Origin: Lytechinus pictus
Taxonomy: Eukaryota
Length of the DNA stretch: 64,000 nt
Assembly (NCBI RefSeq): GCF_037042905.1
Contig: NC_087245.1
Span: 23,748,001 to 23,812,000, forward strand
Direction: 5' to 3'
The notes below the pieces were generated by a model. The model saw only the letters and a program-made list of their open reading frames with translations. It was not told where the DNA came from and made no database searches. Made by a program: the position numbers and the translations under genes. Shown piece after piece: positions 1-64,000 of this stretch (positions are counted from its first letter, which is position 1; each line of letters begins with the position of its first letter).

Positions 1-129
1 CCAACGAAACAAATCTTTTATCAGACTGCGAAAATGATCTCCATGTGTCTGAAAATACATTTATATACATGTACATGTATGTCTATGATGATAAACAAAT
101 TCCAATCTATGAATTCTGCAACATTTCAT

Positions 130-471
130 TCCGTGGTGTAGTGGTTCTGACTCTGGCCTTGTAAACAGAGGGTCGTGTGTTCGAATCCCACCGCGGTCTA
201 GCGTCCTTTGGCAAGGCGTTAATCCACACTTTGCCACTCTCGACCCAGGTGCTAAATGGGTACCTGGTAGGATGCGAAAGATATTGTATGTTTGATTTTG
301 CCAGCGCCATAATGAGGCTGCAATGAATGCTCCCCAGGGAGTGGAAATTGTGCACTTTTCGTGCAGGATTGAAATGAATCCAATGACCGGGGTAATAATA
401 TGCTGTAACACGCTTTGAGTCATTCTGGGAAAAGCGCTTTATAAAAATTGGCTTTTATTATTATTATTATT
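130..471 (+). mobile_element. tRNA-derived SINE, family A
   Basis: A box GTGGTGTAGTGG, B box GTTCGAATCC, core ACCCAGGTGCTAAATGGGTACC, LINE-like tail AAAGCGCTTTATAAAAAT followed by (ATT)n. Confidence 0.85.
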
Positions 472-584
472 TCAAATTATTTGAATGGATCTATGAATGG
501 AAGAATAAGTAAGTGAATGGATGAATGAATGGTGGAAGAAATGAAGGATCAGTTCGTCTAATTGTGTTTGTACCCTTTTTTCAG

Positions 585-667
585 ATCATTGAAACAGATA
601 ACTTAATGGATACCATGGAGAAGTCCATCGAAGAAGAAAATCTGAAGGTTCAGCTAGCTTCAGCAAG
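585..667 (+). CDS. ARMC8: ARMC8 exon ([28 protein letters not shown])
   Basis: ttttttcag acceptor, AG/gtaaga donor. Confidence 0.9.
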
Positions 668-3600
668 GTAAGAAAATACTTTGTGTTATTTATTTGTTGT
701 CACATTTAGAATATTCTACTTTTACAGACCCTACTTTAATCAACATTTTAGTCTGTAGAGAAACCCAGCACAAGCTATGAATGGCCGAGTCAATTCCTGG
801 GTTGGAGAAGCTAGTATTATATCAAATCTTAATGCCTCACATCCTCCTGGCATACAAAATGTGACTAACATTGTATAAACTCTTGATTTGATAATGACCA
901 TGACAGCTTTAATTTGCACAGGAGCATGCCAAAACCCCACCCCAGAGCAAATGGTGATAACCTTTAAAAAAAAAAGAAGAAGAAAGAACTTAAGTGTTTT
1001 CCCGGCTTGGATCCAGAATCTGATCCATGGCTGAATAAACTGGGTTTGTGGTGCACGCCTCTAATCCAAACTACCTGGGGAGTTTCAAATAGAGTACCGA
1101 AGCGATGACGTCACTTGCCATGGTGTCATGGCCACCTGGTTCTAAATGAATGAACCCGCCGAATGAAAGCGTGTGTTTCTCACAGGAGAAAATGGATGCT
1201 ATCGGAATTTGATCGCTTGCAACCTGTTTTTTAGACGAGCCAATGTGTACAGACGATCATCAGCTGCAACTCTGTTTACAACCAGGCCGCCATGACACCA
1301 TGGCAACTGACGTCACACTCGGTGTTCTATTGTTGATAAGTTTTGAGGTTTGAGCTGTAATCATGTCTTTCGTATGGTGACAATGAAGGGTGGCCCCAAT
1401 GAAGGGTGGCCCTCAAGACAAGTATCAATCAGATACATGTCTTGATAAGGTGCGATAGCTCAGTCGGTAGAGCGGGGGACTTGTATTCTGGTGACCCGGG
1501 TTCGATTCCCACTTGGTGCGCTAGTGCCCTTTGGTAAGGCATTAATCCTATGTACCAGGCCCTTCGGAGAGGACCTTAAGCCGTCGGTCCTCTGGTTGCT
1601 ACAAGCATTCATGCTTTCTTAGCAATCAGGTAAAAAAATCACCACCAATACCAATACCAATAATACACAATCATATTTTCAGAAAGGTAATCACTTCATT
1701 AATGTCTTTCTTTTCACTATTTCGTAGATGTTTACACAGTCTCTCAAGATCTGTGCAGCAATTGAGAACAAGTTTCCAAGATCACATAGTGTGGAAGCCC
1801 CTTGTTGATGTAAGTTTGAATGTTATAGTAAATGATTGATATCAAATGAGATGCATTGCTTGAAAAATCTCCTTTCCTCTGCATTGTGAAAGTCAGTTAT
1901 GTGACATACAGTGTTGTACAACGCCTACTTAGCTTGTTGTACGCGAGCAAATGGGAGACTGAATGTCAAATATTTGCACCGTTGCACACACGACGTACCA
2001 TCCAAAATGTACCGTTGCAAGGCTTTAGGAGGTGACGTCACAATATGATTTAATTCATTGCGCTCAGTAAAATGAAGGAGCAATGCGCGTATAAGCCTGC
2101 TGGCTAAATGCGCAATGCTGTCCAAGGTCATGTGCGCTTGTGGGATTTTGCTCTCCGCTTTCAGTATTTTTGCTCCCTTTTCATAGATTGCTATAGGGAT
2201 AAACTCTTGTTTTTTTCATATTTTCGCTAAATTCCGAGGCGTTGTACAACACAAATAGTGAATATTCTTATTCGTGCGATGGTGCGAGATTTCGCATTCG
2301 GGTGAAAGAAAGAAAGACTCTCTTCAACTCGGCAAACGCCTCGTTGAATCGAGCATCTTTATTTCACCTCGTACAAAATCTCGCACCATCGCACTCATGC
2401 CTTTTCGCTATTTGTATACTATCCTGTATGAGTAACACTGCAACCAAATAATCTAGGAAGCAATATTTTGCTTGTAAAGATAAAAATCCACAAGTATCAC
2501 AAAAGTATCACAGCTCCGACGTAATCCAAGAAAATGACCAGCAGATGTATATGTATGTGAAAATGATTTTTATTTGACTAGTGTTTTTTGGAAAAAAGGG
2601 GTTGTTGCCCATTGATTAATAAATGGATATATGGAGTCTATTGCTTTGTACTTTTCTGTGCTGTTTATCACTACTTTTAGTCTCTCTCTCTCGCCTTTTT
2701 TTCATTGTCTATCTCAGCTATTGCAACATGAGAGTGCTGATGAGCTGATGATTGTGGCATCTTCAACACTCTGTAATTTACTGCTGGAATTCTCTCCCAG
2801 CAAAGATGTGAGTTTTCATTTTATTTTCTATTTTCATTTCATTTATTTTTATATATTTTTTTAAATTTATTTAGTTTATTTTTATTTTTTTATATTATTA
2901 TTATTATTATTATTTTTTTTTTTTTGGGGGGGGGGGGATATTTCCTGAAGGTTTAATAACATTAAGGAAAATAAAGCATTTTGAGTTACCTGACTGAAAT
3001 ATGTTTGAAGAATTTGTGCAAGGGATTACATAATGTACTTCCCATACTAAGACTGATGTAGAGAATGGTTAATTAAGCAAATAATTATATTCACAGACTA
3101 ATTTGTTCTGAGCCAGTCAGATAAAAGGATTTCAATAGCGTATAACAGTTATCGGTACAAATCACCATTTGTTTCACAAAATTCTCCCATGATCTACCAT
3201 ATTCAGGTGAGATGATGCAATATGTTCTTCAGAGAAGATCTTAATTTCAATCACAATACATTGTAAATATCCCTGTTCTTGTACATTCCCCCTCTGGCAT
3301 ATTATACACCTTTCTATACGATCCTTCGGTTACATGTACATAACTCTCTATTGGTATATTTTCAGCAACAGTAGAATCGCAACCAATGCAATGGGTTATT
3401 TCTTTGTTCATTTTCATTTCATTCCAGAAAATTGTTCAAGCAGGTGCAATTGACATTCTTTGTAAGCTGACGACCAACTCCAACGCCTCGCTGCGTCTCA
3501 ATGGTATCTGGGGCCTGATGAACATGGCATTCCAAGCAGACGAGAACATCAAGACTAATATCCTTGAAAAGATGGGCACCGACCAGCTCTTTCGATTGCT

Positions 3601-6600
3601 CATTGACACCAACGTTGACATCCTAATGAAGACCCTAGGTCTACTGAGAAACCTTTTGTCGACCAGACTTGTGAGTTTGTATGAAACATTTAGAGGGTTT
3701 GTTTATACATGTACATGGTATGACAAAACCTTGCAACATTTATTTTTATTTTTGTACAAATCAGTGGATGTCAGATGATCCCCCTGTAAAAAAAATGTTG
3801 TCCAACAGGAGGCATGTTTTTAAATCATCTAATGCAAAATCTGTGGACCAATAAATTTGTTTGGGAGATAATGGTTATATTATGTCATGTTAGCATTATT
3901 TCTGCAGTTTTGGAGAAAAAGACCCTTCATATACTTGCAAGTTGTCACACCTTGTTTGAATGCTAGGGACTTAAAGGAACTTGTCATGTCACGTCAGAAC
4001 TAGCTTCAATAGGAATTGAAATATGCAGAGCATCTTGCATATTTTTTAAAGTGATTTTATATTAATAGTTCTATTATTCAAATTTTTGAATTAGCATTCT
4101 TGAATGATGAAATATATTGGACATACTAATATGCATAAATTGTAAATTTTTTTAGTTAAACAAGACCATTAAGGCCATTTTGGAGGCTTGTAAAACTTGC
4201 ATAGAGTACTTCAATTCATAATAATTGCTGTTTGAGAATCTGCTTAAATACAGATTCTGATTCACATTATGCTGCCCCTTTTCATGTAATTTCTTGTTTT
4301 TTCTTCAGAACTTGAACATCAGTTATCCTTAGAACTCATTTATTGCTTTGTAATAAAGAATGCTGAATACATGTATGAAACTTACTAAATACCACCGTAA
4401 ACAGACAGTGTAAATCGTACATGAAAAAAATGATATTTCAGTCACTTTTACCTGTAGCACTTGTGATGTTATGTACTGTATCTAATTGATTTACAGATTA
4501 CTTATTCCCCTGGTCCATCAGAGCCCTAATACATAGAACAAAATCTCTGGCAATTTTTCTGCCAAGGTTTTTGTCTCACCTGCATAGCAGAGTGAGACTA
4601 TAGGCGCCGCTTTTCCGACGGCGGCGGCGGCGGCGTCAACACCAAATCTTAACCGAAGGTTAAGTTTTTGAAATGACAGCATAACTTAGAAAGTATATGG
4701 ACCTAGTTCATGAAACTTGGCCATAAGGTCAATCAAGTATTACTGAACATCCTGCCTGAGTTTCATGTCACATGACCAAGGTCAAAGGTCATTTAGGGTC
4801 AATGAACTTAGACCATGTTGGGGGAATCAACATCAAAATCTTAACCTAAGGTTAAGTTTTTGAAATGTCATCATAACTTAGAAAATATATGGACCTAGTT
4901 CATGAAACTTGGACATAAGGTCAATCAAGCATCCATGCATGAGTTTCATGTCACATGACCAAGGTAAAAGGTCATTTAGGGTCAATGAACTTTGGCCAAA
5001 TTGGGGGTATCTGTTGAATTACCGTCATAACTTTGAAAGTTTATGGATCTGATTCATGAAACTTGGACATGATAGTAATCAAGTACATGTATCACTGAAC
5101 ATCCTATGCAAGTTTCAGGTCACATGATTAAGGTCAAAGGTCATTTAGGGTCATTGAACTTTGGCTAAATTGGGGGTATTTGTTGAATTACCATCATAAC
5201 TTTGAAAGTATATTGGTCTAGTTCATAAAACTTAGACATAAGAGTAATCAAGTATTACTGAACATCCTGTGCAAGTTTTAGGTCACATGTTCAAGGTCAA
5301 AGGTCATGTAAGGTCAATGAACTTTGGCCATGTTGGGGGTATTTGTTGAATTACATGTCATCATAACTTAGAAAATATATGGACCTAGTTCATGAAACTT
5401 GGACATAAGGTCAATCAAGCATCCTGCATGAGTTTCATGTCACATGACCAAGGTAAAAGGTCATTTAGGGTCAATGAACTTTGGCCAAATTGGGGGTATC
5501 TGTTGAATTACCATCATAACTTTGAAAGTTTATGGATCTGATTCATGAAACTTGGACATAATAGTAATCAAGTATCACTGAACATCCTGTGCAAGTTTCA
5601 GGTCACATGATTAAGGTCAAAGGTCATTTAGGGTCATTGAACTTTGGCTAAATTGGGGGTATTTGTTGAATTACCATCATAACTTTGAAAGTATATTGGT
5701 CTAGTTCATAAAACTTGGACATAAGAGTAATCAAGTATCACTGAACTTCCTGTGCGCATTTCAGGTCACATGACCAAGGTCAAAGGTCAATGAACTTTGG
5801 CCATAATGGGGGTATCTGTTGAATTACCATCATAACTTTGAAAGTTTATGGATCTGACTCATGAAACCTGGACATAAGAGTAATGAAGTATTACTGAACA
5901 TCCTGTGCGAGTTTTAGGTCACATGTTCAAGGTCAAAGGTCATGTAAGGTCAATGAACTTTGGCCATGTTGGGGGTATTTGTTGAATTACATGTACCATC
6001 ATATCTCTGTAAGTGTATTGGTCTAGTTCATAAAACATGGACATGAGAGTAACCAAGTATCACTGAACATCTTGTGCGAGTTATAGTAGTTTTCAAAGTC
6101 AGCACTGCTGCTATATTGAATCGCGTGATGCAGGTGAGACCGCCAGAGGCACTCCACTTGTTTAATTTGTAAATTTCAATGGCATAATATTGTTTCCCAG
6201 AGTTTTTTTTATGGCAAAAGGTTTATTCAATGGGTTTCGGATTTGATAATTCTTTCCTGCACACAATATGTGCACATTCTATACTCCCAGGGATATAATT
6301 GATATTGACTCTTTATTACTTTCACCCCCTTTCTCTCTTTCTTTCTCTCTCTCTCTCTCAGCATATAGATAACATCATGTTGACCCACAGTTCACAGATC
6401 ATGACAGCTGTTATCATGATCCTAGAGGGCAACCATCCACCCCAGGTCAAGGAACAGGTAGGTTCACATTCCCCTACGTTCACACCATCCTCCCAGTGCA
6501 AACAGCTGTCATTCAAGATTGTCTAACCAACCGTTTACACTTGTATCCACCTGCCCCCCTCCAATGTTAGTGGAGATAATGTTTTCATCAAAGGGTGGTA

Positions 6601-9442
6601 TTGTGAAGAATGGCTGCTTAGAGAACAGTGTGAATTTATGCAACATTCCTTTTGCAAATGAAGGAAGGCAGGCATACTGTCTCTCTCGTTAGGCTTTTTT
6701 TATTCAGACAGAATACTGTCGTGTCTATCCTTGGAACAAGTCCAAAGAATGCTGTATGAAAACTCCAAGCAATACACTTTGTGTGTACTGGTGGGTTTAA
6801 CATGAAAAATAAATCATGAGTGAAATAAAGGAGAAATTTCATCATGCTCCCATTTACCATCTCCCACGCTTTGGTCCTGAAACATAAGCTCTTGGCCGTT
6901 TTTATGAGGAGCAAATTTAACAGAATTATGAATGCTTAAGTCCTTTCCATATAAGTCATGAATGGCACACCCAATTACATCAACGGTGCAAGTTTGACGC
7001 CCCTCTCCTTCCATATTTTGCCCCCTATCATCTCGCCCATGGAAGGGGGATGGGAATAATACAAATGATGCACTGCTCGTACTTTGAAAGTTATTTTTCG
7101 ATTAATCTACTGAGTACTTTGCAGGAGATAGCTCAGGCTAGGATCTATGGAGAATGTGTTTCAAATCAATATGTTCAACAGGTTCTTTCAGCACAAAAAT
7201 ATTTTCAATGCTATGATCATTATCTTGTATTCTTGTATTCTTTAATTCTTTAGACATTGTGCATACTTGCAAACATAGCAGACGGGACTTCGGCAAAGGA
7301 AGTGATTATGTCTAATGAAGATATCCTCAAGAAACTTACCTGTTACATGGTGAGTATCCATCTAATATGGATTTATGTATTATTTTTATATCTCTATATT
7401 AGTGTTTTAACCCATGAACTCCTCAATTTTTGAATTCCCATATGGGCAATTCCATAGGTTGGTGGACATGAGCTCAATGTGTCTTTGTACATATAGCCCA
7501 TCTGAAGCGTAACGTGAGTAACCACTTTATCTGCACCCCTAGTAAAAACCATGTGTTCTTTATTTTTTTAATTATATACAAATTTGTCTCCCTAATATAC
7601 TTCTTTGAAATGGATATAATCAACTTTCATAAAAGCCTTGCATGAGGACACTTTTCACTTATGTCCACTTTTCATTTTATGCATGTCCAAATCATGTAAC
7701 ATGAGTAACCGACACATTTCAAAGATTTGCCAGGAGCATAATGAAATTTCCCAAGTTTTGTTTTTATACAAAGGATAGTCAGCCTGCGTACTATGTTGTA
7801 ATAAAGAGATTTTTAGTTCCTATCAATAATAATGGAGTTATAGCTCCAAGTATGAGTCAAGGTGTCTCCAAATGTAACGTGAGTAACCGTGGAATAGCCC
7901 ATAGGCTTTGTCCAGGGATCAGCTGCTTCCTGCTAAGAACTGCACAGAAAACAAATAACAATGATAAAAAAATATGATTTTGATAACTCCTTTCAAAATA
8001 TTGATAACAATCGATTCAAAGTGGATTTTCACAACAGAGGCTGAAGTACATGAATGGGTGTTGGGAAAATTAGTTGAAAGTCATAAATGAAATTAAATTA
8101 CAAAAATTGAAATCCCATCTTCGGAACATAGAGATAAACAGTTGTCACAGATAATATATACCTGTAAACATTTTCCAAACTTTACAGTTACATGAAATAT
8201 AGCTGAATAGATGACTGGCTAATTTCGTGTAAATAGAATGACCCAATTGTATATAATTCAGTCAAAATATTATTGAATAGCACCCAGATGTGGCAAATAT
8301 GTATTTCATTCTTGTGTGTGTATATTCAAAACCCCCCAAAAATAGTAAGGAGTTGACATAGAATGTCAATTCTTCAGAAAAATAATAGAATTTGAGTAGA
8401 ATATTAGCACAAATTACACATATTTTAGAAAAACCTCAACCCGTATCCCATGCAAGAAATAGAAATATCTGGCTTATAAGTGTTTGTGATCTGTGGTATG
8501 TATACAGAGACATGACAATGTGAGGCTTCAGATCGCATCAGTGTACTGTATCAACAATCTAGTGTGGAACCAAGAGGACGGAGCGACTGAGAGGCAATCT
8601 AAACTCAAGGAATATGGGATACAGAAACAGCTACAGTCCCTACTCAATGCCAGTGATACTGTCCTCTTTGACAAGTAAGTGATGGTGTCATGATTAAATT
8701 TTACCAATCACCATAAACCTGAGAATTCAATGTGAATGAGGGATTAGCCAAGTTTTATAATTCTTTCTGGTTTCCCATGGTGTTACTCATTAGAATTCAA
8801 ATGGATTTCAGGAACTGGAAATATATATATACATGTATATATATATATATTTTTTTTTTTTCAAAATTACAATCAAAATCCAGGATTTTCATCAACCAAA
8901 ATCTATGTTGCAGATGCTAACAAACATTGAATTCAGAATTACTCAGTGGTGAAATAAAACTAAGGAAATAGCATTATCACATCATATTTTCTTCATTTCT
9001 TGTCCAAATTAATTGACGTCTATGAATTGTCCTGTAAATGGAGACGCAATATCATTTATTATTGATACGTAAAACTTACAAGTGTTAGAGGATATTATGC
9101 ATGTAGAGATTTGATTGTTGAAATAGGCAAGTCTTACATGACCTCTCTCACTGTCTTTGAATTCTGACAGAGCCTTATTTCACATTGACAAGGGTTTATT
9201 TTTTATAGAAATACCACACATACACGTAATAGCAAGGTTATGAAAATGTACATTCAAATGAGATGTAACTAATAGTTCTATACTCAATATTGTATTGCTC
9301 CATTCTCATGAATTGATAACAACTCCATGCTTCAAAGAGGATTGTAAAATATTGGCTGAACCATGATTGGACCTGTTTTCACAAGAAACTCTTTTTTATC
9401 ATTGACAGGGTCAAGATGGCATTGCAGCAGTTTTCATCATAA
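585..9442 (+). CDS. ARMC8: Armadillo repeat-containing protein 8 (CTLH/GID complex subunit), 3' part, 8 exons; 5' exons lie left of the window
   Basis: Exons 585-667, 1728-1809, 2718-2807, 3428-3670, 6362-6457, 7254-7349, 8508-8674, 9409-9442 join in frame with GT-AG ends. They give [92 protein letters not shown], which I recognise as the ARMC8 C-terminal half. Confidence 0.96.
1088..1331. mobile_element. MITE with ~55-bp TIRs (AATAGAGTACCGAAG..TTGCCATGGTGTCATGG)
   Basis: Terminal inverted repeats; second copy at 13274-13522. Confidence 0.8.
1449..1665 (+). mobile_element. tRNA-derived SINE, family B
   Basis: TAGCTCAGTCGGTAGAGC and GGTTCGATTCCC boxes, non-tRNA body, (CCAATA)n tail; truncated copy at 41261. 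Confidence 0.85.
1728..1809 (+). CDS. ARMC8: ARMC8 exon ([27 protein letters not shown])
   Basis: ttcgtag acceptor, gtaagt donor, conserved peptide. Confidence 0.93.
1907..2418. mobile_element. Unclassified non-autonomous element: IR-flanked segment plus terminal long hairpin
   Basis: Perfect 16-bp IR 1911-1926/2237-2252; hairpin 2251-2415. Confidence 0.6.
2718..2807 (+). CDS. ARMC8: ARMC8 exon ([30 protein letters not shown])
   Basis: tctcag acceptor, gtgagt donor. Confidence 0.93.
3428..3670 (+). CDS. ARMC8: ARMC8 exon ([12 protein letters not shown]...[10 protein letters not shown])
   Basis: ttccag acceptor, gtgagt donor, 81 codons of ARM repeats. Confidence 0.95.
4568..6162 (+). mobile_element. 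Non-autonomous Helentron/HINE-type element with internal ~155-190-bp tandem array
   Basis: Subterminal IR GTCTCACCTGCA/TGCAGGTGAGAC, 5' short IR, (GGC)n tract, about 9 tandem monomers, 3' short stem-loop, TT flanks. Confidence 0.8.
6362..6457 (+). CDS. ARMC8: ARMC8 exon ([32 protein letters not shown])
   Basis: (ct)n-cag acceptor, gtaggt donor. Confidence 0.93.
7254..7349 (+). CDS. ARMC8: ARMC8 exon ([32 protein letters not shown])
   Basis: ctttag acceptor, gtgagt donor. Confidence 0.93.
7441..7903. mobile_element. MITE with TATGGGC(A/T)ATTCCA termini
   Basis: tatgggcaattcca...tggaatagcccata; internal repeated TAACGTGAGTAACC. Confidence 0.65.
8508..8674 (+). CDS. ARMC8: ARMC8 exon ([25 protein letters not shown]...LFDK)
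   Basis: atacag acceptor, gtaagt donor. Confidence 0.92.
9409..9442 (+). CDS. ARMC8: ARMC8 terminal coding exon ([10 protein letters not shown])
   Basis: ttgacag acceptor, phase matches the previous exon, TAA at 9440-9442. Confidence 0.9.
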
Positions 9443-9649
9443 TGAATTCCTGTGATTGGAAGAAGAATCTAACTTTCTCAGGCACCATTGGTTGAAAGGA
9501 CTGATGATAGCACTGTGGCAATGATGATAGTAATCTTTTCTTGGATATTTGTACAACACATTATCCACCAAAGACAATGTTCCAGATGCCTCAGTGTTAC
9601 CCTAGCTTAGCTTGGCACTCGATATCACTGCTCACAGCATTCAAGGAAT

Positions 9650-9780
9650 TGCTTCCCAATGGTGCCTGTTTAGATCTGGATGGTTAGAGTGGCAAACGTA
9701 GATTAGCATCTTGCCAAAGGACACACTAAAAGAGCTGTCGTGGGCTTTGAACCTGGGACCTCATGGTTCACAGTGTGAGG
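9650..9780 (-). mobile_element. Decayed SINE family A fragment in the ARMC8 3' UTR region
   Basis: agagtggcaaa..cttgccaaagga..tttgaacc is the reverse complement of the 130-471 head and core. Confidence 0.55.
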
Positions 9781-11658
9781 AATTACCCCCAGATGGTGAC
9801 TGTCAACAAAAGAGGAAAATTGCACCATGGGGTCCTCTCATAGACTACTGTGCTATATACTAGTCTCGCTACATAGACCCTTTTGTAAAGTGCTTAAAAA
9901 TATATATTGTGAAGTTTGGTACGTATCACGCTGGCCATTTAATCTTTATCTTATAATGAGAGTTGTGAAAGGCAATCTCTAATCATTTCTCTTCTAGCAA
10001 CATACAGTGGTATGAATGTTGTGCAGAGTAAAGTTCACAAAATGTCAGCATTGGTTGTATATTCTATTAGGTGTATATTCTAAGACTACATGTCATAATA
10101 AAGTGTCGCTTTCTGTGTAAGGAACTGTTGAGCAGTTCAGGACTGAAACTGTTATTCAGTATGAATATGGCATATTACCTCAAACATCTACATAGGCGTA
10201 TTAGTACAATGGCAAAATATTTATATAGTTTGTTTGCTAATGTTGTTGCTTTCCACTGTACTACACTTGAACTTAGAAATCTGGTTTAGATGTAACCACT
10301 TCTTTCAAAGTAAGGCATTTTCTAGATGAATATGTGCACTGCCAGACATTGGTCTTATGAACTGATATCATAATAACATCCCAGATGAAGGCTTGAGGTA
10401 TGCTTGTTAATGTTACATAATCACTTTTCATATACATGGCACAATGGAACATTCTGTAAAATGGATTTTGAATGGACTTTAAAAAAAAGAGTATTTGGAC
10501 AATTTCTCCATCTGTACTTCAAACCATTAACTGCTCAAGCTGTAATTATTTGAGAGCAGTAGAGCTTTTCATATCAACAGAGACAAAACATCTCGGGAAG
10601 TCGCAGGTACATATTTATGGAATTGCCCATTTAAATGTGTAAAACACCTCTAAAATGCATTGAGTGAAATGTTTTTATTTGAGTAAGACTCTTCAGTTGT
10701 AAAGGGCTTGATATATATATATTTATTGATCTTGATGGCAGGAAACTTATGATTAAAACAAAATCTGTGGTTGACTGAAAGGATGTTGAGAGAAACTGGT
10801 AATCAATAGAAAGTCATTGTCGGTTCCAAAGATTATTCATATGTCTAGCAATTGATTGGTTTGTTTCTGGCATCAGAAAGTATAGATTATATATAGAATC
10901 TATCGATTCAATATTTACATTTAATTGCAATTGGTTTCCTTGAGCAACCAATTTCAAGTAATGAGGACTAAAGTCAAGAAATATATGGATTCTATGTGTA
11001 CCAGTATTATTTATTTTAAGACATCGCCTTTTCTAGAATTCTGCTTATAAGGAAATCTAATTTCTGCTTTAGATTATTGCTATATGTAACTGAATCGTAT
11101 TGTGCCACTGATCTGTATGAAGATAAATCTCTTCTATGTAATAATGTGAGTATGGAGATAAAGCTTGATATGTAATTAGCTGATATGAATGTGAATTTGT
11201 ATCTAAAAACCCTTTATCAGTCAGTTATTCTGAGTTTTAAGATTTTTTATGAGCTTAGTAAAAGCAAATACTCTGCAAGCCCGCTGATACTTTTAGTAAT
11301 CCTGAAGTAAACATGGTCTCAACAAAACTCTTTGAACTTGTTTTGTGTTCTACAACTTGAAAGTATTGAAGTACAGGTACAAGTATACATAAAAAATAAA
11401 TCTTTGATTGACTAAATGTTTACTTTTGAAGCGCAAATGACAGTTAGTTTTGCGTAGTTTTTTTTTTTTTAATGGTGATTGATTCTTAGTTTTGAGGTGG
11501 ATCGCCACATAAATGACACCATATTTGTGTCACCTTAATTTGTTCCTGTCCAACTGCACTCTTTAAAATTGAGGGCAAGTTCAACAGAAAAGTTTGAATC
11601 GTCAGAGCTCAACTGCATTCAAGTTAGAAGGTTTGGGACAAAGATTTTGCCCATAATA

Positions 11659-12047
11659 TTAAAGACAGCTGAAAGCCATAATCACTGATTTTATGGGAGA
11701 GTCTGTAAAACCAAGTGTAATTGTCACTATCATCATACCCGAGATTGAGATTTGGTGCAGTGTCATAAACTGGACTTTGTAAAATCATGAAATCTAAGCT
11801 GAAAAATGATCACTCTGAAGATCACCAACACAGATCAGCCCATATGGGACAGTTTATTACCGTTGCTTGGAGAAAAAAGACCCGACACTTTGTCAGAATG
11901 CCATACTTATTTGCTAAAGCAATTGTACAATTTCTTCTAGAATCCTTTGATTTTATGTTTGTCATGCAGACAAATTGGGTGGGCATTTCAAAGGATTCTT
12001 TAAAAAATAACTTTCACATTGTTAGCACAACTGGCATTTGTCTTTGA
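11659..12047. mobile_element. Decayed TTAA-flanked MITE (same family as 22151-22462)
   Basis: Shared ttaaaga..cactgattt..agtctgtaaaacca..acaactggcattt. Confidence 0.65.
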
Positions 12048-13273
12048 AGAGAGTCACTAGGTCTGATTTATTCATATATACAAATGCAACTCAGTGATGG
12101 TTTTCATATAGTGTGTATGGGCTAATGGGATTCCTCGATTTTTTGCTGTAAAGATCAATGGAATTGTTTGATTGATGCTTATTAAATTCTCATAATTTTG
12201 TGATGAAAACCAATGTCAAAACATTTTAAGAATTCTTTGCCTGTTTAATATTGTTCTTATTTCTGTGTGTATGCTGTAGATATATATTTTGTTGACATTT
12301 ATGGAGAATTGAGATGCCACTGCCACCTAGAATCACGACACTGTTATATCCCATACCAAATTTTAAGATGAATAATATCTCAGATTTAAAAAAATTAATG
12401 AGAAAAAGTAAACTTACATAAAAGTTACAACAACAATGTGGTTAAAAAAAATCAGTTGCATTGTCCCCATCCCATTCTTCATCATAATCGATATTTTTAT
12501 TTTAAATTGTAATGAAAAATTATCACTTTGTATTTGAATATTTGATTATCTATTCATTCTTCATTCCAGCAAAGAAAAAAATAATTTTGAGGTGAGAGTT
12601 TGAATGATGCCAGATTAAATTGACACTACGACACAAAACAAAACAATCATAAATACAGGGATTTTAAAATTGGCCACAAAGGGCATGTCTTTGTCATGAC
12701 ATTCCCTGTGTCATTTCCCTAGAGGCTCCAAAAGGCAAAATCTCTAAAATATTCCAAATAAGAAAATATGACAATTTATATGCAATCTTGTTTTGTAATT
12801 TAATTGCTGCCCAGGTACTTGAGAGAGAAAAAAACAAACTCAAGAAAATGGAGTTGTCTTTATCTTTATATCCTCCCCACTTCTCTCTAGAATCATGGTC
12901 CTTAGTAGGCCCATGACACGTAGAATCTGCTCACCGAATCGACCCAATAAAAAATGAATAAGTAAAGTATATAAAAGCAAACTAGCTTTACTCTGAAAAT
13001 GTGGGTGTTTCGCAAAAAGTGTGACATGAAATTGCCAGGTGAGTGCAATAACGCCTCACCTTATTGGGTAAGATCATGCTTGCAGGCATATCGAAACATT
13101 TTAATTCTTGATTAAGACGGAGGATTAGCATACATGTACACTCTTGAATATATCATTTTGAATACCATATATACCCTAATGCAATGTTGTGTGTCTGGAC
13201 AATCGATTTTAAATAGCCATTTGTCAAACTTATCAAGCAAAGTCTCATCAGTTTTTAGAACAAAATGGTAGGC

Positions 13274-13522
13274 AATAGAGTACCGAAGCAGTGGCGTCAG
13301 TTGCCATGGTGTCATGGCTGCTTGGTTCTAAACAAATGAACCCGCCGAATGAAAGCGCGTGTTTTTCATAGGAGAAAATGGCTGCTACCGGAATTAGATC
13401 GCTTGAAACCTATTTTTTCAGACAAGCCAAAGTCATTTGCCTGTGCACAGACGATCGTCAGCTGCGACTCTGTTTAGAACCAGCCCACTATGACCCCATG
13501 GTAATCACACTTCGGTACTATA
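13274..13522. mobile_element. Second copy of the 1088-1331 MITE, about 320 bp upstream of the ADAM17 ATG
   Basis: Colinear similarity over about 245 bp. Confidence 0.8.
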
Positions 13523-13843
13523 TATATCAAATTTAAGAAGATTACAATTACAACTATTGAATTTGTGTAATCCAAAGATAAAAAAAGGCTTCATAATTTT
13601 AGAGTGTCCGGACACCGAACACCCAACCGTACTAAACGTGAGTTTTAATTCACATCTGTTTGTGAAACACCCATAGGTCCGATTTCTTGCACACATACGG
13701 TATATATCTGTCATACAGTAACCGGCTATCATATAAATTAGTAAAGATAATAATTTGCACTCGTCAAATTGGCCATAGCCAGCTATACCAGATCAGTCGT
13801 ACCGGTATTTTTGTGCTAGTTTCAGACAACTGCCGAGATCGAG

Positions 13844-13916
13844 ATGGAGAAATCCCCCAAGAACATGTTGCTCCATTTATTTGTATTTTTATCTTCCATC
13901 ACATTGCCTTGTTTTG
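13844..13916 (+). CDS. ADAM17: ADAM17 coding exon 1, signal peptide [24 protein letters not shown](G)
   Basis: ATG followed by a hydrophobic stretch and G/gtaagt; phase 1 matches exon 2, 13 kb downstream. Confidence 0.75.
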
Positions 13917-16900
13917 GTAAGTGAAGTCTTGTGAGTGATGTTAAGGAATGAATGAATGATGCATATCGAAATTTGTGAGCATTTGACGTTTAACTTTGAC
14001 GTTTGACGATTACAATGTAGCCTTGTTATTGTTAATAGCCCGGCCATCCGAAGAATGGTTTTGAGAATAGCGCACACTGCTCGTAGAATATCGCCAGCGC
14101 AGCCCCGGTGTAACATGCTCGCCCCGGCCCCGCTGCCCTCGGCCTCGCTGGTACTGGTATAGACCAAAAGCTTCAGTCTCTGTATTTTGGTTGTTCCGCT
14201 GAACTACGTTGGCTCCACTCACCATACATAGACTGAAGGGGATGGGGCCCTGTACCTACAGCCAACGTATAGTGAACTAGCGTTTTATAGATCGCGATTT
14301 AAAACTGTTTTTTAAGCAAAATTGAAAGTTTCATGGTTTCCATTATCAGGGAAATATAAATAACTTAAGTAATTGCATACCTTGGGCCGGAGTTATTGAA
14401 AAAATCCTCTGGATGATTGAGAAATCTGTCATCTAAGACATTTTCACCTGACCTGACGGTTTTTCTTGCAAGTTGCCATCTTGAATGACGTCATTATCGT
14501 TATTAACTTAATGTCTCGAATCGATATATCGCGATTATAACTAGTACTAGTATGGCAGTGAGTCCAAACTTCGCGCGTGTCCATACTTCGCGGACGGTCA
14601 TTATCTAAGAAACTAGCCAATATCCTTAAAATCTGACATCACCAACGTGAAAAGCGACCTAAAATTACCCTTTGGTGTAAGTTTCTTTAGGATGAGCTCA
14701 GTATTCATGAAAATATTGGCAAAAGATCGGCAAATTTGTCGCCGTTAGCGCCCGTTTTGAAGAAATCTGATATTCTCAACAAGCATCACGATATCACCAT
14801 TTTGCAAGCAGAAATCATCAAAAATGTGAGTTAAATGTGGTACTAACCGATTCTATAGCATTTTGCCATCAATCTGATATAAATTTTTCACTTTTTCAGC
14901 TTGAGTTTCTGTTTAAACCTCCACAAAAACTTTGGTCCGCGAAGTTAGGTCACACTTTTTCTGAACGGTTTTCCAGCACAGCGCGCATTCGCCGATTGGA
15001 ATAGAATTTTGAGATCGCGATACCGGCGAAAGCCCTTGACCTACTTCACATTTTCGTCCATGATTTTATACTTTACGATCTTGCCGTCAATGTGGTAACT
15101 ATTTCTTGAATTCTTTTTGTATGAATTATGAATATTTTGTGAAAAAAAATCAGCCTGATGAATATTTTTGAAAAGTGCGCGAAGTTTGGACACCCCATCA
15201 TACTAGTATAACTAGTATCGTTTATCTTCGGTTTCGTTCGCATATGGAGCAGATCGTATAATATCGAAAGCAATATCGATATCACATTCGTGATTGTTGA
15301 CGTTCGTTTGTAAATATTTTATAGTTTGGCTGCCATTTTGACCATTTTTATCCTGTTCAACCCAATTAAACATCGGTAAAGTATATTTTTCATGCCTGTT
15401 TCATCTATATCGTTTAAAGTATTTAAACATTGAAATATCAAGTCTTAAAAGTTTGTTGTTTATACATCCTTAGATTGTAAATTCGATGTGTAAAATTACA
15501 TCAAACTTTGGACTGTGAATTGACAAAAGGGAGGGAATGAGAACACATGCGAGCCCACACGTACACCCTACCGTCGGTAAATGGGGATTACAGTAAAATG
15601 TCAGAAATTGTTGAATAAATCCCCAGAAACGACGGTTATTCCTGTCTAGTACTGGTAGTGACCTGAAAAATAATTCGCGCGTTACCAAATTTTTCGCACG
15701 GTCGAATATCTCAATATCTAATTAATTAATCGTGATATAGTCCCCAAATCCAAAAATGGGGATTATCAGAATCACACCTAACAGAACGCATGAAAATCAC
15801 CTCCTTTCTCCAGAACACAGTCCCCAACTCTCGCACAGCTCTTTAGCTTGCGAAATGATAACACACACAAATGAAACACACTTGGGTTCTCTCCCTATTA
15901 TATACTCGTGATACAGTCCCCACTCTACGGGAAATCAAGTTTGATTTTCACAGCGGTGGGGACAGTTTCAACAGTATAGTATACTCGTGAATCAGTCCCC
16001 GCGCTATGGGATACACAGATCACTTTGCACGCAGTGGGGACAGTTCCAACAGTATAGCTATACTCGTGATACAGTCCCCACTCTACGGGAAATCAAGTTT
16101 ACTTTGCATGCAGTGGGGATAGCTCCAACAGTATATTATACTCGTGATACCGTCCCCTCACAACATAAAATCGTGCTTGTTCGACAAGGGGATGGGGACA
16201 GTTTCCCAGTGCAACGTGACAAGGAAGACTCATTCAAAACCTTCGGGAATTATTATTATTATTGTCATCATCATATTACAATGTATATTATCATTATTAT
16301 CATTTTATCATTATTATTTTATCATAATTATTATTATTGTTATTTAATCATAATTATCATTATTGTTATTATCATTATTATTGTTATTTAATCATAATTA
16401 TCATTATTATTGTTATTATTTATTTTATTATTACTATCATCATCATACATCATTATTATTCTTTATCATTGTTGTTATTATTATTGTTATTATCCTTTAT
16501 TATATTATTATTATTGTTGTTTTTATTATTATTATTATTTTTATCATCAATATTTTGTTATCATTATCAATATAATTATTTTTATAAATATCATCATATA
16601 TCATTATTCTTTATTATTGCTGTTGTTATTATCATTGTTATTTTCATTATATTATTATTACTATCATCATAATAAATATTATTCTTTATTGTTGTTGTTA
16701 TTATTATCATCATAATAGTGATAATAGTATAATAAATTATTATATCATTATTATCATTATTATTCTTTATCATTGGAAATGTGCCCCTTCCATCCAGTCC
16801 GTTCCTTGTATTTCATTTAATTCCTTCAAATGAAATCACTGTAGACTCATTCATAACTTTTGGGTATTATAGTAATTATTATCATCATTATTGTCATTAT

Positions 16901-19900
16901 TTTTTATGGTATTTATTTATTATTTACCTAATATTGTTATCCTTATTTTTTGTTAACATTATTTATCTTTTATTTATTATTTTATAATAATTATTATTAT
17001 TGTTATTATTCTCTATTATTATTATTATATTAACCTTTATCATAATTATTATCAACATCATTATTGTTATTAATCTTTATTATCATCATCCCCATCATTA
17101 TACTATTGTTGTTATCATTACTTTACTTTTCATTTCCGTCACATATTTGTATTGATTACTTTAATGTTTTGGGGTGACTCTTTCAATAATAACAACAACA
17201 ATAATGAAAATGATGCCAATGATGATAATAATTATGATAATAATTAATACCCAAACGTTATTATGAGTCTACAGTGATTTCATTTGAAGGAATTAAATGA
17301 AATACAAGGAACATAATGGATGGAAGGGGCACATTTTCAATGATAAAAGAATAATAATAATAATGATAATATAATAATTTATATTAGATACAGTAATATT
17401 ATCATCATTATTATAATAATAATAATAACAACAACAATAATTAAAAATAATGATATATGATGTTGATAGTAATAATAATATTAATAATGATAATAATAAT
17501 AGTGACAATAATAATAATGATAATAGCAATAATAATAATGATAATTATGATTAAATAACAATAATAATAATGATAATAACAATAATGATAATTATGATTA
17601 AATAACAATAATAATAAAATGATAATAATGAGAATATAATATGATGACAATAATTCCCGAAGGTTTTGAATGAGTCTTCCTTGTCATGTTGCACTGGGAA
17701 ACTGTCCCCATCCCCTTGTCGAACGAGCACGATTTTATGTTGTGAGGGGACGGCATCACAAGTATAATATACTGTTGTAGCTATCCCCACTGCGTGCAAA
17801 GTGAACTTGATTTCCCGTAGAGTGGGGACTGTATCACGAGTATATATAGGGAGAGAATCCAAGTGTCAGTGTGTTTCATATGTGTGTGTTATCATTTCGC
17901 AAGTTCTCGAGTGCGAGCTGTGCGAGAGTTGGGGACTGTGTTCTGGAGAAAGGAAGTGATTTTCATGCGTTCTGGTAGGTGTGATTCTAATAATCCCCAT
18001 TTTTGGATTATCACGATTATGCCTTAATATCTTGAAAAAATGATATCACCAACCGAAAAAGCCACCCAAAATTACTTAGTATCGTAGTTTTCTTGAAGGT
18101 AGGGTCTCAATATTTGTGAAAATATTGTTGGCGAAACATCGGCAAATTTTGTTACCTTTTTTTGCGTGCACTCTGAAAAAAATCAGAACTTCTCGATTAG
18201 CTTCAAGTCTTACTTCAAATAAGTAAGTCAAATGTTATACCAACCGAATTTGTGGCATCTTAACCTCCATCTGAATCTGATAATTATCTTACCTTTGTCT
18301 GCTTGATTTATTTTCTAAAGAGTAAAGGCAAGTTTTACAAAACTATTGTGCGCAATGGCAAAAGGTCACACTTTTTTATAGCCGAGCGCGCACTAGTTGT
18401 CGATTGTCATGGAATTTTGACATCACGATATCGGCGAAACCCTTGGCTTACTTTATTATCTGTCAAGCTTACTTGACCCTGGAATCTTGCCTTCCGTTTG
18501 GTATAATTGTGATTTTTGTCTCGCCCACCAGGGGCGGTATTCTGAAAACCGTGTTAGCACTAAAACGGTGTTAGCTAACACGATTGGTATTCTAAAAATC
18601 GTGTTAGCATGAAAACACGTGGCCCAAATGGTAACACAGCGCACACTGATGAAATATGCGATTCGCCACGCCCAACCCCCATACACGGTGTTAAGTGGGA
18701 AGATAACACGAAATTTGGTATTCTGAAAATGGTGTTAGCAAAAATTTGGTTCAAAGATAACACGAACATTTAACACTGCGTAAAGGAGAGGTTAAGTTTG
18801 GAATGACGATGGCTGCACCTTTTCTAGCAGACGTAAACGTCATTAAGAACATATACGGACATAATTATAGCTATCGTCTGGCAGAACTGAACTGGAATTT
18901 TCTTTCATTTATCCACTTTTATTTTCCACACTGTTAAAAAAACCTGATTTTACAGAAAAAAGATTTTGCAGAAAGCAATAACAGAATCATTGTGTGAACT
19001 GTGATAATTTTTTTTGATAAAAAATCAACTTTATGATAATTTGTAAAATGTGCGCTAATTATGGTCACCCCATCATACTTCTAGACCTACCGGTATTTTT
19101 AAGGGCCAGGGGTGGGCATATCTGCATGTCTTCTTCTCACCCAAAATTTAACTTGTGGTTAAACATGAATTAATGAAGTTCCGTACCGTAAAATTTAAGT
19201 TGTTAATGATAGGCCTAACCGTTAGAGTAATATCGGACACTTAAGAAGAATTGGACCAAAACAGAAGTACATGTACAATCATTGAATCAAATAAAAATCA
19301 TGTTTATTTCTGTAGTACAAATGTTGAATATTAATGTCATAAAAAAATAGAATTGAAAAAATTATGGTAAACGGAAATTATTAATACTTACTACAAGGCT
19401 CCACATTAACTTTTTTTGGTGGTGGCCCGTTCGGGCCACCAAAACCTTCAAATAATTTTTTTTGGTGGCCCGATATTAAAGTTTGGTGGCCCGAAAAATA
19501 TAAAGAAAAACATTAAAAATGAATAAATGGGTATAAATGGTTTAACCACTGTCAAAAAAAATGAAAGAAAATAATAAAACGGCAAAAAAAAGTGTGAGAA
19601 AATTCCTTCCCTATATTTGCCAAAATGTTGGAAAAATTCACATTTCATATTAATGAAATGCCTTCCCAAAGTATTTACATTCTCAAGAGTTGTTTAAGAA
19701 GTCATTTATAAACAAGAAAGAAAGTAACTGTCTGTTTATTTTTGGCTAGAAAAGACCGGAAAAGACACAGCTTCGAAAGAAACCAAGTAACAACATACAT
19801 ACAAATGCACACGTGGGACTGTGATGTACTCACCTATGTGTTTTTATGTGTATTATTTTCATTTGGAAATCGGTCTTTTTGAGTCAAAAGAGAGGTCATG

Positions 19901-22900
19901 ATTCCTCTTTTTAATGGTTGCAAATAATCAGGATACACCAGATTTTAGCAAAAAGGTCTGTAGAAGGGCATTTCATTGGTGTAAAATGTGAATTTGACTT
20001 GGATTTTCACAGTTCTGTGGAAGATTTCTTAGCAGCAACATTTCGTATTGCAGCTTCCTGAGTCTGAATAGGCTGCTGACTCACAGCTGCTTTAAGCATG
20101 CAAAGCTCATGCCAGCTGGCCGGCGCGGCCGGCTGGATAAAAGCTACTTAATGCTATAGCGGTAGGCCAGCTTTGTGTGTGTGTTTGTGTGTAGATCAAC
20201 AAAAAGGGCGCATGGCGAACTGGCTTGCAAATTGAACTGTAGAAAGTTGATAAATGCGTGCAAAATGGGGAGAAAAATTGCGCTATTCTGAAAATTATTG
20301 GTTGCCCGATTCGGGCCACCAAAACTTAATATTTTTCAATAATGGTTGCCCGAGGTGAATTTCTGGTGGCCCTGGGCCACCGGGCCACCGCTAATGTCGA
20401 GCCTTGCTTACTAGAAGAAGCTTGTTTTTTGCCAAAAATCGGATGCAGTTTCCAAATATCAGACGCATAGAGTTGTGCGCCGCGATCAGTTTCAGCGATT
20501 TAAATCTTGCTCTAGACCCAAAAATAATTTATTTTAGCTGCGCAAATGCCAATTGTAATTACTACTATCAATAATTTTGATAAAGAAATCAGTAAAAAAT
20601 TATATTTTACTTTAATACCAAACAGACCTCTTTCTCTCTGAACACCGGACGTCTTCACTCAGCTGAGCGGGACTTCGTTCTGAAACAAGCACGCACGTCA
20701 ACAGCACGGCAGCACGCATTTCCAATTCAATCAGCTGATATGTTCGATGTTTGGGGAACCCCCGCGGTGGCCATTTGCAGATTTTTTTGCGATAGATTGA
20801 ACATGTGCGATCTCGGCGGTGCTATTTCTGGCGGAAGTCACTTCCCCCTTACGAGATTTTTTTTGGTCATCGATCTTTTGGAGTCCATAATTAGCGAGGG
20901 TCATAACTACTCATAAGAATCTCTGGAAGTCAAAATCATGGATTTTACCCCTGGATTTAACCCCTGGAACATTTTTTTGAGCAGAAACTTGGATAGATCT
21001 ACATGTACTGTGTGTGCAGTATTTTCATGACTTCATGTATCTTATGCATGCAAGTTCCCTGCCAGTGTTGGTCCCTGTAGTTATGGGGAGGGAGTTGAAG
21101 TCATTTTTGTCCGATATTTGGAACCGTCCAATGTAATTGGGAATTTACTCTACTTATATTCTAAAACTGTAGTCTAATAGTGTTAGTATAAAGTATGATG
21201 TGCTTAACCCTAAAAGGCCCAGGGGGCAGATTCCGCCCCCCTCTACATTTTTCATGCGCCGCTCTCTGACGTTTTACTTTTAGATTTCGCGCAACTTTTA
21301 AGACCAAATTTGCAATGCCCAGGTACGCGGTCACGAAATTATGCAACATTATGTAAGTGCATGTCAGACCCAAAAATGCAAATTCATTTACAAATCCAAT
21401 GCAAATTATGTATTTAGCCAAACTTCATAAATGTATCATTATTTCTACTTTTACTGATTAGACTTAATTAATTTTGTCTTGTTAATGATCAGAATTAAGT
21501 CTGCAACAATTTCCAAAGAAAAAACAATAAAAAACAAAAGGTCGAAAAACAAAGAAATACATAAGTAATTAAAAAACAATAAAATACATAAGAAAGAAAT
21601 TGCGATACCAATTTTTTTTTTAAGTACATTTAATCAGGATCCTACCAAGAGTGTGTGAATAAAAAATTAGCAGTTTTGAGGCAATATGATAGTTGATTTG
21701 AGCAAATGATTTATGTCATAAATTAGCATAATTAATTCATTAAATGAAAAATATTAATTTCAAAACATTTACCATGTACAGCCTTGTAGATTATATCGCA
21801 CTCTACCATTGCAAATTTTTGTGGCGTTGCATGATCGAAGGCTGAGATCTCAGGGGGAGACTGAATCCCCCCCCCCCCCCCCCCCCCCCCGGCTGTGAGA
21901 TGGGTCCAAATAACCCAGCTCTTTTAGGGTTAAGGCAGCCTTAATTAAACGACAAGTCCATCCCAACAAAAAGTTGATTTGAATAAAAATCGGATGTAAA
22001 ATAAGAAAGTTATGACATTTTAAAGTTTCGCTTAATTTCACAAAACAGTTTATCCTGGTCGGTATGCAAATCAGGAGACTGATGACGTCATCCACTCACT
22101 ATTTCTTTTGTATTTTATATGAAATATACAATATAATTTTCTCCTCATTGTTAAAGATAAATGAAAGTAGTTGCCAGTAAACACTGATTTCACGAGAAAG
22201 TCTGTAAAACCAGGCTTAAATGTCATTATATTATCGAGGATCTAGATCTGGTACAGTTAAATAAACTGAACTTTGAATGTCGGCCCAACGCTTGACCCGA
22301 ATCCCGTGCTTATTTGCTAATTTCTCAGCAATTACACAATTTCTTCCAGAATTCTTTGGCACATATTTTTTATTTATACAAACAGACACTTTGGTGGTCA
22401 TTTCATTGGATTCTGTATGAACTCATTTTGAATTCGTTACCACAACTGGCATTTATCTTTAAGTGAAACAACAATTAATTCCTTCATGAACATGTAGAAT
22501 AAGCATTGTTTAATACTATATGGTTCACTCAAGTCGGTCTTTTACTGTCAAATCTGTGAACAATGAAATATTGTATAATTCAAACAATAGAAAACAAAAG
22601 AAATAGTGAGTGAGGGACACCATCGACCGTCACATTTGCATGTCACTGAGTTGGGCATATCACTGTTTTGTGAAAAATAAGTGAAACTTTAAAATGTCAT
22701 AACTTTTTTATTTTACATCCGATCTTGATGAAATTTTCAGCGTTATGTTAGTTTGATTTTTCTCTAATAATTCAAAATTTCAAATCAAAACTTTTCTGGG
22801 GTGGACTTGACCTGTAAGATAGAACTCTTTCCATTCTTTCTTGTCTTGACTCTCGAAAAAAAATGAGACCAGTCGACATGCCAGTCATGAATCAAAAGTT

Positions 22901-25900
22901 AACAAGTTGGGATTTCAGAAATTGAACACAATGTTGCATGGTTTGCCCCTCGCAATCTGCACACCATTCACTTTACACATGATTTAGATATTTTGATGAG
23001 AAAGGCTCAGGGTTGGCACATTTTAAACGGTGTGTTTTAAAGGGTGTTTCAAAACTTATCATGTGCCAGTTCCAGGTCGTATGACCAAGTTCAAAGGTCA
23101 CTTAAGGTCAATGAACTTTGGTTATGTTGGGGGTATTTGAGGAATTGTCATCATAACTTTAAAATTTTATGGATCTAGTTCATGAAACTTGGACATAAGA
23201 GCAATCAAGTATCCTTGAACTGAACATCCTATGCGAGTTTCAGGTCACATGACCAAGATCAAAGGTCATGTGACCAAGATCATCTTTAGGTCATTTAGGG
23301 TTTACAATCATTGGTAATGTTGGAGGTATTTGTGGAATTGTCGTCATAACTTTAAAAGTTTATGGATCTAGTTCATTAAACTTGGACATTAGAGCAGCAA
23401 TGTATCTCTGAATACCCTGTGCGCATATCAGGAACATGACCAAGATCAAAGCTCATTTAAAGAACTCTGGCCGTGTTGGGAGTACATAATGTGTTGAATT
23501 GGCATCATAACTCAGAAAGTTTATGGATCTAGCTCATGAAACATCGACATAAGGGTAATCAAGTATGAATGATTGTTTTAAACATGTCTTACATGTAGGT
23601 CACATGATCATGGTCAAAGATCATTTCGGGTCAATGGACATAATATTTTATTATCATATTAGGTATGAGTAGTTGAGGACTCGAGATGGCGCTATTGGTT
23701 CGTATCTGTTTTGATGCATCAGAAAATAAATAATTTCAATAAATCTTTGCAACATCCTTCCAAAGGGAATACATAGAAAGATGAGGAAAAGGGTCCAAAA
23801 ACACATTTTCAAAGCCTTTATTTGCTCCAAAAAACAAGATATGCTGAAAATATAAACCAATTAGTCATTTTTTAATTTTCCAACTTTTTCCACATATTAG
23901 TATTAAAACACACGCTCGGTAATACCATTTTCAAGTGATCAAAATATTTCTCATGCAAAGAGGGTGCGATCGGAAGCTGATATCATAAAAAAAGAAAACT
24001 GATCTCTGCAAAATATTTATATCTGTATATTTTGTAGGTATTTGTGTATTCTTGGTGGAAGTTTGATGAATTTTAAGAAAATATTGTGTTTGATATGATT
24101 GAGTTTATGAAAAGTGTTCGGTAATGCGATCCACTGACATAGACAAATCGGTATAGATTTTATATCAAACGGAAAACCACATAGATACATGTATCATTTT
24201 GATCAGGCATATGATCAAAATAACCTTTTCATATAAAATTGCAAAGTTTATCGTGTGAAAAAATATTTCATATCCTTCACTTCATACAAGTGTTTTCGGG
24301 CATACACATTCATACAATGTAGTAATGAATTTGAAAAGTGACAGCCACATATTTTGGGGATTCACCAATACCTTTACTAGACACGGGCTTTAACCCTAAC
24401 TACAATGTAGGCCGGGCTTTTTTTAGTCTACATAAATTATGTAGACACACATCTGCAGTGTGTGTATCACAGCTGATTCAACGAGTCTGCATAGCAGACT
24501 AGGTCTACTGAGGCTGATGGCTCGCTTCGCTCGCCCTTTCAGGCTGGTTTGCTTCGCAAACCAGCAGATCCCACCTCACGAGCCATTCAGAGTCTGCATA
24601 GCAGACTAGGCTTTTTTGGCTGTTCTGTGGCCGGGGGGGGGGGGGTGATTCAACCCCCCCTGAGATCTCGGCCGCCGATCTCGCGAGTACCGCAAAAATT
24701 TGCACGCTGGTAGTGTGCGATGAAGTCTACAAGGCTGTATGGTAAAATTTTCAAAAATAAATGAGATTTTATTTTATATTAATTATGCTAATTTATGCAT
24801 AAATCATACTTTTTGCTCTAATTCACTAAATAAATCTCCTAGAATGCAAATTTTTGGTAAAAATATTCTTTGTAGCATTCTTAACAATCGCAATTAAAAA
24901 AAACTTCGGTTTGGAAATCAATTTCTTATGTATTTTTTATTGTTTTATGAATTTTTTATGTATTTCTTTGTTTTTCAACCTTTTGTTTTTCTTTGTTTTT
25001 TCACGAGATTTATTGCACAACCTTTTTGAATCATAATTATGCTAAAATCAATTGATTTCAGCTGTTCAAAGTAAAAATATTCATATCTTTATGAATACAT
25101 GTACAAGATGAGAAAACTCAATTTGCATTGACTTTGTACACAAAATCACGTTTTGGAACAATTTTTGGTCTGACATGCTCTTACAAAATGTTGCGTAATT
25201 TCGGAACCGCGTACCCGGGCGTCATAAATTTGGTCTCAAAAGATGCGCGAGACTTAAAAGTATAAACTCTGCAAGTGGCGCGGTCAAAAATTGTCGCACG
25301 GCGGAATGATCGCTGAAAATGTTGAGGGGGGGTTGATTCAACCCCCCCGGCCTGTTTAGGGTTTAATAATGAATTATAATGATCATTCATGCATGACTGA
25401 TCACAATTTCCAACTCTAGAGGTAAAAAAATAAAGGCAATAGTTTTCTCTTTCATAATATATACGATTCTTTTTGTAGATTTTATGAAAGCCATGTCATG
25501 AGTTTACTTCCAGTATACATGTAATAGATCATCCACTCATTTACATGTAACATTGTGTTTTTAGTGAACAAATAATTCCTGTGTATATACAAATAGTCCC
25601 AGAAATTAATTTGAAGTTTGATTTCTTCCCTGTATTTAATATTAGTTACTGTCTAAGCCTTACATGTTGACCATGTACAACAATTTTGTCCAATATCTAT
25701 TTTCTTCAATCTGCATACAGGTAGATTTGCGATGTTTGTAGCAGATTTCATGAATCACTAATCATTTAGCGTGAGTCTTTGGTCACATGATCAAGGTCAA
25801 AGGTCATTTAAGGTCAATGAACCTAGTTTTTATTTTCATATGATTAGTGTTTTTTTTTGGAATAATTATTCTACTTAAGTTCTTTTCAACTGCTGCTACA

Positions 25901-28900
25901 ATGTATATATTGAATCGCATAATGCAGGCGAGACTGCCAGAGATGTTCCACTAGTTTGTTCTTGTGATAACTAAAGAACTAATGCTAATGCAAGCTTTTG
26001 TCCCAGTATGCAGTGAGCCAGTTGTTTTTCAGAAATAGCCAGATTTACTGGTCCGACATGACCAGTAAAATATCAAACTGATACAAATGATATTTTCTCC
26101 TCTTTTATAAATTATCAAAATGGCTCTGGCATCTTCAACAATTGCTCTCCAAAATTGAGAAATGGCTCTCATGAATTAATTATTATTATTATTATTATTT
26201 TTTTTTTTTTTTTATTTTTTATTTATAAATAAATAAATAAATTATGGTTTACTTTTGTCAGAGAATTGAAATTAAGATTAGATATCAATAAGATTCTGAG
26301 GAAAAGAAGAAAAAAAGAAATGTATAATTTGCCTGTTGCTTTGGAAATGTATCTATGAGTTTTGTTTAAAAACGATGTGTATATGAAATAAATTTTTGTT
26401 GAAAATAAATGCCCCTGTTATGGGTGAAAGAGAAAAAAAAAACTAAAGTCAGCAAAATAAACTCAAGTCTCTTTTTATATATTTCTTTACTTTGAGGGAA
26501 CAGTAAATTTTATGTTCAGACCAGTAAAACATTGAAAAATTGAACATCTACTGGTCGGACAGGAACAGGTTGGACCTGTAGAAAATAAGGGTTAGTGTGG
26601 AGCCCTGCAGTACACCAAATTGACGCCTGTTGTCATGTTTAAGTGAGCTATTTTATTCATGAGTCCACTGTTTTGAATGAATGAGTCCACTGTTCAAAAC
26701 AATGAACTCATAAATTAAATAGCATACTTGACCATGGCAGCAGGCGTCAATTTGACGCACTGTGACAAAAGCGTTCATCAGCATTGGACATTTTTCTAAT
26801 ATACGCACTAAGTGTAATTTTATACAGGAAATCTGCATAAACCATGGGTTCAACCGATGGTTTTAAAAAATTAACCACCTTTATGAATTCGGACGAAACA
26901 ATTCAGTCCAAGGTCCAAATCAACACCTTGAGGTTGCTGATTTTTCATAATATTCTAGAATTTTTTCATCCTTCTTTAACAGGAAGCTTACACCATGTGT
27001 TACACCACTATGAAGGAATTCATAGTTCCAGTGTTAGGCATCACTATGCAAAAAGGAGTACAGATGAGGTCGAAATTGGAGTCAGGAGGATGTCATTACA
27101 AATGCTTGGCAGGTAATTCAAGGATCTTGCTGACTCATAATTAAAAAGTTTATTAGGGTCACTCAGCAAAGACCAGAAAATTGTTGTGTTTAGATGTGCT
27201 TCAGCTCTGCGGAGCCTTTCACCAACATTTTCATCTGATAAGTTGTCAGATTTGACCACTTTGATTTTGATTGGCTGAGAAGCGCTGTTACTATGCTACA
27301 TGTACAGTAACTTTTGGATGAAACGGGAGTTGTCGGATAAAACGATCGACAAGTCCTTTTATGAAACATTCCCCTGGAGATGCAATGAAACCTAAATTCT
27401 ATAAAGACCATTCCACGAATTGGAGTGAGTGTTTGGATGTGTGTGTGTGCAATTTAGTTATAACAGATGTGTCATATGACTATTAACGTTGGTGACCGAT
27501 CTTAATTTGATAAAATGTTCATCTGTTCACGAGATGGACATGTATCATAAAATTTTCGTCATGAAACAATCAGCAGAGGAAGTGAAAGCTGACATGTATT
27601 AAACAGAACTGTCATTGAAGTAAAAACAGAGCTCTATCCTGCCCTTATGCAGTTTAATCCGGGACTGCCAGTCAATACACAAGGATGTGTGAGATCAAAA
27701 TAAATTAAACTTTACCCATATTATTCTAGAAAGCATTTGTAGTGATTGGTTTACAATGTATATGCATGCATACATTGATATTTTTTGTACAAAGCAAGCG
27801 GTAGTACATGTATATCAATTGTTGATCCGCAGCTCTGACTCATGTACTTCAATTCTGAGGCTGAAACTTGTCGTCGCCCATAGCAAGATACATGTAGACA
27901 TGTACATGTAGTCTAGGTTTACAGGCTTGTTTCACTTGCCATTTTTGTAGTGTTTTGTATCAATTGACATGTAGACTGGCAGAGGATGCAGATCTTCTAA
28001 TACAAAAATGTACATATACACATGTTTAGTATGGATTGTTGCAGAAGTGAAATTCATTTTGGATCTAATACTTGTACATCAATTGGGAAAACAAGTTAGC
28101 TTGTTTTTGTTAAATCTTAGATGTAAGACTACTAGGCTAAGGGTAGAGGAGAAGGAAAATTGACAAATTTAGGGGCATCCTGCTGGCTTAGTTCTATGAT
28201 GTCTTTAGCCAATGGGCTGATTGATAGTGAACTCTGGTTTTGTAATACATGTATCTCGAGAAAGATTCTTGATGAGGAAGCAGTGTGCTCAAATAGATTG
28301 TTGTGATGAGTGTATACATCAGTCTTTGTACATGTTGTAGTAATATGAATTCAGTACTTGTAAATGTAATTCATAGACCCTGGGGCACTATACTAGTGGA
28401 ATGCCAAAATTTATACATTTTATAGTTAATACATGTACAAGTCCATGCGGAATTGAGCAGTGAGCATACAGTGTAAATTGACCTAAAAACATAACATGAT
28501 CTGATTTCATGACAAGTGATTTGTTTTGGGGGATTAGCTTCATTCTAGATCATGTTACAATTTCATACTGATAATATATCATGGCTTTTGGATATTCAAT
28601 ATAAAAAGCTTATGTACATGCTGTACATGTTTCCATCTTTCACTCTTGATTTGTTTATGAACATGATATGAATTCTGGATCCTGAAAAAATCTACAATAT
28701 TGCTAGATCTTCTCTAATTTTTATTTTTTGTAATGTTTACACTGTTTAGGTCGTGGTTGGCACAAAATGTCCCTCCCTGTATTTCATTTTACTTTCTACT
28801 TGTATTTTAAGCTTTTGATAATTGGGACACAATGTTTATATTTATTTTTCATTTATTTGTTTATTCATTTATTTATTTATTTATTCATTCATTCATTCAT

Positions 28901-29452
28901 TTATCTATTTATTTATTTTTATTCAGTCATTCATTCAATTTAGTTCAACTCCAGTTGGCCGCCATTTTAACCTCCCCAACCACTCCATCACTGACATGAT
29001 GCTACAGGGCATCGAATCTTTAGGTACCCGTCCTGACTCAGTCCGTACTAGCAGGGAGAAGCTCTGGATGAGACGACTTCGCACCACCCAACCTCATGGC
29101 CTGAACATCCAAGAGGGGAACGACTGATTTTTCTTTCCTATCCACTTTCAATTTATATATACATATAATTTTTCCCCTCAGCTCTTTTGAATAGTTACAT
29201 TATAGTTTCTTACTCTACTTTCCTCCCATATCTCATACAAGCTCAGCTCCAATTTTTCCTTCCTTATTCAGGCGATATAATAATTATTATATATATATAT
29301 ATATATATATTTGTTTTTTCTCCACTCACCTCTTTTAGATTTACCACATTTGCTTATTTACATGTATACTATGGTTTCTTCATAATACACCCCCTCTCTT
29401 CTATATTTGCTTTTACCTTCTTAGGCAATTTGCTTCCTCTTTTTTACATATA

Positions 29453-29499
<47 letters not shown>

Positions 29500-32400
29500 C
29501 CCCTACTATATAGTCTTATGTTTTTTTCCCGTCACACCTAGCGGATTACAATATCAGTTACACCATATGTGTATTTATATATTTTTTCATATACATTTCT
29601 TTTTTGGATATATTTATATACATATCACTTATAGATACATATTTACACTTACCTTCTTCTCTTAGTTTGTTTAATGCTTTATCATATATACTTATATGTC
29701 TTTTGCACATTATCAGTTGTTCCCCATTCTTTTTCTTTTTTTCCCCCACTCTTATGCACCAGTTTATTAAGCCTTTCTTTGTAACCTGTTTGACCCACCT
29801 CTCACTAATTCTCTTGTTTTTCATCCCATTATCACTGTTTTGTTCCAGATCCTGTTTGATGTTGCCTGCCTCATTATTTTAATCCCTCTTGGCTTGAGGT
29901 CTTTTACTGGCCTTACTTACACTAACTTCCCTTTGCGTCTGCCTACTCCTTTTCTTTCATCCCCTTCACTAACCTGATTGGTCTTCTCTACTCACTAATG
30001 CCCCTTTTGTCTCCTTGTTTCTAGTGTTGCTGTAGCATGTTTGTGGTCTATATTATGGTTGTTCCACTTTATATGTTTGTCATTTTGCCTCCGACGAAGA
30101 TTCTGCTAGGATCGAAAGCTTAGGCCCCTTTTTGACTTTCTAATTTACTCCATTGGCTCTCTTTTATTAGATAAGCAGTTTTCAGCAGCTTCTTTTTGCC
30201 ATTGATTTAATTTATTCATTAAACTTTGTGGGGTTTTAAAGGAATGTTATAAATCTTAGAATTGATAAGGTTTGCTCAAAACTTTTTCTTTATTTAAATT
30301 TGTTTTTCAATTTCTATAATAACTTCAGTTGGTTGACATGTGATGCTAATTCTTTGATTATTGTTATTACTAACTATTGATTGTATTTTTGTTTTTATTT
30401 GTCACCCCAACAATCAGAGAATTCAACATGGAGCTGACCAAGCGACAGGGTCTTTTTACCTCTGACTTTTCAGTGTATGCAGTAGGGCAAGATGGTGTGG
30501 AGAGGCCTCATTCTGTAGATTTAGACTCATATTATATGGGTTATCTGGAAGGTGAAAATATTGTACCTCATTATTCAGTTTTAAAAAAAAAATCAATTAT
30601 TTTCTAGCAAATGTCTTTTAGAATATGCACATGTTATTATTGATGAATATGTTTATGGTAATTAAATGTTCAAAAGAATTTAAATGAATATTTGTAAATT
30701 TGACTTTTGCAAATTATGTATATTAGGAACTAGAAAGTGCAACTGTATGAGATATTTAGAGGATTGCATTCCATAATGAATTCGAGATTGATTCCTAGTT
30801 CATTGCTAATTCTAAATCTCCATGCTCTTCATGTTCTTTTAACTTTTAGTTGTCCTCTGAACGTATTACTTAATATTTTTTTTCAAACATGTTTCTAAGA
30901 TTTTTTTTCCTCTGTTAGTATGTACAGAGTCTGGGAAATTATTCATGTTCAGTACATGTAATTCTTGTCAATCATATGATTTGTTGTCTTTGTCATACAT
31001 GTAGATGATCCTGATAGTGTGGTGAAAATGCACTTAGAAGGAGATGACATCACAGCTAGAATTTACACAAGAGAGGAGCAATATACAATTGAGGTAATGA
31101 TGGATGGATGGATGTGTGGATGGATGGATGGATGGATAGATGATGGATTGGTGGGTGGGTGGATGGATGGAAGGATGGATGGACGGATGTGTGGACGTAT
31201 GGACGGATGGGTGGATGGATGGATGGATGGATGGATGGATGGATGGATGGATGGATGGATGGATGGATGGATGGATGGACGGATGGATGGATGGATGAAA
31301 CAAAGAAAGAGTGTAAAGACGAAAGAAATATAGAAAGAAACAGAAAAGATAGAAAGTAAGAGAGGGTGAGAGAGAAACAGATGAAGGAGAGATGGGAAGG
31401 CAAGGGATTGGTCAGAAACAAAGAAATGAATAAATGATCATGGAAAGAAATGAAGAAGAAAGAAAGGACGGATGAAAGTGAGGAAGAAAATTAAATCAAT
31501 AAGAAGAAAGGCAAGAAGGAAAGATGAAGAAAGAGGGAAGGAAGAATGAAAGTAAGGAAAGAAATACAGTTAGAAAGAAGAAGAAAGCTCATACTTGATC
31601 TGCTTGTTTCTATCTCTTTCACAGCCATCTTGGAGACACATAAAAGAACCACACAACTTTAGCATGATAGCATACCGCAGCTCAGATATCAAACAAAATA
31701 CAACGTAAGTTGCTACTCCATCTTAATTAAAAGGCCATTCAAGTTTAACAGTGCGTGCATATTCCTAACCACCCTCTGTAAATACTTGCCTCCTGAATTA
31801 ACTTGAAAAGGGATTGGTGATAAGTATTTTCATATTCTCTTCAGTTTTTTTTTTCTCTATTTATGGCAATGATTTATCTTGTCATATATATATATTTTTG
31901 TTTTTGTGGGGTGGAATTTATTGATGCACATATATTTTTTCCACTTATCACTAGATTTGTCAAGTGATTTTCTGTCCTTATCCCAAGCTGTTGATCTTTG
32001 AAAGATGTAGTGTATAGGGAGACTATCCCATATTATGATGTGGTAGCCTTTCATGTTTTTTTTTGTGCTCGCCTAAACAAAGGGGTTAAATAAAAAATGA
32101 AAACACTCTGTCAAAACAACATTACAAATTTGACTTTTGTAATTTGTTGAGAATGAAGATGAAATCCATTCAAATTAACTATCAATATTATCATTTTTGT
32201 TGCGTTTTCAATTCGGATTGTTACAATGACATTTTTTTTTATCCCTTTCTCTCACCAGGTCTTCATTTTGTCCACATGGACATCACTTGCCAGAAGGCAT
32301 CAAGTACAAAAAGACAGAAGAACAACTCAATGGACACAACTCAGCGCATAAATATAGTAAGGACCAAACTGTGGCAGTTCGATCACAACAATATTTTAAG

Positions 32401-35400
32401 AGTTCTGTAGATTTATCTAGCATTTTTATTTTACTAGTATCGTGGAGGTGAGACAACTGTATTTCATATCGGTTTGTGATTTCTATTAGCATGTTGAGAC
32501 TTCCTTTCTGAGAAGTTCTACAATCGCAGTGTCTGTTCATTTGGTAAATTAGGTATGGGTATACGCTATCCTCCAAAACCTACAATTTAATTGGATAAAG
32601 ATAACTTGCACTGTGCAAAAGATACAGTCTGCTGTATTTTCATGAAAATATGAAAGTTTTCTGATGAACACTACTCTACTTGTATGCTATTTTCCCCCAG
32701 ATCTATCTCATTATGATATATGTGATAGTTGTGTACTGAATTAGAATCTAAATCATGCAAGTAGTGTGTTTTGTCTAGTAATGCAATTTTCTGTGCATCC
32801 CGGCCATCTCTTCTTTTATCTTTTATCTCTTCTAATTTCTTTCTCAATTTTTTTTAATGTTTATCAGAGTCATCATCGTCATCATCACACTCTCGTCAGA
32901 AGAGAGCGCCCCCTCGTTATCACGTCTGTCCAATGCTTCTGACGGCCGATTACAGATTCTATCAATCCATGGGACAGAGTAACATGCAAATATCAATGAA
33001 TTATCTGGTGAGTGCATTTAATACTTATAAACCAAGGCAGAGATCAAGCCTGTTATGGTTGCAATTTGGGGTCAATGGAAAATGCATGTTATAGCGTAAT
33101 CATTCTGTCTCCATCCAAAGTGTCATAGGAACTATATATTCGTATTAGTTTTGTGTTTTTAATTAATTTCAAAGAAAATGTCTAAGGAAGAAGTTATTGT
33201 GTGAAAGCAAGCCTCAGTGTGATGACTGGCCAGGGGTGAAGTGATGATCAAAGCATGCATTTTGTGCAGGGTTATGTCCTCCTTAGCAGCTGCATTCTAA
33301 ATAGTCAACGTTCTGATACCAGCCTCAAACCCGAACACATTGAATTCAGAATTTCTAGCTAAATTATCTTCTTGTACCAAGAATTATTTACCAAATAAAT
33401 GTATTCTATTGAGATCTCATTTTCTTTCCCTCCCCTCCTCTGTATATCAGGTAAGTCTTGTTGATAGAGTTGACGTCCTCTACAAGGCAACTGAATGGGA
33501 ACCAGGGTATTCGGGCTTCCAGTTCCAAATCAAAAAGGTAAATGCACATTGGGTAAATATTTGTGTTATGGAATTATTGTATCATCCTTTTTCATTCACT
33601 TATTCTGTCATTGTCATTTAGCTTGTTTGATTTTCAGACCAGTTTTTACCTCTTCTAATCTTAGAATATCTGGGCCTGCTTTATAAAGAGATACAACTAC
33701 TGTAATTCTACCATTATGGCAACTACCATGGTAACAGGGCCCAGCAGCCAATCAGAATCAAGGTTTCCATGGAAAATGGAATGGACTACAATTCTAAGTC
33801 TTTATGAAACACCCTTGGATTGACGAATTGTGTCACAATGATAATTTGGGGTTGTGGACATTGTTGGTAATTTATTTAAGTAAAGGTACTAATGTCCAAT
33901 CTCTTGCTAGTACTTGGTGGAAATAATTTCAGACGTTGTATTTGAACAAATTTTGATCTTCTAATCATTTTTGTTTTGTCAATTTCAGATGGGATTTAAT
34001 CGTTTTTTGTCTTATTTCCCCCCAATGTTTTAGTTTCTATTATTGGGTATGTTCCAGAATCAAATAAAAAACAAAACAGAAAAAAAATCATGTATGAATC
34101 CAATGGCTTACGATACGAAATTATCAGTGTTTTGAAGCAATTTATTGAAACAAAGTATTTCCTAGTTGTTAGGACATAATCCTGGAAAAAATGACCCTTT
34201 TGAGCTGATTTGTAATAACAAGATCTGTGGTGACCCATGACTTCTCTTCCGATTTCTATAAACTTGGTACCCAAATATATGTGAGGCTTATAAAAAAGAG
34301 ACTTCTCTAATGGCATGTCATGAAGTAGGGGTTATGTGGAAATTGCAATTTTTTTGCGGGAGGGGCATGGTCAAAATTGACCCATCCCCCTATTTTGTCA
34401 AGGGTAAATGGATAATTTTAAGTCAACATTTTTAGAAAGGATCATGGTAACATCAGGTCGGGCTACTCTTGCATAATCATATCCCATACGATATTGTTAT
34501 TTATATTTGAAATTGACTACATTCAATTCCCCCCTTCTTTGTGACCTCTCTCTATATCTCTCCACCCACCCTCCCCTCATATTGTGCTTGACTTACATGA
34601 AGATTGTCATCCATCAACATCCTTCGCCGTCCTCGTCAGATAACTACAATGTTGAACGAGAGAGCAAGCCATGGGGAGTACAGGAACTCTTGGAGGTGAC
34701 TTTGTGTTTGAGAATAATGCTATCAATACATTTCCAACCCCCTCCCCATGTCATGAGTGGAAAGATTTATTTCCTTTTTGTCTTATGCCATTTCATCCAA
34801 GTGCCAACTCGTCATTTGGTCTACCATCAGTTTGTCCACTATCCACATGGTCTAATTGCCATTTCGTCGAGCACAAGCACATGCCAAAGCGCCCAGGAAT
34901 ATGCTCATCACTTTTTATATGTAATATCTGTCCAGGATTTGCCACCGGTAAATTGCCAATTTGTCTACTGCCAACTCATCCATTCCCCACAAGGTCTACT
35001 TTCATTTAGTCTAATGCCATTCCGTCCGTCAACATCTAGTCTAACAACCATTTGGTCCAATAACCATTTGGTCCAATGATCACTTTGTCTAATCACCATT
35101 TCGTCTAATAGCCATTTAGTCCATATAACGTTTGGTCTTATTGTCAATTATGCAAAATGAAGGAAAATAAAATGGATATATTAATAGACCCACTGGTTAT
35201 GAGACGTAATGGTCATAGACGAAATGGTGATTAGACGAAGTGATCATTGGACCAAATGGTTATTGGACCAAATGGTTGTTAGACTAGATGTTGATGGACG
35301 GAATGGCATTAGACGAAATGAAAGTAGACCTTGTGGGGAATGGATGAGTTGGCAGTAGACAAATTGGCAATTTACCGGTGGCAAATCCTGGACAGATATT

Positions 35401-38400
35401 ACATATAAAAAGTGATGAGCATATTCCTGGATATTTGGCATGTGCTTGTAATTCAAGGTACTTGGGGAAGTTAAAAACTGATCCAGAGGTTCAGGATTTG
35501 AGCCCTGGTTACATCTTTTAGATGGAGACATGTCAGTCCCAGAAATAAATAATCATATCTGATTGATAACTCGTCTTTAAAAATTCAAATGCAGGTACGA
35601 TTAGGCTCAGAATGGTATCAAAACCATATGCTTCTTTATTCACAATCCTTTGTGGTTATATTCAAAATAAAATATTCACTTGTTACTTTACCACAATGAT
35701 ACAATTGAACAATGATATGGTATAATAAGTCTTGTAATTTATTGATGTAGGATCAAATGAAGAAAAATTGTCTACTCGCATGCCTTGCTTTAGTTTGCTT
35801 GTGCTTGATGAATGGACAATAATAAAGCAATATTTGCTAGCCTTGGGGCGATATGACATATATCGCTCAAACTAGATTTATATCGCTTGAGTCGTAGACG
35901 AGGGTGATATCAATTTAGTGAGGGCGATATATGTCCTTTTGCCCCCAGGTCAGTCAATATTGCTATTATTAAACAATTAGACATCTAGAGCAAAAATCGT
36001 TAAAATTAAGATATTTTAGAGTTTGTGAATAAGAATATCTATTTTGTCATGTTGAGCAGACTGGGCTTCTGAACTTTACCATTGTGACGTAATTGAAATG
36101 ACGTGTCCCTGGCCTGGGGACACAGTATCCAGCGTTGTCTCAACTTGATTAACATTGTGACGTATAGCACTGGACGTGTACAAAAAATGCGTAGAATACC
36201 CGGATGTTGGCTCTGCCTTATTGCCGGCTACATTGCCACGCATTTTCCCATTTAATTTCCTGAGCAGGCAATAAATTGGGTCTGTGGATAAACAATTGAA
36301 AACTTATTGACCGACCATTTGATCACAGTCATAAGCAGACAATAATGTATTAAAGTTGCCCAGCTCAGATGTCTGATACGGTTAATAATAAATGATATAT
36401 CTCTCTTGCAGGTTTACAGTAAGGAAGATCACAGCGCCTTCTGCTTGGCTCATCTATTCACCTATCAAGATTTCTCCAACGGTGTACTTGGTCTTGCGTA
36501 CATAGGCACACCAAGAAGCAATGCTGTAGGTGGCATATGTACTTCAGGTGAGTTAGGCTTACCTTGATTGAGTGGATTCTGGAAAGGACTCGGCCTGAGT
36601 CATTTCATTTTATTAGGTAAACCGTAGTTAATTCCAGTTGAAATTGAGTACAATAAACTTTTGCTGTTGAGCATGCATCTCAAATAGATGAGAGTGTGTG
36701 TTGATTTCCAATGTTAGACAAATTTAAATTCTCTGATGGTCACAGTGCAATACAGGCTTGAATAAGCCAGTTCGTAGGTCCACTCTGCGCATGATCAGAG
36801 GAAGGTCATTGGTAGTAAATTGACATGGTGGTTTAAAATTTAATTAGTTAAGCACCAACTCTGAAGTCTTGATCATTCATATATTCTTTTGAATTGTGTT
36901 TTTCAATTACATCCACAAAAAACAATAATGCGTTCACGAACGACTGGTATTTCACAGTTTGCCAAGTACACTGTACATGTACATTGTACAACATGCTATG
37001 ATATGCATTCAAAATAGAATGCAACAGATACCTTCATAAAGTGTTTATTGATGTGGTATTCTAGTCACCTGGTCCAGACCTTCATTTTTTAGGAGCGCGA
37101 TCGCGCCGGCGCTCCTACCGCGCTCCTAAAAAAAAATAAGGAGAACAAAAAATCGCGCTCCTAAAAAAAAAAAAAAAAGCCTTCACAAAAAGTTGCTGAA
37201 ATTTCACATTTTACATCTTTATATTCACAAAATAGGCATCTGTTTTCCATAATTCCTTGAAATTATTTTGATTTAGTTGGAAACTACCGAAAAAGTGAAG
37301 AATATTCACCTCTTTCCTGACTCTGATTTGATTTTAAACTTGGTAAATATTGTAGTCCCATATGTAGATTTTCATGGCAACACCATGGTAAAGTAAAGAG
37401 GATTAAGTTATTGGAGGTGGGCTCCTGGGGTGATGTTCTGAAAATTGTCTTAACTTTTCTTGTAACTTTTCTTGTAAGTCAGCAAGATAACAGCTCGCTA
37501 AAATTCTCTTAAATTGGTATTCTGAAAATTGTCTTATCTCTGTAAGGACGTCCCCTATTTTATCTCTGACATGCCCAATATTTTATCATCAACCAATCAT
37601 TAAGCTTGTTAATGTATATGCATTATAGGTCAACCAATGGAAGTGTCTCTTCTGAAAAATAATGAAGCGCATCGTTGATATGAGGCGTAATTTCCTTGCG
37701 CCCCCGACGCTTATGCTTGTGCGCTTCTGTGCTAAAAATACACGTGGCTCTTCTCAAAGACATATTTTCTCTGAAAAGATTCATCGTATCGAACACCAAT
37801 TTTTAATTGCTGAAAAGTCTACCAATCCGTCGTTTTAATGTCTTTGGAATTTCTCCTTTTGTAAAACATGATGTTCTTGCGGGATGCAGCAAAAAATAAT
37901 TATTGCAGACAGACAAATATCGCATGCAACAATAAGTTACAATAGCCCCCTACCTCTTGTAAATTCTCTTGTATTTTGCAAGGAAATTAACAGAATGCAA
38001 AGATAAGATAATTTTCAGAATACCTTTTATCTCGATATGTTATCTTTCGCAAAGGGATATTTATACGCCGTTTTTAACTTTACTCATAATTCTAGCTCTG
38101 ACATCATACGCGCTCAGCAAAAGTTACAAGAAAAGATACAAGAATTTTCGGAATACGGATTTATTGTAACTCTAAAGAAACGAGAATATTTCTCCTGAGA
38201 CAATTTTCAGAATACGGCCCCTGGGTTTAAATTAACAATTAAATAAACACAGGGGCACTAATCTGAAGGAAAAGGGACACTTCCTTTGTATTTATGGTAC
38301 TTTTTGATAGAATGGGTACATGTAATTATGTTCACATAAATTTTTGAAATAGGGACTATTTAAGGAATCAGAGGCCCTAATCGTACATCCTGACATTCTC

Positions 38401-39799
38401 TTGTTATTATAGTGTATTATGCTGGCAATGGCAAGCGACAATACCTGAACACTGGTCTGACAACAACCGTCAATTGGGGACGGCGTGTGTTGACAGAAGA
38501 GGCAGACTTAGTTACTGCACATGGTGAGTTATACTGTTATGTCATCAACATAACTATGCACTTCTATGATTGATTTATCATACACTGTATTTTATAGAGG
38601 ACAGAATAACTCATTGAATGAGTCACTGTTAATTGGGAGTCATTGCATTCGATTTTAGTACATGTATGTATGATATACACTTTCTATCTAAACTCTGGAC
38701 TGTTTCAATCGAAGCACCCCCTTTTCAAGAAAATTGTGAAAATCAATGATTAATTATTGGATTCTGTCTTATAATCAAAATACATTTATTGGCAATAGAA
38801 ATTGATTAGATCAGTATTCGACATGTGTACAACAGTATAAAGCATATGGTTTCAAAAAAATGAAAACTCGTCCACTCACCACATGGTCTACCTTCATTTA
38901 TTCTAATACCATTCCGTCCATCAACATTTCGTCTAAAAACCATTAGGTCCAATCATCACTTTGTCTAATCACCATTTCATCTAATAACCAGTTGGTCCAA
39001 TAACCATTTTTCTTTTCATTCATTTTGTACAATTAACACTTTAGTTTAATTAGACCAAATGGTACATTAGACGAAATGAAAGTAGACCATGTGGTGAGTG
39101 GACGAACTGATGATAGAGCAAATGGTATTAGACGATTTGGCAATTGGACGAATTGGCACTAGACGAATTGGAAATCAACCTTTCACCCTTTGCTGTATAA
39201 TTGTGTAATTGAACCACAGACTATTATCATTAGGGCAGCTTCCACAACTATCATCTTATATAATCTATACTTACATGTATTTCCAATTTGTACCATATTT
39301 TCTGGAAATGAAGTGCATATTTTTTTGTCAGGAAAACATCCTGAAAAGAGCTGTGTAGTTAATGCATAGATAGAGAGGTATATTATCTTTTGTTTATTAA
39401 TGTACATTTTTCCCTGATGGATCTTCTTTTTTCAGTCAAGTTGGGATCACGGTTATTACATGACCACTGTGTTCTCCAGAAAATGTAGTAGGTGTTTACT
39501 TAAATATGCAGTTGAAAGCCTCTTTATATTGCTTGTTTGGTTGCTCTCCCACAGAGTTGGGTCACAATTTTGGCAGTGAGCATGATCCGGGTGATGAGGG
39601 CGACGAATGCGCCCCTGGTAACTCCCAGGGTGGCAACTTCCTCATGTACCCTGCATCCGTCACCGGTTCTTACGAAAACAACAGGGTGAGTTCTTTAAAG
39701 AGTCTTTGTAGAAGTAATTGTAATGGCAATTATGATGGTGACATGGTGATGTTGATGGAGATGATGATGATGATGATGATGGTGATGATGGTGTGATGA

Positions 39800-39831
<32 letters not shown>

Positions 39832-42800
39832 ATGGTGATGATGATGATGATGACAGTGGTGGTGGTAATGGTGGTGATGGTGGTGGTAATGGTGGTGATG
39901 GTGGTGATGATTATACTGATGATACATATGATGATTATGATGACGATGGTGATGATGATGAGGAGGATGATAATGAAAAAGATTTGATACTGGGTGTTTG
40001 GGATGGTGATTGAAATGATAATGGTGATGATAAGGATAATAACATTCATATTGATATTTATAACATCATCAACAATGAAGTACAATATTATGTTATATTA
40101 TATTATATCCACACACTCACGAGACAATGAACTCAATGCCCCGTTCTCCTCAAGGCCAGGGATATTTATGATTGCACATATACATGTAAGATCATTCTTT
40201 GACAGAGGACCTAAGTATTCTGATGGGAATCAACATTGGATCTTTAGATCCACAAGAGTCCAGTGATTTACTGTAGAAAATGGATCATAATGAAAGTTAT
40301 TAGAGAATGCTATTCCCATTCAGATTTTACATTCAAATTGAAATAAAGAAAACATGCAGTGTTGCAATCAGGAATAGTGGACTAAATATTCTTTCAATTT
40401 AACTTTGTTTTTTTCCCCCAAATGATATCAGAAATTCTCCATTTGTAGTAAGAGGCTTATTGCACCAGTGCTGAGGGAGAAATCTGCAAGATGTTTTGTA
40501 GGTGTGTATCCTATGTCATGTAACTCTTTCAGAACCAAAGGGTGTCACTTGTTTTAAGATTGTACCAACCATGATCACTGATTATTTTACAAATGTCTAC
40601 ACCTCTACACTCTAAGGTACACAAATATGTCGAAGACAGAAGTTGGAGGAAATGTATTCCCCTTTCAGATGATGCTCCGTATAGCTACTGTATCTGATTT
40701 TAAGCATTGCAAGTAGACAAATTTCAAATACGTGTATGTACTTGACTGTGTTTTCCTATTAACCATCATCTTCTTCTCCTTTGACAACCATTTTTTGGGG
40801 TAATATGCTGTGCATTTATCTAAAAGTATCCCATGATAGCATAAATTGGCTGATAAATATTTCACATACTCAATTTACTTTCTTTAACTTGACACATTTC
40901 TATAAACACCTCATGCCTTTTTTTTTCTTGGTACAAAGTAGGGCCCTGCTGGTATGCAATTGATGAATCTCTCTGAGAAAACCCTTCTTCGGATCATTTT
41001 GAAATCCATCAATATGTTTTGTCTCCTTCCTGTAGAGCCATCTCAGACATCACTGTGCGGGAATTACCGTTTAGAACAAGGAGAACAGTGTGATGTAGGC
41101 ATAGTAGATAGCAACAACCCTGATCCATGTTGTACAGCTAACTGCAGGCTAAAACCAGGAAAAATTTGCAGGTATGCCATAGTTATATCTATTGTGTACC
41201 ACATTCGTGTGCATGCCTTTGTTGATATAAATGTTTCATATCATTTCTTTAGAAAAACGAGGCGCAATAGCTCAGCCAGTAGAGCGGGGGTGCGGATTCC
41301 GATGACCCGGGTTTGATTCCCACTTGGTGCGCTAGTGCCCTCTGGTAAGGCATTTATCCTCATTACCAGGTCCCTCAGAGAGAATAACTAAATTAACTCC
41401 AATCTAGAATCAACGAATATTGGTAATAGAATAAAGAAATGGATAAATAAAGATTTTGTAATATAATTTTAATCCGGTTGTTATAGGGTGTGTATGTCTC
41501 ATATGGCAAGGCTCGACATTAGGGGTGGCCCGGGGCCACCAGAAATTCACCTCGGGCAACCGTTATTGAAAAAATATTAAGTTTTGGTGGCCCGAATCGG
41601 GCAACCAATAATTTTCAGTATAGCGCAATTTTTCTCCACATTTTGCACGCATTTATCAACTTTCTACAGTTCAAATTGCAAGCCAGTTCGTCATGCGCCC
41701 TTTTTGTTGATCTACACACAAACGCACACACAAAGTTGGCCTACCACTATAGCATTAAGCAGTCCCACGTGTGCATTTGTATGTATGTTTTATTTGGTTT
41801 CTTTCGAAGCTGTGTCTTTTCCGGTCTTTTCTAGCCAAACATAAACAGACAGTTACTTTCTTTCTTGTTTATAAATGACTTCTTAAAAAACTCTTGAGAA
41901 AGTAAATACTTTGGGAAGGCATTTCATTAATATGAAATGTGAATTTTTCCAACATTTTGGCAAATATAATTATAGGGAAGGAATTTTCTCACACTTTTTT
42001 TTTGCCGTTATATTATTTTCTTTCATTTTTTTTTGACAGTGGTTAAACCATTTATACCCATTCATTTTTAATGTTTTTCTTTATATTTTTCGGGCCACCA
42101 AAAAAAATTATTTGAAGGTTTTGGTGGCCCGAACGGGCCACCACCAAAAAAAGTTAATGTGGAGCCTTGCATATGGTATGTGTAATCTGTCAAACTATCT
42201 CCTTGGTATTAGAGTAAATGTAGCTTAATTATTTTCAAAGATGGTCTCCAACCTTAAAATGATAATGATTCTCTTTTGATAAAATGTATAAAATCGATTA
42301 TAAATTACATCTTTGCACCAGAGATCATGGTCTTGGATTATGTCTTCGCTCCTCATCAAAACTCTTACAGGGCACCGCCTGAAAAGAAATGGGACCTTTT
42401 TATGTTGACATGACTAGAAATTACTCAAAGGATAGATGAAGACCCTAATTAAAGTTGAATTAAGTAAAATTACCCAAAATTATAACATAATTTTTCATTA
42501 AAAAATCTAGCTCCGCCATGCTTCCTCTTGTACCTTTCTTCAAAGTTATCATTTCCGATCACCCTATCAAGGGGTGGTATTCTGAGATCATTTTAACTTT
42601 GAAATATTCCATTTTATCTCTTAAAATTTATTTGGTATACTGAGATGACATTTTATCTGTTAAGAGAAAATTTGAAGTGCTATCTGCGATAAATTTTTAT
42701 CTTACGTATCTAAATATGATACGCTACAGATCTGTGCCTGCGTATCCATCACCTATCCAACCATTGAAACGCGGGTGATGTGCTTATAATCAAAAATAAT

Positions 42801-45800
42801 ATTTTAAGATTTATAAAGCGCACATATCTGTCGATAATGACACTCAAGGTGCACAATTAACATAAGACGTCTTATACAATACAGAAAATGAAATAAATAA
42901 GTACATGGAAATTGAACAAATTGACAAGAAAAATTACACAATCCTTCAAAGTTGGTAGTCAAAGTAACAAGTAATCCCACAACAATTGGGCAAATGCTTG
43001 CTTCCGAAGGTGAGTACTTAATTTGTTGTGGAAGAGCTCTGGTGACTAGCAAGACTTTATGTCCAAATGGGAGTAAATTCCACAAACAGGGACCTGCAAC
43101 AGAATAAGATCTGTCACCCCAAGACCTCTTCACTCGAATTTGTTGGAACTGGTCGCCCATGTTACTTGAAAAAATTTAAATAACTTTAAAATAGGGTGGG
43201 GGCTATTTTATCCCCATGACGTTCACTCTAGCGATATTTTTAGATGATTTAGCTTGAAATGTTCAAATGGAAATGATAACCAATAATATAGTCATTGAGA
43301 GTAACACCTTACAATTATTTCTGTACAATTAGAAATTATTTCATAAGATTTTTCTTGACTAATATTGTCTTTGAAATAATGCGTGTAAATGATATTGACA
43401 TCGAAATAATGGTGAGAGTATTGTCATTTAAAAAAATAACTCTCTGTAAAGACATGCTAGCGTATATTGCAAGTACATTAGAATTCAATAAATTTACACA
43501 ATCTTCTTCCTTTGCCACACCTATATGTAGTGGAATGGAATTTCATTGATTGAAAGAGATAAGTGTACAATAAAACAACATTTCTCATTGGATATTGCTT
43601 CAAAAATAAGTTTGTCTTACAGAGATAAAATGGTTCTTATAATACTAATTTGGAGAGATTTTAAGGGTATTTATTCTCGCTGATTTTAGCAGAGATAAAA
43701 TAAATTATTTTATCTTATATAAAATGAATCTTGGAATACCACCCTTGGGGGGTGTTTCACAAAGATTTAAGAATGACTTAGAGTCGCACTTAAATACCTA
43801 GTTGTGTGCCGTATGAAAGGCGTGACTGCATTGGTCAGATCGTGTCATGAGGACGCGCTCTACTGCGTATCAATCAATAAGATCGCGCGTCACATACGTG
43901 TATCATGTACGCGTCGGCATTTAAGTGCGACTTAAAGGAGAATGAAACCCTTGAAACTAGCTGAATCCATATCAAAGAAAAAAATCAAAGAAACATATTG
44001 TTGAAAGTTTGAGGAAGATTGAATGAATAATAAGAAAGTTATGAGCATTTGAATATTGAGATCACTAATGCCATGTAGATCCTCCCATTGGCAATGCGAC
44101 CAAGATCTGTGATGTCACACACGTACAACTCCCTCATTACTTTAGTACTTATTTCACTTATATTCTCACTTTTATAGAGTCTATCACAAGGTGATGTGTT
44201 CTCTTTATGAGAGGACAAGTACAGAGGTTTCACAACATTATATCATTAATCGTTTGTCATATGATTAGAACATAGAGATGTATACTTTAGAATGAGCAAA
44301 AAGAGATGTTTTGGGGTATATTTTCAGCGTCCAAAAGGGGAGAGTTGTTCATCTGTGACATCATAGATCTTGGTCGCATTGCCAATGAGAGGATCTCCAT
44401 AGCATTAGTGATCTAGACATTCAAATGTTCTATTGCTAGTCCTATTTTACTCAAACTTTTGTTGATCTTATTCTTTGATTTTTCTAATTTCACAAAAGCT
44501 AACTTGCTCCAAGAGTTTCATTCTCCTTTAAGTCATACTTAAATCTTTGTGAAACACCCCCAGGTCACTCTCCAGCAGAAGGGGGTACATTGCCGGACCG
44601 CTAACAATCTAGAAGTAGTGATAGTTATATCAGCGTTTCAGTTTTAAACAAGGACATTACGAGTCATTGAAGGTTTTTATGTTACTGACATATGCAGAGC
44701 TGCCAAGTAGTACTGATTTTCCTTAATTAGAATTACTAAATATGAAAAAAATACTGATTTTTAGAGTTTCAATTATATGTGTTTTGTTGTATTATTTTGA
44801 AAATAATGTTTTTCTCACCAAAATACTGATTTTCAGCTTTAGAAAAAATTTATACTGAAATGTACTTATAATTGTCTAGGGGTGGATCCCCTGGCCCTTT
44901 AAGGATTAACATTTCTGTTCAAGTATCTTGATACAAAATTATAAATTTTATCATTCATGTAGTGACAAGAACTCTGTATGCTGTGAGAACTGCTATTACG
45001 CCCCTGTGACGAAAGTGTGCAGTGATGCCACGGAACAGAATGCGTACTGCAAGGGCAAGTCTTACTGCACATCAAGGGATATTCGATGTCCTCTACCAAA
45101 CGATCTTAGAGATGGAACCAGATGCATTGATAAGTAAGTTTTCTTCAGTATACTGTTACCCTGGAAAGGACATCTATTCATGTCTATCTGTTTATAGCCG
45201 CTCAGTCTAGTATCGGTTGGTATGGTCCAGAGAGCATCTATCGCTACTTTGGCAAATTGCCTTGTTATGTAATGGATTCTTTACTTTTGTCATTAATAGT
45301 GAACATAAATATTTCATTACGTGATTGATTGTAAAACATATAACTAACTATGAGATTAGATTAGAACCATCAATGTAATATCTTTCCATTTTAATGATGC
45401 TTGAGTTCTCATGAAACATTTTACAATTGCCTTAACCCTAAAAGGACTGGGCTATTTTAGATGTATTGAGTAATAAGGGAGGGGGGAGGCGTCTGATCTC
45501 GGCCACCTTTCATGCGATTGCAATGAAATTTGGCACGCACATTCAATACCACAAAAACTACAAGCCAGTGTAAAAAATTCAAAAAATAATTATTATGAAT
45601 AAAATATGCAAATTTACTCATGAAAAATATTTGCATCTTTAACACCCAATTTCACTTCAAATTTTCTTCTTTTTCTAGATGTCATCTTTGTAATCTTATA
45701 TAAAGGATTCCACAAAGAAAAATTGCAAAAGTCTTATTTTTCCTTATGTAGTTCTTTGTTTTTAGGATTTCTTATGTATTTTCTTGTTTTTTTCATGTTT

Positions 45801-48800
45801 TGTTTTTCATTGTTTTTTTCAATGGAAATTATTACAACCATTCAACAACTAAATAAAACCCTAAATTAATTAAGCAGACCAATTAGAATAAAAAAGTAAT
45901 CACCCTTTTATGAATTTCATCTCCCATAGACTTTGTACATTAAGTATAAAAATGAGCCATTTTTGGCATAACATTGTCTCATAAAAAGTCATGTGGTGTT
46001 GCGATGTTATACCCGTACGTCGCGAATTTGGTCTCAAAAGTTGCGGGAGACTTCAAATAAAAAAGTCATATAATTTTGCGGCGCTATCTTTTCGCATTCT
46101 GGGAATATCGTGCAAAGCATTGAGGGGGGCCATGATGGCCCCCAGTCCTTTTAGAGTTTACTTACACTATAATACATGTATGATTCAATATATATATCTT
46201 ATTAACACTATCTAGAGGCCCCCCCCCTCAACGATTCACGCAATATTTTTGCCGCGCGAAATTTTTTTACTGGCCGCTCGCTGACTTCTTATTTTCAAGT
46301 CTTGCGCAACTTTTGAGACCAATTTTGCGTCACCCGGGTACGTGGTTCCGGAATTATGCAACATTATGTAAGTGCATGTCAGACCAAAAATTGCTCAAAA
46401 ACATGAATTTGTATACAAAGTCAATGCAAATTGTGTTTTCAACCAAAAATCATAAATGTATGATTATTTTTAGTTTTGCTGGTCTAAATTTTTTTATTTT
46501 ATGCTTTTTATGATCTCTGAAGAGTCCCCAACAAATTTCATTGAAAGAACAATGAGAAACAACAGGTCAAAAAACAATGAAATACATAAGAAATTGCAAA
46601 AAACAATATAATACATAAGAAAATGATTTGATATCGCAATTTTGTTCATGTAAACTTGCTAAGAATACCACAAAGAGTTTCTATACCCAAAATTAGAACA
46701 TTTGGAGCTTTATTTAGGGAGTTGTGGGGAAAAGTATAATTTTGCATACTAATTATGCATAATCACTTAATAGTAATTCGCATGAAATAAATTACTATAC
46801 AATTTGTAGATTATGTCCCAGACAACCCGCGTGCCAATTTTCCGCGCGGTCGACGGCCGAGATCTTAGGGGGGCCTGGGAGGCCCCATCGGCCATATGAA
46901 CTCCCAAAATACCCGGCCTACATGTAGGGTTAAAAGACAAGTCCACCCCAACAAAAATTTGATTTGAATTAAAAGAGAAAAGTATAACAGGCATAACAAT
47001 AATTTCATCAAAATCAGATTTACAATAAATAAGTTGTGACATGTTTAAATTTTGTTTAATTTCACAAAACAGTTGTATGCTCATCCTGGTTGTTATGCAA
47101 ATGAGGTGATAGATGATGTCACTCACTCTCTATTTCTTTTGTCTTTTATTGTATAAAATATTCAATTTTTACCTCTTTGTCCTGTGCAACAAAGTTTTAT
47201 TATTCCCTGAACAAAATAACATTTTATGGTTTGGTCAAATTGGTATTTTTTGTCAAATCTGTAAAAATTGAAAAATTGTAAAATTCAAACAATAAAAACA
47301 CAAAAGAAATAGTGATAGAGGAACATCATCGACTCTCTCATTGGCATGTAACTGTAATGTGCATATAACTGTTTTGTGGAAAACAAGTGAAATTTTAGAA
47401 TATCATAACTTTCTCAATTTACATCTGATTATGAAGAAATTTTGAGTGTTATGTTTGTTTGATTTTTTAAATTGAATCAGATCAACATTTCAAATAAGAC
47501 TAGAGCTGAGTTTATATTCTTGGCCCACTTAAGAAGGTCCTTTCCATGAAAGTTGTCACCAATAACAAGCTCTCATTCTTTGACTGTTACAAGGGCAACA
47601 GTGTATCTCTATCCGACAAAATCAAGTTAAATATAATTTTATTGTAGATATTATTGAGTGACTGCTTTCCAGTTGATGAAAATCTGTGTGTAACCTGGCT
47701 TGGATGATTGTTTATATTCTGATGATCTTTGTAGGTTTGCATGGTGGAGTTTATAACTTGGAGAAGGTTTACGGTTCATCATGTGTAATATGAAGAAGGG
47801 AAAGGAAAGTGTAATATGAAGAAGGGAAAGGAAACACAGGCAGAAAATTGAAATGGAAAGACGAGAAAGGATGAAAAGAGGAAATTAGAGGTATTCTTTT
47901 CTTGAAAGTGAGTGAAGTCCTGAAAAGGACTGTAAACCAGATGAGATGGGCTGAATATGGCTTGAGTAGCGATGATTTGAGCAGTAGCACTGCTCGCTAC
48001 TCAAGCCATATTCAGCCCATCTCCTCTGGTTTACAGTCCTTTTCAGGACTTCACTCACTTTCAAGAAAAGAATACCTCTAATTTCATCCTTTCTCGTCTT
48101 TCCATTTCGATTTTCTGCCTGTATTTCCTTTCCCTTCTTTGTATTACACACGGTGAATCGTAAACCTTCTCCATGTTTCTATTCTGTTGTAATACTTCTC
48201 TTCTCCCCTTCCAGTGGTACATGTATTGGAGGTGAATGTAGGGCATTCTGTGAGGTCAATGGTTTCAGGTCCTGTATCTGCTCTTCATGTGAGTATTCAT
48301 TTAAGAGTCACCCACAATTGGTGATATGAAAGATGATTTATTCCCTGAGAGTATTCCTCTTTGTTTTTGATAATGGAGCAAAAACTGAAACATTCTTTGG
48401 TAATTCTATAATTTGGTGGGTACATGTGTATTTGTTGTAGTATTGTCCACACATGTCCACATGGCCAGTGTAACATGTATCATTCTTTTGTGAATTATGC
48501 CAAGACTTGAATATGCCACAACTTTCTTCTTCTTTTTTTTTTACAGCCGCCTCAGAGGAATTTCAGTTCTGTTTTTTTTTTTTTTTTTGCTGTTATTTTT
48601 CAAAAAAGCAAGTTAATGATGCGTACTTAGTCTTCAGAAAGCCTTTTCAACTGATCGTATACTCTGGCCAATGATATAATTTGACAACTGGCTGTCAATA
48701 GTAGTGTCACAGCCATACCAACAAAAACGACTCCAGATTGATAAAAAATATTAATAATAATTATGACAATTTGCAACATTCATATAGCGTCTAATATAAA

Positions 48801-51800
48801 TGTTTCTATTAAAGCGTTGTATACTATTACCTTGGCTTTATCATGGCTACCCTAATCGAATGCTCGAGCATTCAAAGAATTCCTTCCTACCGGGTTCCCA
48901 TTTACTACACCTGGGTGTAGAGTGGCAAATGTAGATAAATGCCTTGCCAAAGGATGCTAGTGCTGTGTTGGGATTTGAAGTTCGATTCTGGTTTATTGCC
49001 CGAGACGCTTACAACTGTTTTGTTGTTGTTGTTTTTCTGTGTGCAGTGGATCTCTCTTGTTACTTCTGCTGTGTGTTTGAGCCAAACGGGGCATGCTTGC
49101 CCTTCAAGGACCGCTACACTGATCTGCCCGTACCCGTGCCAGATGGTAAACCATGCGAAGCGGGCAGCTGCATACAGGTACAGTAGTATTTATTCAATCA
49201 ACCTCTCACTATGGCATTCATTTCAGTATCAGGATAATTAGCTATGGCATTCAGTTCAGTATAAGGGTGAAGTCAAAATTTCACTTGCCAAGGGATTCAT
49301 ATGCCTGATTCACAAAGCTGGATTTGAACATTTGACTCTTGAATAAAATGTAGGGTGCTCAACCATGACAATGGGCGTCAATGTGGCGCACTGTGACAGA
49401 AGCGTGCATCAGCATTGGATTTTTTTTTATAAGCGGTAAATTAAGCGTTATTGATGCATGAAATCTGCACAAACCATGGGTTCACTAGACAGTTTACAAA
49501 ACCACCATTTTGGAGTTTTCATTCATTCAGTTCAAGATTTGTTCACTTAGATGAAACAATGTAAGCCCCCACTCATACTGATGTTGATCATGGGATGAGC
49601 AATAAATCATTGTTTGGCAAGTAAAAGGGCAATATGACACGATCAATTGCAAAAAAACGATACCAAATTATGAAATACTCTATCAGAAATTTTTTTTAAT
49701 TTTATTTTTATGCCCCCTTAGACGAAGTCCGGAGGGGGCATTAAGCGTTGCCCCTTTCCTTTCGTTCGTCCATCCCCCCACTTGGTTTCCACGCAATAAC
49801 TCGAAAAATATTTAATGTATTTAAAAAAAATTTGGTGTGTAGGTAGATGACACCAAAATACAGGCTAAGTTCGAATTCGGAGTCCACAGGTCAAAGGTCA
49901 CAGCTCATTAAATATGCGAGTTGGTTTCCGCATGATAACTTATGAAATATTCACCAGATATTAAAAATGGTTGGTGTCTGGGTAGATGACACCAAAATAC
50001 GGGCTAAGTTTGAAATCTGAGCCCACAGGTCAAAGGTCACAGCTCATGCTGCAAGTAGCTGTATTTAAAAAATAGATAAGACAGCAAGACCACATTTCCA
50101 ATTGACACAATGAAGTGAGGGATTATCCACATCAAATGACCTGACTGTCATACATGTATCTTCTTTCAGATATTATTATGGAAAGGGTGAGTCTTTAGGT
50201 CAAAGGTCTAAATTTGTTCATTATATATATATGCATATTGGTTTCTGCAAGATATTAAGTTCAATCATATTGCAGGAATTTCTGATCGTGTTAAGCTGGG
50301 GCATCTGTGTCCTTTTGGAAACACGTCAAATTTCTAGTTTTTGTCTCGCCTGCATAGCAGAGGGAGACTATAGGCGCCGCTTTTTTGACGGCGATGGCGG
50401 CGGCGTCGTCAACATTGAAATCTTAACCAAGGTTAAGTTTTTGAAATATCATCATAACTTAGAAAGTATATGGAACTAGTTCATGAAACTTGGACATAAG
50501 GGTAATCAAGTATTACTAAACATCCTGCCTGAGTTTCAGGTCACATGACCAAGGTCAAAGGTCATTTAGGGTCAATGAACTTAGACCATGTTGGGGGAAT
50601 CAATATCGAAATCTTAACCAAGGTTAACTTTTTCAGATGTCTTCATAACTTCGGCAGTATATGGACCTAGTTCATGAAACTTACACATAAGGGTGATAGT
50701 GTATCATTGAAGATCCTGCCTAAGTTTCAGGTCATATGACAAAGTCTTGCGCAACTTTTGAGACCAATTTTGTGTCACCCAGGTACGTGGTTCTGAAATT
50801 ACGCAACATTAGATAAGTGCATGTCAGACCAGAAATTGCTGGGTCTCGGTATTTTGGGAGTTCATATGGCCAATACTTATTACGCATAAATTAGCATAAT
50901 CACTTAATAGCAATTCACATGAAACAAATTACTATACAATTTTGTAGATTATGTCCCAGACAATTCGCGTTCCAATTTTTGGCACGATCAAACTGAAAAT
51001 CACCCAATGTGACTATCTGTAGGGTTTCTGGTGCCTGGTCACATTTGTTACATGTATTTCTGTGTATATTACATGCAGCCTGAATTTGTTTTTTATGAGG
51101 GGGGGGGGGTTAAAGTGATTTATTTATTTTTGCTGAAAAGGGAATCTAACCCAAGTGGAAGGCTTTTAAATTTTTTTTTTTTTAAATCAAATCAGAGAAG
51201 CAGATTGATGAAATTTGAACAGAAATCAGACAAATGAAAATTGTACAAAGTTTTAATCTCTACATGTATATCTATTGAGATTTCAAATTGTCAACATCAA
51301 TGATGTCATTGTGTAGAATTGGGGGCAATTCCTCTATTTGCTCCAGGTACACAAAATGACAAATACCTTTTCAAACTTTCACCCACAGTGATAGTTTATT
51401 TTTATAAGGAAATGTAGTAAAAGAAACCCCCAAATTTGTGATAAGTACATGTATGTACATGACAAGCTGGGGGATTCATAAATGCCGCCTTTCACTTGAT
51501 TGCCAAATTGAAATGTACAGAATAGTGATGTTATCATTCATAACTTTTTTTACTCATTGTCCAATTTCTTTCAAGCTTTCACTTTTGAATACTCTAATTT
51601 TCTTTTCCTTTGGACATTCCTCCAAGACCCCTAGGGAGGTGTCTTGACTTAAAGTCCACCCCCAACAAAAAGTTGATTTTAATCTAAAGAGAAAAATCCA
51701 ACAAGCATAACACTGAAAATTTCATTAAAAATCATGACATTTTAAAGTTTCGCTTAATTTCACAAAACAGTTATATGCACATCCTGGTTGGTATGCAAAT

Positions 51801-53330
51801 GAGGGAGCTGATGACATCACTCACTCAATATTTTTTTATTTTATTATATGAAATTTGAACGTTATTATTTAAATACTCCACATTGTCCTGTGAATCAAAG
51901 TTTTATTTCTCCCTGAACATATGGAATTACCATTGTTTAACATTTTATGGTTCAATGAAGTTGGTCCTTATTGTCAATATGTAAAAAAATGAAATATTGT
52001 ATAATTCAAACAATAAAGAACGAAAGAACTAGTGAGTGAGGGATATCATCGATTCTCCAATTTGCATGTGACTAAATTGTGCAAACAAGTTTTTTGTGAA
52101 AAATAAGCAAAACTTATTTCATAACTTTGTTTATTTTTTACATCCGAATTTCTTGAAATTTTCAGCATTATGCTTATTTGATTTTCTCTATTGATTCGAA
52201 TCAACTTTTTTCTGAGGTTGACTTGACCTGTAAGGATAGAATATTGAGCCAAAATTTTGAATTCTACTCAGTGAAAATCATTGTAAAATACTCAATATCA
52301 GCCAAGAGGCCTTTCAAAAGATTCACATGTTTTAAGTGTTATTTGTAGTACATGTATAGCAGTAGTTCATGTAGGTGGGAAAATTCTTGCTCCTATTCAA
52401 TTGCATGGTACATGTATATTACCAGTGGTATTAACATTGAGAATGAAATAGGCATTTCCTGATAATAGACTCCTAAAAAACAAGCTTTGCTTATAACCAA
52501 ATGCCATAACTGTAACTGTTTTTGTCGCAGGGCCTTTGTGAGAGTCAGACGCAGGATCTTATTGCAAGATTCTTTGATGTCTTTGAAGGTTTCACTATCA
52601 GCACAATGGGTGAGGCATTATTTTTATTGTAAATTCATAAGATTGTGTTATGATGAATAAGATGTTTATAAAGATTTGCGATTGACCCGATAACCACAAC
52701 TATGAAAATCCAGCAACGCCAACATCTAAAACACATATTGGTCCAAAATGTTTTCTAGATAAGGTGCGTGCTCTTACATTCATCATTGTTTTGACAATTC
52801 AATATGCTTTCTCTTACAGGGGACACTGCAAATTTCTTAAAGGAAAAATTGTGAAAATTATGAAATTATGAAAAATTATGGCAATGATGGATTTCCATAT
52901 AGTTGAGATTGATCAAATCAATCGCAACACTTTGTGAGACAAGCCCCAGGTTTCTAATTGTGATCAGGTATTTGACAAACTAGCCAGCTAAATATTTCAT
53001 GGAAAAAGGCACCGATCAGTCTTCACTCATCTTGTCCTCGCCTTGCTGTATACTTTACATACTGGTATAAGAACTGGAACAAACTTCCTCTGACATGACT
53101 AAAATCTCTTTTTATATGTTACATTTTAACTAAATAAATCAATGTTCATAATTGTGACTGGATAAGAAACTGAATTCTGTTTTGTAAAGACATGTTGGAT
53201 GCCATGATCAATACCGTGCATATTATCTTTACACCCCATAGGTCGTATCATCAAAGACAATGTTGTAGGAGCCACTCTGATTATTTCCCTTCTTATATGG
53301 ATTCCTTGCAGCTGTTTAGTACACTATGTG
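13844..53330 (+). CDS. ADAM17: ADAM17/TACE disintegrin-metalloprotease, 19 exons (684 codons) from signal peptide to TM; cytoplasmic tail not found in window
   Basis: All exons are phase-consistent with GT-AG ends. Motifs: signal peptide, prodomain, RQKR furin site, [39 protein letters not shown], Met-turn FLMYP, disintegrin [29 protein letters not shown] (CANDIS-like), [25 protein letters not shown] (ADAM17-type TM). Confidence 0.95.
14546..15207. mobile_element. Mutator-like non-autonomous element
   Basis: TIRs ACTAGTATG..TCCAAACTTCGCGC / GCGCGAAGTTTGGA..CATACTAGT, with 9-bp TSD ATAACTAGT on both sides. Confidence 0.7.
15750..18007. mobile_element. ~2.3-kb foldback (long inverted repeat) element with (ATT/ATC)n microsatellite in the arms
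   Basis: 15750-16420 is the reverse complement of about 17570-18007; 16770-16870 is the reverse complement of 17245-17345. Confidence 0.8.
18020..19080. mobile_element. Diverged, interrupted relative of the 14546-15207 element
   Basis: Colinear matches (atcggcaaattt, ggcgaaa.ccctt, caccccatcatact); interrupted from about 18530 by a GGGGCGGTATTCTGAAA element. Confidence 0.6.
19394..20406. mobile_element. P-element-like MITE
   Basis: TIR CAAGGCTC(C/G)ACATTA, 7-bp TSD CTTACTA, subterminal GGTGGCCC motifs; inverted copy at 41507-42169. Confidence 0.8.
21208..21929. mobile_element. piggyBac-like MITE (TTAA-CCCT...AGGG-TTAA)
   Basis: ttaa|ccctaaaag...cttttaggg|ttaa; relatives at 24394, 45436, 46206, 50745. 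Confidence 0.8.
21945..22817. mobile_element. TTAA-flanked (Kolobok-like) MITE containing a nested MITE at 22151-22462
   Basis: caagtccatccca...tggggtggacttg TIRs; nested ttaa|agataaatg...catttatct|ttaa; relatives at 46930 and 51648. Confidence 0.75.
23070..25956 (+). mobile_element. Interrupted copy of the Helentron-satellite family (monomers 23070-23660; 3' end 25770-25956)
   Basis: Same monomer (aggtcacatgaccaaggtcaaaggtcattt) and 3' end tgcaggcgagactgccagag..ccactagtt. Confidence 0.7.
24394..25361. mobile_element. piggyBac-like MITE with a small insertion (24424-24608)
   Basis: ttaa|cccta...ttaggg; the insertion has TAGTCT/AGACTA ends and two units ending GAGTCTGCATAGCAGACTA. Confidence 0.72.
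26983..27112 (+). CDS. ADAM17: ADAM17 exon 2 (prodomain [11 protein letters not shown]...MLGR)
   Basis: ttaacag acceptor, gtaatt donor. Confidence 0.88.
28945..30200 (+). mobile_element. 5'-truncated Penelope-like retroelement (GIY-YIG endonuclease C-terminus plus 3' region)
   Basis: [34 protein letters not shown] matches the PLE endonuclease C-terminal pattern; followed by a hammerhead motif. Confidence 0.8.
30087..30125 (+). ncRNA. Minimal type I hammerhead ribozyme-like motif (PLE type), core variant CCGACGA
   Basis: Stem I GCCT/AGGC, core CCGACGA-A, stem II GATTCT/AGGATC, GAAA, palindromic AAGCTT. Confidence 0.65.
30418..30551 (+). CDS. ADAM17: ADAM17 exon 3 ([13 protein letters not shown]...YYMGYLE)
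   Basis: atcag acceptor, gtgaaa donor; prodomain. Confidence 0.9.
31005..31093 (+). CDS. ADAM17: ADAM17 exon 4 ([10 protein letters not shown]...EEQYTIE)
   Basis: tgtag acceptor, gtaatg donor; prodomain. Confidence 0.9.
31098..31297 (+). repeat. (GGAT)n microsatellite
   Basis: Seen directly, starting just after the exon 4 donor. Confidence 0.95.
31625..31704 (+). CDS. ADAM17: ADAM17 exon 5 ([26 protein letters not shown])
   Basis: ttcacag acceptor, gtaagt donor. Confidence 0.9.
32259..32356 (+). CDS. ADAM17: ADAM17 exon 6 ([13 protein letters not shown]..., cysteine-switch region)
   Basis: caccag acceptor, gtaagg donor; phases fit both neighbours. Confidence 0.8.
32868..33007 (+). CDS. 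ADAM17: ADAM17 exon 7 ([29 protein letters not shown]...NYL)
   Basis: Furin site and start of the catalytic domain; ttatcag acceptor, gtgagt donor. Confidence 0.92.
33451..33537 (+). CDS. ADAM17: ADAM17 exon 8 ([29 protein letters not shown])
   Basis: tatcag acceptor, gtaaat donor. Confidence 0.9.
34603..34695 (+). CDS. ADAM17: ADAM17 exon 9 (IVIHQHP...PWGVQELLE)
   Basis: gaag acceptor, gtgact donor. Confidence 0.85.
34874..35448. repeat. Near-perfect palindrome around a MITE built of 15-bp tandem units
   Basis: 34874-35110 is the reverse complement of 35215-35448; units like ACCATTTGGTCCAAT. Confidence 0.85.
35818..36391. mobile_element. Unclassified element: terminal hairpin plus IR-flanked segment
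   Basis: Hairpin 35818-35970; IR attagacatctagagc / gctcagatgtctgat. Confidence 0.55.
36412..36547 (+). CDS. ADAM17: ADAM17 exon 10 ([32 protein letters not shown]...GGICTS)
   Basis: ttgcag acceptor, gtgagt donor; conserved catalytic-domain motif. Confidence 0.95.
37428..38221. mobile_element. Harbinger-like MITE (GGG..TTCTGAAAATTGTCT TIRs)
   Basis: ttctgaaaattgtct / agacaattttcagaa termini, CTG flanks. Confidence 0.6.
38413..38523 (+). CDS. ADAM17: ADAM17 exon 11 ([27 protein letters not shown])
   Basis: ttatag acceptor, gtgagt donor. Confidence 0.95.
38865..39180. mobile_element. Second 15-bp-unit MITE (partial)
   Basis: Same units as 34946-35376 in inverted arms. Confidence 0.7.
39555..39685 (+). 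CDS. ADAM17: ADAM17 exon 12 ([11 protein letters not shown]...[16 protein letters not shown])
   Basis: Zinc-binding motif and Met-turn; ccacag acceptor, gtgagt donor. Confidence 0.96.
39730..40040 (+). repeat. (ATG/GTG)n trinucleotide microsatellite
   Basis: Seen directly. Confidence 0.95.
40432..40501 (+). CDS. ADAM17: ADAM17 exon 13 ([23 protein letters not shown])
   Basis: tatcag acceptor, gtgtgt donor. Confidence 0.92.
41036..41171 (+). CDS. ADAM17: ADAM17 exon 14 (disintegrin start [13 protein letters not shown])
   Basis: ctgtag acceptor, gtatgc donor. Confidence 0.94.
41261..41382 (+). mobile_element. Truncated SINE family B
   Basis: Close match to 1449-1570. Confidence 0.8.
41507..42169. 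mobile_element. P-element-like MITE, internally deleted inverted copy of 19394-20406
   Basis: CAAGGCTC TIRs, 7-bp TSD CATATGG. Confidence 0.82.
42570..43745. mobile_element. MITE with GGGTGGTATTC termini hosting a LINE fragment
   Basis: ggggtggtattctgag...ttggaataccaccc. Confidence 0.55.
42800..43165 (-). mobile_element. LINE (L2/CR1 group) ORF2 C-terminus and 3' tail
   Basis: [21 protein letters not shown] resembles the GDRAFSVAGPxLWNxLP end of L2-type ORF2; tail gcgctttataaat. Confidence 0.7.
43747..44561. mobile_element. MITE (GGGGTGTTTCACAAAG TIRs) with a nested TTAA-flanked palindromic MITE at 43936-44527
   Basis: Outer TIRs; inner ttaa|aggagaatgaaac...gtttcattctcct|ttaa. Confidence 0.8.
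44963..45133 (+). CDS. ADAM17: ADAM17 exon 15 ([10 protein letters not shown]...DGTRCID)
   Basis: atgtag acceptor, gtaagt donor; disintegrin cysteines. Confidence 0.94.
45436..46929. mobile_element. Two adjacent, oppositely oriented piggyBac-like MITEs (about 45436-46157 and 46206-46929)
   Basis: Similarity to 21208-21929 and 24394-25361; TTAA-CCCT / AGGG-TTAA ends. Confidence 0.7.
46930..47490. mobile_element. Kolobok-like MITE (family of 21945)
   Basis: ttaaaagacaagtccaccccaacaaaaa start. Confidence 0.7.
47759..48172. repeat. ~410-bp near-perfect hairpin/foldback element
   Basis: Arms of about 200 bp are reverse complements, with a tiny loop. Confidence 0.85.
48215..48288 (+). CDS. ADAM17: ADAM17 exon 16 ([24 protein letters not shown])
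   Basis: ttccag acceptor, gtgagt donor. Confidence 0.92.
48780..49010 (-). mobile_element. SINE family A-related copy, antisense
   Basis: cctaccgggttcccattta..cacctgggtgtagagtggcaaa..gccttgccaaagga. Confidence 0.7.
49047..49177 (+). CDS. ADAM17: ADAM17 exon 17 (DLSCYFCC...[12 protein letters not shown]; membrane-proximal domain)
   Basis: gtgcag acceptor, gtacag donor. Confidence 0.92.
49705..50338 (+). mobile_element. Second Helentron/HINE-type family
   Basis: T-run then ATGCCCC..GGGGCAT short IR, TTCG/TCCA microsatellite, two ~140-bp tandem units, 3' GGGGCAT plus GTGT..ACAC stem, CTAGTT end. Confidence 0.65.
50339..50745 (+). mobile_element. 5' part of the Helentron-satellite family (as 4568)
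   Basis: Close match to 4568-4960; truncated by a piggyBac-like fragment at 50745-50990. Confidence 0.8.
51648..52233. mobile_element. Kolobok-like MITE (family of 21945)
   Basis: aagtccaccccc...gacttgacctgtaa. Confidence 0.72.
52531..52609 (+). CDS. ADAM17: ADAM17 exon 18 ([26 protein letters not shown])
   Basis: tcgcag acceptor, gtgagg donor; CANDIS-like stalk. Confidence 0.92.
53242..53330 (+). CDS. ADAM17: ADAM17 exon 19 (transmembrane segment)
   Basis: ccatag acceptor, gtgagt donor; [29 protein letters not shown]. Confidence 0.93.
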
Positions 53331-54157
53331 GTGAGTTACTTTTTATTCAAACATTCAATATCACTTCCATGATTTATGGATATAATCATTTGGAGGGGTC
53401 TGTGTTGTAGTTCCTGACCAAGGTTTGATATTATACTAAATGATAATGATGGTACTCTCCACTTTTCAGTTGCTTTTCACTGTTTTAGGAATATCAAGAT
53501 TTTTAAATCCCAAATTTTTTGTGGTATTTTCCTTTATTAATTTGATTTTTTTTTTAATGGAGAATTGATACAGACTGCTTGTTTAATCGTCCATCTTTTT
53601 TTTTTCACTTTTGCGCAAGTCAAGAATAATGTTAGTCATCTCTTATTCATATTTTTAATAGTCGCATTTCAAAGATTGATATCGATAAAGACTATGAAGA
53701 AACAATCTTCATTTATTGGAATACATGTATGTACTTTGGATTCCCCCCCAGTAGGGTATGCGCTTTAAGCCAGGGTGGACGGTCAGTCGTGTTGAAAAGT
53801 GAAGATTAACATCATGTAGGCCTACATAACCCAGCAGGTTGAGGGTATTCGCCGGGCTCAGATTGGGTTTATTAATCTTATTTTGCATTGAAACAAACAA
53901 TGTACAAAAAGTTTGAGTCTTACACGAAAGTGTAGATGATGAAGTTTTATTATTCGCAACAAAATCATCAACATTATGAATATATATTTCTCTACTTAGG
54001 CAACAAACCATGTATATCTCCAAAAGTTGATTGCTCAAATAATTACAAAAAAAATAAAATGCCTACCAAGACATTAAAGAAAACCTAGGGCCTGTTGCAT
54101 AAAACTTTTGTCATAAAATAATACTGTCTCAAACAAAAGTTTGCCATTGAAAATTAA

Positions 54158-54320
54158 GGCCACCGCACACCTTAAGACTGTTCGCGATCCGATTTTTGAG
54201 CAAATTGCAGTTTGCTCATTTTCTGAAAATGTGAATGGAACAGTAAGATATTCCAAGTCTCAATATTAGCATCAAATTCTACTACATTTTATTCTGAAAT
54301 GGGATCGCAAACAGGTGGCC
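54158..54320. mobile_element. Internally deleted copy of the 60176-60582 MITE
   Basis: Shares both ends and lacks the middle. Confidence 0.75.
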
Positions 54321-54801
54321 TTTACACATTTACATGTAAAAAACTCTAGCAAAAATTTTGCCAGAGATCTTCCCTCTGTTAGATAGTCTAGATCCCATTT
54401 TAAAATGGAGAGCTATGATCTTTACAGGATATCACTTCATTAATTTTCTTCAGATGTAAATTGTATTATTTTTGTTATACTGTGCTTTTCCCATGAGGCG
54501 CAAAGAGCTTACAATTAATTAATTGAATGGAATTATATAATCTTTAAACTACAAACTACTGAAAAGATGGATTTTTCATGCTTTTCTGAAAATTGCTCAT
54601 AATGGAGACTGAGTAGAGTGCAAGAGCCAAATCGTTCCAGTATTTTGAAGCAGACACAGCTAATCGCTCACTTATGTATGAGTAATGAACAAGTGAGACG
54701 AAGAGGGTCAACAGCCGACCGGAGTGCTCGAGTTGTCATATACAGGCAGGATCAGGCAGTTACACTGTACTTAAAAACTCTGGAGCCTTTTTTTTCAGTG
54801 C

Positions 54802-54807
54802 TTTATT
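54802..54807 (-). terminator. Candidate AATAAA poly(A) signal of the LRR-Ig gene
   Basis: tttatt on +, about 480 nt downstream of the stop; retained in the duplicated block at 63355-63360. Confidence 0.45.
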
Positions 54808-55283
54808 GACAAACAAGATTAGACTAAGTTGAACATTCAAAGGAAGCCAGTGTAGTATAAAATTTAAGAGTGGTTGGGAAGGATTGATGATCTAGGGAAA
54901 CCTGTGAAATTAATTGTGCTGCCACATTTTGTATTCGTCGAATTAAAAATTTATTAACTGATATGCTAATATCTGCAGTGACTACGTCATTCTTCTACTT
55001 TAATGGCTGGTACATACATGTAGGTTTATAGTAAATTTGTTTTCCCAGCTTCATTCTCATGTGTAAAGACCACTCACAATATCTTTATTAACATCAGTGA
55101 TAAAGAAAGAAAAGCATTATGTACAAATCTACCATAATAATCAACAAACTGATATTAGCAACATTTTAATCTGTTTCTGTTGCCTTCTGAAAACCATTTA
55201 TCGCAGTACAAGCCTATGGTATAACAGATTTCATTTATAGTCAAAGGGATAAGCTATACACATTTCAAATTGCACTCTGTGTG

Positions 55284-58200
55284 TTAAATACAGTAAATGA
55301 ATGCCAACATCGATACAAACAATACATGACATGACTTACTAATAACATTTGAAGTAGGCATACTTGAAGTTAAAATATTATTAGTACCACATTGAAGTGT
55401 ATCTTTCCATTCTTTGGCTAATATTGTAGTACTAGTATTAGAACTGTCTTCCACATTCTCTTCCATTTCCTCTACAAGTAAATCTATAGTGAATTTTGTT
55501 TGCCCACCTTCATTCTTACTCCAACAGGTGTAAAGACCAATCATATCCTTAGTAACGTAACTGATTAGAAGTGCATTATGGGGAAGGATAGAAATTGCTT
55601 CTGGTAGGGTGTCTCTTACAGTGTTTAGTTGTTCCCCTTGAAATGTGACTGACCAGTAAATGTCATTTGATGTTATTATTGGGCAAGGTAACTCAACCAT
55701 TTTGTCACCAAGGAATGAAAGAAGAGTTTGGTAGGGCTGAGAGCACAGCAGTGGTCGGCAGGTGAAGCTGTTCTTGGCAGCAAGATCAACCACTGAATAG
55801 TTGGCATAAGCTAAAGGTTTGTCACATTTTATGGGGGTGAGTGTGTGTTTCAGAGCGAAAATAGATTTGATGAGGTCACAATTACATGTCCAAGGATTAT
55901 TTTCTAATTCAATTTGGATGCTTTTCAAAGTGAAGGTCAGTAAGCCGAGATCAAGCTTTGTAAGTTGGTTGCCTTGAAGGTAAAGATGAGTCAAGTATGT
56001 CTGATGCCGTAATGAGCCAAATTCAAAGAACAGTATAAGGTTATAACTTAAATCTAGAAACCAGAATTGATTATGCTTGTCAAATGAATCCATTAAGATC
56101 AATTTTAGTTTATTTTGAGACAGATAGAGACTGTATGCTTTGTTACTTCTTGGCAGACAGTATTTTGGGATGGTAGTAATGGCATTGTTTGACAAATCAA
56201 GAACGTTTACAGTGTTTATTAACACATTTTGACAGTGGTCCCCAAGGTTGATAGAAGAGAGATTTAAGAACCATAGATCTGAGAATTCCAAAATGGTTCC
56301 TACACTATTACTTGTGTTTCTCACAAAGTGCGCACGAAAAGCCAAATTTTCATTGAGTTCCAAGTAGAGTAAATTTGGAGTATCTTGAAATATGCTCAAG
56401 GATGTGTTTGAAAAGGGTGTAGAAGGAAACAATATGCCCTCTATATCCTGACCTTCTGAAAACAGGTGATTTGAAATGCGTGTTAAAGGATTTTCACCTA
56501 AATATATAAATTTCAAATCCAGAATGTCTGAGAAAAGACCAGAACGAAGGTATGTTATGCGATTCCTTTCCAGCTTCAATTGGAAAATTGTTCTTAAACC
56601 AATGAATGCTGTAGGATATATATCAGCTATGTCATTATCGTTCAAATCTAGAAATATCAGTGAGGATGCTGATGTGAAAGTGAAATTTGGTATGGAGACA
56701 ATATGATTCTTATTCAGGTATAGTCCCACCAAATTGGGAGAAATTTTGATGTTTTTGAAATCAGTCAAGTTGTTGTTGCATGCAAATATATTGGTTCCTG
56801 ATAGCTCACTTGAATTTGAAGCTCCAAAGGCATTATTATTAACGTTTATATGAAGAGCTGAAGTAGAAACAACATCAGTGATTCTGTTGCCCTCTGCATT
56901 GATATAAACGAGTGTTCTGTCACCAAAGAGGTGATTCAAGTTAAAATGATATAAAAGATTGTGACTGATATCAAGGCTTTGGAGGGATTGCAAGTTGCGT
57001 ATATTAATCTCCATGAATAAATTAAATGACAAGTCCAAAGTTCTGAGATGGATTAGAGTCAAGAAGTCTGGAGAGTTGATGGTTCTGAGTCTGTTATGGC
57101 TTATATACAGCTTCTCAAGTGAATAAATGGAATGAAGGAATCTAAGATCAGAAATTTTATTTTTGGCCAGGTTTAATACAGCTAGTCTTGGTGAAGAGTC
57201 AAATGTTGAGTTTTCTATAGTGTGAATTATGTTTTCTGATAATTGGAGATTTACAAGTTCAGGAAAAGTTGGAAGGTTTGATAATATTGATATTCTGTTT
57301 TTATCGAGCGCGAGTTCACGAAGTTGAGGAAGGCAAATCAGGGTTTTGTTATCCAAAAATGTGATAGAGTTTGAAGACAGTTGCAGCCACTTTAGGTTTA
57401 GCAAATTTCCAAACTTTTTCATGTTCTTAATTCGATTAGAATTCAAATTAATGTATTGTAGGTGATGACTATCAATGCCAAAGTCAACATCTTTTATTTT
57501 ATTGAATGAAGCACATAGAAAATAAAGGTTAGGAAAGGATGAGATGGAAATTTTTTGCAGGTCATTCCTATCAACATTAAGAATTCTTAATTTTGTGTAA
57601 TTCCCTCCTTCAAATAATTCAAATCTTGTCAGGCTGTTTTTTCGAAGGAGAAGACTTTGTGGTGTACTAAAGAAAGATTGTGATAATTGAATAATTTCAT
57701 TGCCCTTTAAATTGATTGTATCTATGTTTGGAATGTTAGAAAAGGCAGGTCTTTGCACAACTCTTATATTGTTTTCTTCCAAAAATATGTGCCTGATGTA
57801 CATCATATTACAGAAGGAAGAGATGTCTACAATGTTGTTGTGCCCGAGTTTGATTGTGTCTAGCAAAGGGACACTTAAGAATACATTGTCACTGATGCGT
57901 CTTATGTAGTTGAATTCAAGCGTAAGTATCTTCAGGCTTTTCATCGTTTGCAGTCTATCCAAATATTCAATATTGTTGTAGTTAATGTTCAGATGTGATA
58001 TGGCATTTGGATACGCCAACATCATTGTGTGAAGGTCATTGATAGCATTTCCATTCAAATTCAAAATTGATAATTTGAATGGAATTTTTGGTAGACTTGT
58101 GAGTTTATTGTATGCCAGTTCAAGTTCTGTAAGGTGTGTTGTATTCTGAAGTGTTTGATGATGCCACTCTGTCAGAGAGTTCTGCATGACAGATATTTGT

Positions 58201-58574
58201 AGAATGATGGGTAACGAACCAAGATATGGAATGCTCTGAAGGAAGTTAGAGTGAAGTTCTATGAGCATAAGTTCTCCTGCATTATCAAAGACTTGCTTCT
58301 CGATGTAGTGTAGATGGTTATGGGACAGAAGAAGTTCCCTCAACCTGTTTTGGCATGAGAATGACCCTCTGTTTAGCGTGGAGATGAAGTTCCTGCGCAA
58401 GTTAAGTACACCAACATGACATGGGAGATCCTTTGGAACATCTTCTAGATAGCGGTCTGTACATGTCATTCTAAAATTCACACCCTGCTGCTCACAGTGA
58501 CACGGATCCTGACATTGTGAATTACAGCCCCTTCCATAAACAGTGACTAGTAGTAGGAATATGAAGATATTCAT
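55284..58574 (-). CDS. Single-coding-exon LRR + Ig-domain cell-surface protein, probably GPI-anchored (about 1096 aa from the likely ATG at 58574; ORF is open to 58637)
   Basis: Signal peptide MNIFIFLLLVTVYGRGCNS, LRRNT (CQDPCHC..TC..VPKDLP), roughly 30 LxLxxNxI repeats, LRRCT (NPWTCNC..KCDKP..FTC), Ig domain (VELPC..IYW..LLI..DMIGLYTC..NEGG), S/T-rich stalk, hydrophobic C-terminus ending at the stop. Confidence 0.93.
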   Translation of the reverse strand: MNIFIFLLLVTVYGRGCNSQCQDPCHCEQQGVNFRMTCTDRYLEDVPKDLPCHVGVLNLRRNFISTLNRGSFSCQNRLRELLLSHNHLHYIEKQVFDNAGELMLIELHSNFLQSIPYLGSLPIILQISVMQNSLTEWHHQTLQNTTHLTELELAYNKLTSLPKIPFKLSILNLNGNAINDLHTMMLAYPNAISHLNINYNNIEYLDRLQTMKSLKILTLEFNYIRRISDNVFLSVPLLDTIKLGHNNIVDISSFCNMMYIRHIFLEENNIRVVQRPAFSNIPNIDTINLKGNEIIQLSQSFFSTPQSLLLRKNSLTRFELFEGGNYTKLRILNVDRNDLQKISISSFPNLYFLCASFNKIKDVDFGIDSHHLQYINLNSNRIKNMKKFGNLLNLKWLQLSSNSITFLDNKTLICLPQLRELALDKNRISILSNLPTFPELVNLQLSENIIHTIENSTFDSSPRLAVLNLAKNKISDLRFLHSIYSLEKLYISHNRLRTINSPDFLTLIHLRTLDLSFNLFMEINIRNLQSLQSLDISHNLLYHFNLNHLFGDRTLVYINAEGNRITDVVSTSALHINVNNNAFGASNSSELSGTNIFACNNNLTDFKNIKISPNLVGLYLNKNHIVSIPNFTFTSASSLIFLDLNDNDIADIYPTAFIGLRTIFQLKLERNRITYLRSGLFSDILDLKFIYLGENPLTRISNHLFSEGQDIEGILFPSTPFSNTSLSIFQDTPNLLYLELNENLAFRAHFVRNTSNSVGTILEFSDLWFLNLSSINLGDHCQNVLINTVNVLDLSNNAITTIPKYCLPRSNKAYSLYLSQNKLKLILMDSFDKHNQFWFLDLSYNLILFFEFGSLRHQTYLTHLYLQGNQLTKLDLGLLTFTLKSIQIELENNPWTCNCDLIKSIFALKHTLTPIKCDKPLAYANYSVVDLAAKNSFTCRPLLCSQPYQTLLSFLGDKMVELPCPIITSNDIYWSVTFQGEQLNTVRDTLPEAISILPHNALLISYVTKDMIGLYTCWSKNEGGQTKFTIDLLVEEMEENVEDSSNTSTTILAKEWKDTLQCGTNNILTSSMPTSNVISKSCHVLFVSMLAFIYCI

Positions 58575-60175
58575 TGTTGTTCTGAGAGAAGGAATTTCCA
58601 GATGGAAAAACATGTCAATGAAAGATTTGCATTTCATAGGGATCGTCTTCTTTCTCCTGTGGAAATGATTGAGTCAAGCACACAATTATCAACAAATGGT
58701 AATCCAACAGTCTTCACTTTCTTGAAATATTGTATTACTCTTATTTTTCAATGAAGAGCACTGCTTATGGGTAAGACATGCGTACATCATATGCATTATC
58801 AAGAGAATACCAGTGAGAGAATACTGAGACTAATAATAGTGAATGTGACTTATATAGTGCCAGATCCACTCTGTAGAGAGCTGTAAGTGTATGAAGAAAT
58901 TATAAGGTGAACAGAAAAGTTGTAAGAACACTTTTAAAGGACTCGACACATACAATTTTCATGTGCATACAAAAAGAATATTAAAGCAAATGATAGTGAT
59001 TAGAGCAAGCAAAAATTAGACAACAAACAGAGCTCTATTGGAGGTCATCCAGTAGGCGTTAAGACCCAACCAAAAAATAAATAGTAATAATGATCATTAT
59101 AAAAATGAGGAAAATGATACTTCTCTCTTTAAGGTTGTAATTAGCTCTGGGAACGAGTAATCCAGAATTTATGCCTCTAGCATTTCAAAGTATTAATTTT
59201 TTAATTGCAGAAGATGAATGCTTTTTAGTATATTGATTGAATGTTCTTCCGCAAAAATGCATTGTGAATAATAATAATAATTGGCTTTAACATCACGCTT
59301 TATGAATCTACAATTGCTCAAAGCGCTTCTCAATTACAAAGCCTGCTTTAATGTACGTATGTATGATAAATACTCATCAGGATTTGATACAAAAATGACA
59401 TCGGCGGGTAATTAATTTAATTAAATTTCTTTTGCTTGGAGGGAATTCTGATTACCATTAGAGCATGATCGGTTCATCACGGATGGACATTTGATCGATT
59501 TTCAAATTTTGAAGGCTTGTAACAAATTAAGAATAAGATGAGCAAGGTTTGTTTGTGTATTATAGTGAAAGGTACTAGGACAAAGTATACTGCATGATTA
59601 AAAAAGTAGGTTGCCATGGTTACCTACAAACACAAGGATCCACTAAACGTTCCTTTTCACAAGATGAAAATAGTGTTTTAAAATTTGTTGTACATTTCTA
59701 TTGTTTCTATCTAAACAACTTAACATTGACTAACAATTGTTGATGCAAATATAACACTCCTGTCTCTTTAATAGCTTTTATGTCAAGCATATTGAATTCT
59801 AAACCAATATCTAACTTCTGAGAGAATCGCAAATATTTTTCATCATGGATGGACATCACGGACGGACACAGTTAACCCACATCAGGAGGACCTTGTAAGA
59901 AGTTCTTGTTATTTTTTTGGAGGAGGTGAACAAATGCTAAATTTGATGAATTGTACATTTCTGAATATGATTGAACAGTGTTGGTTGCACAATCAAGTTG
60001 CTGCAAGTTGAACCAACTTGATTGAAATGGTAGCATGCTAGACTTTTATCTCAACTTATGATTGCTTTAAGCACAAAATCAAATGTTCTAATGTTCATTG
60101 TTTTATTTTCAGATTATAGACGTGGTACCATGTACATGTACATGAAGCTGATCAATGATGTACGGTACATGTTAA

Positions 60176-60582
60176 GGCCACCACACACCTTACGACTGTT
60201 CGTGATCCGATTTTGGAACAAATCGCAATTTGCTCATTTTCTGAAAGTGTGAATGGAACATATCATTTTATTTGAGGTTAAAATTAATTGAAAGAATACT
60301 ACCATTTTGAAAGATTGCAAGCCTTTATTTTGGAGTAAAGGTCAAATTAGTTTCAAATCGTAGCCAATCGTACGACTGCTATGACGTCATTACGACTAGA
60401 TATTAAATTCGCTTTTATTCTAAGAAGGATGATAGCATAGTCACAGATTTGAACATAGGTATTTGTACAATGATTTAGAACATTACACAGTAATATATTC
60501 CAAGTCTCAATATTAGCATCAAATTCTACTACATTTTATTCTGAAATCGAGTCGCAGACCAATCGTAAGGTGTGCGGTCGCC
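60176..60582. mobile_element. MITE with GGCCACCGCACACCTTACGA-type TIRs, TTAA-flanked
   Basis: ggccaccacacaccttacga...tcgtaaggtgtgcggtcgcc. Confidence 0.8.
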
Positions 60583-60626
60583 TTAACATGTTCATGAATC
60601 ATAATATCTCATGATCAAATATGTTA

Positions 60627-61572
60627 TAGTAGAGTGGATAAGCAGAACAATTGTGCAAATTATGACTTAAGCATGAAACTTTCACAAGTATTAGTATATG
60701 CCGTAAGATTTATTTTAAAGATGGGAGGTAAATTTTTAAATGCTATTTTTGGCTGTTGCCATGGCAACGGATTAATTTCTCCAAAATAACATACATTCCC
60801 ATGTAAATGGTAAATAAAAATGATATAGATGACCAAAATGATAATTTTCAGGCTCCCATTTGAAAACATGAAATTTAGAAATATTCAAGATCACCAAGAT
60901 AGTTCCAATTGGTCTGTTGCCATGGCAACGGCTTGTTTTTCCCCAGAAAAATAAAAAAATTGATTAAAAAACCGTTGTAGAATATGATTTATCTTTAATT
61001 TCCCCTAATTCTACAATGTTAAAGATATTTTGGTTGCTAAATGTGTAAATTACATCTCAAGCCATTGCCATGGCAACCAAATAACATCTAATTTACAAAA
61101 ATAACATGGTTGACAAGACAATGGACAGGTGGAAAATACAGTTAGAATTGACTTAATCTGTATGCTTAAGTTTTGACCCCCTCATTTGAACAAAAAATAC
61201 AGAAGTGTTCTGCAGGAGTTCTTTATAAAGGTAAAAAAATATGTTGCCTTGGTAATGCTTGAATTTTTAGTTATTTATATATATATATTGGAGCTATCTT
61301 GGTGATCTTGAATATGTATTCAATTGGGAGCCTGAAAATCATCATTTTGGTCATCTATATCATGTTTATTTACCATTTACATGGGAATGTATGTAATTTT
61401 GGAGAAATTAATCCGTTGCCATGGCAACGGCCGAAAATGGCATTTAAAAATTTACCTCCCATCTTTAAAATAAATCTTACGGCATATACATGTACTTATA
61501 CTTGTGAAAGTTTCATGCTTTAGTCAAAATTTGCACAATTGTTGTGATTTTTGGAGCTTATCCGCTCTACTA
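60627..61572. mobile_element. Long-TIR (~280 bp) non-autonomous DNA element
   Basis: 60627-60905 is the reverse complement of about 61290-61572; repeated GTTGCCATGGCAAC palindromes. Confidence 0.82.
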
Positions 61573-63380
61573 TTAATACATGTACTAGGCGTTAATTTTC
61601 CAAGAACAAATTTGCCTTAAAGTCTGTTGATCTATCTTTTTTTTTCTGCCTCAGGAATATAAAAAAAAAAAAATTAAAAGGTTGCTGATTCCCGATTCTT
61701 GTTTGGTAGATCAAGTATGGCCACAACATTTTGTCAGAGGCTCTCTTGAATATCCCTCTTTTGCCCACTTGTAATGGAGACACCATAACACCAACAGCAG
61801 TCATGTATGTAGACCCTGACCGGACCCAAAATTGTAATTGATAAAATCATATACCAATCAAAGTCTTATTAAACTTCTTAACACAGCAATGCAAGCTTTA
61901 TATATTTTCACTGTTTACTAGCTGAGCAATTTGCCTAAAATTAGCTCCAATTACTGGGCTTCAGAAAAAGGCAACCTTGAATTAAGGAAATCTACAGCTT
62001 TGGAGCAGTTTTTGCCCTATAATATTTTATTTCCTTCTGTTTTGGGATAGCTTTCAAATTCTATCTGCATTCAGATTTTGGGTAACAACTTTTCCTGTCA
62101 TTTGTAATTCAGGCCCAATAATAGCCAGATGAAGATATATATAAAAAAAAAAAAACTTTGTGAAGAGTTGTAGCTTTCCATCCGTTTGAGTACTGAATAA
62201 TTGTCAGTGCCATTGTCTGCTGCAAATTGAAAAAATTAAATTCATAATCTGGAATTTTTTTTTTACGTACGAACCTATGGAAGCACAACCCTCCTGAAAA
62301 CGACATGTCACAAAATTTAGGCCATTAAAAAAACTTGATACAGCCTACTGCCAAAACTTGTTATTTTGAGTTTTTCATCGCCAAAATACTCAGCTTTCAA
62401 GTGGTGAATACACAGAAATTGTGCAAATTCATAGATGTGCATTATCCCACTTCAAGCAAAAGACAAGATAAAATTAATGACAGGGTCTAGCAGTCCGAAA
62501 TTTTGTCATTTGTTTTATTATCATTATATATCGATACCATGCTGACTGTGTGTCAAGCACACAGTGATATTGTTATATTGTTGTATTAGTTTTACTCATC
62601 ATCCATGGCTATTTTCAAAAATATTGTTTTTGCTCCAAGTAGTTAGGCCCTACAATATAATTCCTCTTTTTAACCTTTTCTCTCTTTTTTTCTCTGCGAA
62701 ATCCTTCTCAACTTCCTACCACTCTGTGTCGTGTAGTGTCAGTTGAAGATACTGTACGCCCCGTATTTCCTTGGGTCTTCCTGTTGATAAGAGGGGCCCC
62801 CACTCAGAACTAACTGTGAATTTGATAGGTTTGTCTGTGAAAAGATGGGCAGGAACATGCACAGATATGACGGAGAAAAAAACATTCTTCAGAATAGTGA
62901 TTTATGACAATCATAGTAGTGTCACATCTTTGAAAGAAATGAGCGAATTTATGACAAAAGTTACAACGGCTTTCCAGAATACCACACCTGGTGGTCTGAT
63001 ATCCACTTGGTCTACTGATTATGGTATATTGCACTACAGCAAATGAAGAAAGAACAGATCTATAAGCATTTCTTGTAGAACTGCTGGTGTTACACCTCTA
63101 GAGTGGATATTAGGCAAATTGGGTGTTGCCAACTAATGTACCAGTTACTAAAATGTGAAAAGAAGGTCACCAACCAACTGGATTGCTCTAGTTGTCACAT
63201 GCAGGCAGGGTCAAGCAGTTACACCAAGTGCATATGCAGGGGGGGGGGGCTTAAGGGTGCGCTCTCCCCCCCCCCCCCCACGTAAAAGTCCAACTCTTGA
63301 TCCACGCCTGCACACTGTACTTAAAAACTCTTGAGCCTGTTATTTTTTCAGTGCTTTATTGACAAACAAGATTAGACTAA

Positions 63381-64000
63381 GGCTGCGTTTATGCGACCTC
63401 AAGCCAGAATCATGATTTGAATCATGATTTGAATCATGATTCAAAACACAAACATGAATCACAATATCACAGAATCAGCGTTTAGACGACCGTCATTCCA
63501 ATGCTGTTTCTCCTCAGATTCGGGCCAATCCAGTGCGCATCACTAGTGCGCAGTTTGACAGAGGAAGTTTTTCGCACGTGTTTCGGCTCTCGAAAAATCT
63601 TTTGCTTCCAGAATTCAACCTAATTTTGTTTACTTCTATCATATAAGGTCCATATGCTTCTATCCAAAATGGTGTTCGGAAGTGAATTTCAGCGTAGATC
63701 CAATTTAATATTGACACTCTATACTCATCATTGTCTCCAGTTAATTCATTTACTAGAACTTGAAGTTGAAGACATGACCAAAAAATGAAAAGTAGTGGAC
63801 GATGCGAAGACCAACACAGAACTTGAACATGACAAGAAATGCATGCAGAGTAATCATGTACATACAATGAGCATAAGCTTGGCAAGAGTCAAACCGAAAG
63901 CCGTAGCCCGACGACACAGTGAGGTCATATAATCATGATTCAAATCACGATATCGTTTATTCGAACATTTTCGTACGTGATTCTGCAGAAACGTCTTTCC
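63381..64000. mobile_element. Harbinger-like element (TAA|GGCTGCGTTT), running off the window
   Basis: Begins exactly where homology with 54828 stops; GAATCATGATT subterminal repeats at both ends. Confidence 0.65.

Follow-up and report, generated by a model that had tools for sequence, protein, structure and literature searches.

The LRR-Ig gene and its protein

The window, a stretch of 64,000 nucleotides of Lytechinus pictus DNA, carries on its minus strand an intact LRR-Ig open reading frame (ORF) of 1096 codons without an internal stop, in agreement with the uninterrupted frame of about 1100 aa described in an earlier sequence-only reading. It is the only stop-free frame of more than 200 aa in the window, and the chance of 1096 stop-free codons at the window's composition is approximately 1e-35. 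An alternative first ATG at 58637 would give an ORF at 55284-58637 (minus strand) of 1117 aa; we prefer the ATG at 58574, and hence 1096 aa, because it has an A at -3 and because both the C4 relative and the third tandem copy lack an upstream in-frame ATG. The RefSeq model for the window copy, P0017, is the identical single 1117-aa ORF, tail included. An acceptor-like TTTCCACAG lies directly upstream of the first ATG, and a 5' UTR exon is therefore possible, so that the earlier claim of a single exon stands for the coding sequence but not necessarily beyond it. The gene and its parts are arranged as follows:

55284..58574, minus strand: LRR-Ig gene, intact single ORF, 1096 aa (1117 aa from the ATG at 58637); ORF calling and RefSeq model
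58518..58574, minus strand: probable signal peptide, residues 1-19, hydrophobic core 3-13; hydropathy and similar N-termini in intact paralogues
58416..58517, minus strand: LRRNT cap; C21, C25, C27 and C38 invariant in 22/22 aligned proteins
55923..58415, minus strand: about 36 extracellular-type LRRs, residues 54-884; Pfam, strict pattern and hand assignment
55749..55922, minus strand: LRRCT cap; fold and sequence comparison
55470..55748, minus strand: one I-set-like Ig domain; C964, W974, Y1015 and C1017 invariant, profile and fold matches
55386..55469, minus strand: stalk up to the family motif W-x(3-5)-C-G; alignment
55287..55385, minus strand: C-terminal 33 aa, an S/T/N-rich spacer followed by 15 hydrophobic residues to the stop, candidate GPI signal; hydropathy
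55334..55339, minus strand: GTAAGT resembling a consensus splice donor, immediately ahead of the hydrophobic end, candidate site; sequence

The LRR array matches Pfam LRR_8 with an E value of 7e-72, and its repeat number, 33 by strict match and 36 by hand assignment, is slightly higher than the "roughly 30" first proposed. The array is irregular near residues 573-610 and 711-790. The Ig domain of the window copy falls under the Pfam cut-off (I-set E 0.023), with Ig_3 matched in 15 of the 17 aligned relatives and I-set in 13. The predicted structure of the C-terminal part aligns with single Ig domains (Z about 9, rmsd 2.3-3.0 over 87-89 residues) and resembles the LRR-Ig ectodomains of NGL1, SALM5, AMIGO1 and LINGO1. 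The earlier description of LRRNT, LRRCT and a single Ig domain is confirmed. A fold search with the whole protein returned only generic long-LRR matches (TLR13, TLR8 and TOL-1, TM-score at most 0.43). The S/T stalk noted earlier is present, though short (46 aa, 15 of them S or T), and its C1062 co-occurs with an extra cysteine, C944.

The C-terminal tail

As had been noted, the protein ends in a hydrophobic run, residues 1082-1096, that extends to the stop codon, and from the sequence GPI anchoring is plausible. The run is marginally hydrophobic with no residues beyond it (summed dG +3.6, versus about -3.6 in the transmembrane (TM) paralogues L042 and L043), no conserved clean omega-site motif was found across the family tails, and in the S. 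purpuratus members the tail is weaker, has a basic tip and is a poor fit to a GPI signal. The distant members L042, L043 and L046, which the sequence-only reading missed, possess a true TM helix and a short tail.

It would be surprising, and we think very improbable, if a receptor were spliced from this ORF, as its large first exon, and from TM, TIR or kinase exons downstream, the hydrophobic end merely reflecting intron read-through. The GTAAGT donor does lie 56 nt before the ORF end in the trio of tandem copies described below, and four RefSeq paralogue models (P0002, P0009, P0010 and P0034) exit the ORF at or after the stalk, with P0002, the model of one tandem copy, leaving it at GTAAGT. 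However, these four models gain merely 1-30 residues and neither TM nor TIR, the donor is confined to three of the 13 intact copies, P0017 retains the tail, and the tail itself is under purifying selection (dN/dS 0.34-0.37; 0.34 between subfamilies) and stays hydrophobic out to Diadema. Moreover, none of 74 downstream minus-strand frames of at least 50 aa matches a signalling domain, and none of the TIR matches, whose count of 33 is a lower bound, lies near family loci on C1 or C18. In the RNA reads examined, no contig bridged the candidate donor by at least 31 letters. The proposed lack of a signalling domain is supported by the downstream frames and by the TIR survey near the loci; the protein itself has neither TIR nor kinase.

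Genomic setting and RNA coverage

The window gene is one of three tandem copies that are 95-97% identical, a feature overlooked in the earlier reading, and the trio most likely lies antisense within an intron of ADAM17. The relevant features are:

39554..39667, plus strand: ADAM17 catalytic-site exon (host gene); sequence match
53242..53330, plus strand: ADAM17 transmembrane exon; the next intron probably reaches G000:C1:23836887, enclosing all three LRR-Ig copies
55218..63381, minus strand: unit of tandem duplication; the neighbouring copy, 10.6 kb away and outside the window, matches it at 98.2% identity across 8.2 kb
55015..59709, minus strand: unit of about 4.7 kb in common with a broken copy on C20 (85.6%)

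A candidate 20-aa exon was assigned as the downstream ADAM17 exon on the basis of its splice sites, its phase, its uniqueness (one candidate on the plus strand, none on the minus) and its likeness to the corresponding vertebrate exon. This 20-aa candidate found no match in the PDB, and PF16698 found none in the window. Retroposition of the young copies is unsupported, as they have 1.1 kb of 5' flank in common and their 3' boundary showed no poly(A) tract. A tblastn search of 111 kb around the trio saw no LRR cassettes, just three whole copies.

No RNA record was found listed for the ORF. In two RNA runs of unspecified tissue (X15 and X17, about 6% of each), coverage over the ORF was at most 0.6x, against 2-8 reads on ADAM17 junctions. 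Two runs of unspecified kind, X12 and X13, covered the ORF at 1-12x and the unique non-coding flank similarly, at 3-12x; we reject this coverage as expression since it equals that of the flank and fits intronic ADAM17 RNA or DNA.

Family extent and descent

The genome holds 24 close matches, representing at least 22 distinct loci on 10 large contigs, and the expansion anticipated earlier is thereby substantiated. Matches on C212 and C121 do not enter this count: with scores identical to those of C18:9.06 Mb and C11, they probably duplicate these two loci. The 22 loci comprise 13 intact and 9 broken copies. An unrelated single-copy LRR-Ig gene, L044, also matched in the search but reaches just 58 bits against the family profile and lacks colinearity with it; it was therefore excluded together with its L. 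variegatus partner P0183 and kept as a control.

Strongylocentrotus and Diadema have colinear relatives, the layout being retained as far as the latter, and homology searches found no colinear members outside sea urchins, in keeping with the lineage restriction first proposed. LINGO/LRRN-like matches from sea star and hemichordate cover at most the last 420 profile positions. Subfamilies differ at dS of about 1.3, and in a quick-method tree Lytechinus and S. purpuratus expanded separately. As previously judged, no named subfamily can be assigned. The RefSeq names 'artichoke-like', 'chaoptin-like', 'toll-like receptor 3/6', 'ALS' and 'LRRC4C-like' are scattered across one clade, and these automatic names are not orthology. 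A literature search, of a scope that leaves aside supplementary gene lists and some likely LRR-Ig catalogues, returned no description of this family and no mention of six of its accession or locus identifiers.

Variation on the concave face and tests of selection

The LRR core is strongly conserved (dN/dS 0.09-0.16 in all four comparisons), and overall dN/dS is below 1 throughout (range 0.28-0.64; trio 0.64). Exposed concave positions give a dN/dS of 1.13 for the trio and 0.63 for the C18 array. Variable codons make up a larger fraction of the concave face than of the loops (p 0.04 in the trio, 0.006 in the trio with C4, and 0.004 in C18), so that the concave-face variability for which a dN/dS check had been suggested is indeed found; the concave nonsynonymous/synonymous contrast is significant in C18 only (p 0.013; trio 0.36, trio with C4 0.85). 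Differences within the trio are patchy, silent and replacement changes occurring together.

Selection tests on sets of four and six genes used our own codon-model code rather than PAML. Comparison of M8 with M7 gave p 5e-10 for the four genes, with about 3% of sites at an omega of approximately 13, and p 6e-5 for the six C18 genes. The four-gene 2dL of 42 exceeded all 40 of 40 mosaic null simulations (maximum 15.9) and was 28.7 once 17 multi-nucleotide codons had been removed, while the C18 statistic (19) lies near the top of the mosaic null built for the four-gene set. These results support a few positively selected sites in the family; half of the ten best-supported sites lie off the concave face. 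Between L. pictus and L. variegatus, family pairs are 10-13% different overall and 14-21% at concave sites, compared with 4.9% and 5.6% for the control L044, the concave excess being non-significant in two of the four orthologue pairs (p 0.07 and 0.056).

Discussion

What our analysis shows is how the protein is laid out, that it belongs to a family which has gained and lost members, and that the concave LRR face changes faster. The reading we prefer, which we hold to be about an even prospect, is that the gene is functional and belongs to an old family of non-signalling recognition proteins, confined to sea urchins, that turns over by birth and death and probably serves innate immunity. In this model the protein would enter the secretory pathway and either have its marginally hydrophobic C-terminus swapped for a GPI anchor or be released. 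Its 36-repeat solenoid would present a very long concave beta-sheet to a variable non-self ligand, most likely microbial, with the Ig domain and stalk acting as spacer and partner surface. Because the protein has no cytoplasmic tail, it could serve in capture or as an opsonin, decoy or co-receptor, signalling through a separate transmembrane partner much as CD14 serves TLR4. New copies would arise by DNA-level copying of the units of about 4.7 kb to new sites followed by tandem duplication, and the binding face would be diversified by patchwise exchange between copies together with selection. In the available text of PMC3367398, sea-urchin TLRs are given the same signature of pseudogenes and selection on concave LRR strands, and an amphioxus LRR protein with a predicted GPI anchor is described as promoting bacterial binding and phagocytosis (PMC10199209, in the part available). 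Counting against an immune reading, the LRR-Ig proteins described so far have mainly neural or developmental roles (PMC2235866).

That last point belongs to a different account, which we consider unlikely without being fanciful: the protein may act in adhesion, neural wiring or matrix, like ISLR, chaoptin or artichoke, binding an endogenous partner that is either cell-borne or part of sensory or skeletal matrix, with the expansion reflecting cell-type diversification. Members of its architecture class, LRR_Ig/FN3, are mostly neural (PMC2235866, as far as the available text extends), the nearest folds predicted for its C-terminal part are NGL, SALM, AMIGO and LINGO, its nearest Atlas clusters are ISLR, LRIG and LINGO, and the S. 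purpuratus test and spine matrix contain LRR-Ig proteins, not necessarily of this family (PMC2527298, available part). Against this, 9 of 22 loci are broken and the expansions are lineage-specific; moreover, a fixed endogenous ligand should conserve the concave face, which is instead more variable than the loops, a pattern that the single-copy control L044 lacks.

Broken copies are equally what would be expected if a compact intronless unit simply copies easily, most copies including the trio being weakly constrained and rarely expressed and the concave variability reflecting relaxed constraint. Near-zero RNA depth in two runs, the trio dN/dS of 0.64 with its patches of silent and replacement changes, and the position of three 95-97% identical copies inside a probable intron all point this way; we nevertheless find it improbable, as 3.3-kb ORFs remain open in 13 copies with subfamily dS of about 1.3, core dN/dS is about 0.1, the layout persists out to Diadema, and omega stays above 1 in both controls, mosaic and multi-nucleotide. 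A role in telling self from non-self among individuals or between species (as a surface protein in gametes, larval settlement or allorecognition) fits the positive selection and the lineage-specific turnover as well as microbial recognition does, and gamete and allorecognition genes offer general precedent. We give such a role little credence, given that the copies are spread across 10 large contigs rather than forming one polymorphic locus and that no expression data point to the gonads.

A bolder version of the preferred recognition role, possible but doubtful, is that these genes form an unrecognised innate arm, encoding in the germline 'antibody-like' capture proteins of 36 LRRs that are GPI-linked or shed. 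Copying, patchwise conversion and positive selection would have diversified their concave surface, which would rank among the longest known for LRR proteins; the old transmembrane relatives L042, L043 and L046 would be possible partners, and the donor in the young trio could switch between anchored and secreted forms. If true, this would give invertebrate deuterostomes a counterpart of VLRB on a LIG scaffold.

The closest known architecture, missed by the earlier reading, is that of ISLR/Meflin, which also has its whole ORF in one exon and comprises a signal peptide, LRRNT, 5 LRRs, LRRCT, one Ig domain and a GPI anchor, the protein being partly secreted (PMC4770287, available text). ISLR/Meflin has about 430-460 aa, against about 36 LRRs and 1100 aa in the urchin protein, and is not a large birth-and-death family. 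ISLR is the top Atlas neighbour (0.94-0.95, a similarity by features only) and does not occur among the named homology matches or the 10 unnamed matches of a further search that were looked up. Since LRRs, one Ig and GPI in a single-exon ORF are known from ISLR/Meflin, the novelty lies in repeat number and expansion rather than in domain combination.

NGL/LRRC4, LINGO, AMIGO, SALM, LRIG and Kekkon share the LRRCT-Ig fold predicted for the urchin protein and have far fewer LRRs. The TM helix and cytoplasmic tail of NGL, LINGO, AMIGO, LRIG and Kekkon are absent from the window copy and found only in the distant L042, L043 and L046. Drosophila chaoptin, a GPI-linked adhesion molecule, and artichoke, from which some of the automatic RefSeq names derive, share very long extracellular LRR arrays; to our knowledge both lack the Ig domain that the urchin protein has, the fly proteins being compared by description only. 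Lamprey VLRB is a tail-less, GPI-type LRR recognition protein without Ig, and VLR diversity is somatic whereas the urchin gene is a complete germline ORF without flanking cassettes. CD14 (11 LRRs, GPI) and amphioxus FrLRR (PMC10199209) are also tail-less GPI-type recognition proteins without Ig. With its LRRNT and LRRCT caps, the urchin protein falls within the LRR_Ig/FN3 (LIG) class, defined by an LRR array plus an Ig or FN3 domain with no other extracellular domain, of whose 87 catalogued members 81 are type I TM and 2 GPI-linked (PMC2235866). Sea-urchin sccTLRs share single long ORFs, expansion, pseudogenes and concave-strand positive selection (PMC3367398, available part), but carry TM-TIR, which the urchin LRR-Ig proteins lack, and have no Ig. 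TLR ORFs of the same genome (10 of 33 TIR loci sampled) all scored at most 77 bits against the family profile, in one stretch, compared with 350-1282 for true members. We therefore reject a TLR origin: there is no TIR in the protein, downstream or nearby, and the ectodomain is not colinear with those of the 10 TLRs sampled.

Counts of immune genes in sea urchins usually cover TLR, NLR, SRCR and Transformer genes (PMC13511894), and because TLR surveys are anchored on the TIR domain, at least as PMC3367398 presents them in part, a TIR-less LRR-Ig family would escape them. The family looks like overlooked surface or shed recognition proteins. If that role is true, a further class of receptor would be added in an urchin amenable to genetics, and a scaffold familiar from neural adhesion would be evolving in the manner of an immune receptor; if false, it would still be a clean birth-and-death extracellular family. 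RefSeq distributes its members among six or more unrelated names, of which two are 'toll-like receptor', and a 'TLR' label in an urchin annotation or expression table can be mistaken.

Protein layout and C-terminal tail

The LRR-Ig gene is a real open reading frame on the minus strand (55284-58637), encoding 1117 aa if translation begins at the first ATG and 1096 aa if it begins at the ATG at 58574; so long a frame has an expectation near 1e-35 by chance. It is the sole stop-free frame longer than 200 aa in the window, which bears out the uninterrupted frame of about 1100 aa proposed in the sequence-only reading. The predicted parts are all present: a short, hydrophobic N-terminus is followed by LRRNT, LRRs, LRRCT, one Ig domain, a 46-aa stalk (one third S/T) and 15 hydrophobic residues, the last one at the stop. 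The long array also stood, although its count is somewhat higher than the roughly 30 LRRs estimated (33 strict matches, about 36 as assigned). Pfam returned LRR models only on the whole protein; the single Ig domain is supported by Ig_3 matches in 15 of 17 relatives and by fold searches with an AlphaFold prediction (pLDDT 72) for the C-terminal region. The full model (pLDDT 77), a check suggested by the earlier reading, is a continuous LRR solenoid with low-confidence stretches at 583-609, 920-957 and beyond 1037.

We judge the tail to be coding because the two deeper comparisons within L. pictus give it a dN/dS of 0.34-0.37 (that with the copy on contig C4 gives 0.82) and because a terminal hydrophobic stretch, 29-53 residues past a W-x(3-5)-C-G motif in the close family, is kept there and in Diadema. 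This stretch is not hydrophobic enough to be called a TM helix with confidence and is compatible with a GPI signal; the eLRR survey also classed such tails as GPI signals by hand (PMC2235866). Against this stand the lack of a fixed omega motif, some weak tails, and basic-tipped tails in S. purpuratus. A GPI signal is a mildly favoured prediction, while a secreted or peripheral protein seems rather unlikely and a tail-anchored one more unlikely still. Two extra cysteines, C944 and C1062, suggest a putative disulfide because they co-occur in 19 of 20 family rows (locus L044 left out); both are missing in the distant paralogue L042.

An expanded family and its relatives

Searching the L. pictus genome with an LRRCT+Ig query gave 29 matches, 24 with at least 48% identity, and all 21 matches to the N-terminal part fell at loci already known from that search. 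The gene set is expanded, as had been anticipated, with at least 22 loci on 10 large contigs, at least 13 of them intact (1094-1120 aa) and at least nine broken by stops, frameshifts or truncation. These lower bounds omit two small contigs, C212 and C121, whose matches score exactly as family loci on C18 and C11 do and which are probably unplaced duplicates. C18 carries an array of six intact copies and one broken copy, and C1 the tandem trio that includes the window copy. The RefSeq/nr models P0009 and P0013 skip most LRRs or fuse adjacent tandem copies, and are probably array prediction artefacts.

Three distant paralogues (L042, L043 and L046; about 24% identity) are colinear along their entire length and have a true TM helix followed by 14-38 residues, in which no signalling domain was seen. 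These old single-ORF paralogues may retain the ancestral form, or may act as partners to members that lack a tail.

Named relatives come from Lytechinus pictus, L. variegatus and Strongylocentrotus purpuratus; colinear ones from S. purpuratus, Diadema antillarum (of a different order) and three ENA records (350-735 bits). The sea star and hemichordate matches examined are LRR-Ig-TM proteins matching only in part. The proposed lineage specificity is upheld at lower confidence, as a probable restriction to sea urchins, since 10 of 150 listed profile matches were examined, picked mainly for long single-stretch matches. A quick tree places the named S. purpuratus members in a clade of their own. 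It splits the Lytechinus members into several subfamilies, and every one of these contains partners from L. variegatus or recent duplicates within L. pictus.

Two other single-ORF genes were encountered. L044:4219-7680 (contig C5, about 54.9 Mb) is an unrelated LRR-Ig gene whose 1154-aa product has about 30 LRRs and ends in a GPI-like tail; it is conserved (95% identity to an L. variegatus protein) and apparently single-copy. L045:4194-6146 (C14) encodes an LRR-Ig-TM protein of 650 aa that carries 13 LRRs, has a basic cytoplasmic tail and, in our view, resembles LINGO/LRRN types.

Selection and proposed role

The dN/dS comparison by concave-face residues that the sequence-only reading had suggested found the exposed concave LRR sites changing fastest and the core under purifying selection (about 0.1), with concave-variability and selection contrasts not all in agreement. 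Compared across L. pictus and L. variegatus, divergence of family members runs at roughly double that of L044. In site models of our own implementation, a minor class of sites under positive selection was favoured for the C1+C4 set (2dL 42), with a weaker signal in C18 (2dL 19). Differences within the trio are clustered in patches, silent ones among them; this pattern suggests that the copies have exchanged sequence, and such exchange can inflate these tests. In 40 runs of a mosaic null 2dL never exceeded 15.9, and with multi-nucleotide codons removed the C1+C4 value was still 28.7.

What we observed directly is the layout, the expansion, the turnover and the variability of the concave face; we give an even chance to a non-signalling recognition protein for variable non-self ligands. 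In this model the long concave face would bind such ligands and the protein, anchored or shed, would act as a capture molecule, opsonin, decoy or co-receptor; how it is anchored, where it is expressed and what its ligand and partner are is presumed. An adhesion or matrix role, to be read against the same concave variability, is doubtful. Relaxed passenger expansion, for which the broken loci must be set beside the constrained core, is less probable again, and a gamete or allorecognition role is improbable. In each trio copy a GTAAGT donor lies just 5' of the codons for the hydrophobic end; one RefSeq model exits the ORF at this donor, and a secreted splice form is possible. That the ORF is the first exon of a spliced receptor is highly improbable; the RefSeq model of the window copy (P0017) is the identical single ORF.

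Relation to known systems

The protein belongs by definition to the LRR_Ig/FN3 class, as set out in PMC2235866, and lacks the defining features of TLRs, VLRs and TM-bearing LIG subfamilies, in keeping with the earlier view that it could not be assigned to a named family. ISLR/Meflin shares its order of parts and single-exon ORF and has a GPI anchor, but only five LRRs (PMC4770287). The novelty lies in a 36-repeat array on an ISLR/Meflin-type scaffold together with immune-like family dynamics. The family is apparently undescribed as such, its members being individually annotated under misleading automatic names; literature searches turned up no published description, and earlier cataloguing, for instance in adhesome or amphioxus repertoire papers, is possible.

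Genomic setting

The probable host gene, on the plus strand, is an ADAM17/TACE orthologue, present in the window as spliced exons with read support; the exons placed run as far as the candidate listed last below and stop short of the end of the gene.

Features of the probable host gene
39554-39667, +, ADAM17 catalytic exon (E 3e-11 to ADAM17 vs 2e-3 to ADAM10)
53242-53330, +, ADAM17 TM exon (aligns with residues 667-694 of human ADAM17, 824 aa long)
G000:C1:23836888-23836941, +, candidate next ADAM17 exon in the L. pictus genome (strong acceptor and donor, matching phase)

No ADAM17 exon signal was detected within 54682-59821. Because the phase-matched exon at G000:C1:23836888 is the only candidate across 58 kb, the trio is most likely antisense within an ADAM17 intron of 35.6 kb, where we infer the last step, the joint to that exon.

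The window copy and a broken C20 copy have a 4.7-kb unit in common, and the C1 site looks derived because the C4 and C20 copies still match each other where the window copy has already diverged. The tandem unit shows 98.2% identity across 8.2 kb in a region free of N, with a small residual chance that one of the trio copies is an uncollapsed haplotype.

Tandem repeats of about 160 bp, from a dispersed family, occupy 4636-6086, 23058-23642 and 50337-50744; the very high, mostly one-stranded RNA depth at 50056-51083 comes from copies elsewhere. Long inverted repeats of the kind seen in non-autonomous DNA transposons lie at 15747-18009, 19394-20407 with 41506-42169, 43919-44544 and 60626-61573, the last belonging to the tandem-duplicated unit. 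A 200-codon stop-free frame at 34477-35079 (+) has no Pfam match and overlaps a 16-bp tandem repeat.

Follow-up and report, generated by a model that had tools for sequence, protein, structure and literature searches.

The 64,000-nucleotide stretch of Lytechinus pictus DNA analyzed here (the window) probably carries one member of a tandem pair of LRR-Ig genes, the second of which would lie head-to-tail with the first just right of the window, at a position extrapolated from a duplicated 3′-flank block and from database records. XP_063956428 is in all likelihood the existing annotation of this predicted second gene. The features of the locus are as follows.

13844..53330, plus strand: coding exons of an ADAM17-like gene up to its transmembrane exon, located by tblastn of urchin ADAM17 proteins.
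52531-52609 and 53242-53330, plus strand: the last two ADAM17 exons in the window, with the spliced joint 52608->53241 present in runs X1, X2 and X21.
53331..64000, plus strand: likely ADAM17 intron after the transmembrane exon, with a GT donor at 53331 and an end, if any, past the window.
54670..54828, minus strand: block A, forming the LRR-Ig gene's distal 3′ flank; AATAAA stands 477 nt beyond the stop, and a T/GT-rich stretch follows downstream.
55284..58637, minus strand: LRR-Ig gene, a single-exon ORF of 1117 aa (P0121), the signal-peptide-like start being the second ATG, at 58574.
58638..63131, no strand assigned: LRR-Ig upstream region; TTCCACAG at 58664-58657 (minus) may be an acceptor, and high-copy inverted-repeat elements occupy 60167-60591 and 60626-61573.
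63132..63224, minus strand: distal part of block B, matching A at 69/89, with a left edge that is the likely duplication junction.
63225..63311, no strand assigned: MITE-like insertion of 87 bp; its inverted ends are imperfect, it has runs of G and of C, and an ACAC duplication flanks it.
63312..63380, minus strand: proximal part of block B, matching A at 65/67, with AATAAA at 63360-63355.
63381..64000 and past the window edge, no strand assigned: high-copy transposon-like element, with a GGCTGCG start after TAA (63378-63380) and AATCATGATT sub-terminal repeats.

A preliminary description of this DNA had reported that 54670-54828 recurs in the same orientation about 8.5 kb later, and self-BLAST and alignment of the 64-kb window confirm that block A recurs as block B (63132-63381) in this manner. 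Self-BLAST gave two same-strand matches, 54701-54828 versus 63160-63381, and local alignment pushes the starts to 54670 and 63132; the A-to-B offset is 8,459 in the distal part and 8,553 in the proximal part. Near-identity around the minus-strand AATAAA and a more diverged flank beyond, which had also been described, are borne out by the counts: the proximal part (54762-54828 versus 63312-63381) has an identity of 65/67 plus one 3-nt indel and includes an exact 39-nt match (E 9e-24 for the search within the window), whereas the distal part (54670-54761 versus 63132-63220) has an identity of 69/89 plus a 3-nt gap, with a core of 50/61 (proximal versus distal, Fisher p=0.007). AATAAA is present in both proximal copies, at 54807-54802 in A and 63360-63355 in B. 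Treatment of the block as a simple duplicate was correct in that the repeat is real, but it overlooked the 87-bp insertion in copy B, so that copy A of the block measures ~160 bp and copy B ~250 bp. The insertion (63225-63311) lies exactly where the duplicate changes from 97% to 78-82% identity. To the right, a transposon does end the homology at 63381, as described, because the element begins at that position, its first base being the last G that the two copies share. Leftward of 54670 and 63132, no homology was found except for one unrelated high-copy MITE.

Block A occupies the interval 456-614 nt beyond the LRR-Ig stop. A single contig from organism B covers 54588-55176 unbroken, with 43 differences in 576 letters, and joins the block to the UTR; because it spans this interval in one piece, the block is regarded as a conserved part of the LRR-Ig 3′ flank. 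Four AATAAA/ATTAAA hexamers are nearer to the LRR-Ig stop than the AATAAA of block A. No poly(A) site or pile-up of ends was seen in the shallow sample (6% of reads) of RNA run X21, in which two of the nine ORF bins had reads, with the orientation of ADAM17, and the depth was only 1.44 in the bin of the ADAM17 exon. The LRR-Ig 3′ UTR also contains a degenerate 73% copy of the coding end of the Ig domain (55473-55565), located at 55015-55101 on the minus strand (E 4e-9), which is possibly a decayed second Ig domain.

The top database match to the window protein (P0121) is another L. pictus protein of 1081 aa, XP_063956428 (P0001), with 95% identity. The two differ at 51 of 1078 aligned residues and by two one-residue indels, and XP_063956428 ends 17 residues before the end of the window protein, just ahead of the hydrophobic tail of the latter. 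The contig recorded for each of XP_063956428, P0121 and L. pictus ADAM17 (P0267, XP_054758702.2) has 44,300,000 bases, and we infer it to be the same record; elsewhere in the 64-kb window, tblastn found no second LRR copy or remnant. RefSeq accession order tends to follow gene order. In the older L. pictus annotation, ADAM17 (XP_054758702) and two LRR models, XP_054758712 and XP_054758724, have adjacent numbers, the other older L. pictus accessions compared spanning 054757277-054773484. XP_054758712 shares 98% identity with the window protein, and XP_054758724 groups with XP_063956428 (support 96/88); since the same N-terminal residues are covered by both, they represent two loci. In L. variegatus, too, the ADAM17 contig, a large one of 96.7 Mb, carries two close models (XP_041453469 and XP_041483376). 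The earlier proposal, which read block B as the tail of a further LRR-Ig gene, has good circumstantial support in a 95% model, adjacent older accessions and a low-copy block, and the position of the second ORF is its extrapolated part; counting against the pair, the link is an indirect one by adjacent accessions and equal-sized contig records, and the comparison ended at 64000.

The wider suggestion of a tandem receptor array goes further than the evidence, which comprises two annotated models on this contig, other members being elsewhere; a receptor role is putative. Further L. pictus family members are found on contigs of 19.8 Mb (85%) and of 57.5 and 82.4 Mb (52%), and S. purpuratus has seven models (~4-5 loci) on one 33.64-Mb scaffold, its ADAM17 being on another of 39.67 Mb. 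More distant relatives (26%) occur in Diadema, and the named close relatives of the window protein are echinoid throughout.

Block B could instead be an orphan remnant, left by a partial duplication or a later deletion, with the second annotated gene elsewhere on the chromosome. The homology halts at a transposon at the window edge, the LRR-Ig family has dispersed members, and small local duplications such as the Ig echo at 55015-55101 exist at the locus, all of which fit such a remnant; however, its proximal 70 bp are 97% identical with an intact AATAAA, and two LRR models are numbered beside ADAM17 in the older annotation, which together make this origin unlikely. It is more improbable still that the second copy is an assembly artefact in which the allele of the other haplotype was placed in tandem. 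Sea urchins have high heterozygosity, and haplotype duplicates do occur in such assemblies, which speaks against the pair, as does the partial second ADAM17 model (P0271) in the older annotation; in addition, neither ADAM17 model reaches the tail, hinting at a troubled region. Nevertheless, the left flanks of A and B are non-homologous, the window holds no second copy of any ADAM17 exon, the distal divergence of 18% exceeds the between-species value of 7.5%, and two models are present in each of two annotation rounds as well as in L. variegatus.

The copy number of the block was assessed by comparing four sequencing runs, of 23 listed, with 52400-64000 at 85% likeness, the summed contig depth being a rough measure and not a copy number. 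In X5, the bin with most of block A has a depth of 97.5, compared with 61.6 for the ADAM17 exon bin and 33,852-225,513 for the MITE and transposon bins (33,852-56,724 for the transposon-like element at 63381); in X1, the corresponding values are 19.2 for the block bin, 33.8 for the ADAM17 exon bin and 1,818-21,806 for the repeat bins. The block is therefore at single-copy scale and, by summed depth, two to three orders of magnitude below true repeats. The preliminary description had named a dispersed high-copy repeat as one outcome that would tell against it, and the block proves to be low-copy by both summed depth and the window search. That the block is a dispersed repeat containing AATAAA by chance would suit a MITE-rich region, but is hardly credible for a sequence that has only two copies in 64 kb and no terminal inverted repeats of its own, that has a depth 100- to 1000-fold below that of true repeats, and that organism B retains joined to the LRR UTR. 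Rfam gave no matches across 53300-64000, and a metagenome scan with the block gave none either; a scan with the LRR-Ig protein gave 136 pattern matches, of which none was confirmed.

The X1 and X2 contigs contain up to three sequence types over the LRR-Ig ORF. The diverged contigs (41/461, 48/410, 30/310, 25/349 and 16/370 differences) are not evidence of tandem position because many of their variants match L. variegatus or the 19.8-Mb protein and not XP_063956428, which differs at just 0-1 residues in two of the five intervals.

On the preferred reading of a tandem pair, unequal crossing-over would have duplicated a unit of ~8.5 kb, consisting of the 3′ flank, the UTR, the single coding exon and the upstream region, with a junction near 63132, after which the distal flank would have drifted by 18-22%. 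The distal A/B divergence (11/61) is greater than that of the organism-B contig (43/576; p=0.012), which suggests that the duplication is older than the species split. The two L. pictus proteins are nonetheless 95% identical to each other versus 88-89% to L. variegatus, with clade support of 94/96, and the differences between them are patchily distributed (three permutation statistics: p=0.002, 0.0002 and 0.02); within residues 320-445, the window copy agrees with L. variegatus at 13 sites and XP_063956428 does so at two. A close pair with patchy differences despite an old distal divergence fits gene conversion, and later conversion may have kept the copies alike in the coding region as well as in the 70 bp that bear the signal, stopping at the 87-bp insertion. 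The 97% segment ends exactly at the position of this insertion, a natural conversion barrier. For that segment, conversion is preferred by only a slight degree over selection on the poly(A) signal, since it is explained about equally well by selection on AATAAA and the T-rich downstream element, and sample sizes are low. An origin by retroposition, in which the A8 run would be a poly(A) relic, is not favored, as only 6 nt separate this run from AATAAA.

Insertion of the younger transposon at TAA, 18 nt upstream of the AATAAA of B, would be the latest event, and this location leads to the prediction that the second ORF stops near 63,840 plus the length of the transposon. The left end of the element fits the TAA/TTA target duplication and GGC start of PIF/Harbinger, its right end lying outside the window, and the element is possibly PIF/Harbinger-like. 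Further upstream of the LRR-Ig gene, 60626-61573 is a large inverted-repeat element with 184-nt arms that are 94% complementary and with four GTTGCCATGGCAAC motifs. The inverted-repeat element at 60167-60591 has an internally deleted copy at 54154-54312, consisting of two joined pieces that are 91-93% identical to it. No LRR remnant was found in 58638..63131. X2 and X1 contigs are continuous over 58515-60213; they start in the ORF and pass the possible acceptor at 58657 without a break, with a depth like that of an intron, and no spliced 5′ exon of the LRR-Ig gene was seen in these contigs over that interval.

The LRR-Ig gene is located downstream of the ADAM17 transmembrane exon, on the strand opposite to that of ADAM17, and the preliminary description placed it in an ADAM17 intron. 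The cytoplasmic tail of ADAM17 is 69-70 aa in L. variegatus and in the longer S. purpuratus model, and 47 aa in another urchin protein; tblastn found no match to the tail exon in 53331-64000. The X1 contig that enters the intron begins at 53302, with a depth of 10.1 versus 64.5 for the upstream spliced joint. This break is where a 31-mer graph branches if spliced transcripts read G followed by a non-T base, and a non-T base after G at the joint is what the Asp of the DKK tail requires, although a sequence variant at that base would have the same effect. In L. pictus, both RefSeq models of ADAM17 continue past the donor of the transmembrane exon by read-through over 53331-53369 (VSYFLFKHSISLP-stop) and end at 53369 without a tail, which is probably an annotation or assembly problem at the locus. 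The intron assignment accordingly has the missing tail and the contig break at the donor in its favor, and the RefSeq read-through to 53369 against it, and the LRR-Ig genes are likely, by inference, nested in an ADAM17 intron. Linkage of ADAM17 to LRR-Ig genes on the same contig is seen in the two Lytechinus species only, the two being on different scaffolds in S. purpuratus. Among the 15 listed of 327 joints, none leads from donor 53330 into the compared stretch or to either block, which, with a peptide unlike the conserved DKKRA... tail and a T-run that is merely the A-run after the minus-strand AATAAA, makes it scarcely tenable that the block is a plus-strand cryptic terminal exon of ADAM17 (TTTTTTTCAG followed by in-frame CFIDKQD-stop), even though a pyrimidine run with AG stands inside the best-conserved 39 nt of both copies.

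The window protein has, in order, LRRNT, at least 32 LRR motifs (32 as counted by motif pattern), LRRCT, a single Ig domain, a Ser/Thr stalk and a C-terminal hydrophobic 15-mer. In Pfam, LRR_8 is matched with E 9e-72 and LRRNT weakly (E 0.32), and I-set is below the cut-off (E 0.06), with E 1.5e-4 in the relative P0148. The C-terminal 218 residues can be aligned with the LRRCT-Ig portion of LRRC4B, LRRC4C and LRRC4 (E 9e-7 to 4e-6), the LRRCT being visible against LRRC4B, and the Ig domain has PDB matches to Ig domains of LRRC4B, DCC and DSCAM. The N-terminus is hydrophobic by eye. The C-terminal 15-mer has a mean hydropathy of 2.27 and ends at the last residue, whereas its counterpart in P0001 has 0.15; the ORF stops at this hydrophobic stretch, leaving the protein without a cytoplasmic domain, and the 15-mer is a putative GPI-type signal. 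No TIR domain was matched at E up to 1 in any of the six family proteins scanned (6/6). Judged from its sequence, the window protein is an LRR_Ig-class, putatively GPI-like protein and not a TLR. The window copy would yield a GPI-anchored form, and the second copy is predicted to be secreted because XP_063956428 ends before the hydrophobic tail. The RefSeq name of XP_063956428 is "toll-like receptor 3", though it has neither a TIR domain nor a membrane segment.

Concave (beta-strand) LRR positions, set by motif pattern, were compared with other non-hydrophobic repeat positions as an amino-acid proxy for diversification of the binding face. The concave/other difference ratio exceeds 1 in eight of eight close family pairs (range 1.04-2.49; median 1.7), and among 18 control pairs, made up of insect and vertebrate LRR proteins, it falls below 1 in 15 (median 0.61); the pairs are non-independent, most controls are presumed to be orthologues, and the eight family pairs were chosen out of 16. 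Among unchosen pairs, P0002-P0149 has a ratio of 0.63, P0004-P0129 and P0121-P0004 have ratios of ~1, and P0004-P0125 is near-identical. The L. pictus pair alone gives p=0.14, and ten further pairs, including Diadema, are mostly too similar to inform the test. Both L. pictus forms would most likely be ligand-binding LRR solenoids without a signalling domain, with a role in non-self recognition or adhesion.

By RefSeq models, the same family includes XP_063956428 and XP_054758712/..724 in L. pictus, XP_041453469 and XP_041483376 in L. variegatus, and XP_011662286 and XP_030832010-012 in S. purpuratus, all with names that are automatic only. As a tentative and rather doubtful generalization, these proteins may represent a previously undescribed echinoid family of single-exon ~32-LRR plus Ig proteins with lineage-specific expansion, conversion, concave-face diversification, and GPI-anchored and secreted forms, which would constitute a germline TIR-less recognition repertoire alongside the TLRs, one branch being antisense in the Lytechinus ADAM17 intron. 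In the mostly non-subscription literature searched, no paper on an echinoid LRR-Ig family was found, and urchin genome papers on the immune repertoire may describe it; none of five family accessions or locus ids appeared in that literature, nor in two supplements of PMC11688612.

Several known systems share part of this organization. For LRR_Ig/FN3 proteins, Dolan et al. (2007; PMC2235866) describe a membrane tie through a TM segment or GPI, as well as genes arranged in tandem pairs. The window protein has the LRRNT-LRRs-LRRCT-Ig order of this class (LRRC4/NGL; tandem Islr1/Islr2); unlike its members, it has ~32 or more LRRs in 1,100 aa and no cytoplasmic tail, and its named close relatives are echinoid. 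LRRTM1-3 are nested antisense in alpha-catenin introns, and nested genes that the frog or chicken lineages have lost are mostly LRR-bearing, according to Uvarov et al. (2014; PMC3933685). An opposite-strand LRR gene in a host intron is the feature common to the LRRTM/CTNNA case and the present locus, where nesting is itself the likely arrangement; here, the host is ADAM17, the link is apparently Lytechinus-only, the LRR genes form a putative tandem pair, and no downstream host exon is found within the window. The sea-urchin TLR family has tandem clusters, copies ranging from near-identical to diverged, and diversification of the LRR beta-strand face (Buckley and Rast, 2012; PMC3367398). The concave-face pattern of the LRR-Ig family resembles that described for urchin TLRs, but the LRR-Ig protein, unlike TLRs, has no TIR and no transmembrane-plus-cytoplasmic part, and has an Ig domain.

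The duplicated block is an ordinary footprint of tandem gene duplication. It draws attention to a mislabelled ("TLR3", "artichoke-like"), little-studied and possibly immune family of echinoid LRR-Ig proteins, in which copies are lineage-specific and the binding face shows a hint of diversification, and it also points to L. pictus ADAM17 models that are missing the tail of other urchins.

Elsewhere in the window, 3344-3778 on the plus strand is an exon in which an armadillo repeat is matched (Pfam Arm, E 3e-4); it belongs to a gene upstream of ADAM17 that we take to be ARMC8-like. A tandem repeat with units of ~160-190 bp is common to 4567-6086, 23058-23659 and 50337-50744.
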